From: Pristiophorus japonicus
Taxonomy: Eukaryota
Length of the DNA: 64,000 bases
Assembly: GCF_044704955.1 (NCBI RefSeq)
Contig: NC_091978.1
Span: forward strand, 219,170,001 to 219,234,000
Direction of reading: 5' to 3'
Below the pieces are notes generated by a model. It saw nothing but the letters and a program-made list of their open reading frames with translations. It did no database searches and was not told where the DNA came from. The translations under genes were made by a program, and so were the position numbers. Shown here piece by piece: positions 1 to 64,000 of the stretch. Positions within the stretch are counted from its first letter, which is position 1. Each line of letters begins with the position of its first letter.

Positions 1-874
1 GACCCGTTCAGCCTCCCTCCCCCTTCTCCTTTCCACCACCCCCCCATCTCCTTCTCCCCCCAATCTCCTTCCCCCCATCTCCTTTCCTCCCATCTCCTTT
101 CTCCCCCTTCCCCTTCTCCCCTTTATCCCCTTCTCTCCCCCCCTTCTCCCCCCTCCCCCATCCCTCCCCCTTCTCCCCTTCCCTCCCTCTGCTCCCCACT
201 CTCTCCCTCTACCCCCCTCCTCCCCCTCCCCTCGCTGTCAGAAACACAGACACTGACAGACAGAGAATGAGAGACACACACAGACAGACAGAGAGATAGA
301 GACACTGACAGAGACACACTGGGGGGGGGGGGGGGGGGGCATCCCAGCATGCTGTTGGAGGGCTCCCGGTGCTGCAGTCAGTAAGTAGAAAATGTTTTAT
401 TTATTGATTTAAAAAAAAAATTATTTCTTATTAATTTTTTTTGATTGATTTATTGGTTGATTTATTGATGTATTTATCATTTATTATTGATGATGGCTCT
501 TTATTTGTACAACTGAAGTGTTTAATGTTTGTAAACTTCCCTTTAAACCCCCCCCCAACCATTCCCTACGCCTGATTTGTAACCTACGCCTGATTTTCGA
601 AAGTGTAGACAAGGTTTTTTCGAGCTTACTTCATTTCGAGCTTACTTCTTTCTAAGTTAGTTTGGAGTAAGTTTTCACTGACGAAACTTTGAAAACAGGT
701 GTAAGTGGCCGGACACACCCCCTTTTGACAAAAAAATGTTGTTCCAAAGTGAAACTGTTCTAACTGACTAGAACTGGAGCAAACTAAATGACGAGAATTC
801 CGATTTCTAAGATACTCCGTTCTACACTAGTTGCCCCTAAAAATCAGGAGCATATCATGTGGAAACTTGGGGTC
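1..874 (-). mobile_element. Partial copy of a non-autonomous TIR DNA element (Harbinger/MITE-like), same family as 8997-10517
   Basis: About 560-874 is the reverse complement of 8997-9310 and ends ...CATGTGGAAACTTGGGGTC. The 5' part holds a pyrimidine-rich low-complexity tract (10-232) and CA/GA microsatellite. The window start truncates it. Confidence 0.7.
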
Positions 875-2034
875 TCTGTTTCATTTTTAAGTACTTTAAA
901 AAAATCCACATTAAAGTACTCAGTCACATACTGCTACCACTGAGGGTTGGGTGCAGCAATGGTACTGCGTGTTGAAGCATTATTGGGTATGCTTTCCAAC
1001 ATTCAGCAAAATATTGTAACAGTACCAACTTGTCAGAAAACATTAAGAAATTAAATTGAAGGTTTGTTCTGTTAAGCGGATAGACTCCCCTGTGGAGTTG
1101 GTTGGCTGTTTTCCAAGCGACTAACACATTAAGTTGTGTCTTGGTTTAGAAAACAGCCCCTCAGCCTCCCATTTCACAAAACAAAACAGACAGAATGTTT
1201 TGGATTATAACATATCCTCAGCCACCATTTTTTGTCTATCTGCTAAATAAAGACAAATGTTATCTGTATATAGTACAAAACATGCATGTTTTATTTGTGG
1301 GCTCTCTGTCATAGCTTACACGCTGTCAGAATACTGGATGTTGCAATTAGAAGAAAATAGCACGGGTCTGGAGTGTGAATAGCTATTTGTCAGGAAGGTA
1401 TAGTAGTCTTCAGGGCATCAAGTAGGAGAGATGCTTGGGGCTAGAAATTCCACATTGAAAAATAGCTCAGTTTTTTGGCGCTATTTCCGATTAATGGCTG
1501 ATTTTTTAATGCCGAAATATTGCCAAAAAAAAGCCTAAGTTTCACCAAAAGTTTTAAAAATTTTGGCGTAGCCTTAAAATATCTCCGTTTTTTTAGGACA
1601 GAATTAACTTTTTTTGCCTTAAAAATAATGCCCATTCTGCGCATGCCCAACACAGCGTGTACTTGAGGCTCTAAAGTTAAAATGCAGGCGGGGAGATTAC
1701 TCTGACCGAAAAATTCCTCATTCTCTGCTTTGATGCTGGTGAATGGATACTTAGGCATCTTTTAGTGAAACTTGTTCTGTAAAATAAACATGGCCTGACC
1801 ATATAGAGTTTTGAGTTCAATCTCTCTCTGTCTTGTTTCATTCTCGCTCCTCTCTCTCTCTCTCTCTTTTAACCACGGCCATTAAATTTCTTTAGCAAGT
1901 CTGCCTCGGTTGGAAATGAGACTGAAATGTCTGTGTAGTTTCATGTCCTCGGGCTGCTGCACTTTATTACCCTGCTGCCGATGGTGGTGTTGCCTCCCAG
2001 GTCGGGTCAGGGTGTGATGGTGCTCTGATTCCTT

Positions 2035-2528
2035 GGGCTAGAAATAGGATTCTGCCCAAATACGGGCACAGGACAGAGAAATCGGAGGTTTTACTTCAAC
2101 CTAGGCTATGGTTCTGTAATGGAGAATCATTCTTTCCCATTCTTGTTCAAAAAAGGATGAAATCATCACTATAGGTTTCCTGGGGTTTATATCAAAACAC
2201 TACCTCTGTTAGCATGGCAAATGAACCAGCTGAAGACACAGAATAAAGAGTATTTATTATTCCTATATAAAACAGAGGTTTTGTTCCCTTCCAAAGCTTT
2301 AACTTTTGGCACCGTTTCCCAAGATGGCCCCGTTATCACCAATTTACATCCGACTCCACCAGGTAAGCCAAGCTTTTTAAAGGGGATATTTAGCACTATC
2401 CTTAAAAATATCCTTATTAGGGAAGCTCACAAAAAATGGCATTATTGTTGGGTTTGACCCCGAGTGACAAAAACGGTTCTCAAAAAAGTGGAGCTAAATC
2501 GATCCTGACGGTAGCAAATTTCGGGCCC
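2035..2528. mobile_element. Degenerate MITE-like element; a related terminus lies at ~1438
   Basis: Imperfect inverted termini GGGCTAGAAAT...AATTTCGGGCCC. A similar GGGCTAGAAATT starts the CpG-richer segment at 1438-1760. Confidence 0.4.
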
Positions 2529-2924
2529 ATGGTTTAATTCTTACTACCACATTGGATGGCTCAGGAAAATGGCAATAAGTTGTCTGAAGATTGCCTCTGA
2601 CCCCAGCGGCCTCATAAACCTATTAGATCAACAGCAGATTTACTTAAAAAAAAATCCAGTCCATGATCATAAGGTACCTGAAATGGGCTTTAGGCCCAAC
2701 AAACTTGACAGTTTTTCATTGATTAATGCCATTGTCTGCATTAACCTAGGTCTTTGAAATGAGAGGGCCTTGCCTGCTGTGGTAATGTGGGGACAGTTGT
2801 AATAGGATCGCTGACATCACAACCTGCTGGTTGCACTTTGCTCTCCAAGTTATAAAAATGATCAATGCTATACTTTCTCTTTTGCTCTCCTAGGTAGATT
2901 TTCAACATTTTATCGTTTGTTTTC

Positions 2925-3405
2925 AGCTGGCTTAGTTGATATCACTCTTACTTCTGGATCTGTAGGTTATTTATTCAAGCCCCATACAAGAACTTGAGTT
3001 CAAACCTACATTGACCATCCAGTATTGAGGGAGTGCTGTACTGTTGGAGGTTCTACCATTCAGATGAACTATTAAGTGATCTTGCTACCACAGGGAGTGG
3101 TTGAAGCAAATAGTATAGTTGCATTTAAGTGGAAGCTAGATAAGCATATGGGGGAGAAGGGAACAGAGGGTTATGCTGAAAAAGTTAGATGAGGAGGGAT
3201 GGGAGGAGGCTCAAGTGGAGCATAAACACCGGCATGGACTGGTTAGGCTAAATGGTCTGTATCTGTGCCGTCCGTTTCTGTGCTGTATAAGCTATGTAAT
3301 TCTATGTAAGATCCTATTTGCCTCATCAGGAGGATGTTAAAAATCCCAAAGTATGACTTAAAGAAGAGCAGATACCTTGGCTAAAATTACCCTCTCAATA
3401 ACCAA
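2925..3405 (+). mobile_element. Old tRNA-derived Deu-type SINE (SacSINE1/AmnSINE-like), split by a CR1 3' fragment at ~3075-3309
   Basis: Degenerate A/B-box head, then CAGTATTGAGGGAGTGCTGTACTGTTGGAGG and CAGGAGGATGTTAAAAATCCCA...AAGAAGAGCAG, which resemble the Deu domain as recalled. The intervening piece ends in a (TTCTATGTAA)-like CR1 tail. Confidence 0.55.
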
Positions 3406-5285
3406 TGGACAGGTTTATGCTCTCCTATAGTTACACAAGAAGATGTCAGGAGAAGGGCAGTTTGAAGTTGGTCCGAACCAGAGTGTTGTGGAGGGAATAA
3501 TCCCTCTGAGAGAGAATGGAAAATGTCTTGATGCTGGGATCTTATTATAGTTAGCAGAATATTTCCTCTGCTTACTTGGAATATGTTTGTGTTGCTTATT
3601 TCTCTTCCTTCTCTCCTTTTATCCTAAAAATGCTTGCTCTTCTTTGAATTGTCTGAAGTGTTGCCCTGTTTGTCTTCTCCACAGATGCTGTGTGCTTTCA
3701 GCATTTTTTGTTTTTGATCCACAACTCCAGCACTTGCAGTGGTTTTTATTTTTATTTGTGTGGGCATGACTTGGCTTGTGGAGGTATTCTCAGTGTTGAG
3801 CTTCTGGATCTATATATACCAACCCAGACTGCTCACATAAGCTGCCAAACAGCTTCCAAAAAGTTGGCACACCCTCAAAAATGGAAAATAACCTGGCAAC
3901 TCAAAAAGCAAACCACAACTCAAAAACAGTGCTGAATATTAGCCAATGAACAGGGCCGCTGTTTCAGTGGGACAGAATAAATTGAGCTCTGTTTGTATTT
4001 ATGTGCAATTCCAGCATTTTGGGCATCATATTCCACAATTAATTTGTTTTTTTTTGCTTTGTCTATAATGTGTGAAAACAAATAGTTATACCAAGAGTGC
4101 AGTGAAACATGATTTTGTCAGACTCCAATAGGGATACTTTTCAGACTTTGTGCTTTTGGTGAGCAAGACTCCCAGATGAAAATGTAAATTAAAAAATTAT
4201 TTTCAATATTCTATCACTTACATTTGAATGAAAAAAGTGATGTACAAAAGTTTTTTTATCAGTGGCAGATTTAAAATTTGAAAAGGATGGGTGTCAGCTG
4301 AAAGTGACTTGATTTATTTCTGGGAGGTGGACTCGCAGGGCACCTGAATGCATGGCTCACTTTCCCAAGTGTATTTTGATTTTTGATACTTTTTGAAGCA
4401 TTTTTCAGCATTTTGAAGTCTACAGTAATTCTATCTTTGTATCTAAAATGTAGGTATCCTGGAAGCCTTACATATTGCTTTGATATTATGATAAGGCAAT
4501 TATTGCAAATAACAATTGATTCTTGATTGTAGGACCTTCAGAAGGTAATACATAGTGGGACAAATAATGTGATGGTGCCTTCACTGGCTGCGAACACCAA
4601 CAATGTGGTCCTGGTGTTCCCTGTGCATCACGAAAGTTATGCCTGCAGCACCAGTAATTCATACAAACCTCAGCATATCCAGTGAGGTCCACTTATTCAT
4701 GTGCAGGATCCCTCCTCTTCAGCATAAAAGCTACAATGTACTCTGACAGTGCACATGCTGTTGAATCCTATTCACAAGCACCAGAACAGCTGCCAGGTGA
4801 GCCTTTGCTTCTTGCCAATGTCAGTCATCGCAATTACCATCACCCCCCTCCCCGCCGCCACCCCCCCCCTCTTTCATAGAGCAACAGGCAAATTCAGATA
4901 GTTGGATTACATATATTACCTCCCTGATTGTATATCTTACATCGCTCTCTCCAACAACGCACTCTCCATAATATTTGAAATTACTCTTTCTAGTATATTT
5001 TAGATTAATTTCTATTACATCTTGCCCCTTGATATATTTTACATCACTTAATAATTGACATTTTGTTACTCCTTTGATGGGAAGCTGGCAGATTTGAGTT
5101 AATAAGTGGCCACTATGAAAGGAAATGGTTGCATCTCTTCCTTTCCCTGTTATGCCCCAGGAACTGGGCACCTCTGCAGAATGACATGTGATCTGTATGA
5201 GAAGTGAGTATAGGCTATCACTGAGGTGTGAGAATTCTGCTGTTATGGCTCTCTAAAGCCAAACCCTAAGCCAGTCAAGTCTAAG

Positions 5286-5995
5286 AGCATAAGAATTAGG
5301 AGCAGGAGTAGGTCATAAGCCCCTCGAACCTGCTCCACGATTCAATAAGATCATGGCTGATCTTTGACCTCAACTCCACTATTCTGCTCAATCCCCATAT
5401 CGTTTGATTCCCATAAGGTGCAAAATTCTATCGATCTCAGCCTTGAATATGCTCAATGGATGAACATCCACAGCCCTCTGATGTAGAGAATTCAAAAAAT
5501 TCACAACCCTCTGAGTGAAGAAATTTCTCCTCATCTCAATCCTAAATGGCTGATCCCTATCCTGAGACTATCACCCCTAGTTCCAGACTCTTCAGCCCAG
5601 CAAAAATGCTTCTTAGCATCTACCCTATCAAGTCCTCTGAGGCTCTTATATTTTCAATAAGAACATCATTCATTCTTCTAAATTCCAGAGAGTATAGGCT
5701 CATTCTACACAATCGCTCCTCATAGGACAAAACTCTCATCCCGGGAATCAATCTAGTGAACCTTCATTACACCCTTCAAGAGACAAAAACTGTGCACAGT
5801 ACTCCAGGTGTAGCCTCACCAATGCCCTGTACAATTGCAGCAAGATTTTCTTACATTTGTACTCCAACCCCCTTGCAATAAAGGCCAACATACCATTTGC
5901 CTTCCTAATTGCTTGCTGTACCTGCATGTTAACTTTCTGTATTTCGTGCACAATGACACCCAAATCCCTCTGAACACTAACATTTAATAGATTCT
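5286..5995 (-). mobile_element. CR1 LINE 3' fragment
   Basis: ORF 5748-5963 reads KANGMLAFIARG..LQLYRALVRLHLEYC (CR1 ORF2 C-terminus). CR1 3'UTR at 5286-5400. Confidence 0.9.
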
Positions 5996-6422
5996 CACAT
6001 ATTGGCCCAGCATAGTTATGGAGTATGCCGTCGACCTTCCAAAAGAATTTTCAATTACTTTGTGCAAGGTCCCACATGTAGACTTGCTGTTCTGCACTGC
6101 AGAGTTGTGTGCAGCATATTGCACCACGGAGCCCAGGAGCGTACAGCCTTTGTGTAAGAGAAAACATATCCACAAAAACTTTGTCGCATTGAAATTACCT
6201 TTTAAAAACTTTAAAATAATTTTTAAAACTTTTAATTAAACGGCAAATTAAATTTAGATGTGAGTATTTTACAGAACATTCACATTACATATTTAATTGT
6301 GAGGCAATTACTGAATGTATTAAATGAAAACAAATAGAGAAGAGAGAATGTTGGCAAAATATGTAGAACTGCAGTTACCAAAACTGGTACTTGGAGTTAT
6401 TTCATATTTTAGCATTTTGTTA

Positions 6423-6690
6423 AACATATGAAACATATATCTTGTGCAACAACCTTTCATGTGGCACCTTATCAACCTTAACTGGTCTGAAGTTCCCTGT
6501 TTTCTCTATCCCTCTTTTCTTGAATAGCGGTGTTACATTTGCTACCTTCCAATCCGCGGCGACCGTTCCAGAATCTAGGGAATTCTGGAAGATCAAAACC
6601 AAATCACTATCTCTGCAGCCACCTCTTTTAAAACCCTAGGGTGTATGCCGCCAGGTCCAGGGGATTTGTCAGATTTAAGTCCCATTAGTT
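6423..6690 (-). mobile_element. CR1 ORF2 internal fragment
   Basis: DWKVANVTPLFKK..GNFRPV is joined directly to DKVPHERLL, i.e. an internal deletion. Confidence 0.85.
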
Positions 6691-6699
6691 TAGTTTCCT

Positions 6700-7857
6700 T
6701 ATCAGAGGAAGAACATGCATACTTTAGAGGCGGTGCAATAAGGAGAGCTTGATTGATTGGGCCTATATTCTCTGGAGTTTAGAAGATTGAGAGGTGATCT
6801 CATTGAAACATATAAGCTTCTGAGGGGTATTGACAGGGCAGATGCTGAGAGGTTGTTCCCCTTGGTTGGAGAGTCTAGACCTAGGGGGGCATAGTCTCAG
6901 AATAAGGGGTCAGCCATTTAAGACTGAGATGAGGAGGAATTTCTTCTCTCGGAGTGTTGGGAATCAATGGCCTGGAAATCTCGGCCTCCCCGGGTCCGTA
7001 CGGAGTGTGTACGGACCCGGGAAGGCATTGCAAAACCTGATTTTCAGTGCACAATGCGCATGCGCTGAAAACCGTCTTTTCCGATCTGTCAAGCTCCAAC
7101 GTGACAGATCCTCCACATCTCGGGAGCGAGGACATTCGCATGGGCAAGATTGCGGTATTTGCCCATATCTTGCCCAGCGGATGTCCTGAAAACTTGCGCC
7201 TGATAAAAGCAGGCGCATAGCCTACTTTTACAGGCTTAAGAGTTTTAAAACACAAAAACATAATAAAATAAAATTTTAAAAGCACATTTTATTGTTAAAG
7301 CCCACTAAGGTAAGTTTATTTTAAATTATAATTAAAAAAACTTTTTAAAAAATCGGAAAAATATATATTTTTAATAAGACATAAATAACTTTAATTTAAT
7401 TAATGTGGTGTATTTTTTCTATTTTTTATTAGTGTTTTGGGTGTTTGGGTGCTGTTTCTCAATCATAATAATGGGAACTCCAATTTATGGCGTTCCCATT
7501 ATTATGAATGAGAAAATACTGTACCTTGATTGGCTGCCCAGAGCCATGTGGCTGCCCAAGAGCAGCTCTAGCTTACGTGCACGATATGCACGCGCTCTGA
7601 TGTGCAGTGAGTGGAGGTCTCAGGACCGGGATCTCTCATGGGCGCAGAAGGAACTTTTTCATTCGATCGCCCGTGGGAAGCAGCCGTTGAGTATATTCAA
7701 GGCTGAGAATAATAGATTTTTGGAGTCTAAAAGAATCAAGGGGGTTTGGGAGGGAAAGTGTTGATGTTGAAGATCAGCCATGATCTTCTTGAATGGTGGA
7801 GCAGGCTCAAGGGGTCATATGGCCTCCTCCTGCTCCTAATTCTTATCATCTTATGTT
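6700..7857 (+). mobile_element. CR1 3' fragment interrupted by a MITE-like insertion (~6968-7675)
   Basis: RGHSLRIRG..FKTEMRRNFFS before 6960. CR1 resumes at ~7680 (LSIFKAE..RFL..K.IKG) with 3'UTR and tail. The insert is CpG-rich with an AT-rich core and begins GGCCTGGAAAT. Confidence 0.75.
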
Positions 7858-8996
7858 TTCATTAGACCCTTGCCTCCCCACTATTTCTGGTATGTTTTTT
7901 TATGTATTCTACTGTGAAGATAGTTTAGCTGTTAAAGTCAGCTATAGGTTGGAGCCCACATCAGCATTTGGTCCCCTTGTCCTTGGTGGTTCCCATTGTA
8001 GATTCCTTTGAAATTGCCACTCACTCCATGGTGCACTGCAGTGGTGACAATATTTTGTACGCTGCTGCAAAGTAGTAGTAACTGCACTCTTGCACATTCA
8101 TCAACATCACCTGCAGAGTCCCTTACATACAGGAGATAGACTCTTTGGCCTCTGCTGCAGTCAGCCTTAAGGATCCTGAAGAATATCATTTTTTTCCCCC
8201 TTCAAATTTTAACATTTGTTGGTGGGACCTGTGTATCATTACAGTAGGAGAACGATTGTACAGGCTCCTCTTCTCTGCAAGCCCCATGTTTCCTTCCATA
8301 AATTGTTGAACGCAAGATGCCAGGCACTAAGCTGGCCTTTGAGTCCAGTAGTCCAACTCGGCAAATGTGGAAAAAATGGCAGAAGCTGTCTCTCCCCTTT
8401 AAAGTTGAGCAACAATCCTTTAAGAGTAGCTGCCTCATCCAAAATCCTGCTGCTAACCAACTGTGCTTATAGCTTAGTTCCCAATGTTTCTTTTTCAAAT
8501 GGTGGTAGGTTATTCCAATTCATGGGAGGAGATAGCATGGCAACTTTCAGTGAGGTCAGCATTTCTCATGACTGACACAGGTGGGTGCAGCCTCAAAATT
8601 ATCTGCATTGTAAGTTCAGGGCTTGCTTTACCTAATGGATGCTGTAAAGACTAGCATAATTCACTACAAAAACTGCAAAAGAATTATTTTACAATTATGT
8701 TTGCCATGTTAATATAGACAGTACACGGTCTGTCCATATACGGACATAACGAAATGACAGACAGGAGATGGCCCATCAAACCAGCTGGTCCATCAAGCCT
8801 GCTCCAACCTCATAATGCCTGGAGTAATATGACTAGCCATTACGCAAAAGAATAGGTAGTGCAACTATTAAAACGGTCTTCGAGGTAGGTGTAAAAACTG
8901 GCAATAACTTTTAATCAAACGACAACACTAAAAATGACGATTGAATTTCTCACAGGATCAAATGGTATTATAAAGCAGTAGAAACATAGAAACAAA

Positions 8997-10517
8997 GGCC
9001 CCAAGTTTCCACATGATTTGCTCCTGATTTTTAGGAGCAACTGGTGTAGAACGGAGTATCTTAGAAATCGGAATTCTCCACATTTAGTTTGCTCCAGTTC
9101 TAGTCAGTTAGAACAGTTTCACTTTGGAACAGAATTTTTTTTTTCAAAAGGGGGCGTGTCCGGCCACCTACGCCTGATTTCAAAGTTTCGTGAGTGAAAA
9201 CTTACTCCAAACTAACTTAGAATGGAGTAAGTGAAGATTTTTGTACACTCGAAAAAACCTTGTCTACACTTTAGAAAATCAGGCGTAGGTTACAAATTAG
9301 GTGTAGGGAACGAGGTGGGGGGGGGGGGAGGCGGGGGAAGGGAAGTCATTAAATTCTACAATCAATCCTTAGTTATACTTATACAAATATTATACAAATA
9401 AATCCAACCTGAATAAAAATTTATAAGCAAAGAAAAAATTAAATAAACCATGTTCCTACCTGTGTGAAAGTGCTTCAGGCAGGCCTTTCATGTTGGAGAC
9501 AGGCAGCGGTGTGGCGTCAGTGTCTCGATGGCAGCGGCAGCAAGCTTCGAGCTGAGCTGCAGTGCTTGAGGCAGGCCTTCATTCTCTTCGTGGCTGGCCA
9601 GCAGCCGAAGAATCAGCAGACCGATGTGAGGCCATTCGGCCATGAGATAGCAGCGGCGTCAGTGGCTGGCCGGCAGCCGAAGAATCAATGCAGGACACAC
9701 GCAGCTCATTAAGGTTCTTGAGGCCATTCGGCCACGCTTTAGGGGCGGCATCAGTGGCTGGCCGGCAGCCAAAGAATCATCAGCGGACGGACATGAGGCC
9801 ATTCGGCCATAGGATATCAGTGGCGTCAGTGGCTGGCCGGCAGCCGAAGATACAGCAGCAGCCTTCGAGCTGTGAGGGAGACTGAGACCATTTGGACAGG
9901 GAGAGGCAGCCACATCGACAGTTTTATATTTAAATTTGCAGAATGGGTGCTGCATTGTCAACACCATGTATTATTGCAAAGTTGAATTGGCACTCTTATT
10001 TCTCCAAACACACAGTCCTTACTTTGCATGCACCAATGCAGCACCGGTTCTGCAAGATTAGCAGTGAAAAGCTGAACTCATTGATTTCAGCAGGTGATTT
10101 ATTCAGCAGTGCTGCTAAAAGCACTCCCTCACACACAGAAATACAAAAAAAAATTAAATTACAAGCCTTTGCAGGGGTCCAAGAAACAAATCTTCACTTT
10201 TTCTGCAGTATTTTTAAAAATGGCCGAGGGCCAATGTTTGTGTGAGGCTGCGCGTGCGGGCACGCTCCAACGCGCACGCGCAGGGTTGCCGGCACCACGA
10301 AGGCTAATTTAAATTGTACCCGCCCCCTGCTACTTAGAAAATTGGCGCGAGTATTAGGCTCCGCCCCCTGCTGCGAAGAGCGCGCCGCGCCAAGCAGACA
10401 TCGAGCTCCAAGGAGCTCGAGAATATTGGACTTTTTTTTAGGCGCAGTTTTTGGCGCGAAAAACAGGCGCCCAGTTCGGAGGTGCGCCGTTTTCGCCGCG
10501 GCATGAAACTTGGGGCC
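8997..10517 (+). mobile_element. Non-autonomous TIR DNA transposon (Harbinger/MITE-like) inserted in a CR1 tail
   Basis: 13-bp terminal inverted repeats GGCCCCAAGTTTC / GAAACTTGGGGCC. The (TAGAAACA)n CR1 tail flanks both sides. No transposase ORF. Confidence 0.8.
9590..9855. repeat. Tandem array of ~70-95 bp GC-rich units inside the TIR element
   Basis: Four copies of TGGCTGGCC(G/A)GCAGCC(G/A)AAGA alternate with three copies of GAGGCCATTCGGCCA. Confidence 0.85.
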
Positions 10518-11218
10518 ATAGAAATTTACATGCAGAAGAAGGCCATTTCGGCCCATCGTGTCCACGCCGGCTGACAAAGAGCCACACGGATCTTGGTCAG
10601 CAGCTCTAAAGGTTACATATAAACCTATGAACAATGATGGAAAGGCAAAGAGCACCCAGCCCAAACCAGTCCGCCTCAGACAACTGCGACCCCTTATACT
10701 GAAACATTCTACACTCCACCCCAACCGAAGCCATGTGATTTCCTGGGAGAGGCAAAAACCAGATAAAACCCAGGCCAATTTAGGGAGAAAAAATCTGGGA
10801 AAATTCCTCTTCGACCCATCCAGGCGATCGAAACTAGTCCAGGAGATCACCCTGGCCATATTCTATTCCCTGCAGTACTTACCATTATATCTGCGCCGTC
10901 CAACAAAAGGTCATCCAATCTAATCCCAATTACCAGCTCTAGGTCCGTAACGCTGCAGGTTACTGCACTTTAAGTGCGCATTCAACCATCTCTTAAAAGT
11001 GCTGAGGGTTTCTGCATCCACCAATCTTCCAAGCAGCGAATTCCATATTCCACACAACCCTCTGCGTAAAGAAGCCCTCCTCAAATCCCTTCTAAAACTT
11101 CCACCAACCACCTTAAAACCATGCCCCCTTGTAATAGGTCGCTCCACCAATGGAAATAGGCCCTTACTATCCACTATGTCCAGGCCCCTCAATATTTTGT
11201 ACACCTCAATAAGGTCTC

Positions 11219-11812
11219 TGTTAGCGTGAATGTTTTCTCGGAAGAATCACTCAACACAGAGTCGGTTCCAACGCCAAAGCGGCCTTTATTTTTGCTAGCG
11301 GGGAGGAAGCCTCAGGACTGGATCCAGGCACTTCTCTCCGATGAACAAAGAAACTCATCGATATTTATATGTTTTACAATAGTTCTTTACAGTTACTCAG
11401 CCCACTTCGGCTGGACACAATCCAATCAAACTGATTATAGATTACATATCGGTTTCTTTAACCCAATAGAATTCTCCTGATATCTCAGGGGCTGTATGTT
11501 CGGTTTTTGTCAGCTCGGGCTGATTAATGACCTCGTTATGTGAGGTGGGCCCCCCCCCCTCCCTTATCTCTGTTCCTCGGGCTCGGCTGTGTGAAGTCAC
11601 TGATTATACCAGTGTACTATAATGGTTTGTTATAATTATCTTGTATCCAAGGCATTCCTGGTAGTGGGCCTCACTAGGTCATTGCTCGGTCAGCCCCAGT
11701 TCATTACTTGACTAACTGAGTACCCATCATGCTTGGGCAGCCATTTTATATGTGGCCACTTTAAACTTATATGAGATTAGATATATTCAGCAGGTGCCTA
11801 ATGCCTACAACA
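11219..11812 (-). repeat. Provirus A 3' LTR
   Basis: TG...CA termini. Direct repeat of 17292-17889. Minus-strand TATA-like CATATAAAT (~11363-11371) and AATAAA (~11286-11291). PPT AAAGGAGGGAAT at 11813-11824. Confidence 0.95.
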
Positions 11813-11950
11813 ATTCCCTCCTTTCGGTAAAGGGACTAGTCCTAGACCCCCTTTAACCGGCCGCCCTACTTTTATTAGATTTTGTGCACGGCCCGGTACT
11901 CCCTGCCTCAACGTGCTGGCCAGTCATGCGGTTTCAGGAGTCCCGGTTGC

Positions 11951-14083
11951 TTAAATCAAATTGACAAAGGCCAAATCCTCCTGCCCCTTTATTAAACAGG
12001 CTTGTTTAGTATTTGGGGACCGGTCATGGGTCCCTCTTCGTTGTGCGTGGTGCCTGCATGCCTGGCAGGCCATTATGCCCCATGTTATTGCTAAGATCAA
12101 TTGTATCCCGACCAGTATGTATGAAATTATTCGAATCCAAGGATGGATGTTCACATTTATTCCCCAGTCCCAGACCTTTCTCCACCAACTCTGACTTTGT
12201 AGGTCTACATCGATATCTTCTTCCAGTACTTTGATTTTAGTTTGCAGTTGGTGGTAGAGCTTTACAGATTGACCCACCCTGATCCTCAATTCTCGTAATA
12301 CTTCGGTTAGATGTGGGATAGGGACATGATCTGATTCATCATAATCCTGCAAATGATCGTGGAGCTGATCGGTTACATCAATAACTTCGGGCTTCCGGCG
12401 CCTAACCTGGGTGATATGCGCTTGCCCGATCGCGACAGGTCGTAGCGGCGCAAAGCAAAAGTTCGGCTGTGGTATCGGGCACTGCAGGTCATTATACCGG
12501 TATGAATGCTCTGTGGTAGAGATGCAGTATCTTCCCTTCCCTCCGTAACCTGCCCTCGCGAAGTGCCTGTGTGCGGCCACTATTTCTAGTACACACCTGT
12601 CGGTTCGGTTAAACCCGCACTCGTCTAGCTCACCTCGGCCTACCGGGTGAGGGCATATTGTGATCTCCCCCCTTTGCTTGCATTCTGTTAGGGAGATCCC
12701 GGTAAGTATGTTGTTTCGACGAACGGTGGAGGTGGTGGTCAGATAGTAACGTATGGAGACATTTTCCCGTATTACTCCGATATTCTCTAGTTGGTACAGG
12801 GGAACAGCCCTGAGTCCGGCGTGGCTATAGGGATCATCAGGACTATCCCTATCCCAGTATTCCTACCCATCTGGCAATCTGGAATTGCTGAGTGTACTCA
12901 GGTCAGTCCCTTCAGAGTACAATTATCCACTGTCCCCCTCTGGTTAGCCAACTGAGCTAAATGTGAACTGTCTATCCAATCGGGTACTTCCCCGCGTTGG
13001 ATCTGGTCGAGATTGTGGCGGATCTGTCCCACCATCCACAGACCATAAGCGCGACAGAGTTGCCCCTGTCTTTGCTTTCCTGTATCTTCTTTTTCTCTAT
13101 CAATGAGGTGATTGATGGTTTTGGCGTGAGCTTCCAGGACTGAGATGCCATCCAACTGGATTTCGGCACCCTCCTTTCCGAGGTTGGCTTGGTCTTCCTG
13201 GTTTTGCTCCACCCTCTCTAATAACCCCTTCATCATCCCTCTAAGCTGTTCCACCCTCTCATTTAACCCTTATATATCTATCGAGTTTACTACGGAGGTC
13301 CTTGTATTGAAACCGGTAGCAACATCATTAACTATTCCCCTCTTTATCCTGGGGGCTGACCCCTGTCCTCGGAATCTACTGGCACCCATTGCATAGGCAG
13401 CCTGCTGCATTACAACTCTACTTAATACATTGTACATTTTCCTTGACTGTTCTGTACAGTATTCCGGCATCTGGATGCCTGAAATATTGATCAGGACAGG
13501 CACAATTTCATGTTTAACATTATCATACAATAATTCCCCTTCGTTGTACATTACAATCCCATTTTCTGGTCCCTTAGTAGTTATGGGACAAGGCAGTTCC
13601 TCGGGCAATGTAGTGGTTCTTATGGGGCGCGGTGTTGGAGGGGGTGAGAAGCACACATACAGTGATATTGCAGCCGCCCCCACCTCCTTGTAGTACCCAC
13701 ACAGCCCCACTCCCTTTTTGCGGATGACTGATTGCTGGGACTGTCATGGAGGTGCGCAAATTGTGCCGAAAGTACATTCATCGGGCCCTTTGACATCCCT
13801 CCGTTTAATGCAGCTGCTCCTTATACCCGTGGAGCACTGTACACATACCCAGCTCTTATTAATTCACTTGTAACCATGCATTAAAATAAGTCCTGTCCTT
13901 GCTCCAGTCCTTGACTGCTGGGATGCACATTCCATCCGTTAAATTAAACAAGACTCCATAGCTCATGTAGTTGTTTATTTCCTGAGTGCACTGCAATCCA
14001 TTGGTATCATCCAGTGTTTGCGTGAGTCTTGAGGTTCCCAGTATCATGAGTCCCCAGAGTCGAAGTCACCACTGCGGTCCCAT
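11951..14083 (-). pseudogene. env: Class I fusion glycoprotein (F-type env) with a few stops and frameshifts
   Basis: Stitched from ORFs 13859-14047, 13270-13710, 12898-13254 and 11951-12580. Signal-like N-terminus, furin site RIKR|GIVNDVATG, long heptad region, Cys-rich middle, second heptad, Trp-rich membrane-proximal SWWRKVWDW, TM helix and short tail. No gamma-type ISD or CX6CC. Confidence 0.8.
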
Positions 14084-14171
14084 CTTGGTGAGTGTTTTAT
14101 CTGAAAATTTTAAACAGATAGCCTGGTCGTCACGAAGTGTTAGGTTCTGGTCTACTTGTGTCGCTGTCACT

Positions 14172-14200
14172 CTGTGGAATCGGAGGTAAGGGTTAGGTTA
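14172..14200 (-). promoter_or_regulatory. Candidate env splice acceptor
   Basis: Minus strand TAACCTAACCCTTACCTCCGATTCCACAG| (branch point, pyrimidine tract, CAG), ~90 nt upstream of the candidate env ATG. Confidence 0.65.
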
Positions 14201-14210
14201 ACCATATTCT

Positions 14211-14363
14211 TTATAGTCGTACCATCTCTATCACTTCATGTCCCTGTCTGGGCTGCCATCGGTTTTGTGTTTGAGCCTGCTGTGCTCGAGCCTGCACGAT
14301 GACCCATCTAAATATTATCCAAACTCCAATCAACACCAATGCCACCATTATTCCTCCAAACAT
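14211..14363 (-). CDS. Putative 50-aa single-pass membrane accessory protein
   Basis: Manual translation MFGGIMVALVLIGVWIIFRWVIVQARAQQAQTQNRWQPRQGHEVIEMVRL*, lying between the pol remnant and env. Confidence 0.45.
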   Translation of the reverse strand: MFGGIMVALVLIGVWIIFRWVIVQARAQQAQTQNRWQPRQGHEVIEMVRL

Positions 14364-14599
14364 CGCTGTCTGCTTTACCGTTAGGTTGGGTTTGTGGACT
14401 ACATCTACCCACCGTGGGGTACATTGGCTCTATTGCCATAGGTGATGGTGCTATGGCTGCGCACTGCATTATCCGTCTAGTCCCGTTTTTTTAAAACATC
14501 TCTTCCAGCCTGTTTATCTTAGCTTTTAACTCTTGACCAGCTAGTTCTGTTTTATTTTTATTCTGAATATCCCACCATTTCCTCTGTCTGTCAGGTGAG

Positions 14600-16480
14600 T
14601 CTTCTTTATTTTATTAAGAAATCAAAATTAATAATGTCCAGTATAAAACAGCTGTCAATGGAAAGGGTTAACTCCTTTACAGATTTGTAAGAAAGCCTGA
14701 TGTCATTACGTGACTTTACGTAATCATCCGAAAAATTCTTTTTTTTTCCAAGTCTTTGTGCCTTCAAAACTTGCTTAGAAATTAGGAATCCGTTAAAACA
14801 GCATAAATCATTAGTAAAGTGGTTATAATAAAAATCTCATCGGGAAAGACAGCATTTTAGATTAAACTTCAATTTTTTCTTAACTTCTAATTCAAGTACT
14901 TGCCAAAGAATTTTTTTTTATTAATTGATTTAAAACAAGACCACACATTTTGAATAGCTATTTAGTTTACTGAAATCCAAATTTCACACATGCTGTGTAC
15001 ATTCTAACATTTTGTTTTATTTTACGGTCCCGTTCACTGGACAAATCTTGTGTTTTATTTCTCTCTCGGCACAAAATCTAAACATCCGTGCCAGTTCCAT
15101 TTTCGATAAGATTTTTAAAATTCAGTAAGATTCTCTAATTCCCAGTTTTTTTTCTGTGCTGAGTTCGCATAGCTTAGATCTTTTCTCCTCATTATCTTCA
15201 GACCCCCCTGCTTGTTTAGACTGTTCGGGACTTTTCTTGATAAACAACGTCCATTTTGGAAGTCTTTTCAAACTGCAGTGAAATTTTCACTGTAGAGTGT
15301 CTTTTACCTCTTCCAATTTTTTTTTCCTTTTCCTAATTAAACCAATATCTTTTTCACAGCAAACATCAACTAGTATTTAGTAAGTTATGTCTTTTTCCAT
15401 CACAAACACTTTTTTTTCAGCACTTATTTAGTATGTTACATCTTTTTTTTTTCAGATCTCCTTTCTTCAAATTAGATTTGTATTTTACACGGAGGGCTTG
15501 TGACTCCATAAATTTGTTAATTTAAAATCATTTGTTTACTTTCAAAGTGGCATCTTTATCTTTTTCTTTTCTCCATAACTAGAATGGAGTCCAGCAATTA
15601 GGCTTTGAGGGCTGCTTTTCGTTATCTCAAAATGCTCCAATTTCAAAGTCGTTAAAATGTCTCTTCTAAACTGCTAAAGCTTGCTGTTTTTAACATTTTT
15701 CAAAAGTCCCTTTTACACCTTCGCAGATAGCTCGCCACTCGCCCAGGAGTTTGATCTGATCCCTGAAGGTATTTCTAGATTGTTTCCAAACCTTTTAGTT
15801 TTATATCTCCTTTTTTCTTTAAGAGATCAGATTTAATTTAATAATTTTTTTTGAATTCACCTCAGTATTTTGCTGTGCCTTCTCTGACTATCTCAAAATC
15901 CCAATTCAAACTTTGTAATTTCAATCTTTATTTAAAACTTTTTTTTTGAGCTAGAAGCTTTTTTTAAAAGGCATTCTTTATCTCATTCTGAGACTAAATT
16001 TACATCATTCAACCCAATGTAATCAATCATTGCATGTTTTCTTTCGACAAGTAAGTGAGCGTGTCAAATAAAATTCTTTTTTTTTCTCAATCACCGGGAC
16101 CATGTATTTTTTATCTTTTACTCAACAATCATATCCTTTGTGCATTTCCTAGCTCCATAACTTATCATCCGAATAAATCCACACCTAACTTAAAATGTCT
16201 TAAAAGTTCCCACATACAGGACAACACTACAAAGGGTTAAAAAAACTTTCACTCTGTTTGGAAAAGTGGGTGGAGCTAAAATAAACAGACAGTTGCATTC
16301 CTCTTCCAACCAGGCTTTTGGAAACATGAAAACATAAAAAAATTCATTCCGCAGTCAAAAAATCACACAAGGACTCTCAATGACAGATATTCACAAAAGT
16401 CTCTCTTCATTCAACAAAGCCTATTAGTTTTTTTTTTGGCCGGCTCTATTCTTGGATCCATACTTCACTTAAGATAATCA
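14600..16480 (-). pseudogene. Heavily decayed and deleted gag-pol region of provirus A
   Basis: Rich in A/T homopolymers with no ORF. Faint integrase-like traces read CEIW (CxxC-like, ~14977-14988) followed by WQVLEL (~14885-14908). Confidence 0.4.
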
Positions 16481-16483
16481 CTA

Positions 16484-16741
16484 TCAGGTTTTTTTTTTAT
16501 TTCTTACATATTGATTTACTTCCTCTGTTAGTTTTACGTGGGCTCGCAGTATCAAAACTACTGCCTTTTCCTCTTTGTCTTTTTTTTCCTTCTCCCACAA
16601 TTCTCTTTGATTCGCTGGCAGGTCCTGAGGATCCCACCCTGCTCTAATCATTTTCTCGATTAGTTTCTTTTGTTTTTCCACCAGGTGGCGGGTAAGGGAC
16701 CATTCTGGTCCCCACTCGAGGTTACTTGCTTTCATGGCCAT
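16484..16741 (-). pseudogene. Truncated gag-like N-terminus of provirus A
   Basis: ATG-initiated ORF after the ~530-nt leader; charged and helical (LVEKQKKLIEKMIRAGWDP..ELW). Assigned by position only. Confidence 0.5.
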
Positions 16742-17234
16742 TCCTGGGTAGGACTAGAACCATTAGGAATCTACTCTCAGAGGTCCGCTTTCTACCTAGC
16801 GTAACTTGTAGTAGACCGTCTCCTGGCTACTGTCAGGTCACAAGTTCTGCTGTTACACAAACTTATACAATTCTTAAAACGTGTTTAAGCAATTCCCGCA
16901 GTGCTCTACGTATCCTTAACGACTACCTACCACCGCTCTGCCCATTGGTCCGACCCTGTTCACAGATTTGGATTCCGTTAGCCGCTGTACACCGCTTGGT
17001 TCTACCCCGGTGTATATTTCAAATCACACTACTAGGTCCGGAAGATGTCTTTCGGTATCACGATCCCACGGTCCAAGTGTGTTCCCGGCACCTACTTAGT
17101 TCCTGGCCGTCACGTGGGACTAAAGTCCTCTTAATTCAGGCAGAGGCTAGGTGTTTGAGATATTGGACCATCTCCTCATGTCGATCAACCAGCATCCACC
17201 TTCCGCACCCGTTATAAAATTTTGTTTAAGGTAT

Positions 17235-17243
17235 ACTCACCCG
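17235..17243 (-). promoter_or_regulatory. Candidate major splice donor of provirus A
   Basis: CGG|GTGAGT on the minus strand, ~30 nt after the PBS. Confidence 0.65.
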
Positions 17244-17271
17244 GTTTCTCAAAGAGCGTCAGCGACCCCGC

Positions 17272-17290
17272 AATCCTGTTCGTGACGCCA
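17272..17290 (-). promoter_or_regulatory. Primer binding site, tRNA-Ser(CGA)
   Basis: Plus strand AATCCTGTTCGTGACGCCA equals, from memory, the 3' end plus CCA of a vertebrate tRNA-Ser(CGA). It lies 1 nt from the LTR. Confidence 0.85.
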
Positions 17291-17291
17291 C

Positions 17292-17889
17292 TGTTAGCGT
17301 GAATCTTTTCTCGGAAGAATCACTCAACACTCAGAGTCGGTTCCAATGCCAAAGCGGCCTTTATTTTCGCTAGCGGGGAGGAAGCCTCAGGACTGGATCC
17401 AGGCACTTCTCTCCGATGAACAAAGAAACTCATTGATATTTATATGTTTTACAATAGTTCTTTACAGTTACTCAGCCCACTTCGGCTGGACACAATCCAA
17501 TCATACCGATTATAGATTACATATAGGATTCTTTAACCCAATAGAATTCTCCTGATATCTCAGGGGCTGTATGTTCGGTTTTTGTCAGCTCGGGCTGATT
17601 AATGACCTCGTTATGTGAGGTGGGCCCCCCCCGCCCCCCCCTTATCTCTGTTCCTCGGGCTCGGTTGTGTGAAGTCACTGATTATACCAGTGTACTATAA
17701 TGGTTCGTTATAATTATCTTGTATCCAAGGCATTCCTGGTAGTGGGCCTCACTAGGTCATTGCTCGGTCAGCCCCAGTTCATTACTTGACTAACTGAGTA
17801 CCCATCATGCTTGGGCAGCCATTTTATATGTGGCACTTTAAACTTATATGAGTTTAGATATATTCAGCAGGTGCCTAATGCCTACAACC
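17292..17889 (-). repeat. Provirus A 5' LTR
   Basis: Direct repeat of 11219-11812 with roughly 15 differences by eye. The outer terminal base is mutated (CC instead of CA). Confidence 0.95.
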
Positions 17890-19568
17890 GTCTCCTCTCA
17901 ACCTCCTCTGTTCCAATGAGAACAAACGCAGCCTATCCAAACTGTATTCATAACTAAGATTCTCCATTACAGGCAGCATCCAAGTAAATCTCCTCTGCAC
18001 CCTCTCTAGTGCAATCATGTCCTTCCTATAGTATGGCGATCAGAACTGCACGCAGTACTCCAGCTGTGGTCTAACCAAAGTATTATACAATTTAAGCAGA
18101 ACCTCTCTGCTCCTATAGTCTATGCCTCGGCCACTAAAGGCAAGCATTCCATATGCCTTTGTAGCCACCTTATCGACCTGGCCTGCTACTTTCAGGAATC
18201 TGTGGACAAGCACACCAAGGTCCCTTTGTTCATCGACACTATTAAGTGGCCTATCACTTAATGTGCATACCCTTTCCTTATTAGCCCTCCCAAAATGCAT
18301 CACCTCACACTTCTCTGAATTAAATTCCATTTGCCACTGCTCTGCCCACCTGACCAGTAGATTGATATCCTCCTGCAGCCCATGACTTTCCTCTTCATTA
18401 TCAACCACACAACAATTTTACTGTTGTTTGCAAATTTCTTAATTATACTCCCTGTATTCAAATCTAAATCATTGATATATTCCACAAAAAGCAAGGGACA
18501 CAGTACTGAGCCTTGGGACACAGTATTGAAACCACTGGAAACATCCTTCCAGTCACAAAAACATCCATCAATCATTACTCTTTGCATCCTACCTCCAAGC
18601 CAATTTTGGATCCAACTTGCCACTTTTCCCTCTATCCCATGGGCTTTAACCTTCATGACCAGTCTACTATGTGGGACCTTATCCAAAGCCTTGATAAAGT
18701 CCATATATATTACATCGTACACATTACCCTCATCGATTCTCTTGGTTAGCTCCTCAAAAAATTCAATCAGGTTAGTCAAACACGATCTTCCCTTAACAAA
18801 TCCGAATTAATCCTTGCCTTTCCAAATGTAGATTTATCCTGTCTTTCAGGATTTTTTGCAATAATTTTCCCACAACTGAGGTTAGGCTGACAGGCCTGTA
18901 ATTACTCAGCCTATCCCTTTCTCCCTTCTTAAACAAAGGTACTACATCAGCAGTCCTCCAATCCTCCGGCACCATGCCCAGTTCCAAAGAGGACTGGACA
19001 ATGATGGTCAAGGCCTTTGCTATTTCCTCATTTACTTTGCTCAACAGCCTGGGATGCATTTCATCTGGGCCTGGGGACTTATATACTTTCAAAGCTGAAA
19101 AAGCCCTTAATACTTCCTCTCTCACTATATTTATTTCATCCAGAATAGCCTCATCGATAACAGTATCTACATTGCCCCATTCTTTTGTGAAAATAACTTC
19201 TGCCTCCACACAAAGATTACCCTCATGGTCTCTAATAGGCTCTACCTTTTCTTTAGTTACCCTCTTACTCTTAATAGAACATCTTAGGGTTTTCTTTAAT
19301 TTTACTGTCCAAGAATTTCTCGTGTTCTCTCTTAGCATTCCTAATATTCTTTTTAATTTTGCCTCTTAACTTTCTATATACCTCTAAAGATTCTATAGTA
19401 TTTAGCCGTTAGTAAATGACATAAGCGTCCCTTTTTTTCTTAATCCTCCCCTGTAAGTCCCTGGACATCCAAGGGGCTCTAGAATTATTTTTCCCAGCAT
19501 TTTTCTTTAAGGGCACATGTTTGGCCTGAGCCTTCCTGATCTCCTCCTTGAATCCCTCCCACTGGTCT

Positions 19569-21654
19569 AGAAACATAGAAACATAGAAAATAGGTGCAGG
19601 AGTAGGCCATTCGGCCCTTCAAGCCTGCACCATCATTCAATAAGATTATGGCTGATCATTCCTTCAGTGCCCCTTTCCTGCTTTCTCTCCATACCCCTTG
19701 ATCCCTTTAGCCGTAAGGGCCATATCTAACTCCCTCTTGAATATATCCAGTGAACTGGCATCAACAACTCTCTGCGGCAGGGAATTCCACAGGTTAACAA
19801 CTCTCTGAGTGAAGAAGTTTCTCCTCATCTCAGTCCTAAACGGCCTGCTCTTTATCCTAAGACTGTGTCCCCTGGTTCTGGACTTTCCCAACATCGGGAA
19901 CATTCTTCCCGCATCTCGCCTGTCCAGTCCAGTCAGAATCTTATATGTTTCTATGAGATCCCCTCTCATCCTTTTAAACTCCAGTGAATAAAGGCCCAGT
20001 TGATCCAGTCTCTCCTCATATGTCAGTCCTGCCATCCCGGGAATCAGCCTGGTGATCCTTCACTGCACTCCCTCAATAGCAAGAACGTCCTTCCTCAGAT
20101 TAGGAGACCAAAACTCAACACAATATTCCAGGTGGGGCTTCACCAAGGCCCTGTACAACTGCAGCAAGACTTCCCTGTCCCTATACTCAAATCCCCTTGC
20201 TATGAAGGCCAACATACCATTTGCCTTCCTCACCGCCTGCTGTACCTGCATGCCAACTTTCAATGACTGATGAACCATGACACACAGGTCTCGCTGCACC
20301 TCCCCTTTTCCTAATCTGCCGCCATTCAGATAATATTCTGCCTTTGTGTTTTTGCCCCCAAAGTGGATAACCTCACATTTATCCACATTATACTGCATCT
20401 GCCATGTATTTGCCCACTCGCCTAACCTGTCCAAGTAACCCTGCAGCCTCTTAGTGTCCTCCTCACAGCTCACACCGCCACCAAGTTTAGTGTCATCTGC
20501 AAACTTGGAGATATTACACTCAATTCCATCATCTAAATTATTAATATATATTGCAAAGAGCTGGAGTCACAGCATTGAGCCCTGCAGCACTCCACTAGTC
20601 ACTGCCTGCCATTCTGCAAAGGACCCGTTAATCCCGACTCTCTGCTTCCTGTCTGCCAACCAGTTCTCTATCCACGTCAGTACCTTAACCCCAATACCAT
20701 GTGCTTTGATTTTGGGCACCAATCTCCTGTGTGGGACCTTGTCAAAAGCCTTTTGAAAGTCCAAATACACCACATCCACTGGTTCTCCCTTGTCCACTCT
20801 ACGAGTTACATCCTCAAAAAATTCCAGAAGATTTGTCAAGCATGATTTCCCTTTCATAAATCCATGCTGATTTGGACCAATCCTGTCACTGCTCTCCAAA
20901 TGCGCTGCTATTTCATCCTTAATGATTAATTCCAACATTTTCCCCACCACCGATGTCCAGCTAACCGGTCTATAATTACCCGTTTTCTCTCTCCCTCCTT
21001 TTTTAAAAAGTGGTGTTACATTAGCAACCCTCCAGTCCATAGGAACTGATCCAGATTCAATCGACTGTTGGAAAATGATCACCAATGCATCCACTATTTC
21101 TAGGGCCACTTCCTTAAGTACTCTGGGATGTAGACTATCAGGCCCTGGGGATTTATCAATCCCATCAATTTCGCGAACACAATTTCCCACCTAATAAGGA
21201 TATCCTTCAGATCCTCCTTCTCACTAGACCCTTGGTCCCCTAGTAATTCCTGAAGGTTATTTGTGTCTTCCTTTGTGAAGACAGAACCAAAGTATGTGTT
21301 CAATTGGTCTGCCATTTCTTTGTTCCCCATTATAAATTCACCCAAATCCGACTGCAAGGGACCTACGTTTGTCTTCATTAATCTTTTTCTCTTCACATAT
21401 CTATAGAAGGTTTTGCAGTCAATTTTTATGTTTCCGGCAAGCTTCCTCTCATACTCTATTTTCCCCCTCTAAATTAAACCCTTTGTCCTCCTCTGCTGAA
21501 TTCTAAAATTCTCCCAGTTCTCCGGTTTTCTGCTCTTTCTAGCTAATTTGTTTGCCTCTTCCTTGGAATTAATACTATCCTTAATTTCTTTTGTTAGCCA
21601 CGGTTGAGCCACCTTCCCCATTTTATTTTTACTCCAGACAGGGATGTACAATTG
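19569..21654 (-). mobile_element. 5'-truncated CR1 nested in the host CR1
   Basis: (TAGAAACA)n tail at 19568-19590. RT ORFs include YLDFQKAFDKVPH, SGVLQGS and LYRALVKPHLEYC. Close relative of 60233-64000. Confidence 0.95.
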
Positions 21655-22745
21655 ATTTACCCACAAGTAGCTGTTTCCAGTTCACTATGCCCAAATCACT
21701 CCTTAACTTAGCAACATTAGCTTTTTCCCAATTTGGAACTTTTATTCCAGGCCTATCTTTGGCCTTATCCATAACCAACTTGAATCTGACTGAATTATGG
21801 TCATCGGCACCCAAGTGCTCTCCCACTAATACCCCTTCAATCTGCCCAGCTTCATTCCCCAAAATTAAATCCAAGACCGCCCCCTCTCATGTTGGGCTTG
21901 CTACATACTGACTAAAAAAATTTTCTTGAATGCATTTCCAGAATTCTGCACTCTCTATACCCTTCACACTAAATTTGTCCCAATCAATATTTGGATAGTT
22001 AAAATCCCTACTATTACTACCTTATGGTTTTTGGACCACAGCAATTTGCCTACATATTTGCTCCTCTTTCTCCCTCCCACTGTTTGGGGGTCTATAATAC
22101 ACGCCTAGCAGTGTGATCGCCATTTTTTATGTTTTAATTCGACCCATATGGCCTCATTCGATGATCTCTCTAATATATCATCCCTTCTCACCACTGTAAT
22201 AGTTTCTTTAATCAGTCCCGCTAGCCCCCCTCCCCTTTTTACCCCCCTCTCTATCTTGTCTTAAAATCCTGTAGCCACAAATATTGATCTGCCAAACCTG
22301 CCCCTCTTTCAGCCATGTTTCTGTAATGGCTATTATATCATACTTCTAAATGTCTCCCTGTGCTCTTAGCTCATCCGCCTGATTCGCTATTAAAGTGTAT
22401 ACCATTCAACACTGGAAGACCTCCTTGCTTACTACTTACTAAGTCCTTTTTCCTCTGTCTTACAGATTTGCTTTCTAGATTCTTGCTATCAAATTTCTGC
22501 TTTACTTCCTTCCCTTTTGAATTTGTTCTCAGGTTCCCATGCCCCTGCCAAGCTAGTTTAAACTCTCCCCAACAGCACGAGCAAAACTCTCCGTGAGGAT
22601 ATTGGTTCTGGCGCTGTTGAGATGCAACCTGCACGATACTTCCCTCTTTCTGGGAGAAGTTTTAAAATATTCACGTTTCCAATCTTGCTAAGCACACACT
22701 AGTGACCTCAAGATTGCTGATGAACTTATCAATATTATTTACAAT

Positions 22746-25190
22746 ACAAAAGCAAAATACTATGATGCTGGAAATCTGAAGAAAAAAAACAGAAAATGCT
22801 GGAAACACTCAGCAAGTCAGGCAGAACTGTGGAGACAGAAACAGAATTAACATTTCAGATCGATGACCTATATAACAGAAGTTAGAGAATTAATAGTTTA
22901 TGAACAATTATAGAGCCAGAGAAAAAGGAGGAGACAGGAAAGAACAAAGGGGAGGGTCTGTGATAGAGTGGAAAGCAGGAATGATTAACTGACAAAGGGA
23001 TAATGGTTCAAGGCAAAATGGGGCGTGGTAATCGATCACTAAAGAATCAATAGATGGGTTGAGAGCAGCTGTAAATGGCAACAGCAGAGCCATTACAAGC
23101 ACCTGCTGTCCGAGAAAATAGGAGCGATGTGAAGTTGTTGAACACAATGTTGAGGCTGGAAGGTCGTAAAGTGCCGAAGAAAAAAATGAGGTGCTGTTCC
23201 TTGAGCTTGCACTGAGGTTCATTAGAACAGTGCAGGAGGCCGAGGATAGAGAGGTCAGAGTGGGAGTAGGATGGAGAATTAAAATGACAAGCAACTGGAA
23301 GCTCAGGGCCATGCATGTGGACTGAATGAAGGTGTTCAGCAAAGAGACCACCCAATCTATATTTGGTCTCCCCGATGTAGAGGAGACCACATTGTGAGAA
23401 GCAAATACAGTATACTACATTGAAAGAAGTACAAGTAAATAGTTGTTTAAGCTGGAACAAGAGTTTGGTGCGATGGGAGGAAATGAAAGGGCAGGTATTG
23501 CATTTCCAGCGCTTTCATGGAAAGGTCCTAGGTGAAAGAGAGCGGGGATTGGGGGAGGTGGAAGATTGGACCAGGGTGATGCAGAGTGAATGGTCCCTTC
23601 AGAATGCTCAAAGAGGAGGAAAGGAAGATGTGTTCGGTGGTAGCATCTCGCTGGAGGTGGCAGAAATGGTGGAGGATGATCGTTGAATGTGAAGGCTGGT
23701 GGGGTGGAATGTGAGGAGAAGGGGGACCCTATTGTGGTTCTGGGAGGGAGGAGAAGGGGTGAGGGCAGAAGTGCAGGAAATGGGCCATACACGATCGAAG
23801 GCCATGTCAACCATGGTGGAGGGGAATCCTCAGTTGAGGAAAAAGGAAGACATATCGGAAGCATTACTATAGAAGATGGCATCATCAGAACAGATGTGAC
23901 AGAGGTGGAGAAACTGGAAGAATGAAATAGAGTCCTTACAATAAGGAGGAAAGAAGTTCAATTAAGGTAGCTGTGGGAGTCAGTAGATTTGTAGTAGATA
24001 TTGGTGGTCAACCTATTCCCCAAAATTAAAATAGAAAAATTGAGGAAGGGAAGGGAAGAATTGGAGAGGGACCATGTGAAGACGAGGGAGGGATAGAAAT
24101 TGGAAGCAAAGTTGATGAAATTTTCCAGTTCAGGTGAGAGAAAGAAGTAGCACCAACATAGCCATCAATGTATAGGAAAAAGAGGTGAGGGAGAGGACCC
24201 AAGTAGGATTGGAACAAAGAATGTTCCACGTATCCCATAAAAAGGCAGGGCATAGCTAGGAGCCATATGGATTCCCATAGTGACACCTTTTATTTGGAAG
24301 AAGCATGTTGTCCTGGTGGTGGGTAGAGATGTAGAGGGATGAGCTATCCATGGCAAAAAGGACATGGTTAGGGCCAGGAAATTGCAAACAGTTAAAGTGC
24401 TGGAATGCATCAGAAGAGTCGTAGATGTAGGCCAAAAGAGATGGGACAAGGGGATCAAAAATGGAGTCAAGATAGGCAGAAATAAGTTCCATGGGACAGG
24501 AAGAGGCTGAAACAATGGGTGTACCAGGGCAGTCCTATTTGTGGATCTTGGGAAGGAGGTAGAAGCGGGATGTGCAGGGTTGGGGGACTATGTGAATGGA
24601 GACCATGGGGGAAAGATCTCCAGAGAAGATGAGGTCAGTGACTGTCTGGAAACGATGGTTTGATGTTTGGCGGTGGGGTCATGGTCTGGGGGAGATAGGA
24701 GGAGATGTCGAAGATTTGGCATTCAGCCTCTGCAAAGTAGAGGTTTGTTCACCAAACAAAGGAAGGCTGCCCTGCTCAGCAGGTTTAATGATAATGTCAA
24801 GGTTGGATCTGAAAGAACAGAGCTGAAAAATCAGAGGGAGATAGGTTAGAGTGAGTGAGGGGAACAGAGAAATTGAAATGGCCAATGTCACATCGGCAGT
24901 TCCCAATGAAAAGATCAAACAAGGGTAAGAGGCTAGAGGGAGAGGCCCAGGTGGAATGAGAATTCTGAAGATGGGAGAAAGGGTCAGCTGTGCGGGGGGA
25001 AGACTCCTGGCCAAAGAAGTGGGCACAGAGGCGAAGATGATGGACGAAGAGCTCAGCATCATGTCAAGCTCAAAATTCATTGAGGTGGAAGCGTAAGGGA
25101 GTGAAGCTGAGGCCTTTGCTCAGGACTGATAATTTGGCATCAGAGAAGGGAAGTCTCAGAGGGGATAGTGAAAACACAACAAAGGATGAC
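22746..25190 (-). mobile_element. Degenerate Penelope-like retroelement (RT + GIY-YIG endonuclease)
   Basis: GIY-YIG domain NVVYCI.C..C.LLYIGET..RL..FAEH...PVACHFN...EQHLIF..GTL.P..LN (23047-23460). RT motifs QIKGVTMG..MAPSYA, LFMGYVE, LYIDG, and IIIKPAEQG. Confidence 0.9.
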
Positions 25191-25659
25191 GATGTGCCTA
25201 TTGTTATCCATGACACATTTTGCATTAAATGCCATTTTAATTTACTGCTGGCCATTCTCCAGGTTATCTAATTCCATTTCACACTAGCCATAGTTTTATT
25301 TTGACCGATCAGCCATAATTCCATGAAGAGAACAGACATATTGTTGAGGATGCATCAAGCAAACAGGCTGACATTTCTAGGAGGATTGCATGAATGATCT
25401 TCTGTAAAATCCAAACACTGGAAACACAGCAGTAATATTCCCAAACGTGTACTCATTAACTAATGATATGTTTTGATGTGCCTAATTACATTTCCCTTGT
25501 AACTTAAGCTTGGGGATTTATGACTGCAGTGAAAAGCCTTTGCTCAATAATCATGATTCCTCTGAACAAACGCTAACAACTTTCATGTAAAGCGACATCA
25601 GGTAAGGACAGGATTAGATTGACTGTAACTTCCCCCGCATCCCACAGTGCAAAGGTCTG

Positions 25660-26200
25660 TGTGAAAAGATAGAAAAAGAGCAACCATAGATTGCAAGGCT
25701 TGCTGGGACATTATATTTGGTCAACCTAAGAATTAGAGCTTACTTCAGCAACTATACCAAACAAGCTCTCAGCAGTTGAAACCATGGGTTGCATTACCTC
25801 ACGGCAGCTAAGGTCATCTGTCTTCTCTGTCTAATTATAATCACAATAAGGATGTGTAAACCAAAAAAAACAAGACAGTGTGTACAGGGGGCAAGGAGAG
25901 GTTCGCCCAAAATAAGGAAAGGGTAGCTAAGACAAGTAGCCATTGGATAACACTGATGAGGTAATTAAATTAACTGCTATACTCTGCACTATTACAAAAA
26001 AAAGAGGAACCATCACATATGATAGGACTTGTTTACTTGGGTGTATAAATATTCCAAAATTTCTGTAGATTGTCGGAGTTGGTACCCTTAGCCTTTGACT
26101 AGGGCACTCTCCCCTTGTATACAAGTAAAAATAAACTAACAATCTGACGGTCTGCTTGTGTTAAGAGTCTAAACTTGAATCGGTGTCTTCGACAGAATTT
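25660..26200 (+). repeat. Provirus B 5' LTR
   Basis: Direct repeat of 30775-31302. TATAAATA at ~26044 and AATAAA at ~26130. The exact 3' end is uncertain (26194-26201). Confidence 0.92.
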
Positions 26201-26202
26201 AT

Positions 26203-26220
26203 TGGAGGTTCCACCGAGAT
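26203..26220 (+). promoter_or_regulatory. Primer binding site, tRNA-Gln
   Basis: TGGAGGTTCCACCGAGAT, the canonical Gln PBS. Confidence 0.92.
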
Positions 26221-26542
26221 CGCTTACTATTTGCCGGTGAGTAAACGAACAAGAACACGGTGACTCTACAGGGAAGGACTCTAACTGGCCAGTCATCAGT
26301 GACATTTTTGTTACTAAAGGAGCCCTTCCTTGGAGAGAGCGCAAGTGTAGTCTGTTTGTCTCGGCAGAGGTACTGCGATTGTCGGACTCATTTCAGGATT
26401 GAGTTAAATTTTTGTAATCACTTCCTCTTTCAGCTTGACAGTAAGAGGGGACAGATTCCGAAAAGCAAAAAATTTCAGCCCTGAAGCGGGCCGGCAGATT
26501 GTAAAGGGGGGAAGGTAAGAAAATACGTCATTAAAAGGTCCC

Positions 26543-26674
26543 TGTTTCTTGTGTGGTAGAAACAAATACCCTTGTGTGATAGGGAGAAATAAGATGGGAC
26601 GCGATCCTTGTGTGATAGGATCATAGAAATTATCCTTGTGTGACAGGATAAGTCATCCTTGTGTGATAGGATGA
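26543..26674 (+). promoter_or_regulatory. Array of five stem-loops in the ERV leader (candidate packaging signal)
   Basis: Conserved core CT-TGTGTG(AT/GT/AC)-AG with different but self-complementary stems. Confidence 0.7.
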
Positions 26675-27100
26675 GGACTCTGGTTTGATGGGATCATTTA
26701 GAATAAGTTAAGGACTCAGTCTGTAGGGGCGTACCATGCAGACTAAGAATTGATTATTTGTTTAGTTAAAGCATAAGGATTATGATCTGTGCACCCCTTT
26801 GGGTTTTCACATTTTTATTGTCTTCATAATATTGTTATGTGCGTCAATTGTCTATGAGCTCTCAGGAAGACATAACAGGGGAGGTTGTGTTTCAGAAACG
26901 TATAAATTGGTTGAAACAGAACAGTGATCGGTTGATTAACAGCGAGTGACGCGTGTCCAACAATAACTCAAACACCCAGACTGAGCCCGAATTAAGAACC
27001 CAAATGGGTCACGTGACGACCAGGTGAATTGGGCGTGGGGAACTCAGTTGGAGCGAGAGGACTGTGATACGGAGAACTGTGATATCTCAACCAGTTAAAT

Positions 27101-27290
27101 ATGGGTGCTGGAGCAAGAAAGGGCACACCAGTCTTTTTTATGCTCCAGAATTGTGGTCAGTCTTCAAATGATCACCTAAAAAAAAATGGGTAAAGTGGAC
27201 TCAGGGTGAAAACAGGCCATTTCCACCCGATGGTTCATTTAATTTAGAGAGAACAACATGTAGAGGAGTGTCTTATAAACAGAGACCCAA
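27101..27290 (+). pseudogene. gag: gag N-terminal (matrix) remnant
   Basis: MGAGARKGTPVFFMLQN..(frameshift)WVKWTQGENRPFPPDGSFNL: myristoylation-type MG start and the gamma/epsilon matrix-like P.xGSF motif. Confidence 0.7.
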
Positions 27291-28329
27291 GGGAAAAAGA
27301 AAGTAATAAAAAAAAGGCCTGAATTCCGATTCTTTGAGCCCACGTAAAATTAACAGAGGAAGTAAATCAATATGAAAGAAAAGGGGAAAAAAAAGAAGAA
27401 ACCTTATAGTGATGTATATGGATCCAAAATATAGAGCTGGCTGAACAATAAGCTTTGTTGAATGAAGAGAGACTTTTGTGAATGTCTGTTTTTGAGTGAG
27501 AGTACTTGTGTGATTTTGACTGCGGAATGAATGAAAGCCTGTTTGGGAAACCGGGGAGTTGTCAGTTTGTTTTAGCTCCACCCACTTTTTCAAACAGAGT
27601 GAAGTTTTTTTTTTAAACCCTTCGGAGTGTTGTCTTGTGTGTGGGAAGTTTAAGAGTGTGAACCTTATTGAATTACATTTTAAGTTAGAAACGAAGGTGT
27701 GGATTTATTCGGATGATAAGTTACGGAGCTAGGAAATTATCAAAGGATAGGTTTGTTGAGCAAACCCTGCGTGGTCTGAGAAGGGAAGTTGTAAAGCATT
27801 TTTTTTTAAAAGCCTACGTGGTCTGAGAAGGGAAGTTGTAATGCATTTTTTTTTAAAGCCTGCGTGGTCTCTTGAGGCTGCAGGCTGGGGGAGTACGCTC
27901 CCATTGCCCTTTGTGTAAAATCTTGACGCGAAAGCTTCTAGCTCAGTAAATAGATTTTAAATAAATGATTGGCAGTACAATATCCGAATTGGGATTTTGA
28001 GATATTTCAGGTGATTCTCCTTGATAAACATTTTGGTTGTATTGGAAAAATCTTGGGTTTGGAAGCCTTTTTAATAAAATTACACAACTACTGAGTCAGG
28101 AGCTTAAAAGGTTGTAACTTATGAGACACTGTATCATAAAATTGAAGTTACAGAGCAAAATATTGGAGTTTTTGATGTTCAGCTTCTAAACCAAGAGTTG
28201 GGCACACAATTATAAAACAAGTACTTTGCATTCTGTGATCTGTGAATCACTATAAGCATAAATGAGAAGTCCGATTTAAAAAAAAACAGTATTACCATAT
28301 TTGACATTTTGTAATCCAACAATAGATAC

Positions 28330-29290
28330 AAATACAAAAGGGGGGACGGCAGATTATATTTTGGCAACTTGGTATGCACCAGGTATTTCGGCAATTGCAA
28401 AACAAATCTGTGAAAATTGTGTTACCTGTCAGACAATGAATCGGGTAAAACAGAAAAGGTAGACTCTGCCTCCCACCCAAACCCAATGGGGCCTTTTGTA
28501 CATTTGCAAATGGATTTTATTGAATTACCCCCATGCATGGGATTTAAGTATGTATTAGTAATTATAGATGTGTTTTCTAAATGGGTTGAAGCTTTTCCAT
28601 GTAAAAAGAATGACACAACTACTGTCGCGAAGTATTTGTTAAAAGAAATTGTGCCATGATTTGGCATACGTGTACAACTCTCAGTGACAATAGGTCACAT
28701 TTTACTGGGACAGTTGTGAAAGAAATGTGTCGAGCGTTACAAATCGACCAACATTTCCACTGCAGTTATCACCCACAGTCAGCTGGATTGGTAGAGAGAT
28801 ACAACGGAATGTTGAAGAATAAACTAGCAAAGTTATGTGATGAAACTGGACTCAAATGGGTCGGACTGTTACCTTTGGCAGTAATGGTAATGTGATCAGC
28901 AACAAATAGAACGACAGGATTATCACCACATGAAATCGTCATGGAACGTCCCCAATGTTTGCCTTTTTCTGCACCGTTTACTGCTAAACAAATGGATGTC
29001 CACAAAATAGAAGAAAATATGCTAAACTATTTCATTGCTTTAACAAAATGTATTTCTAGCTTTCATTCCCAGGTAAAGGAAGCCCAAATTGATCCTGCTG
29101 AAGGAAGATGCCATAGCTTGGAGCCTGGCGAGTTCGAGTACGTGAAGGTGTTCAAGAGGCAAAATAGTCTTCACCCAAGGTTTGAAGGTCCATTCTAGAT
29201 CCTGTTGACCACCAATACTGCCGTGAAGATAAAGGAGAGATCAACATGGATCCACGCCTCACACTGCAAAAGAGCTCCAGGACACGAGGA
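28330..29290 (+). pseudogene. pol: Retroviral integrase remnant
   Basis: CENCVTC zinc finger, HLQMDFIEL, IDVFSKWVEAFP, SDN.SHFT, YHPQSAGLVERYN, L.PRFEGPF. Several stops and frameshifts. Confidence 0.92.
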
Positions 29291-29299
29291 AAAGGAATC

Positions 29300-30740
29300 A
29301 CCAACACCATCAGTAAAGGGAAATGGACATTAGGACTATGTTTCCTTGTGACACTTATAATACCTGTAATGCCCGAATTACATGTAAACACCTTCTTGTA
29401 TATGTCCCACAAATACGCTATGGAAAACAACAAAGAAGGAGATTGTTGGATATGTACCCAAACCCCTCTCCACTCTAAGGGAGGATTCCTCGTAGACCTA
29501 TCCCACTTAACCTGTCAGAAGTAGTAGAATGGTATATCTACCAGAACGGCACACGTCAATTCCCTAGGATGATAAGAGTTGCGTCTGTGGTAGTATACCC
29601 ACCATCGGGCGACGGGAAGATGATGGAATCCTCTAGTTTATCATTTTACCCCATATCTGCAGAGCCCTGGGAAAAAGGGGGGATATCACCTGAATACCTT
29701 TGAAGGGTGGTACCAACCGAGGTAAGACCACTCCCAACAGCCTCCCTTCCTCACCCTTACCAGGGCCACAGGTATGGGAAGGCCACCGGGGACAATATGT
29801 TTCGTAAGGAACTTAGCCGGGGGAATAGTCGTAGGCACGATTCGGTGCGAATATAATTTTACAGTGATGGGTACTCCTGACGAGTTTTCCCTTTATACGT
29901 CCTCTCAGTTTTATGGTTGTACATTGAATGTCCCATACGCCAACCAGATAGGTACTTTCAACTATTCCATGGTATCCGCAGGGTTTGATGTGGATAAAAC
30001 CACCTCGTACAATGGAACATACTTTGTTTGTGGCCACAAGGCCTCCCCCTGGTTGCCAAGGGGCTGGACAGGATCATGTTACCTGGCATATATGGTACCA
30101 TTCATTCATCACTTATCCTCTCTAGCAAATCGCCCGCATTATCGATCCAGACGAGCCATTACAGAAACACAACGATTCTTTTCTATCCTTGTTCCCCCTC
30201 TAGAAGTAGCATTTGCCATAAAAGAAATAAGAAAAGTGGCTAGAATATTAGAAGAGGTAGCAAACGACACTATAGAAGCTATAAGCGGATTAAACAATGA
30301 AATGGTGGCTATAAGAACAGTAGCTTTGCAAAATAGAATGGCTCTAGACTATCTGCTAGCAGAAAAGGGTGGAACATGTGCACTAATGGGGTCCGAGTGT
30401 TGCACGTACATTCCTGGCAATTCTGAGGAAATAGGTAACTTAGTGGACCACTTCCGGAAGGAAGTTGAAAAGTTAAAGAAACCAGGTTCCTGGGACATGT
30501 TTGATTGGGCGGATGGTTCGGGCCTATAGGTCAAACCATAGTACAAGGGCTGATCATATTCCTGGTCATTATCTTTGCTCTATATTTGGTATTTGTCCTG
30601 ATAAAATGCTGCTGTGCGCGACTAGGGGCTGCAGCCGTACCAGCGGGGCGACCACCATGATGATAGCCACAACCCCAGAAGCCTCAGAGAAGGCAGAAAC
30701 CATGGAGATGGAGAGACTCTGTAAAATTCAGTTGAACTAA
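29300..30740 (+). pseudogene. env: Gamma-type env remnant
   Basis: Signal peptide, CWIC, W.GSCYL, furin RSRR, immunosuppressive domain LQNRMALDYLLAEKGGTC, CX6CC (CALMGSECC), and hydrophobic TM after a stop at 30527-30529. Confidence 0.95.
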
Positions 30741-30774
30741 AAGTTATTGTCCCTATAGGGACAAAAGGGAGGAA

Positions 30775-31302
30775 TGTGGAAAGATAGAAAAAGAGCAACC
30801 ATAGATTGCAAGGCTTGCTGGGACATTATATTTGGTCAACCTAAGAATTAGAGCTTACTTCAGCAACTATACCAAACAAGCTGTCAGCAGTTGAAACCAC
30901 GGGTTACATTACCTCACGGCAGCTAAGGTCATCTGTCTTCTCTGTCTAATTATAATCACAATAAGGATGTGTAAACCAAAAAAAACAGACAGTGTGTACA
31001 GGGGGCAAGGAGAGGTTAGCCCAAAATAAGGAAAGGGTAGCTAAGACAAGTAGCCATTGGATAACTCTGATGAGGTAATTAAATTAACTGCTAGACTCTG
31101 CACTATTACAAAAAAAGAGGAACCATCACATATGATAGGACTTATTTACTTGGGTGTATAAATATTCCAAAATTTCTGTAGATTGTTGGAGTTGGTACCC
31201 TAAGCCTTTGACTAGGGCACTCTCCCCTTGTATACAAGTAAAAATAAACTAACAATCTGACGGTCTACTTGTGTTAAGAGTCTTACCATGAATCGGTGTC
31301 TT
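30775..31302 (+). repeat. Provirus B 3' LTR, end truncated
   Basis: Matches the 5' LTR up to AATCGGTGTCTT, then runs directly into duplicated flank. Confidence 0.92.
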
Positions 31303-31639
31303 AGGACAGGATTAGATTGACTGTAATTTCCCTCGCATCCCACAGTGCAAAGGTCTGCCAACACTCACTGTCCAGGTGGACATGTGAATGAAGAGCTGGA
31401 GGCTGGCCAGAGCCCTTGGATCCATAACCCAACTTCAGAAAAGGAGGGAGGAAAATTGAATCATAGAATCATAGAATCATTACAGCACAGTAGGAGGCCA
31501 TTCAGCCCATTGAGCCAGTGCCGGCTCTCTGCAGGAGCACTTCAGCTAGTCCCAATCCCCCACTTGGTGATCTGAAAGGAAAAAATTAACACAAAGTAAA
31601 CATTCCCTCGCATTTTTATTCATCAAGCAGCCTATCATT

Positions 31640-32060
31640 GGACATGTTTCCATCCTTCAAATTGATTGTGGGTAAAAATGTACTCATTGTGGCTGGATCT
31701 GGGAAAACTGGCACATTGATCTGCAATGATATTCCTGACATTGCATTTACTGAGTAAAAGTCCACTGAAGTGAAATGCACAGATGGGCATTTGGGTATGC
31801 TCCATACCTCCCTCTATGTTGGGAAAATGAGCAATGGCAAAGAAGTTTTGTATGGTTCTCATCTACTGCGGAGGGGGTGGGGGGGGGGGGGGATGATGGA
31901 AAACAGATGTACTCGGCTAGCCTCCTGAGTAGAGCAGCAGTAACCTGAGAAACACTGTGTGACTTTGCTGCTTGATTGATGCCCACAGTTATACCATCTG
32001 GGATCTGAAAAGTGCCAGTGGCATAGAAAGGGACTGCTACATTCACCTTCACAAATATTG
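31640..32060 (-). pseudogene. Harbinger (HARBI1-like) DDE transposase fragment
   Basis: KVNVAVPFYATGTFQ...GINQ...VTAAL...YICFP, FFAIAHFPNIEGGMEHT and ASFPRSSHN correspond to the Harbinger FYATGxxQ, FP.V.G.ID.TH and PGSxHD motifs. Confidence 0.75.
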
Positions 32061-32789
32061 GTACAGCATAACTCAGGTATATGATACTCCAAATCCTATT
32101 TTAACTTCTCACATAGGTCATAGACCAGCTGCTTACCAAATCTAAACCTAATGACACTGGGCATGTCAATGCAATCAATAAAATAACTATCCATCTGTAT
32201 ATAACTTCATATGGTGTTCTGTTCCTATTTCTTTGATTTCTCTACATCTATCTTCAACCATTTTGAATCTGAAATGGCTGCAATGCTACCTGAATGTATA
32301 TGTTGCACATTGATTAATGACTGAAAAGTGGAGTTAATCACAGACCAAAAAAAACTGGTCAGTAAGTAACTTCCAATTAGGTCATGAAGAAATTATTCCT
32401 GTGTAAAATACACAACAACCTTCATTTGTGTAAGTACTAAAAGCACTAATATAGCACAGCACCACCAATCATAGAACCATAGTATGATATAACATAGAAG
32501 CAGGCCATTCGGCCCTTTGCTGGCACTTTGAAAGTTCTATCCAATTAGTTCCACTATCCTGCTCTTTACCCATAGCCCTGTGAATTTTTCCCCTTCAAGT
32601 ATTTATCTTACTCCCGTTTGAAAATTATTATTGAATCTGCTTTCACCCTCTTAGGCAGTATATTCCAGATCAAAACAAAAATAAAAATAAAGTGCAATCA
32701 ATGGAGCCACACATTAACAAAAAACATTCAGTGATGAAACTAACTATAATAAGATCAAGCTCATCCAATGTAATAATGATAATGTCAAT

Positions 32790-34530
32790 AGGCTAGATTT
32801 TACCAACCTCGAGAGGTCCTTGGCGGGCAATGTTGGTTCCCACCTTGCTACTGGCTCCAGCCTGCTGTCCAAAATGATTTTCCCCTGATAGGGCTTGTTA
32901 AGCTTGCCCAGCGCATTTGCCAGCCAATTGAAGGAAGTGGGTCTGATCAGGTCATTTGATGATGCGTCATCAGATGGTTTCCTTAAAGGGAACATGCTCA
33001 AATTTAGTTTGATAGTTGTGCTGTTAATGTTCTACAGCATTGAGGTGCTGCAAACACTGACAAGCACTACAGAGAGGTGGACAGCTGCACCCAGTCTCTC
33101 CCATGACTCCTTCCATATGCTTATGGAGGGAGTCACAGCATGCAGAGAGGTTTTCTTCCCTTTCAATGGGCAGTAGACTTCCCCAAGGCACCAACGCAGC
33201 CTGGTTGCACATTGCATAGGAGGACACAAGCAGGGATGTCATCAGGAGGACCTGACAGCACTGGCACAAACCTTTCAATGATCTCAGTAGATCACAAAAC
33301 GTTACTGCAAAGCCTCTCTCAACCTCATCCTGCTGTGCCACTCATCAAATCTCCATCACTTTGTCTTCCCTACCCTACTCCTACACATCCTTACTCACAC
33401 CAACTTACCTTGCACCTCCATCATCCCTCCCTATCTACATTATCACTTCCCCATCTCACTAGCCACCCCTCACACTCACCCTCCTCCTAGTCCAATCATA
33501 CCAACTAACAACACACAAGGGTAGACACTTGGGTGTTTCAACCAATGTTCATGAAAAGTTTCTGTCAAACATTGAAACCTTTATTTTCAACACTTTGCAT
33601 TCTTGGACAGATCTATGTGCACCTTTGGAAGTGGCTTAGTGAGTTGCAGTGAATGGTGAGACATAACGGTACCCCACGCAATGCAGATGAGTGTGAAAGG
33701 ACTGGCTTGGGCATTGTAGGGATGCTTTATGATGTTGGTGTGGGGTGGTGCCAAACTGGCGCATCGTGTGGCAGCCAGGGTGTACAGCGTCAAGTGAAGT
33801 AAATCTGGCCATGGTGAGGCCATCCCTGGTCTCCCGGGCAGCAATGTGGTGGTGATGCCCTCTATCCTGTGCAGCATCAGGTGATTGGGGAGAAGGTTGG
33901 TACTGTTGTTAGTGCTGCTGGTATGCCTGGTGCTGCTGGTATTCGGGCTGATCGTGGTGGGTTTCTGAGCAGCAAGGTGAGATAATTTCAAGGGCACTGA
34001 TACTGATGTAATAGCTGGCAGGTGAACTTGAGATCACAGAAGCGATCTGTCAATGGTAAGACACTGTATAGAGCATTTACTCCAAACACTTGCAACCTCC
34101 AAAAAGCTCAATCTGTCTTCCAAATGCAATAAGCAACAGTTTCTGAGCTTGGAAAGCAAACAACTGTAAGATGGGAGCTTTTATACCGTATTTGCAGCTG
34201 TCAAGTAATGAGATGATACTATGGTCATTCAACTCCCAACCTGCTAACCTAACATGATCTCCAAGCAGCGTGGACTCTGTGGGTGACCTGGTAAACTCTG
34301 AAGGTGAGCTCATAATAGTTCTTAATGGTCTGTTAACAAGGTCTTAATGACCTGAATTGCCTCCCCCACCGCTGTGTGTCGGGTCTGCTCAGCACTGACA
34401 GACCCAATATTTGGGAAAAGTGCGTGGTGGCGGGTTGTCGGTGGGGGTCCCGACCCGCTGTCAAAAAATATATTTTCCCACCCGATCCTCCAGCGATCGC
34501 ACCCACTGAGCCCCCCGGAAATCTCCCCTA
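32790..34530. mobile_element. Degenerate Harbinger-derived element with a Myb/SANT-like ORF remnant (+, ~33080-33290)
   Basis: AAPSLSHDS..ML.EGV...REVFFP..G followed by AW and FNDL-like residues. 33030-33150 and 33610-34260 resemble 48290-48410 and 48950-49680. Confidence 0.6.
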
Positions 34531-35020
34531 AGTACCTGATGTGTCTTTGAAATTAACCAAGATATTAGGACAGGTGTCCAAAAGTTTGGTCAAAATGGGC
34601 TGGATTTTTGGCTCTTTTGCACTTCGGTTAGTGCCCGGCAGGGCGTTAAAAGCTGTTTCTGGGTGTAATGCCGGGTGTCCAGGATTTACCGCCCCGCCGG
34701 TAGATTCGGCTAATGGTTAGCGCCGGCACAAAAACTTACCGCCAGTCCTTCCAATTTTAGTGTGATGGTGATGTCAATCGTCATGCAATGCTGCACTAGT
34801 GCCCCCGATGGAACATTCGACCTTAACCCCTCATTTAATGCCCATCCAGGAAACATCTGAAAAACCAGGCATTCCCAGGATGCAGCAGGCAATATTGGCA
34901 GCATTTTAAATGGAGGGATGAGGATCCTACATTGCAGGTCACATCAGTTGCGCACATCATGCTGCGTGAATCTCCGACTTACAAACTTCACTTTTATCTG
35001 CCATTACAGTGCCCTTACAA

Positions 35021-35492
35021 CTTGTTAACCTGTGGAATTCCCTGCCGCAGAGAGTTGTTGATGCCAGTTCATTGGATAAATTCAAGAGGGAGTTAGATAT
35101 GCCCTTACGGCTAAAGGGATCAAAGGATATGGAGAAAAAGCAGGAAAGTGGTACTGAGGGAATGATCAACCATGATCTTATTGAAGGGTGGTGCAGGCTC
35201 GAAGGGCCGAATGGCCTACTCCTGCACCTGTTTTCTATGTTTCTTTGTCTCCCCTATCAGTGGAAACATCCTCTCTGCATTCACCCCGTCAAGCCCCTCA
35301 TATCTTATACGTTTTAATAAGCACCTCTCATTCTTCTGAATTCCAACGAGTAGAGGCCCAAGCTACTCAACCTTTCCTCATAAGTCAACCCCCTCATCTC
35401 CAGAATCAACCTAGTGAACCTTCTCTGAACTGCTTCCAAAGCAAGTATATCCGTTCGTAAATATGGAACCCAAACTGCATGCAGTATTCCAG
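35021..35492. mobile_element. Two adjacent CR1 fragments: + 3' end (35021-35245) and - fragment (35247-35492)
   Basis: VNLWNSLPQRVVDASSL plus 3'UTR and tail, then reverse-strand ORF2 C-terminal sequence. Confidence 0.85.
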
Positions 35493-36569
35493 GTTGTAGG
35501 GCTGGAGAAGGGTACAGAGATAGGGAAGGGTGAGGCCATTGAGGGAGATAAACACAAGGTTAAAAATTTAAAATTTGATGGAATAATTAACGATAATTAT
35601 TTGGAGTTCATGGAAAGTACACACCAACATTAAGGTACATGTATTAAAGTCATTTCTTCACTGATTTTCTTCAATTTTTGTTTCCTTTTCCTTCTGGTAC
35701 TCAAAACATTTGTTACAATTGTACATTATTCTTCACCATCAGAGCCACTACTGACAACAAGAGGTATCCCATTGGGAATTCCCCAATCTGACATATTTGC
35801 ATGAAGATGCATGTCAGGATGCACAGTAGCAGTTTGGCCCACCTAAGGGAAACTGCACTCCAGCATTTGCAAGCAGAGGCGATTAGTGCAGTTCGAGTCT
35901 CCTCTTCACAAAGGACCCAACGTCACCACTAAGATATGTGAACAGCTGGGCTAACTGTTAAGTTTCGTGCTTCCATGGAAGCACACCAATCCGAGTATGC
36001 CATGTTTTCAGTGGCACAGCTTGAAAGACGGCATGTCAGGGTGATCAACAGACAACATGTGACTAGTTGCATCTTCCAGGATGTCACCACCCATTTCTGT
36101 AGGCTCCAGCGTACCTTCCTGGCAATGACTATGAGGAACTGTCTGCTCAGGGTCTGGCTCAACAGAGCTTTGCCATCTGCTGCAAGGACACATCTACCTT
36201 GATGCATAGAGATGGCACATCCAGTGACAGTAATGGTCATCTGTGAGCTGAAACGTGGCAATGCTGATCTATGGAGAAAATGACATGCAGTGGGAAAGAG
36301 GGAAATGCTCCTTACAACCATCTTATCCATCAGCAATTCCACTTCATCAGCCATCAAACATTTGCTTGGATGCTAGGTTTGCTGCTCTCTTCCCTGAAAA
36401 CTCATGCCTGCACCTTCTTCTCTGCTCATATTTTCCTGTATTTTCTTAGAACCCCTGTCCTTTCAGACTTGACAAAGACTGACAATGGGTTAGATACATA
36501 TTGAGGCTCTCCAAAGACTTTCAGAATTATTGTTCTCATGTTATGACACTCCCTATATCACCATCCTTT

Positions 36570-37875
36570 GTTTTCATTCTCAGGGTGTGAGCATTGGTGG
36601 CAAGGCCAGCATTTATTGCCCATCCCTAGTTGTCCTAAAAAGTGGTGTTATGCTGCCTTCTTGAACTGCTGCAGTTTGTGTAGTGAAGATGATCCCACAA
36701 TACTGTTAGGTAGGGAGTTTCAGGTAGTTGTTCGATTTCAAGTTGTTAGATTTTCATAAAAGCCCAACTGAATCACTAATGTCCAGGCCAGTTGACCCTG
36801 CAAAGCCCTCCTCACTAACTTCTGCGGAAGGGTGCCAAAGTTGGAAGAGCAGTCTCACAGACTCGTCAGGCAGCAGCCTAACATAGCAATACTCACAAAA
36901 TCATACCTTTCAGCCAACGTCCCACATTCCTCCTTCATTAGATATGTCCTGGCCCATTGGCAGACACACCCATCCAAGATGGGGAAACAGTGGTATACAG
37001 TCCAGAAGTGGAGGCGGGGGGGTGACCCTGGAAATCCTTAACATTAACTCTGGACCCCATGAAGTCTCATGGCTTCAGGTCAAAGATGGGGAAGAAAACT
37101 TCCTGCTGATTACCGCCCTCCCTCAGCTGATGAATCAGTACTCTTCTATGTTGAATAGCACTTGAAAGAGGCACTGAGGGCAACACGCGCACAGATTATA
37201 CTCTGGGTGGGGGTTTTAATGTCAATCATCAAGATTGGCTTGATAATACAACCACTGACTGAGCTGGCCAAGTCCTGAAGGACACAGCTGCCACACTGAG
37301 CTTGGGACAGATGGTGAGAGAACCAATACGAGGGAATAACCTGCTTGACCAAGTCTTCATCAGTCTACCTGTCGCAGATGTGTCTTTTCATGACAGCATG
37401 ATCGGAGTGACCAACGCACAGTCCTTGTGGAGACGAAGTCCCGTCTTCTCACTGAGGACACCCTCCATCATGTTGCGTGATACTGTCACTGTGATAAGTG
37501 TGATTGTCAAAACTGGGATTCCATGAGGCACTGTGGGACATCAGCCACAGAATTGCATACAGCCATATCACAGATGACAGTCGTCAGCCAATTTGATTCA
37601 CTCTGAGTGACATCAAAAAATGTCTGGATGGGCACAGCAAAGGTTATGGGTCCCAACAAGATCCCGGCTGCAGTACTAAAGACCTGTGCTTTAGACTTAG
37701 CCATGCTCCAGTAGAGTTACAACATTGGCAATGTGGAAAATTACCCAGATATTCTTGTCCACAAAAAAGCAAGGCAAATCCAACTTGGCTAATTAATACT
37801 CTATCAGCTTATTCCCGATCATCAGCAAAGTGATGGAAGGAGTTGCCAACAGATCTATCAAGCAGCACTTACTCC
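36570..37875 (+). mobile_element. Old CR1/L2-clade LINE fragment (endonuclease and RT start)
   Basis: QQPNIAILTKSYL, GPHEVSWLQVK, EPIRGNNLLD, GPNKIPAAVLKTCA and ISL.PIISKVMEG traces. Confidence 0.7.
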
Positions 37876-38220
37876 CACTGCCTGTTCCAATCTGTCATGT
37901 ATGTAACCATCATGCAAATGTATGTAACCATCATGCAATGGTAACCTTCATGTAACTGTAACCTTCATGCAACTCCTATACACTGTACTTATACCCTAGA
38001 GATGCACACCCTGACCACAGGGGGTGAAATTGTGGGAGACACTCCTCACCTGGGCTTCCAGGTATAAAAGGGGAGGTCCCACCCAGGGTCAGCACTCCTT
38101 GGTCCTGGGGAATAAAGGTTAAGGACACGTAGTGAATGTGTCTACAGTACATGCCTCGTGTGATTTTAGTAAGGTGCAGAGACACCGCATTTGGCGACGA
38201 GAAACGGGAATCACCGAACT

Positions 38221-38838
38221 ATGAGGATGGCCACCGGTAGCACAGAGGAACGTTACTGTGTGGATGAGGACTGGGACGACTTTGTGGAGAGAATCCAACA
38301 GAGCTTTGTCACGAAGGACTGGCTGGGAGCGACAGCGGCTGACAAGCAGAGGGCGCATCTACTGACCAGCTGCGGGACACAGACATATGCGCTGATGAAA
38401 GACCTTCTCGCACCCCAAAAGCCAGCGGACAAGTCCTTTGAAGAGCTCAGCCAGCTGATCAGTGAGCATCTCAAGCTGGCGAGTAGCGTACATATGGCCC
38501 GGCACCAGTTCTACACACACCAGCGTCAGGAGGGACAAAACATCTCGGACTTCCTTGAGGACCTACGGCGCTTGGCCAGTCTCTGTAAGTTCACAGACGC
38601 CTGCAGGGGGGAGATGTTAAGGGACTTTTTCATTGAGGGCATTAATCATGCCGGGATTTTGAGGAAGCTCAAAGAGACCAAGGACTTGAATTTAGAAGGG
38701 GCGGCGTTGATAGCTCAGACCTTCATGGCAGGGGAAGAGGAGACCAAGGTAATTTATGCGCACAGCCCTGGTCCCAATGTGGCGATGGACCAGGGAATTA
38801 ACATGGTGAATGCGGCTCACAACAATATAATAACATAA
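38221..38838 (+). CDS. gag: Gypsy gag N-terminal part, interrupted by CR1
   Basis: EDWDDFVER..FV...LLTSCG..TYAL.KDLLAP..F..R.Q.EGQ....LRRLA..C.F...MLRDFF. Homologous to ORF 50890-52101. Confidence 0.88.
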   Translation: MRMATGSTEERYCVDEDWDDFVERIQQSFVTKDWLGATAADKQRAHLLTSCGTQTYALMKDLLAPQKPADKSFEELSQLISEHLKLASSVHMARHQFYTHQRQEGQNISDFLEDLRRLASLCKFTDACRGEMLRDFFIEGINHAGILRKLKETKDLNLEGAALIAQTFMAGEEETKVIYAHSPGPNVAMDQGINMVNAAHNNIIT

Positions 38839-41800
38839 GAACATAAGAACATAAGAACATAAGAATTAGGAACAGGAATAGGCCATCTAGCCCCTCGAGC
38901 CTGCTCCGCCATTCAACAAGATCATGGCTGATCTGGCCGTGGACTCAGCTCCACTTACCCGCCCGCTCCCCGTAACCCTTAATTCCCTGATTGGTTAAAA
39001 ATCTATCTATCTGTGATTTGAATACATTCAATGAGCTAGCCTCAACTTCTTCCTTGGGCAGAGGATTCCACAGATTCACAACCCTCTGGGAGAAGAAATT
39101 TCTTCTCAACTCGGTTTTAAATTGGCTCCCCCGTATTTTGAGGCTGTGCCCCCTAGTTCTAGTCTCCCCGACCAGTGGAAACAATCTCTCTGCCTCGATC
39201 TTGTCTATCCCTTTCATTATTTTAAATTTTCTATAAGATCACTCCTCATCCTTCTGAACTCCAACGAGTAAAGACCCAGTCTACTCAATCTATCATCATA
39301 AGGTAACCCCCTCATCTCCGGAATCAGCCTAGGGAATCGTCTCTGTACCCCTTCCAAAGCTAGTATATCCTTCCTTAAGTGTGGTGACCAAAACTACACG
39401 CAGTACTCCAGGTGCGGCCTCACCAATACCCTATACAGTTGCAGCAGGACCTCCCTGCTTTTGTACTCCATCCCTCTCGCAATGAAGGCCAACATTCCAT
39501 TTGCCATAATGCGCCTGAAAACTAACTTTTTGGGATTCATGCACAAGGACCCCCAGGTCCCTCTGCACCTCAGCATGTTGTAATTTCTTCCCATTCAAAT
39601 AATATTCCCTTTTACTGTTTTTTTTTCCAAGGTGGATGACCTCACATTTTCCGACATTGTATTCCATCTGCCAAACCTTAGCCCATTCGCTTAACCTATC
39701 TAAATCTCTTTGCAGCCTCTCTGTGTCCTGTATACAAACCGCTTTCCCACTAATCTTTGTGTCATCTGCAAATTTTGTTACACTACACTCTGTCCCCTCT
39801 TCCAGGTCATCTATGTAAGTTGTAAACAGTTGTGGTCCCAGCACCGATCCCTGTGGCACACCAGTAACCACCGATTTCCAACCCAAAAAGGATCCATTTA
39901 TCCTGACTCTCTGCTTTCTGTTAGCCAGCCAATTCTCGATCCATGCTAATACATTTCCTCTGACTCCGCGTACCTTTATCTTCTGCAGCAACCTTTTGTG
40001 TGGCACCTTATCGGAATGCCTTTTGGAAATCTAAATACACCACATCCATCGGTACACCTCTATCCACCATGCTCGTTATATCCTCAAAGATTTCCAGTAA
40101 ATTACTTAAACATGATTTCCCCTTCATGAATCCATGTTGCGTCTGCTTGATTGCACTATTCCTATCTAGATGTCCCGTTATTTCTTCCTTAATGATAGCT
40201 TCAAGCATTTTCCCCACTACAGATGTTAAACTAACTAGCCTATAGTTACCTGTCTTTTGTCTGCCCCCTTTTTTAAACAGAGGCATTACATTAGCTGCTT
40301 TCCAATCCGCTGGTACCTCCCCAGAGTCACGAGAATTTTGGTAGATTATCACGAATGCATCTGCTATAACTTCTGCCATCTCTTTTAATACCCTGGGATG
40401 CATTTCATCAGGACCAGGGGACTTGTCTACCTTGAGTCCCATTAGCCTGTCCAGCACTACCCCCCCGAGTGATAGTGATTGTCTCAAGGTCCTCCCTTCC
40501 CACATTCCTGTGACCAGCAATTTTTGGCATGGTTTTTGTGTCTTCCACTGTGAAGACTGAAGCAAAATAATTGTTTAAAGTGTCAGCCATTTCCACATTT
40601 CCCATTATTAAATTCCCCTTCTCATCTTCTAAGGGACCAACATTTACTTTAGTCACTCTTTTCCGTTTTATATATCGGTAAAGTTTTTACTATCTGTTTT
40701 TATGTTTTGCGCAAGTTTGCTTTCGTAATCTATCTTTCCTTTCTTTGTTGCTTTCTTAGTCATTCTTTGCTGTCATTTAAAATTTTCCCAATCTTCTAGT
40801 TTCCCACTAACCTTGGCCACCTTATACTCATTGGTTTTTAATTTGATACTCTCCTTTATTTCCTTGGTTATCCACGGCTGGTTATCCCTTCTCTTACCGC
40901 CCTTCTTTTTCACTGGAATATATTTTTGTTGAGCACGATGAAAGAGTTCCACTGTTCCTCAATTGTGCCACCGTTTAGTCTGTGTTTCCAGTCTACTTTA
41001 GCCAACTCTGCCCTCATCCCACTGTAGTCCCCTTTGTTTAAGCAGAGTATGCTCGTTTGAGACACTACTTCCTCACCCTCAATCTGTATTCCAAATTCAA
41101 CCATACTGTGATCCCTCATTCCGAGAGGATCTTTTATTAGGAGATCGTTTATTATTTCTGTCTCATTACACAGGACCAGATCTAAGATAGCTTGCTCCCT
41201 TGTAGGTTCTGTAACATACTGTTCTAAGAAACAATCCCGTATGCATTCTATGAATTCCTCCTCAAGGCTACCCTGTGCAATTTGATTTGACCAATCGATA
41301 TGTAGGTTAAAATCCCCCATGATTACTGCCGTTCCTTTTTCACATGCCTCCATTATTCCCTTGATTATTGTCCGCCCCATCGTGAAGTTATTATTTGGGG
41401 GCCTATAAACTACGCCCACCAGTGACTTTTTCCCCTTACTATCTCTAATCTCCACCGACAATGATTCAACATTTTGTTCATTGGAGCCATTATCATCTCT
41501 CACAACTGCCCTGATATCATCCTTTAATAACAGAGCTACCCCACCTCCTTTCCCTTCTTGTCTATCCTTCCAAATTGTCAGATACCCCTGTATGTTTAAG
41601 TCCCAGTCTTGGCCATCCTGCAACCACGTTTTTGTCATGGCCACCAAATCACACCCATTTGTAATGATTTGTGCCGTCAACTCATTTACTTTATTTTGAA
41701 TGCTGCGTGCGTTTAGGTAGAGTGTTTTAATACTGGTTTTTAAACCATGATTTTTAGTTTTGACCCCTCCTGCAGCCCCTTTATATTCATACATATTGTC

Positions 41801-41905
41801 TCTTCCTATCACCTTGTGCTTTACACTTACCCCAGTGCTACTCTGCTCTGCTGCCTCCTGCCTTTTGCATTCTTTCTTGGGGTCCTGTTCATCTGCGCTC
41901 TCCCC
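38830..41905 (-). mobile_element. CR1 LINE with near-complete, frameshifted ORF2
   Basis: (AACATAAG)n tail at 38830-38865. APE motifs YLNARSI, GGGVAL, YRPP, GDFN, DH. RT motifs GVPQGSVLGP and KFADDTK. Confidence 0.95.
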
Positions 41906-44499
41906 CACCCCTTCCACCACCCCCCATCCCCACCACGGGCTTCTTTTTAAGCCAAGCTGCAAGCCCCTGTGTCTGGGCGAGGGAACGATTCTGCCAGCCG
42001 ATGCTCCGACCCTCGAGCCTGGTTTGGAGACATTCAGTGGTGGTATGGCATTAAAAAAATCAAAACTTAAAGAATTCCATGAAACTTCCATTTTCTGCGT
42101 TTTAATTTGTTCTTAACCATGCTTTGGGACCGAAGTGGCTTGAGGGCATTGTAATTGGCAAAGAAGGGAATAGGGTCATAGTGGTCAGATGGGCAGATGG
42201 GCAGATATGCCGCAAACACTTGGACCAAGTAAAGAAAAAGTTCAGCTTAGACACGGAGGAACCTGAAGAAGGGCATGAGATGTCACCCACACCACTGTCA
42301 GTGGACGAGCAACAAGGACAGTCCACAGCATGCACAGTCCCTGCGGCCAGCCCAGACAGGCCAGAATCACCTCAGGTAACAGAGACGCATGCCAAAGCTC
42401 AGTCACCAGAGCTCCAACTGCGGCGCTCCACAAGAGAGCGTCGACCACCTGAAAGACTTAACCTTTGACACAAAAATACGTAAGGGGGAGGTGATGTCAT
42501 GTATGTAACCATCATGCAACGGTAACCTTCATGTAACTGTAACCTTCATGCAACTCCTATACACTGTACTTATACCCTAGAGATGCACACCCTGACCACA
42601 GGGGGTGAACTTGTGGGAGACACTCCTCACCTAGGCTTCCAAGTATAAAAGGGGAGGTCCCACTCAGGGTCAGCACTCCTTGGTCCTGGGGAATAAAAGT
42701 TAAGGTCAGGTAGTGACTGTGTCTGCAGTACACGCCTCGTGTGAGTTTGTAGTAAGGTGCAGAGACACCACACAATCCCCTCCACTATTAACTTCCAGCC
42801 CTGGACAAATCTACTCCCAAACTCCGTCACGCATGGCATTTCACACTACAACCTTTCCCTTCCCCATCACTGGCATAATACTGATGCCTCGGGTGAATAA
42901 AGGTTGACTTCTTGAATTCCCTTGACAGTTGCTCCTTTATCCATCACACCCTCTCTCATCATCTCTGCTCTGTCATCTCCCAAGTTTTTTAGAAGTCTCC
43001 TTTTAACAATTTTTCTTTCATCTTTATTGTTATGTCTATGCTTTATTTATATAGTAAACCTAAGGCACTCGGTATATTATTATTGAGAAATCAAGGAAAA
43101 GGAAAATGCTCATTGTGCAAGATCCAAGGCTGAAAAGAGAAAAAAAATGAGAAATCAACAAGTAGTAATTACACAATAGTAAGCTGTGTTTTAAAAATCT
43201 GTAGATTGTAGAAGAAAGGAAAGATTAACAGGAAGGAATTCCATGAGGTCCTGAGAAAGAATGAGAATGAGTTACAGTATAAGATTATGTGATGAAGTTC
43301 TCGAGCACATTATCTGTTTCAGTTCCATCAGTGTGGAATTTGAGACCAGGAAATCAGACAGGGAGTCCTTTTATTCTGAGATCTCACCCAATTTATGCAG
43401 TGTGCAATTTGCCGACTTGAGGTGCTCTCACATGAGATGTGGTAACTTAATTTCAATAGTATAATAAGTGTAAGTTAATAAAGGAAAGTGTGATTTCCAT
43501 CTATTTAGAATGGGACTGTGCTGTGTGTTCTTCTCACCCACCTGGAATGGGCACAAAGGAAAACTCAAAGTTCAACGGGGCACTTAAAGGGGACTTTTTG
43601 GTATTTTATATTCAATTTTCATTTTTGTACTATCTTTAGCTCAGTGGGTTTGTGTGTTTTTTTTGGCTTTTTTCTCAATTTTTAAATTCATATATGTCTA
43701 TTTAAAATTATTTTTGTTAATCAGACATAACGGAGCATTTATGTTTAAGCAAAAACAGATGAACACCTGAAAAATTATTGGAGAGCCAACTATAATTGAA
43801 GCAGTTACAAAAATTCAGTAGGGAAGGAAGAGCTTTAGAAAAGCGACATACCAAAGGATTATTCAGTTTTTCAGTGCAAGGGCTTCACATTTATTTTTCA
43901 GATTTTCCAAAGGTTGCACGCAGGAAACAAAGTTGGAAAACAAAGAAGAGAAGACAAAAAAATCCTGGAGACAAGAAGTAGAGTCTGTGGGCAAATGATG
44001 AACCAGTGTAACTGTTTGATGGCTTGTGAAGTCTAGGTACTGCTGCACAAAGTTGGTGTTTGTAACTCCAGGGCACCTACGTCAATGGACAGCAGTGCAG
44101 TATGCCTAGCAGAAGATGCTAGTCCGGATACAATATCCACGCAAACTGGGAACAGAAGAAAAAGAAGATGGCACACCTTTACCAATCTGGGGAGGTAAGA
44201 CTACCCGACAGTATCACTTACCAAGTTGATAGTCCAAATACACATGGCGCGAAATGTTGCCTGTTAACCTGTTGCACATTTACTGCCACCCATGCCAAGG
44301 TCTAACACTATCTTACAGCTCTTTGATTGCGAACCCATTCTTTAGCAAGGCATTCATTCAAGTTAAAGTCTCATTTTCATTGGTCTACAAAATAAAATAA
44401 TTGTAACACAACCAAGCTGCATGGTCAGTTGCTGACACCAGGATGGACTGCAGGTTTGACACATGTCTGATACCTTGTATATGCTCCTTCAACGTACAT

Positions 44500-46324
44500 G
44501 TCAAGACTACATCTCCGTGAGACCCCAACACTGCACGAGGTAGAAAAAGCCATAAGACAGCTAAAAAACAACAAGGCTAAGTGGAGCGGATGGAATCCCT
44601 GCTGAGGCACTGAGGCATGGCGGCGAGGCACTACTGGCGCGAATACATGACCTCATCTCTCATCTGAGGGAGGAGAGCATGGCGGGAGATCTTAGAGATG
44701 CAGTGATCATGACCATCTTTAAAAAAGGGGACAAGTCCGACTGCGGCAACTATAGGGGAATCTCCCTGTTATCAGCCACTGGGAAAGTCATTGCTAGAGT
44801 CCTCCTCAACCGTCTTCTCCCCGTGGCCGAGGAGCACCTCCCGGAGTCGCAGTGCGGATTTCGTCTCCCCGAGGGCACAACGGACACGATTTTTGCAGCA
44901 CGACAGCTGCAGGAAAAATGCAGGAAACAGCGCCAGCCCTTATACATGGCCTACTTCGACCTTACAAAGGCCTTTGACACCGTCAATCACGAGGGTCTAT
45001 GGAGCATCCTCCTCCATTTCGGATGCCCCCAAAAGTACGTCACCATCCTCCACCTGCTCTACGACGACATGCAGGCGGAGGATGGTGATGTACTTTTGGG
45101 GACCGTGATGGATCCTTACCAACAGATCCATCACAGACCCAACCCGGGGTCAAGCAGGGCTGTGTCATCGCCCCAACCCTCTTTTCAATCTTCCTTACTG
45201 CCATGCTCCACCTCATAGTTGACAAGCTCCCCGCTGGAGTGGAACTAAACTACAGAACAAGTGCGAAGCTGTTCAACCTTCGCCGTCTCCAGGCCAGGCC
45301 CAAGACCACCCAACCTCTGTTGTCGAGCTACAGTACGCGGACGATGCCTGCATCTGAGCACACACAGAGGCTGAACTCCAGGACAGAGTCGACGTATTTA
45401 CTGAGGCGTATGAAAGCATGGGCCTTACGCTAAACATCAGTAAGACAAAGGTCCTCCACCAGCCTGTCCTCGCCGCACAGCACTGCTCTCCAGACATCAA
45501 GATCCATGGTGCAGCCCTGGACAACATGGACCACTTCCCTTATCTCGGGAGCCTCCTATCAACACGTGCAGGCAGTGACGACGAGATCCAACACTGCCTC
45601 CAGGTCGCCAGTGCGGCCTTCGGCCGCCTGAGGAAAAGAGTGCTTGAAGACCAGGCCCTCAAAACTGTCATCAAGCTCATGGTCTACTGGGCCGTAGTAA
45701 TACCCGCCTTCCTGTATGGCTCAGAGACGTGGACCATGTACAGTAAACACCTCAAATTGCTGGAGAAATACCACCAACGATGTCTCCGCAAGATCCTACA
45801 AATCCCCTGGGAGAACAGATGCACCAACATTAGCGTCCTCGCCCAGGCCAACATCCCCAGCATTGAAGCACTGACCACACTTGATCAGCTCCGCTGGGCA
45901 GGCCACATAGTTTGCATGCCAGACACGAGACTCCCAAAGCAAGCGCTCTACTCGGAACTCGTCCATGGCAAATGAGCCAAAGGTGGGCAGCGGAAACGTT
46001 ACAAGGACACCCTCAAAGCCTCCCTGATAAAGTGCGATATTCCCACTGACACCTGGAAGTCCCTGGCCAAAGACCGCCCTAAGTGGAGGAAGTGCATCCG
46101 GGAGGGCGCTAAGCATCTCGGGTCTCATCGCCGAGAGCATGCAGAAACCAAGTGCAGGCAGCGGAAGGAACCAGACTCCCTGCCCACCCTTTCCTTCAAC
46201 TACTATCTGTCCCACCTGTGACAGAGACTGTGGCTCTTGTATTGGATTGTACAGCCACTGAAGAACCCATGCTAAGAGTGGAAGCAAGTCTTCCTCGATT
46301 CTGAGGGACTGCCTATGATGATGA
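44500..46324 (+). mobile_element. 5'-truncated RTE-clade LINE
   Basis: KKGDKSDCGNYRGISLLS, PESQCGFR, DLTKAFD, GVKQGCVIAP, LQYADD, QLRWAGH..MPD.RLPK, a C-terminal Cys/His finger and an (ATG)n tail. Confidence 0.93.
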
Positions 46325-48239
46325 CATATTATAAATCCTGACAGGCTTTGCAAAGGCTGAAAAATAATTTATCTCCATATGCAGCCAATTACCTTTTTAC
46401 TAGCTGCAACTCATTAATTCTGGCCTGCATCCCTTTGAGGGCTGATGATGTACATTGTTTCCTATCTCGTCTTCCATTTGGCAAACTCCTACTTGCAAGG
46501 CCAGTCAGGCTGCAAGGTCATTTTACATACGAAATGAGGACAATCATGAAATATCCTGAAGGTTTGGTCCTTTCTGATTTATGCAAGTGAAATGTTTGGA
46601 GCACTTTGGTCCTGCTGATCAGTGATGGGACTGGAAAATGATCCTTCACTTCAACACAGCGGGATTTCAGGAAGGGGAAGAGGAAGAGCCAGTAGGATGG
46701 TTTATTTGAAGGTAGAAGAAACACGAGATGAAAGCTTTGAAAGATCGCTGATCTTCACAGTATCTAAGATAAAGAAGGACAAGAAAATTTGCATGATTGC
46801 TGTCATAAAAGAAAGCATAACAACAATCTTGCTCATGTGTATTTAATTGCATTGGAAAAATACGTACAGGCCAATTTTACCAATGCACATGCTCAGCAGT
46901 GACCCTCACCTGGCAGGTGTGCAATCTCATAAAATCAGCCCAATAAGTCAGTTCCATATCTTCCGCATCTAAAGTGTTCCCAGTTTCTGTCAAATTGGCA
47001 AAACAGGGGAGCAAAGCAATACCGTGTATGGAGCACCAGTTCATGACCTGATGGAGTGCTGGGATGCTGATTCAGTTTCTCACCGCGCTGAATTCTCGTG
47101 TGCAGTCATGAAGGTGGAAAGCCAAGGTCAGAGGTTTCTTTGCAGCAGGGAGAAAACAGTTGGAGGCCAGCCAAAATTAAAGGAGGCCCTTGAGCAGGCC
47201 ACTTGCCCACTCTCACAGTTGCATGTTTCATGAAGAATGAATAAAGTGGAACAAATGGGAGAGAGAAGGCAACATGCCTTCTAAAAGAATAAATATTTCA
47301 AAAAAGAATTGCATGACAAGTTTTCTCAACATATAATTTACTAGCATTTCTCTGTTATTCACAGCTAAAACTAAACTAAGTAATGGTTTATAAAAAAATC
47401 CAAGGATGAAAGCTGTGAACTCCGAAATGTATTTTTATCACTTCAAAGTCCTGCTCACATGGGGGAGAGGTGAACATTTTTAATCACATTTGAATGCTGC
47501 TTCTTTGGATTTTAAAAAGCATTTGTATTATTCCCAGTCCTGGTTCAAGCAGTATTGGTTGAAAATTGAAAATGTTCCAGCAGCTGCCTTTTTTGTAACT
47601 GGAGCATTCATGCATGGAATATGGTTGCAAAATTATTATTGTGCAAGAGTTATTCTGACTATACATATTATTCAAATTTTATCTGGCTTAGGTGAGATGG
47701 CAAGATTTGTTTAAGGCAATTAGGAAAGAATTATGACATTTCTACATCAACATCAACCAGTTCAAAGATTTACATGTTTTAAAAATAGAGTTTATGCAAG
47801 ATATTGGCCAATTCGCAATTGGTATGACGGCGTATTCTCAGATTACGGCTTCATACCGCTTTTGAAATTAACCGCAAGTCCTGGATTTTTGCAAGCGCTT
47901 GCACATTACGAACTTGCGATCTGTCAAGTTCCGGCTGCATACCGACTTTGCGGCACATTTCACCACCTCATTCAAATCAACGTGCTAGTGAGAAGTTAGG
48001 CAAATTGCCCACCTACTGCAAAATAGTTACCCTGAAAATATTTACATCTGGTGCAAACACGCAGGAGTATGTTGCACAGCAGAGGGGGAGTGTGGGATAA
48101 AAAAAATTGTATTACATAAGAACATAATAAGAGCAGGAGTTGGCCCTTTGGCCCCTCAAGCTTGCTCCGCCATTTAATAAGATCATGGCTGATCTGATCT
48201 TGGACTCAGCTCCACTTCCCCACCCGCTCCCCATAACCG

Positions 48240-49886
48240 TTTTCTGAACATTGTTGCTGTCACACAATAAGAACATTTGTTTTTAGCAGATTAGGTTCTA
48301 TACCATTGAAGTGCTGTAACACTGACAAGCACTGTACAAATGTGCATGGCTGCACCCAGGCTCTCCCATGATGCTTATGGAGGGAGTCACAACATGTAGG
48401 GAGGTTCTCGGCATGCCGCTGACCCCTTATCACACCACGCCAACCCCTTTGCACCCCTTGGGGGAAATTGCCCCGCGGGAGTAATATTTGCGTGGGGCAA
48501 TGCCACCGACAGCTTCTCAGTTGGCCAGACAATAGCAGCCATCAGTTTGGCCGGGCTGCCAACGGGCAGGCTGGCATCCCCTCTTGGGTGCCAGGCCACT
48601 GGCCCAGCCGACACACTTCCTGGTGGCCCAGTATGAGGCTTTGAATATGCTTCTCAGATCGCAGCATCCTTCCCCTTTAAGAGAAAGGGAGAGGCATTGC
48701 AACATGACGCCATGACGTGGCGTGACAGAGATGCGCTGATAAGCTGAGCATGGTGCTGGCGTCGCACACTACGAGCACCGTGCAAACACCAGGGGAATAC
48801 CGGGTTAGCGCAGTCAACATTTATTTTGCACAAAGAGCACAAATCCACACCGGGGCCAGTGCATCCTGCGTCAGCACAAAAGAATCTCCATCAGCGACAT
48901 GACTGTCCCAAACCCAGTGCGGGGCAATTTTGGCTCCTTTGTGTACTTCGACAGATTTATGTACAGCTTTGGAAGTGGCCTAGTGAGTTATAGTAAATGG
49001 TCAGACATAAGGGTACCTGTACAATGGTGATGAGTGTGAAATGAATGGCTTGGGCATTGCAGAGATGCTTTATGGTGCTGGTGTGGGGTGGTGCCAAACT
49101 GGTGCATCATGTGGCAGCCAGGGTATGCAGCATCAAGTGAAGTAAATGTAGCCATGGTGAGGCCATCTCGCGGGCAGCAATGTGGTCAGGTGTTGATGCC
49201 CTATGTCCTGTGCAGCATCAGGTGATAGCATAGAGGGTTGGTGGTGTTGTTTGTGATACTGGTGTGTTTAGTGATGTTGGTCTTGGGGCTGATCGTGGTG
49301 AGATTCTAAGGACCAAGGTGAGATTTTTTTCAAGGGCTGCTGGAATCGATGGCAGGTGAGGTTGAGATGACAGAAACAATCTGTCAATGGTGAGAGAGGT
49401 TGCTCCAAGGAGATGACAGTGGACAGAGAGTTCACTGCAAACACTTCCAAACTGCATACAGCTCAAAAATGTATTCCAAATCCTGAAGGTTTCACTTTCT
49501 GACATTGGAAGTGAACAGCTGTGAAATGGTCACTTTTATACCACTTTTGCAGCTGTCAACTAGCCAAAGCAATGGAGAGTCACTGAGAACTCGACTCCAC
49601 TTACCTAGTGTGAAACCCGAGGGACGACAAATTCGTTGAAAACTTGGTAAAATGATAAGTGCCTGGGTAAAATCCTTTTAAATACCTTCAAATGAACCCT
49701 TAAGTATCTTAATTGACTAGCTTGCTGCTTGGTGTTGGGTCTGCAATCTGCACGCAGACCCGACAGCTGAAAAACTGACATGGAGGTGGGTTCAGAGCGG
49801 ACTTCTGCCCCACTGCCAATCATGGCCATTTTGACAGCAGGCCCGTCTCCAAACCTGTACTCGCAGGGCTGGGAAAATTCCAGCCC
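48240..49886. mobile_element. Second degenerate Harbinger-derived copy
   Basis: Similar to 32790-34530. Ends with ...AAAATTCCAGCCC, the same terminus type as the other MITE-like elements. Confidence 0.55.
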
Positions 49887-50575
49887 GTGTGTTCTAAACA
49901 CGCATTTTGTGGAACAAAGAAGTAAAATTAAGAAGAAAGCTTACAGTGAATATTGAAAAGAAGCAAAGACATTAAAACAACAGAAACTGGAAGACTAAAA
50001 ATAAAGAATTCAGCACTGATTACTATCATTTCTGTAACCTTTTAAAATGAGTTGTGCGCAAATCAGCAATCTCCTGTTTCCTGATTGGCTAATAGTCAGA
50101 TAGTGAAAGGAACACTGCCCCTCATGAGCCCAGGTTTGCATACAACAGTGCACTCCTGGATAGAGGATGTTGTGTATGCAATAACTGTTAGACTGAGTAG
50201 TGTTTAATGCCAAGAGGTATGACCTTGGCTCTGCTTTATTAAGGCCAAAATGCTGAATATACAAAATGGCTGGCCTTTTATACACGTGCGTGCAGCCCAA
50301 TGGACTCCAACCGTGCCGCCATCGAGTGGCTAATGATCCCAAAAGTACACACATGACAATACCCCGCTCTGAGATATTTACAAATTGAGATGGTCCGGTG
50401 TTTTACACTCCCAGGTTGACCGTCTCAGTTCAACTCCAACCTTGGGTGAGTCTTCAGAGTCTCTTGTGACTGGTGGCTGGATGGCTGACCTGGTGGGAGT
50501 GGCAATGGCCAAGTCAAGGATTGAAAGTCCATTTTCATTGAACATATCAGTGATTGAAAGTTCCGATTCACTGAT

Positions 50576-53500
50576 TGTCATGTATCTTACATTATTATAT
50601 ATAACTGTATCCTAACATGCTATACATGACTGTAATTAGATATGACCTGTAACCACCAGCATACCTTACCACCAGGGGTGCACTTGCAAGAGACAGGTAT
50701 ATAAGGGCAGGTCTCAGGCAAGTGCCGCATTCCAGAGCTTGGAAATAAAGGTGCAAGTTCAGAGTGACCATGCCTCGTGTGAATCTGTACTGAGGGGACA
50801 GGACTTTACAGTGGCGACGGGTTATGGGATTACAGAATCCACAGAATGGCGAACAACGGATCAGATGAAAAGTACAATGCGGGAGACAATTGGGAGGACT
50901 TATAGAAAGGCTCCAGCAAAGCTTTGTAACCAAAGACTGGTTAGGCGACGATAAGGCAGACAAGAGAAGAGCCCATCTCTTGACCAGCTGTGGCTCAAAA
51001 ACATACGCTTTAATGAAGGATCTGCTGGCACCCGGGAAACCAGCAAGCAAGTCGTTTGAAGAATTGAGCACACTGGTAAGAGACCACATGAAGCCAGCAA
51101 GCAGCCTACACATGGACAGACACAGGTTCTGCAACTACAGATGCTGTGTGGGCCAGAGCATACCCGACTTCGTGGTGGAATTTCGGAGGTTGGCTAGTTT
51201 ATGTGAGTTCTCCGATGAACTGAGGAGAGAAATGCTGAGAGACTTTTTCATTGAAGGAATAGGCCACGCAGGCATATTCCGAAAGCTCATAGAGACCAAG
51301 AACCTGGCCTTAGAGGCAGCAGCACTGGTTGCACAGACATTCTTGGTAGGGGAAGAAGAAACGAGGTTGATTTACAATGCAGGTACGACAACTAATGAAA
51401 TATTGGAACAAGAAGTTCACAGCACTAAACAAGCTGCTACCCCCACACACAGACAAAACTGGGAGAACAGGCTCTCGACAGCAGGCAGAAGCCATCAAGG
51501 GCCACAGGAACGGCCGTTCACACCTCATCAACCCATAATGCGAGCAATCAACTACAAACTGAGAGAAGCTCAAGAGAGATCAGCCAGACGCAGCTCATTC
51601 TTTGGGAACTCTTTGAACACTGGAACAGGTCTGTGCTGGAGGTGTGGGGGTGGGCACTCAGCAAGGGGATGTCGATTTCAGCAGGCTGTTTGCAGAAATT
51701 GTGAATATACAGGGCATTTGGCCCGCATGTGCAAAAAAACGGCAGCTCAGCTGGTATACGAATCGGATGGGTCGGAAAGCGGACCAGAAGATGGTGGGGA
51801 CAGTACCCGGGACACCGGTGTACAGCGGGTCAACACGATCAATGGCCGCTGCTCCTACAACAGGATGCCTCCTATAATGATGAGGGTCCTACTCAATGGG
51901 ATACCTGTCAACATGGAGCTGGATACGGGAGCGAGTCAATCTCTCATGGGCGCTCAACAATTTGAACAACTGTGGCCGCATAAAAGAGATAGACCAAAAC
52001 TCACAAGGGTCAACACCAAACTAAGGACCTATACTAAAGAAATCGTACCAGTCCTCGGCAGCGTCATGCTCTCTGTCACACACAAAGGGACAGTGAACTG
52101 ACTTCCCCTGTGGATTGTCCCCGGATACCCCCCAGCACTGCTGGGGAGAAGCTGGCTGGCAAAACTAAACTGGAAATGGGATGATGTCCATGCCATGTCA
52201 TTAGAGGAATGGACCTCCTGCTCAACAGTTATAAAGCGATTTGAACATCTCTTTCAGCCAGGTGTGGGCACTTTCAAAGGTGCCAAAGTCAAAATCTACA
52301 TCACACAGGATGCTAGACCAGTCCATCACAAGGCCAGAGCTGTACCCTATGTGATGAGGGAAAAGATTGAACACGAACTAGACAGGCTTCTGCGGGAAGG
52401 CATTATATCACCTGTGGAATTTCGCGACTGGGCAAGTCCCATCGTCCCAGTCATGAAGCCTGATGGATCCGTATGAATCTGTGGGGTCGACAAATCTACA
52501 ATAAACAGAGTCTCCCTACAGGACCAGTACCCGCTGCCCAGAGCGGAGGACTTATTTGCCACATTGGCTGGAAGTAAACTTTTCTCAAAATTATTCCTCA
52601 CATCTGCGTATATGATGCAAGAATTGACCGAGGAATCCAAGCTACTCACCACCATCAATACACATCGAGGTCTTTTCATGTACAATCGATGCCCATTCTG
52701 CATCAGGTCGGCAGCTGCCATATTCCAGCGCAACATGGAGAGTCTGCTCAAGTCCATCCCGGGGACGGTTGTATTTCAAGACGACATACTTATCACGGGC
52801 AGGGACATCGACTCCCATCTCCGTAATTTGGAGGAAGTACTAAAGCGGTTGGATCGGGTAGGCCTACGAGTCAAGAAATCCAAGTGCCTGTTTCTCGCAC
52901 TCGAGGTTGAATTTTTGGGCAGAAGGATTGCCGCTGATGGAATCCGCCCAACAGAGTCCAAAACAGAAGCAATTCGCCTGGCACCCCAGGCCCCGGGATG
53001 TCTCAGAACTGCGCGCCTTTCTCGGGCTACTCGACTACTTTGGGAACTTTATGTAGAACTTAAGCATGCTGCTGGAGCCTCTCCACGTGCTACTCAGGAA
53101 GGGGTGCGATTGGTTTTGGGGGGACGCCCAGGAACGCGCCTTCAATAAGGCACGCAACCTTCTGTGTTCCAACAGTGTTTTGACTTTCTTTGATCCAGGT
53201 AAAAAGCTAGTTCTCACATGCGATGCGTCAGCATATGGGGTCGGGGGCATTTTGCAACAGGTCAATAGTGCGGGAAAATTACAACCCATAGTTTATGCCT
53301 CCAGGTCACTTTCGCGGGCGGAGTGCGGGTAAGGAATGGTAGAGAAGGAGGCGCTTGCGTGCATGTACGGTGTCAAAAAGATGCACTAATATCTTTTCAG
53401 GGCCAAGTTCGCGTTAGAAACCGACCACAAGCCCCTCACGTCCCTCCTATCCGAGAGCAAGGCAATAAACGCCAACGCCTCGGCGCGAATTCAACAGTGG

Positions 53501-55305
53501 GCACTCATGCTGGCGTCCTACGACTATACCATAAGGCACATACCAGGCACAGACAACTGTGCCGACGCGCTCAGCAGGCTACCCCTGGCGATCACGGAAG
53601 GGTCTGACGAACAGGACTGTGAGATAGTCATGGCAATCAATGTCTTTGAGTCCACAGGTTCGCCCATGACAGCTCACCAAATCAGAGCCTGGACGGCCAG
53701 CGACCCCACGTTATCCTTAGTAAAAAGATGTGTCCTAACCGGTGACTGGGCAGAGGCTCGCGATGCCTGCCCCGAGGAATTAAAACCCTTTCACAGGCGC
53801 ATGCATGAGCTATCACTACAAGCAGACTGCCTGATGTGGGGCAGCCGAGTAGTCATGCCTCTGCGAGGCAGAGAGGCATTTGTCCGGGAGCTCCACTGTG
53901 AGCACCCGGGGATTGTTCTCATGAAGGCCATAGCCAGATCCCACGTCTGGTGGCCTGGTATTGACGCGGACTTGGAGCTCTGCGTCCGAAGGTGCACCAT
54001 TTGTGCCCAACTTAGCAATGTCCCCAGGGAGGCTCCACTGAGCCCCTGGCCTACCAAACCGTGGTCGCGGGTGCACGTAGACTATGTGGGCCCATTCATG
54101 GGCAAAATGTTCCTCGTAGTTGTAGATGCATTTTCAAAGTGGATCGAATGCACCATTTTAAACTCGAGCACAACCTCCACCACTGTGGAGAGCCTCGCAA
54201 CCATGTTTTCAACGCACGGAATCCCTGACATATTGGTCAGTGACAATGATCCGTGCTTCACCAGTGCAGAATTCAAAGACTTTATAATTGACCACGGCAT
54301 AAATCACATCAAGACGTCACCGTTCAAGCCGGCCTCCAACAGCCAGGCGGAGAAAGCAGTGCAAATCATTAAACAAGGCATGCTTAAAATCCAAGATCCC
54401 ACGCTGCAAGGTCGCCTGTCATGACTGCTGCTGGCATACAGATCTCGTCCGCACTCTTTGACTGGGATCCCCCCCGCGCAACTGTTGATGAAAAGGACTT
54501 AAAAAACAAGGCTCTCATTAATCCTCCCAGACATGCACAAAATCGTTGAGGCAAAGCGCCATAAGCTGACTGAGTACCATGACAGAAATTCGAGGGGGAG
54601 ATGGAATGAGATAGGGGACAAAGTGTTTGTACTAAACTATGGCAGGGGTCCCAAATGGCTTGCAGAGACAGTAACGGGCAAGGAAGGAAACAGGCTACTG
54701 GTAGTACAAATGGACAATGGCAAAATCTGCCGGAGGCATGTTGACCAAGTCAAAAGCAGATTTACCAACAACACTGCGGAACCAGAGGCAGACTACAATG
54801 TGGAACTCGCACCACACCTGGTGGACAGACAGAGGGAACAACCTGAGGAAAGGGCAATCCCAACAGACAGCCCAGGCGAGTCAACAACAATCACACCAAT
54901 GGAAACAGACAGCCCAGGCAAGATACCAGCAACCACACCCAAAGAAAAACAGACAGCAAGGCAAACAACTGAAGCACAACTCAGACGCTCCACGCGAGAG
55001 CGTAGACCACCTGAGAGACTGAACCTATAAAGACAATAAGACCTTGGGGGAGGGTGATGTCATGTATCTTACATTATTATATTTAACTGTATCCCAACAT
55101 GCTATACATGCCTGTAATAAGATATGACCTGTAACCACCAGCATACCTTACCACCAGGGGTGCACTTGCAAGAGACAGGTATATAAGGGCAGGTCTCAGG
55201 CAAGTGCAGCATTCCAGAGCTGTGAAATAAATGTGCAGGTCCAGAGTGACCTTGACTTCACTACATGCCTCGTGTGAATCTGTACTGAGGGGACAGGACT
55301 TTACA
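50576..55305 (+). mobile_element. Near-complete Gypsy/Ty3 LTR retrotransposon
   Basis: LTRs 50576-50810 and 55058-55305. TSD CTGAT (50571-50575 and 55306-55310). PBS TGGCGACGG. PPT GGGGGAGGG. Confidence 0.96.
50846..55030 (+). pseudogene. gag-pol: gag-pol polyprotein with several stops and frameshifts
   Basis: Two zinc knuckles (CWRCGGGH..C, CRNC...GH....C), protease ELDTGA, RT FQDD, RNase H CDAS and TDHKPL, integrase HVDYVGP, VSDN and PASN.QAE. Domain order PR-RT-RH-IN. Confidence 0.95.
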
Positions 55306-56339
55306 CTGATGACCACTGAGTCCTCTGATTACCGGGGGTTAGGTTGGTTGGTCGTCGATTATCCCTTCCTCTGACTGTTCCGGTTTATTTGTGTGCCGCA
55401 GCTTTGTCTGATCCATATGTTTCCTACATGTTTCTCCACTTTTGAGCTTGACAATAAATACTCTTTTGCCCTCCTTGGCCATGACAGCACCAGCGATCCA
55501 GTTGGGAGCCTTCAGAACATATGCAGGATCATTTACAGAAATATCGTGTGATACAGCTGCACAATCGTGATACCCTTCCTGACTTTGTCTTCTGTATTCC
55601 ACATGATTATTCAAGTCAGGGTGTACAAGAGATAGCTTGGTCTTAAGACCTCTCTTCATCATTAGTTCAGCAGGCAAGACCCCGGTAAGCGTGCGTGATC
55701 TTGTCCTGTAACTAAGCAGTATGCATGACAGGTGGGTCTGCAATGACCCTTGGGTTACTTTGCTTCATACTCTGCTTTATGATTTGGACAACACATATTG
55801 CTTGCCCATTGGATGCAGGTTTGAACGGTACTGACCTTACATGTTTGAAACCATTGAGTTTCATGAACTCTTGAAATTTCTGATTGGTGAAGCACGATTC
55901 GTTGCCGCTAACAACAATGTCAGGCAGACCATGTGTCGTGAAAATGACACTGAGTTTCTCAATGGTAGCTGTGGATGTGCTGGATGACATGATTATACAC
56001 ACTATCGATTTTGAATATGCATCTACCACAACGAAAAACATCTTCCCCAGGAAGGGACCTGCAAAGTCTATGTGGATCCTGGACCATGGTTTAGATGGCC
56101 ATGACCACAGACTCAGTGGCGATTCCGATGGTGCTTTACTGAGCTGCATGCAAGTGTTGCACTGATGCACACATGATTCCAGCTCAGAGACAATTCCCGG
56201 CCACCATACATGAGGCCTGGTGATGGCTTTCATCATTACAATGCCGAGATGTGTGCTATGTAGCTCAGGTACAAATTTCTCTCTCCCTTTCTTGGGCATA
56301 ACAACACGATTGCCCCACAGTATACAATCCGACTGAATA

Positions 56340-57265
56340 GACAAGTTTGCTGATAATACAAAGATGGGCAGGAAAGCAAATTGTGAGGAGGACACAAAAA
56401 ATTCTGCAAAGGGATATAGACAGGCTAAATGAGTGGGCAAAAATTTGGCAGATGGAGTATAATGTGGGAAAATGTGAAGTTATCCACTTTGGCAGAAAAA
56501 GTAGAAAAGCAAATTATAATTTAAATGGAGAAAAATTGCAAAGTGCTGCAGTACAGAGGGACCTGGGGGTCCTTGTGTATGAAACACAAAAAGTTGGTAT
56601 GCAGGTACATCAAGTAATCAGGAAGGCAAATGGAATGTTGGCTTTTATTGCAAGGGGGATGGAGTATAAAAGCAGAGAAGTCCTGCTACAACTGTACAGG
56701 GTATTGGTGAGGCCACACCTGGAGTACTACATATAGTTTTGGTCTCCGTATTTAAGGAAGGATATACTTACATTGGAAGCTGTTCAGAGAAGTTTCACTA
56801 GGTTGATTCCAGAGATGAGGGGGTTGACTTATGAAGATAGGTTGAGTAGGTTGGGTCTATGCTCATTGGAGTTCAGAAGAATGAGAGATGATCTTATCGA
56901 AACATATACAATAATGAGGGGGCTTGACAAGGTAAATGCAGAGTGGATATTTCCACATAGGGGAAAGTAAAATTCGGGGGCACAGTCTCAGAAAATTGTC
57001 CCATTTAAAACTGAGATGAGGAGCAATTTCATCTCTCAGAGGGTTGTAAATCTGTGGAATTCTCTGACCCAGAGAGCTGTGGAGTCTGGGTTATTGAATA
57101 TATTTAAGGCGGAGTTAGACAGTTTTTTGAGCAATCAGGGAGTTAAGGGTTATGGGGAGCGGGTAGGGAAGTGGGGCTGAGTCCATGATCAGATCAGCCA
57201 TGATCTTATTAAATGGCGGAGCAGGCTCAAGAGGCCAAATGGCCTACTCCTGCTCCTATTTCTTA
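56340..57265 (+). mobile_element. CR1 3' fragment
   Basis: KFADN, WQMEYNVGKCEV, LYRVLVRPHLEY, and 3'UTR. Confidence 0.92.
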
Positions 57266-58199
57266 AGTGCGGATTTCTTCAGATGTTGATGGTGTAATCC
57301 TCAGCTACACTGCTGACCGCGAATTCATGGCCATTAACTCCGAGGTGGAAAGAGAGTGAGCAGAGGTGTATGGATTCTGGCCCTTCTCTAAAGGTGTGCA
57401 TGGAAACCAGTTCCACCATCATTATTATGACAATAGGGGTACTGAAGTTGAATGTTCAGCCATGAACTCATTGAATGTTTGTGCAGGCTAGAAGGGCCGA
57501 ATGGCCTACTCCTGCACCTATTTTCTATGTTTCTAATATGATGCCAGGTAAAATTCACTCAATGCCTAATGAATTCTACAAACTTCTGCAACTTCACATG
57601 AAAGGCATTGTGAAACTGCATGCCGATAAATGTGAATAAATATACGATTGATATACTGCAGGAGACAAACTTTATTCGTTTGTGAATCATAGTACAAAAT
57701 GTATTTTTATTAATTGATGTATGTTATAAATTGTGTTGTTGTGGTGATAATTGTGGAGAGTGTTTTTTGATGATTCCGGTGAGGAGAGGCTTGAGATGCT
57801 CAGACTTTTTTCACTGATGTAGGGAAGGATGTGAGATAGGCCACAAATGAGGCCAGGACCCAGATATGCTGAGTCTCGGCCTTACGGCTGGATTCCACAA
57901 TAGTCTTTTGGAGACATAAACAAGGATTAAACAGAGTCATGGCTGGGGGCATGGACTCCCTATGTTAAGGGACCTGGCATTGGGTAACCAGAAATATACC
58001 TAGTGAGACATAACTTGCCAATACCTTTGAATATGGGGCACATCTGGGGGTTCAAGGCTGTGATCGTGTTCTGAGTCCTGAAGAGAAACCACATTTTATT
58101 TTTTAATTAAATGCAGCCCCTTATAAATGGGACCACTGAGAGCCTTCTGTTTCCGAGGTAAAGACACCTCCCCCGGCCTGATACTTTCTGGCTACATCC

Positions 58200-58565
58200 A
58201 TCCACCTTGGCTCCATATCCCTTAATACCTTTGTCTCGCAAAAATCTATTGATCTCAGATTTATTATTATTATTTGAGCTAACATCTACTGCTTTTTGTG
58301 TGAGAGAGTTCCACACTTCTGGCACTCTTTGTATGAAGGAGTATTTCCTAACCTCTTCTGGCTGGCCTGACTCTGATTTTAGGGTTGTGATCCCTTGTTC
58401 TGGGCTTCCCCACCAGCAGAAAAGGTTTTTTATCTACCGTAACAATTCCCCTCAAATCCTAAAAATCTCAATCAAGTCACCTTCTATATTCCAGGGAAAA
58501 CAAGCCTAGTTTATGTAATCTCTCCTTATAATTTAACTGTTGGTGCCCTGGTAACATCCTGGTAC
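58200..58565 (-). mobile_element. Old CR1 fragment
   Basis: VWNSLTQKAV...KSEINRFL..KGIKGYG. Confidence 0.75.
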
Positions 58566-58644
58566 AGCTATGGAGAGAACCCAAGCATGGAATTCGTTTC
58601 GGATTGTTCGAGCAAATGCAATGTGCCGAATGGCCAACTTGTCT

Positions 58645-59011
58645 TAGGGACGGGACAGGTTAGATGCGGCAAGAATGTTCCCGTTGTTGGGGAAGTCCGG
58701 AACCAGGGGACACAGTCTTGGGATAGGGGGTAGGCCATTTAGGACTGAGATGGGGAGAAACTTCTTCACTCAGAGAGTTGTTAACCTGTGGAATTCCCTG
58801 CCGCAGAGAGTTGTTGATGCCAGTTCATTGGATATATTCAAGAGGGAGTTAGATATGGCCCTTACGGTTAAGGGGATCAAGGGGTATGGAGAGAAAGCAG
58901 GAAAGGGGTACTGAGGGAATGATCAGCCATGATCTTATTGAATGGCGGTGCAGGCTCGAAGGGGCGAATGGCCTACTCTTGCACCTATTTTCTATGTTTC
59001 TATGTTTCTAT
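58645..59011 (+). mobile_element. Young CR1 3' end
   Basis: RMFP.LGKS.TRGHSL...KGIKGYGEKAGKGY*, 3'UTR and (TTCTATGT)n tail. Confidence 0.93.
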
Positions 59012-59884
59012 GAGGGGGAGATTTGCGTAAATCCTACCGAATATAGTAGCAGGACCTGTTTCAACTATTTTCAACTGGTTTCCCGCCCAACAGCCAGCCA
59101 GCCTTCAGCATCCTGTCAGGTGGGAATGTAGAAGGGGATAGATCAGGATCTTCGGGGTTTTGATCGGAGGTGGGGGTGGTCGGGGAGAGATCGCGGTGTT
59201 TGGTGTATTGATCACGGGTCGGCGGCCAATCCAGGGGGTAAACAGCCTTGCTTGCTGGGCCAAGGGGAAACACTTCTGCTCCTCCTGGCCCACAAGCAGT
59301 GCAATAAAGACGTTTAACAGATGAATCCAGACTTTCTTGCGTCCTTTCATCTGTTGGGTTTCCCGAGGTTCAGGTAACACGGCCTCCATGGGTTAAAAAT
59401 GAATATGAGGTAAAAATGGAGGCATACAACAGCCTTAAAATATTTTAGTGATAATCCACCTGCAGAGAGGGGATTTGTCATTCACCCACCTGGCCTATTA
59501 CTTGCTGCACCAATGCAGTTATTTTGCATTAATTCATTGACTACAAATGAATCATATTACAATTTTCATAATTTTTTATCACAGTAACATTCAGATTCAG
59601 CATTTGAGCATCACATAACATGACAGGTTCAACATAACTGTATGGAATGTTATTCAAAAGTTTAACCTCTATTAAGAAATTGCAAAAAAAATGGATTATT
59701 TAAAGATTGTTTCAGGAATCATTAAAATTATTTCTCAGCTGATTTCCACTGATCAATTTTCTGAACTTTTGGGGGGGCGCTGATTCAGTAAAAAACAACT
59801 TTCACCTGGATTTTGAGGAAAGATCCCGAAAGTTCCCACTATTTTCTTACCAACAATCAAGTCCGTAAAAATCAAGTCAGAAAA

Positions 59885-60232
59885 AAATGAAATAGCAGAG
59901 GCTCTGACCAACATTTTGCAATCCTCTCTGGTTACAGGTGTGGTGCCGGAGGATTAGAGGACTGCTAACATTGTTTAAAAAGAGAGAAAATGATAGACCG
60001 GGTAATTACAGGCCAGTCAGCCTAACATTGGTGATATAAAATTTATTGGAAAAAATGATGTAGTGTGTATGGATTTTAGCAAGGCTTTTGATAAGGTCCC
60101 ATGGCAGACTGGTCACAAAAGTAAAAGTCCATGGGTTCCAGGGCAAAGTGGCAAGTTGGATCCAAAATTGGTTCAGAGGCAGGAAGCAAAGGGTAATGGT
60201 TGATGGGTGCTTTTGTGACTGGAAAGATGTTT
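59885..60232 (+). mobile_element. CR1 RT fragment (subfamily of the 10518-22632 element)
   Basis: EIAEALT..LQSSL..GVVPEDW, NYRPVSLT, MDFSKAFDKVP, WIQNW..GRKQRVMVDGCFCDWK. Confidence 0.85.
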
Positions 60233-63200
60233 CATAGAAACATAAAAAATAGGTGCAGGAGTAGGCCATTCAGTCTTCGAGCCTGCGCCACCATTCAATA
60301 AGATGATCATCACCTCAGTACCCCTTCCCTGCTTTCTCTCCATACCCCTTGATCCCTTTAGCCGTAAGGGCCATATCTAACTCCCTCTTGAATATATCCA
60401 ATGAACTGGCATCAACAACTCTCTGCAGCAGGGAATTCCACAGGTTAATAACTCTCTGAGTGTAGGAGTTTCTCCTCATCTCAGTCCTAATTGGCTTACT
60501 CCTTATCCTTAGACTATGTCCTCTGGTTCTGGACTTCCCCAACATCGGGAACATTCTACCCGCATCTAACCTGTCCAGTCCCGTCAGAATTTTAGATGGT
60601 TCTATGAGATCCCCTCTCATCCTTCTAAACTCCAGTGAAAACAGGCTCAATCGATCCAGTCTCTCCTCATATGTCAGTCCTGCCATCCCGGGAATCAGTC
60701 TGGTGAACCTTCACTGCACTCCCTCAATAGCAAGAACGTCCTTTCTCAGATTAGGAGACCAAAACTGAACACAATATTCCAGGTGAGGCCTCACTAAGTC
60801 ACTGTACAAATGTAGTAAGACCTCCCTGCTCCTATACTCAAATCCCCTAGCTATGAAGGCCGACATACCAATTGCTTTCTTCACTGACTGCTGTATCTGC
60901 ATGCCAACTTTCAATGACTGATGTGCCATGACACCCAGGTTTCGTTGCACCTCCCCTTTTCGTAATCTGCCGCCATTCAGATAATATTCTGCCTTTGTGT
61001 TTTTGCCACCAAAGTGGATAACCTTACATTTATCCACATTATACTGCATCTGCCACTCGTTTGCCGACACACCTAACCTGTCCAAGTCACCCTGCAGCCT
61101 TTTAGTGTCCTCCTCACAGCTCACACCGCCACCCAGCTCAGTGTCATCTGCAAATTGGAGATATTACACTCAATTCCCTCATCCAAATCATTAATGTATA
61201 TTGTAAATAGCTGGGGTCACAGCACTGAGCCCTGTGGCACCCCACTAGTCACTGCCTGCCATTCTGAAAAGGACCCATTTATCCCGACTCTCTACTTCCT
61301 GTCTGCCAACCAGTTCTCTATCCATGTCAGTACATTAACCCCAATACCATGTGCTTTAATTTTGCACACCATTCTCTTGTGTGGGACCTTGTCAAAAGCC
61401 TTTTGAAAGTCGAAATGCACAACATCCACTGGTTCTCTCTTGTCCACTCTACCAGTTACGTCCTCAAAAAAGTCTCGTAGATTTGTCAAGCAAGATTTCC
61501 CTTTCATAAATCCATGCTGACTTGGACCGATCCTGTCACTGCTTTTCAAATGTGCTGCTATTTCATCTTTAATAATTGATTCCAACATTTTCCCCACTAC
61601 TGATGTCAGGCCAACCGGTCTATAATTACCCACCTTCTCTCTCTGTCCCTTCTTAAAAAATGGTGTTACATTAACTATCCTCCAGTCCATAGGAACCGAA
61701 CCAGAGTCGATAGACTGTTGGAAAATGATCACCAATGCATCCACTATTTCTAGGGCTACTTCCTTATGTACTCTAGGATGCAGACTATCAGGCCTTGGGG
61801 GATTTATCGGCCTTCATTCCCATCAATTTCTCTAACACAATTTCCTGCCTAATAAGGATATCCTTCAGTTCCTCCTTCTCACTAGACCCTTAGTATTTCC
61901 GGAAGATTATTTGTGTCTTCCTTCATGAAAACAGAACCAAAGTATTTGTTTAATTGGCCCGCCATTTCTTTGTTCCCCATTATAAATTCACCTGAATCTG
62001 ACTGCAAGGGACCTATGTTTGTCTTCACATATCTATAGAAGCTTTTGCAGTCAGCTTTTATGTTCCCAGCAAGCTTCCTCTCATACTCTAATTTCCCCTC
62101 CTAATTAAACCCTTTGTCCTCCTCTGCTATATTATAAAATTCTCCCAGTCCTCAGGTTTGCTGCTTTTTCTGGCCAATTTATATGCCTCTTCCTTGGATT
62201 TAACACTATCCCTAATTTCCCTTGTTAGCTACGGTTGAGCCACCTTCCCCGTTTTATTTTTACTCCAGAGAGGGATATATAATTGTTCAAGTTCATCCAT
62301 GTGATCTTTAAATGTTTGCCATTGCCTATCCTCCGTCAACCCTTTAAGTATCACTCGCCAGTCTATTCTAGACAATTCACGTCTCATACCATCGAAGTTA
62401 CCTTTCTTTTAGTTCAGGACCCGAGTCTCTGAATTAACTGTGTCACTCTCCAACTTAATAAAGAATTCTACCATATTATGGTCACTCTTCCCCAAAGGGC
62501 CTCGCACAACAAGATTGCTAATTAGTCTCTTCTCATTACACATCACCCAGTCTAGGATGGCCAGCCCTCTAGTTGGCTCCTCGACATATTGGTCCAGAAA
62601 ACCATCCCTAATATACTCCAGGAACTCTTCCTCCACCGCATTGCTACCAGTTTGGTTAGCCCTATCAATATGTAGCTTAAAGTCGCCCATGATAACTGCT
62701 GCATCTTTATTGCATGCATCCCTAATATCTTGTTTGATGCAGTCCCCAACCTCACTACTACTGTTTGGTGGTCTGTACACAACTCCCACTAGCGTTTTCT
62801 GCCCTTTGGTATTCTGTAGCTCCACCCATACCGATTCCACATCATCCAGGCTAATGTCCTTCCGTACTATTGCATTAATTTCCTCTTTAACCAGCAACAT
62901 CACCCCACCTCCTTTTCCTTTCTGTCTATCCTTCCTAAATGTTGAATACCCCTGGATGTTGAGTTCCCAGACTTGGTCACCCTGGAGCCATGTCTCCATG
63001 ATGACAATTACATCATATCTGTTAATTGCTATCTGCGCAGTTAATTCGTCCAACTTATTGCAAATACTCCTCGCATTGAGGCACAGAGCCTTCAGGCTTG
63101 TCTTTTTAACACACTTTGCCCCTTTTGAATTTGGCTGTAATGTGGCCCTTTTTGCTTTTTGCCTTGGGTTTCTCTGCCCTCCACTTTTAGTTTTCTTCTT

Positions 63201-64000
63201 TCTATCTTTTGCTTCAGCCCCCATTCTACTTTCCTATTTCTCCCTACATAGGTTCCCATCCCCCTGCCATATTAGTTTAACCCCTCCCCAACAGCACTAG
63301 CAAACACTCCCCCTAGGACATTGGTTCCGGTCCTGCCCGGGTGCAGGCCATCCGGTTTGCACTGGTCCCACCACCCCCAGAACCGGTTCCAATGTCCCAG
63401 GAATTTGAATCCCTCCCTTCTGCACCACTCCTCAAACGATGTATTCATCTGAGCTAGCCTGCAATTCCTACTCTGACTCGCACATGCCACTCGAAGCAAT
63501 CCTGAGATTATTACTTTTGAGGTCCTACTTTTTAATTTAGCTCCTAGCTCCCTAAATTCATCTTGTAAGACCTCATCCTGTTTTTTACCTATATCGTTGG
63601 TACCTATATGCACCTTGACAACTGGCTGTTCACCCTCCCCATTCAAAATATCCTGCACCTGCTCCGAGACATCCTTGTCCCTTGCACCAGGGAGACAACA
63701 TACCATCCTGGAGTCTCGGTTGCAACCGCAGAAACATCCATCTATTCCCCTTACAATAAAATCCCCTATCACTATAGCTCTGCCACTCTTTTTCCTGCCA
63801 TGCTGTGCAGCAGAGCCACTCACGGTGCCATGAACTTGACTGCTGCTCCTCTCTCCTGATGAGTCATCCCCCTCAACAGTACCCCAGGCGGTGTATCTGT
63901 TTTGCAGGGGGATGACCGCAGGGGACGCCTGCACTACCTTCCTTCCACTGCTCTTCCTATTGGCCACCCATCCCCTATCTGGTTGTGTAACCTTTACCTG
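60233..64000 (-). mobile_element. Near full-length CR1 LINE; the 5' end runs out of the window
   Basis: Tail at 60233, RT ORFs 60315-61744, APE ORF 62409-63224, ORF1 63272-63967. Confidence 0.96.
63272..63967 (-). CDS. CR1 ORF1 with SGNH/GDSL esterase-like domain
   Basis: IVIGDFIVRG (GDS mutated to GDF), LPGA, VHIGTNDI, DGLHP. Confidence 0.88.
   Translation of the reverse strand: MANRKSSGRKVVQASPAVIPLQNRYTAWGTVEGDDSSGERSSSQVHGTVSGSAAQHGRKKSGRAIVIGDFIVRGIDGCFCGCNRDSRMVCCLPGARDKDVSEQVQDILNGEGEQPVVKVHIGTNDIGKKQDEVLQDEFRELGAKLKSRTSKVIISGLLRVACASQSRNCRLAQMNTSFEEWCRREGFKFLGHWNRFWGWWDQCKPDGLHPGRTGTNVLGGVFASAVGEGLN

Follow-up and report, generated by a model that had tools for sequence, protein, structure and literature searches.

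The 6,671-bp provirus at 11219-17889 on the minus strand of the window (the whole stretch of Pristiophorus japonicus DNA analyzed, 64 kb) probably belongs to a long-lived, non-autonomous family of shark ERVs that carries an F-type Env, was copied in trans and exchanged modules with a family carrying a gamma-type Env. Its boundaries are exact, and its terminal features were located as follows.

11219-11812, minus strand: 3' LTR, 594 nt, TG...CA, AATAAA at 11290-11285
17292-17889, minus strand: 5' LTR, 598 nt, TATAAA at 17444-17439, AATAAA at 17365-17360
11214-11218: left copy of the TSD, GTCTC, 5 bp
17890-17894: right copy of the TSD, GTCTC, 5 bp
17273-17290, minus strand: PBS, 18 nt, starting with TGG
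11814-11825, minus strand: polypurine tract (PPT)

The two LTRs differ by 13 substitutions over ~592 aligned nt (2.2%), plus 3 gap events, in agreement with the 2-3% that the original prediction had estimated by eye, and the TSD, PBS and PPT that it had called clear were each found, as the GTCTC pair, a TGG-started PBS and a purine tract. The element therefore has the TG...CA LTR pair, TSD, PBS and PPT of an LTR provirus, with one terminal deviation, as the outermost base of the 5' LTR differs from that of the 3' LTR. The insertion target was a LINE fragment, which we take to be of CR1 type, and LINE RT remnants go on at 18040-19365. The PBS is presumably matched to tRNA-Ser; its motif was not found in the searched literature, and neither tRNA genes nor Rfam families were detected in the 64-kb window. 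Within the window, the LTRs of this provirus occur as a single copy. No same-LTR partner with gag-pol but without env was found there, such as would belong to the originally suggested two-component system, in which the family may have donated Env to a supplier of Gag-Pol.

The env gene and the region directly upstream of it comprise the following features.

11951-14083, minus strand: env, predicted class Ib (F-type), 711 codons, ATG at 14083, stop at 11951
13339-13350, minus strand: furin-type cleavage motif RIKR, then a putative fusion peptide
12074-12130, minus strand: Env transmembrane helix, 19-residue Kyte-Doolittle mean 2.15
14101-14120, minus strand: probable env splice acceptor, a CAG-terminated pyrimidine-rich tract lying 18 nt before the ATG
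14214-14600, minus strand: short, disrupted reading frames that include a coiled-coil-like stretch and a strong transmembrane helix (Kyte-Doolittle 2.68)

The Env starts with a signal peptide and a Cys-rich N-terminal module of ~140 aa; a Pro/Thr-rich linker leads on to an F2-like strand and helix, and the RIKR is followed by a ~460-aa TM subunit, encoded by the about 460 codons past the motif. With the signal peptide and fusion peptide assigned by sequence and position, the elements of a class Ib Env (signal peptide, furin site, fusion peptide, long TM subunit and membrane anchor) all appear to be present. As originally proposed, the Env lacks the ISD and CX6-7CC motifs: a motif scan found neither in the two large env pieces nor in the intact shark homologue P0001, whereas the same scan picked up both in the gamma-type env of a neighboring provirus. 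The combination of ISD, CX6CC and TLV_coat that characterizes a gamma-type (class Ia) Env is thus found in the neighbor and not in the F-type-env provirus. The length of ~700 codons claimed for env also held, but its lesions proved not to be few. Four in-frame stops (14068, 13746, 13272 and 12900) and two frameshifts (near 13865 and near 12810) mean that this env copy is dead, and the provirus copy has no evident host function. The lesion load is about that of neutral decay since insertion; the four stops lie toward the upper end of what is expected, and env decay may thus predate this insertion. A related sawshark gene model, P0012, splices a leader at 16975-16928 to the putative acceptor, whose assignment is probable on sequence grounds. 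The frames at 14214-14600 are possibly the remnant of an accessory membrane protein, and Pfam assigned them to no family. A leftover tail of a second env was also considered for this membrane ORF and rejected, as the env-family profile gave E 1.1, like unrelated hydrophobic pieces.

The claim of an F-type fusogen was supported through P0001, which is 54-57% identical to the provirus Env over residues 74-688. The predicted model of P0001 resembles paramyxovirus and pneumovirus F (Foldseek E 2e-10). Residues 173-568, which dominate the structural searches, align with F from F residue ~25 onward, spanning F2 and F1; the homologue carries the cleavage motif RSKR and, extra to the F fold, a ~140-residue N-terminal module. 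Model quality was moderate (pLDDT 69.6, pTM 0.46, TM-scores 0.2-0.5), and the single-sequence fold reached a pLDDT of only 34. Read through this homologue, the provirus Env is supported as an F-type (class Ib) protein with predicted fusion activity. The P0001 model is also matched by foamy Env and by the epsilonretrovirus Envs of WEHV and WDSV, so an F-type Env is not diagnostic of lokiretroviruses. The best-ranked named retroviral structural neighbors were the Envs of WEHV-1 and WDSV (BFVD ranks 5 and 18), and these walleye epsilonretrovirus Envs ranked above foamy Env.

Atlas features for the Env family name Fusion_gly and Baculo_F clusters at 0.91-0.92. Pfam covers no part of the family, with nothing significant for the env pieces or P0001, nor did the C-terminal env ORF or a 19-row family profile find a significant match among PDB sequences. 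PF00523 matched 0 of 51 family members at E<=0.1 in single-sequence scans, which weak similarity can escape. Named relatives come from sharks, a skate and frogs, with no teleost among the 19 named (58 homologue matches). Intact Env copies occur in several hosts, and relatives in sharks have spliced gene models; the intact relatives exist in multiple copies of 97-99.9% identity, as after recent amplification. A search of the literature turned up neither this Env family nor any class Ib epsilonretrovirus Env. As a lead, the N-terminal modules of relatives may be Ig-like, as indicated by a V-set match at E 0.045 in P0046 and by the UniRef name of P0022. A PDB sequence search with P0046 and P0035 returned 0 matches.

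Between env and the leader, no gag-pol was detectable.

14600-16480, minus strand: A-rich non-coding interval where gag-pol would lie, with many homopolymer runs
16487-16753, minus strand: 89-codon ORF at the gag-start position

The interval spans 1,881 nt at 32% GC and contains 13 A/T runs of at least 7 nt, compared to 1.5±1.2 in shuffles. Stops occur at 5.4-8.3 per 100 codons in every sense frame, and the longest ORF, of 76 codons, is attained by 12% of shuffles. Pfam found 0 families in the three sense frames, and tblastx revealed no gag or pol remnant in comparison with the remainder of the window, where integrase and RT remnants are present. The original description of this interval as homopolymer-rich noise was therefore accurate, while the gag-pol descent attributed to it is suggested only by position. 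No homologues of the 89-codon ORF were found, and its length is at chance level (19% of shuffles reach it). The 24 codons that it has in common with the neighboring provirus show 4 synonymous versus 7 other differences.

The age of the non-coding state became evident from that neighbor.

25660-31313, plus strand: second, related non-autonomous provirus, 8 kb from the F-type-env provirus
25660-26199 and 30775-31313, plus strand: its LTRs, 3.0% apart
about 28330-29330, plus strand: its broken integrase (rve, H2C2, MLVIN_C)
about 29330-30740, plus strand: its broken gamma-type env (TLV_coat, ISD, CX6CC)
15889-16589, minus strand: ~700-nt block common to both proviruses, counterpart 27292-28004
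17052-17165, minus strand: leader stretch common to both proviruses, counterpart 26961-27073 (70%, E 8e-8)

The LTRs of the second provirus are unrelated to those of the first, and its PBS, at 26203, is different. Its PR, RT and RNase H were not detected; MLVIN_C was matched in Pfam at 2e-11, and a PDB search matched the integrase core best to foamy integrase (E 1e-10) and also returned the MLV C-terminal domain (1e-8). The common block is 82% identical over 635 aligned columns, and its stops are common to both proviruses in all three frames. The block was therefore already non-coding in their common ancestor, which supports long copying in trans. Its divergence of ~18%, against 2.2% and 3.0% for the two LTR pairs, bears out the earlier claim that decay upstream of env is far older than the insertion. 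In the second provirus, the block sits upstream of the integrase and downstream of what we take, from its motif, to be a gag-like start. The block is a candidate cis-acting (packaging) region. The sequence between the blocks common to the two proviruses does not align. No autonomous helper was seen within the 64-kb window; its two Gypsy-type elements were considered for this role and rejected, having no DNA in common with the F-type-env provirus.

We propose that the family kept its LTRs, PBS, PPT and leader/packaging region, together with a spliced env whose product is a class Ib fusogen; the N-terminal module of this fusogen would probably serve receptor binding. gag-pol would have been lost many replication rounds ago, and an autonomous helper at another genomic site would provide the Gag-Pol that packages, reverse-transcribes and integrates the family RNA. 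Selection would have kept env open throughout, most simply because particles containing this RNA spread infectiously by that Env; after this insertion, env would have decayed neutrally. Co-packaged non-autonomous families may have swapped modules, whole Env class included, as the second family combines the common non-coding block with a class Ia Env and an integrase whose end is MLV-like. The helper system is most likely epsilon-like/class I rather than lokiretroviral; the neighbor, with its MLV-type integrase C terminus and gamma-type Env, points to a class I backbone. Some class I ERVs make 5-bp TSDs. For this reason, little weight is given to the difference between the 5-bp TSD observed here and the 4-nt TSDs described in gamma and foamy viruses (PMC5210030). 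Counting against the proposed explanation are this TSD, the lack of a helper in the window and of an RT in the element by which to class it, the LTR and PBS differences between the two proviruses, the dominance of clade III among chondrichthyan ERV RTs, the integrase core of the neighbor, which is nearest to that of foamy viruses, the rather high number of env stops and the moderate quality of a model made from a homologue.

Several of these points would suit an origin in clade III (snakehead-retrovirus-like or foamy-like), with a helper having a native class Ib Env and the block passed by template switching, which we regard as possible though unlikely. In addition to the 5-bp TSD, such an origin would be consistent with the class Ib nature of foamy Env, with the lack of alignment between the common blocks and with the tRNA-Ser primer that we take for the PBS. 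HERV-S, a class III ERV, uses a tRNA-Ser primer (PMC5210030), and clade III accounts for most ERV RTs of chondrichthyans (10.1101/2023.10.17.562709). However, foamy Env falls below the walleye epsilonretrovirus Envs in BFVD, the foamy RBD is inserted between subunits whereas the extra module of the provirus Env is N-terminal, and the PPT-LTR junction is not the GGGTG found in fish foamy-like ERVs (PMC5210030); the foamy-like set of GGGTG junction, 4-nt TSD and RBD inserted within Env is thus absent. The lean of the original prediction toward lokiretroviruses did not hold up, and a degenerate lokiretrovirus, which would extend that lineage to cartilaginous fish, is now very improbable. By eye, the motif order is loki-Env-like (GP-x-G-hydrophobic F2 start, RxKR, helical repeat and Cys-rich C-terminal half), and non-autonomous loki families are known (BHIKHARI, with gag only). 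Lokiretroviruses are defined by an RT clade sister to Retroviridae, with a tether plus RNase H and a CGIN1-related integrase, and the F-type-env provirus has no RT and no pol remnant that could be found. Against a loki origin, none of the three chondrichthyan genomes surveyed contained a lokiretrovirus (Wang and Han 2021, PMC7947760). The absence of PF00523 matches from all 51 family members, the absence of teleosts among the named relatives and the backbone in common with a gamma-Env provirus also argue against it, as do the two loki Envs with a full-length start, which have no extra N-terminal module.

The trans history itself could be dispensed with if the provirus derived from an autonomous virus whose non-coding leader was long and AT-rich and whose gag-pol was removed from this copy by one deletion after insertion. 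This account, which we consider highly improbable, explains the missing pol by one event, and there is nothing positive to indicate that the noisy interval was once gag-pol; however, it requires separate deletions in both proviruses directly past the common block. Moreover, the block of the neighbor occupies a coding position, between the presumed gag-like start and the integrase, and the excess of homopolymer runs (13 versus 1.5 expected) is also unfavorable. Retention of Env for a host function such as receptor interference or cell fusion, instead of viral spread, would agree with the spliced gene models of shark relatives and the intact copies in several hosts. This copy, however, carries six lesions, close to what a neutral rate would give, and the near-identical, multi-copy state of intact relatives resembles recent amplification, making such co-option extremely improbable.

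In structural schemes, orthoretroviral Env is class Ia and foamy Env alone is class Ib (PMC11468914), and four scenarios have been described for the envelope of the first retroviruses (Wang and Han, PMC7947760). The present results point to a class Ib Env family, compact and multi-copy, that occurs in sharks, skates and frogs and escapes screens based on Pfam or syncytins, with a hint that walleye epsilonretrovirus Envs may be class Ib as well. The two proviruses form a natural comparison of a class Ia with a class Ib Env, both set on a common backbone segment, and an env-only ERV family lasting through long trans-replication would be the reverse of the usual env-loss route. A broader reading, tentative and doubtful when all of its parts are taken together, is that the shark/frog class Ib Envs form an old, undescribed clade with a swappable N-terminal module, Cys-rich here and possibly Ig-like in other members. 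These Envs would sit on epsilon-like orthoretroviral backbones and be swapped wholesale with class Ia Envs between co-packaged families, shark env-only and gag-pol-bearing elements would constitute an obligate two-part virus and, with the WEHV/WDSV matches, class Ib Env would be present within Orthoretrovirinae. If this is true, class Ib may be the ancestral retroviral Env, common to foamy and lokiretroviruses and later displaced by the gamma type.

Among known systems, lokiretroviruses are likewise vertebrate LTR elements, with an Env containing a signal peptide, RxKR, coiled coil and TM and showing kinship to Mononegavirales F (PMC7947760); loki Env matches PF00523 at 2e-7, compared to 0 of 51 for the provirus Env family, which has a ~140-aa N-terminal module beyond the loki layout. 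WEHV-1 and WDSV also have aquatic hosts, and the neighboring provirus hints at a class I backbone here as well, but these are autonomous exogenous viruses with Envs of 1,159-1,317 aa compared to about 710, at 12-15% identity and TM-scores of 0.28 and 0.15. EAV-HP proviruses of the chicken are pol-deleted and env-retaining. This endogenous family donated its env to another retrovirus to give ALV-J (PMC10820513); EAV-HP is alpharetroviral with a gamma-type Env, whereas the provirus has a class Ib Env and its gag is unrecognizable too. In foamy Env, the module lies between the subunits (Fernandez et al. 2024, PMC11468914), while here it is N-terminal, as in the coronavirus spike; the provirus further differs from foamy viruses in its cleavable signal peptide, 5-bp TSD and lack of a GGGTG junction. 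Chondrichthyan ERVs with syncytin-like Envs combine a gamma-type Env with an epsilon-like Pol and are of the second provirus's kind (10.64898/2026.05.06.723177); that screen used syncytin queries and required an ISD and CX6-7C, and was therefore blind to the F-type family. BHIKHARI, the non-autonomous lokiretroviruses of zebrafish (10.1101/2024.03.25.586437), are like the provirus in being fish ERVs with one gene left, yet they retain gag without pol and env and are thus its mirror image.

The element is a real feature with exact limits, a minus-strand provirus of 6,671 nt (11219–17889) lying within a LINE fragment that carries RT remnants and that we take to be CR1.

11219–11812 and 17292–17889, minus strand: LTR pair, ~592 aligned bases with 13 substitutions (2.2%), plus 3 gap events
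Both element ends: TSD GTCTC
Directly after the 5′ LTR, minus strand: PBS beginning TGG, presumably of tRNA-Ser type
Directly before the 3′ LTR, minus strand: purine tract
ATG at 14083, minus strand: env, 711 codons, with RIKR at 13350, ~460 codons beyond it and a membrane anchor close to the end

The original prediction had called the TSD, PBS and PPT clear, and all were located; its guess of 2–3% LTR divergence brackets the measured value. No tRNA gene was found within the window, and the PBS motif was not found in the literature examined. Because shark substitution rates are slower, the element was probably inserted earlier than the ~5 My given by its LTR distance at 2.2e-9. That rate is the one used by Wang and Han, in the accessible part of PMC7947760.

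The predicted env length of ~700 codons held, while the claim of few lesions held only in part, as 4 in-frame stops and 2 frameshifts leave this copy dead. In simulation at the LTR-derived rate, the expected number of stops in 700 codons was 0.9 with a CpG multiplier of 1, 1.7 with 5 and 2.5 with 10, and ~3–4 frameshifts are expected by hand arithmetic extrapolated from the LTR indel rate. By this comparison, in which 4 stops lie on the high side of expectation, env was probably open at insertion or shortly before. A related gene model links a leader stretch (16975–16928) to a site shortly before the env ATG, where a CAG acceptor is present; this predicted junction suggests an env mRNA spliced in the usual way. 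Also just upstream of env, at 14214–14600 (minus strand), broken small frames show a coiled-coil-like stretch together with a strong TM helix and could represent an accessory membrane protein.

Among named sequences, env is closest to a gene model from Pristiophorus japonicus (85% identity), which makes a shark host probable. Of 1,044 candidates searched with the C-terminal ORF, 2 proteins matched, and both belong to Mustelus asterias; one is the intact homologue P0001 (714 aa, 57% identical), whose cluster holds additional copies at 99% identity. The predicted model of P0001 has an F-type fold, bearing out the proposed F-type fusogen through a homologue. The ISD and CX6–7CC motifs, whose lack had been noted, are indeed missing from two large env pieces and the homologue, and the identical scan detects both in the neighbouring env. 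Among BFVD matches to the F-type model, Q9WHI8 and A4GTG3 are the Envs of the epsilonretroviruses WEHV-1 and WDSV. Orthoretroviral Env is usually assigned to class Ia, according to the accessible part of PMC11468914, and no statement of a class Ib match for these two Envs was found in the literature examined.

P0001 retrieved 58 proteins at E ≤ 0.001. The 21 that were identified include 19 named relatives, from sharks (14, in five genera), a skate (1) and frogs (4), with no teleost among the 19. A Mantella cluster has 16 members, 12 of them full-length and 97.5–99.9% identical. In a 19-row tree in which many rows are fragments, a frog-containing group separates from a chondrichthyan group (96/95), and the window env pieces group with sequences from sawshark, Heterodontus, Mustelus and Chiloscyllium (99/98). 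Five related Envs (P0022, P0033, P0035, P0042 and P0046) have N-terminal modules wholly unlike each other, some Ig-like in look, which suggests module exchange or capture. Env pieces also occur inside three gene models from sharks annotated as Niban 1-like, fbxo15 and cadherin-related 5-like (P0037, P0038 and P0051), probably exonised proviruses or annotation chimeras.

Upstream of env, the homopolymer-rich noise described earlier was confirmed: 14600–16480 contains 13 long A/T runs versus 1.5 expected, its longest ORF is of chance length, and no Pfam family was matched in the three sense frames of 14070–17291. A second provirus, overlooked in the first reading, shares part of this backbone.

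25660–31313, plus strand: second provirus, LTRs 3.0% apart; LTRs unrelated to those of the element and PBS also different
Within it: broken integrase (rve, H2C2, MLVIN_C 1.8e-11) and broken gamma-type env (TLV_coat 3.4e-15); no RT detected
25605–25659 and 31303–31357: flanking 55-bp duplication, 53/55 identical

The duplication overlaps the 3′ LTR end and takes the place of a 4–6 bp TSD; the provirus is possibly an aberrant one-ended integration. A 115-nt leader (70%) and a ~700-nt block are common to both proviruses in conserved order and sense. The block core scores 308, where 100 shuffles reached at most 34, and has no further copy in the window. Identity is 82% over 635 columns, with 29 gaps (6/29 multiples of three), no third-position bias and stop triplets common to both copies at 7/14, 8/14 and 12/21 by frame. 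The common ancestor of both copies therefore carried the block in an already non-coding state, and its ~18% divergence, against 1–1.5% gathered in place per provirus, independently supports long copying in trans, as well as the claim that gag-pol decay predates insertion.

Other elements in the window are as follows.

548–882 and 8989–9325: inverted repeats of ~335 nt, 90% identity, separated by 8.1 kb; these either belong to one DNA-transposon-like element or are two copies of a short repeat in opposite orientation
22900–24000, minus strand: remnant resembling by eye a Penelope-like GIY-YIG endonuclease region; no Pfam match at E ≤ 0.01
37918–42772, plus strand: Gypsy-type element related to the next Gypsy-type entry, LTRs ~95% alike, LINE insertion at ~38850–42110
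44565–45975, plus strand: LINE RT remnant, presumably RTE-like
50576–55308, plus strand: Gypsy-type LTR retrotransposon lacking env, with remnants of zinc knuckle, protease, RT, RNase H and integrase
55712–56479, minus strand: additional Gypsy-type integrase remnant

The account we favor, with somewhat better than even confidence, is that LTR-driven RNA retaining the PBS, PPT and leader/packaging region would be packaged and integrated by a helper Gag-Pol, probably epsilon-like. Its spliced mRNA would yield a furin-cleaved class Ib fusogen, and fusogen supply would have held env under selection while the remainder decayed. Co-packaged families may have recombined, placing one backbone segment on both class Ia-Env and class Ib-Env proviruses. 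An obligate two-component system is conceivable, and no same-LTR partner lies within the window. A deletion specific to this copy is improbable, and host co-option of env is more improbable still.

Origin from a clade III retrovirus is unlikely, yet the most credible of the alternatives. The second provirus was classed by its MLVIN_C, its gamma-type Env and the epsilon-like Pol that carries such shark Envs (10.64898/2026.05.06.723177, in part), an assignment against which count a PDB search placing its integrase core closest to foamy integrase and the predominance of clade III among shark ERV RTs (10.1101/2023.10.17.562709, in part). The lokiretrovirus lead is not favored and seems a poor prospect: none of 51 family members gives a hit to PF00523 or Baculo_F at E ≤ 0.1. 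Beyond those 51, a single chimeric gene model reaches Baculo_F at 0.001, and Atlas gave Baculo_F and Fusion_gly clusters at 0.91–0.92; the recognition value was low.

F-like Env in vertebrate retroelements and defective ERVs donating env are already known. No description of the shark/frog Env family was found in the literature examined, as distinct from Repbase and Dfam; this also took in accessible parts of PMC12583693, PMC13709493, PMC11521997, PMC12440569, PMC8672886, 10.1101/2024.03.17.585361, 10.1101/2024.03.25.586437, PMC5210030 and PMC10820513. PMC13524379, in the part available, leaves vertebrate ERVs for later work. Nor did the literature examined mention the structural matches to epsilonretroviruses or the backbone shared with a gamma-Env provirus. 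A class Ib Env lying inside the orthoretroviruses and exchanged for class Ia, as part of a two-part system, is a bolder and rather unlikely proposal; relative to this literature, the shark/frog Env clade with its added N-terminal module is apparently new.

Follow-up and report, generated by a model that had tools for sequence, protein, structure and literature searches.

A non-coding cassette shared at the gag start of defective endogenous retroviruses of six lineages in Pristiophorus japonicus

The window, that is, the whole stretch of 64,000 nucleotides analysed here (Pristiophorus japonicus, contig NC_091978.1, positions 219,170,001 to 219,234,000 of the forward strand), contains two proviruses on opposite strands, designated A and B. 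Provirus A lies on the minus strand (17890-11218) and its LTRs are 97.0% identical. It consists of a gag stub followed by the cassette that is the subject of this study, 1.3 kb of further non-coding sequence and a broken env gene; the A-rich continuation beyond the cassette ends in a gag scrap resembling that of the D lineage described below (14595-14552 and on). The entire element (11218-17890) is nested in a LINE-like reverse transcriptase (RT) element, pieces of which are found on both flanks. Provirus B (25660-31302) has LTRs 96.5% identical. It is flanked by a 55-base direct repeat (96%; 25605-25659 and 31303-31357) instead of a 4-base one. Together with the shortened 3′ LTR, this repeat looks like the product of an aberrant integration with a long target duplication. 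The features of both proviruses are collected in Table 1.

Table 1. Features of proviruses A and B (window coordinates).
Feature	Position	Strand	Remark
Provirus B, 5′ LTR	25660..26194	+	
B primer-binding site	26203..26220	+	presumably tRNA-Gln
B-lineage gag stub (matrix start, frameshifted)	27101..27306	+	homology to cassette-free B copy L051 stops at 27306
A-lineage gag scrap brought into B with the cassette	27295..27374	+	short A-rich microhomology overlap with the end of B gag
Shared cassette in B	27375..28006	+	
B cassette blocks	I 27449-27523; II 27591-27655; III about 27707-27752; VI 27931-28006	+	
Imperfect 24-bp hairpin in B cassette	about 27540-27598	+	
B integrase remnant	28337..29291	+	
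B env remnant, gamma type	29186..30700	+	Pfam TLV_coat
Provirus B, 3′ LTR	30775..31302	+	last few bases missing; followed by the 55-base repeat of the 5′ flank
Provirus A, 5′ LTR	17291..17890	-	5-bp target duplication read from flanks
A primer-binding site	17273..17290	-	presumably tRNA-Ser
A gag stub, 85 codons	16487..16741	-	homology to gag-pol-bearing A copies stops at 16490
Shared cassette in A	15889..16487	-	
A cassette blocks	I 16423-16351; II 16261-16198; III about 16172-16132; VI 15961-15889	-	
A-rich non-coding continuation	14552..15879	-	common to C, D and F lineage elements
A env, with stops and frameshifts	11951..14184	-	no Pfam family
Provirus A, 3′ LTR	11218..11814	-	

Self-BLAST of the window matched segment 27312-27764 to segment 16569-16117 on the opposite strand (72% gapped identity, E 1e-75) and segment 27931-28004 to segment 15961-15889 (82%, E 1e-12). 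A single local alignment joined B 27292-28004 to A 16589-15889, with 536 of 616 ungapped columns identical (87%) and a score of 458, as compared to a maximum of 36 among 50 shuffles. Thus, the shared stretch noted in a preliminary description of this DNA is real. Each of the seven words named there as common to both elements occurs exactly once per strand, where that description had placed it, and the cassette has the same sense relative to transcription and lies just after the gag start in both proviruses. Also as described, the LTRs of A and B show no similarity to each other and the env classes differ, with the B env matching Pfam family TLV_coat (E 3e-15) and the A env matching nothing in Pfam. 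The statement that the module stands in place of gag-pol holds for most of gag, pro and RT, but not for all, as B retains a remnant of integrase. A second shared block was noticed in the leaders: about 115 bases of the B leader (26961-27073, plus strand) are 72% identical to A-lineage leaders (near 17160-17050, minus strand), including those of gag-pol-bearing A copies. This leader block is older than the sharing of the cassette.

The preliminary description was concerned with two elements only, a scope that proved too narrow, as the cassette is present genome-wide in thousands of copies. A first look at the 5.9-Gb genome returned 3,345 and 4,059 candidate matches, and exact word matches number 763 for a 32-mer taken from block I and 2,590 for a 28-mer taken from block II. 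Forty copies 93-100% similar to the A cassette and many copies 92-95% similar to that of B are scattered over many contigs; full-length A-type and B-type copies were seen among the sampled loci. To characterize the surroundings of the matches, we took the first 40 block-I matches on contig C1, in positional order with none skipped, and a further 20 of the first block-II matches, outside all earlier lists. All 60 (40/40 and 20/20) lie in proviral sequence and in the sense orientation. In 59 of them a leader, an LTR or pol/env sequences of a recognisable lineage could be identified; the remaining one (L002) is broken up by other insertions. No antisense cassette was found among the fetched loci.

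Scoring the families that flank the cassette placed it under six LTR/backbone lineages, labelled A to F, with five primer-binding sites (which we take to include those for tRNA-Ser, tRNA-Gln and tRNA-Leu) and two env types. The LTR groups of the carriers have no similarity to one another. A, D and E share 59-64% RT identity with one another and B and C share 49%; across the two groups the figure is 34-36%. In an RT tree, B and C fell with gamma/epsilon-type RTs (100/100) and A, D and E fell outside. Together, these identities and the tree indicate that the cassette crosses two deep clades. As read from the flanks, the target duplications of B and C copies are 4 bp long; in A and D copies most measure 5 bp. 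Lineage B has the characters of class I (gamma/epsilon-like) endogenous retroviruses (ERVs): the RT of copy L012 lies within the gamma/epsilon clade (100/100) and the env is of the TLV_coat family. As to the F lineage, more than 100 of 150 matches to its leading ORF are packed on contig C23 between 13 and 66 Mb; of two F-type copies fetched from this contig, one carries the cassette and the other is interrupted.

The affiliation of lineage A is less straightforward. The best PDB match of its RT is the RT of MLV; assignment to class I was rejected, since the RT falls outside class I in a tree built without loki, class II or class III references. Copies L041-L043 and L050 combine this RT position with a 5-bp target duplication, two zinc knuckles and F-type env features. 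Both RT_RNaseH and RNase_H are matched in pol; this tether plus RNase H arrangement is a feature of lokiretroviruses (PMC7947760, as far as its available text goes), but is common to all retroviruses and not diagnostic. The A-lineage env matches no entry in Pfam or PDB, and its Atlas features score 0.92-0.94 to the Baculo_F, gypsy env and Fusion_gly clusters. Going by these scores, the protein might be an F-type fusion protein, which we regard as a lead only. An AlphaFold model (pLDDT 30.5) was too poor to use, and all 8 proteins related to this env are from sharks. Lokiretroviruses have an env similar to paramyxovirus F (PF00523) and an RT sister to those of all other retroviruses; cartilaginous fish are not listed for them in the portion of that paper available (PMC7947760). 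Among the ERVs of cartilaginous fish, those of clade III are the most frequent, according to an account available in part (PMC11089739). Lineage A may be a lokiretrovirus or a clade III ERV.

Parent copies were collected by primer site or gag, without use of the cassette. In A copies with gag-pol, similarity to provirus A stops at 16490 and resumes at 14184, with no match in between. At the point where provirus B switches to the A scrap, copy L051, a B element free of the cassette, runs on into its own gag, and a 9-base A-rich word is common to both parents there. The switch into A-lineage gag implies that B obtained the cassette from a defective A-type RNA. Selecting C copies by their primer site yielded 15 of 20 with a compact form of the cassette and 5 without; in further D copies the shared sequence was present in 8 and absent from 2 of 10. 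Among copies picked by gag, the cassette was found in 7/8 of the B, 2/10 of the A and 7/8 of the F lineage, the A and B sets having been chosen for long open frames. Of 118 loci in total, 100 have the core, and in none of these do capsid and the 5′ half of RT occur together (some loci span only 5 kb, which may cut off RT); conversely, the 13 loci in which the two do occur together are all free of the cassette.

The first block had been ascribed to A-lineage gag. Both the peptide pointed out at the time and the match to gag-pol-bearing A copies bear this out. The proposal that the A lineage was the donor holds in part: the copy in B did arrive by way of an A-lineage element, with A-gag residues about 59-88, but this lineage, judging by its gag-pol-bearing copies devoid of the core, is not the ultimate donor. 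Beyond the first block, A-lineage gag is absent, and the remaining sequence belongs to neither the A nor the B parents, so that A is not the source of the core. Sensitive DNA and translated comparisons of the core with 11 cassette-free or coding stretches of lineages A-E produced no match. An Rfam scan of positions 14000-28400 of the window gave no match in the cassette and one chance-level hit outside it. As regards lineage F, no coding-complete parent that could be the donor was found among 8 copies fetched, 7 of which have the cassette while the eighth is interrupted. A coding role of the core was discarded, as its open stretches are short and their frame differs among copies.

The cassette entered its recipients through at least 7 different junctions. 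It joins A gag near codon 88, 190 and 60; it entered B through the A scrap and, once, directly; it starts near codon 4 of C gag, follows a shared linker in D and E, and lies after a 125-codon ORF in F. Scraps of A, C and D gag accompany the longer forms. Some carriers are mosaics well beyond the cassette. The C1 subfamily combines an LTR and leader of lineage C with the cassette, internal sequence of A type and a D-lineage env (86-89% identical to D parents), and has a 230-base relic of a D-lineage LTR just before its own 3′ LTR (L039 7033-7262, element orientation); this relic is a leftover of a second crossover. The E lineage (L009, L090, L100, L102 and L104) associates an A-clade pol with a gamma-type env 76-79% identical to that of C parents, a combination which, on sequence comparison, points to env capture across the two RT clades.

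These exchanges appear recent. Subfamilies with unrelated LTRs differ from one another, in the greater part of the shared stretch, at only about 0-7% of columns, which is close to the roughly 2% seen within subfamilies; LTR pairs are mostly 91-98% identical in carriers and parents, indicating similar ages. A tree of the cassette region rejected grouping as a single clade for lineages A (p-AU 3.5e-5), C (0.013), D (0.031) and B (0.047); the tree included 50 rows, with L007 left out, and its fixed-length windows add non-homologous sequence in deleted copies. Recombination between lineages at the RNA level, as postulated in the preliminary description, accounts for the uniform sense orientation, the 9-base microhomology at the B junction and the gag scraps of other lineages carried along. 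A sense-only cassette with differing junctions is what template switching produces, and the transfers therefore likely occurred by switching between co-packaged RNAs, recombination during reverse transcription being the inferred step. Co-packaging and template switching are also discussed as the origin of mosaic ERVs in the available text on Harlequin (PMC4724089).

Retention of the cassette was mapped over 32 carriers collected by primer site or gag. Blocks I and II cover three 30-base bins, each of which survives in 31 of these copies; block III survives in 29 and every other bin in 24 or fewer; as 11 of the 32 copies belong to one subfamily, these counts are not independent. Every multi-copy subfamily mapped retains blocks I and II, and in one C subfamily the cassette persisted even when a leader and a large part of gag had been regained. 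Blocks I-III are missing from one copy (L088), whose flanks are present. Among five subfamilies, block II shows no variable column out of 72, as opposed to 72 of 1,095 downstream (about p 0.007 by hand, before allowing for 11 regions chosen after looking). Block I (8/69 columns) and the hairpin region (16/64), on the other hand, are more variable between subfamilies than what lies downstream. On mechanical grounds alone, the central part of any transferred segment is the one most often preserved, which weakens the argument from retention. Nonetheless, at least 7 captures at the same position, each followed by amplification, along with the retention of blocks I and II, favour the view that the cassette is selected in cis, to which we would give about two chances in three.

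The core is 41% U, rich in UGU and poor in CU motifs. The preliminary description had envisaged a cis-acting RNA module; folding and covariation analysis lent little support to an RNA structure. The whole core folds no better than shuffled sequences (z -0.56 in B and +1.37 in A). An imperfect 24-bp hairpin is 89% paired over 30 copies. Its covariation is weak, with 4 pairs showing changes on both sides and 73 of 500 shuffles scoring at least as well. In A1 and C1 the upper half of the hairpin is disrupted, and several amplified subfamilies have lost one arm. Block II resembles a 3′ splice site, with AG kept in 13 of the 16 contexts listed. Within block II and ahead of it (27571-27632 in B, 16277-16229 in A) there are three splice-acceptor-like sites in tandem, together with a donor-like word. 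The stop codon of the gag stub is found 150-250 bases before block II in A, L047/48, D and F, and was not seen in this position in E or C2/C3. Contigs from four sequencing runs, of unrecorded kind and under two organism labels, span all 30 bins of provirus A; the 15 joints listed, out of 84, were uninformative on splicing.

Taking the sequence comparisons as a whole, we postulate, with a probability of about one half, that the cassette is a cis-acting non-coding element, spread by template switching and favoured by selection for making more unspliced defective RNA available to helper particles. The cassette sits just after the gag start of defective proviruses in six lineages; template switching in particles containing two kinds of RNA would have moved it from one lineage to another, and each recombinant later amplified. 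As to its action, we favour the idea that linear U/UG-rich sites bind host RNA-binding proteins that would promote export, stability or splicing control of the full-length RNA, since such sites would work under either clade's Gag and need no conserved fold. The SERV-K/MER11 elements, which acquired a 750-bp export element by recombination, offer a precedent, as far as the available text describes them (10.1101/2022.05.11.490678). A wider reading, possible although we hold it only tentatively, would see in the cassette a selfish RNA element indifferent to lineage, which parasitises retroviruses: it would pass by template switching into whatever lineage is co-packaged, in either of the two deep clades, displace the beginning of gag and make each recipient a satellite that outbreeds its helper.

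The position of the cassette, always at the gag start, would also fit a promiscuous packaging or dimerisation signal recognised by the Gag proteins of several lineages. Gammaretroviral packaging signals extend into the start of gag. Moreover, the cassette resembles the leader of B itself in composition, with 7-9 UGU per 150 bases in either, the pairing of the 24-bp hairpin is high, and MLV is known from a partly available account to package VL30 RNA (PMC4997597). However, every element has retained its own leader, the Gag proteins of the two clades are very distant, and the hairpin is damaged in the copies mentioned above and covaries no more convincingly than many shuffles; packaging is thus an unlikely explanation. 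No better founded is the idea that the cassette merely hitchhikes as a scar in a very highly expressed defective RNA, which would have been an abundant donor and whose shared homology eased further switching. It would explain why a patchwork of A, C and D gag scraps travels with the cassette, why divergence of the core is overall not lower than that of downstream sequence and why a stable fold is missing; Harlequin illustrates such webs with no selected module known in the available part of the account (PMC4724089). Neutrality is difficult to reconcile with seven or more captures of one 250-base segment, always in an identical functional position and each followed by amplification, with deletions that take away everything but blocks I and II, and with the C subfamily that kept the cassette despite its regained leader and gag.

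The cassette might also act as DNA, as an internal enhancer for germ-line or early-embryo transcription. This would confer a lineage-independent benefit and require no RNA structure; an enhancer, though, has no need for the strict gag-start position, and the U-tract composition and tandem acceptor-like sites point to RNA, making this alternative improbable. Even more so, and close to negligible, is the notion that the module is an independent transposon or that A and B share it through local gene conversion or misassembly. The two proviruses are only about 8 kb apart; yet the B cassette is 94-95% identical to copies on other contigs as opposed to its gapped 72% to that of A, and the thousands of copies elsewhere show that this B copy is not alone in having it. 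The transposon was rejected by sampling: the ends of the cassette vary by lineage, it has no terminal repeats or target duplication, and the sampled matches were proviral and in sense throughout.

Returning to the proposed cis-acting cassette, mosaic ERVs as such are already known from Harlequin; what appears new, in that we did not find it in the literature searched, is a single cassette recaptured across two deep clades. No description of one non-coding cassette common to many ERV lineages across deep clades was found in open-access full text. Our findings document a recent exchange at the RNA level between retroviral groups that have 34-36% RT identity, differing env types and differing target-duplication lengths, implying cross-packaging over a distance at which it is usually thought to be rare. 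Should blocks I and II act in cis, evolution would have delimited a minimal ~150-base element of advantage to defective RNA with Gag proteins that are unrelated to one another, and the question of why non-autonomous ERVs outnumber their helpers becomes directly testable. Even if neutral, the cassette clearly marks a web of recombination among six lineages in a cartilaginous fish.

Several known systems bear comparison with these elements; the papers cited were available in part. In ETn/MusD, as here, non-autonomous LTR elements outnumber coding helpers; ETn depends on one helper lineage with which it shares its LTRs, whereas our cassette is common to several lineages and its carriers retain env or pol remnants (PMC6466679). 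The stability element of RSV RNA lies directly after the gag stop, like the cassette in A, D and F copies, but the CU-rich tracts typical of it are wanting here, with 0-1 CU motifs per 150 bases of the core (PMC5580461). This low count does not suggest PTBP1-type protection for the core. The SERV-K/MER11 constitutive transport element is, like the cassette, a cis-acting RNA segment of ~0.7 kb that stems from inter-lineage ERV recombination and marks a successful clade, the function being predicted in our case (10.1101/2022.05.11.490678). A constitutive transport element exports unspliced RNA without a viral protein and has a conserved covarying stem-loop; as regards structure, the cassette has the z scores given above, a single non-universal 24-bp hairpin with weak covariation and no Rfam match.

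The packaging segment of VL30 and Harvey sarcoma virus is a comparison with a structured signal, of which none was demonstrated in the cassette. That laboratory case reportedly involved one capture. As in the present elements, RNA of a retroelement is packaged by, and recombines with, an unrelated retrovirus (PMC516450, PMC4997597). The closest parallel is with Harlequin and other mosaic HERVs, likewise defective, often env-keeping mosaics that re-amplified after recombination, with an internal LTR relic (here in the C1 subfamily) and swapping of env (PMC4724089, PMC5753468). In the manner of Harlequin-type elements, several copies of the same internal mosaic are present, in sense, at different sites, and A and B have the same LTR at both ends and no third, internal one, the C1 subfamily being the exception (PMC4724089). 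Harlequin, however, is assembled from class I families already known, and recombination of this kind mostly stays within a class (PMC4724089, PMC5753468), whereas here a parentless non-coding cassette is found under six unrelated LTRs, in groups whose RTs are so far apart.
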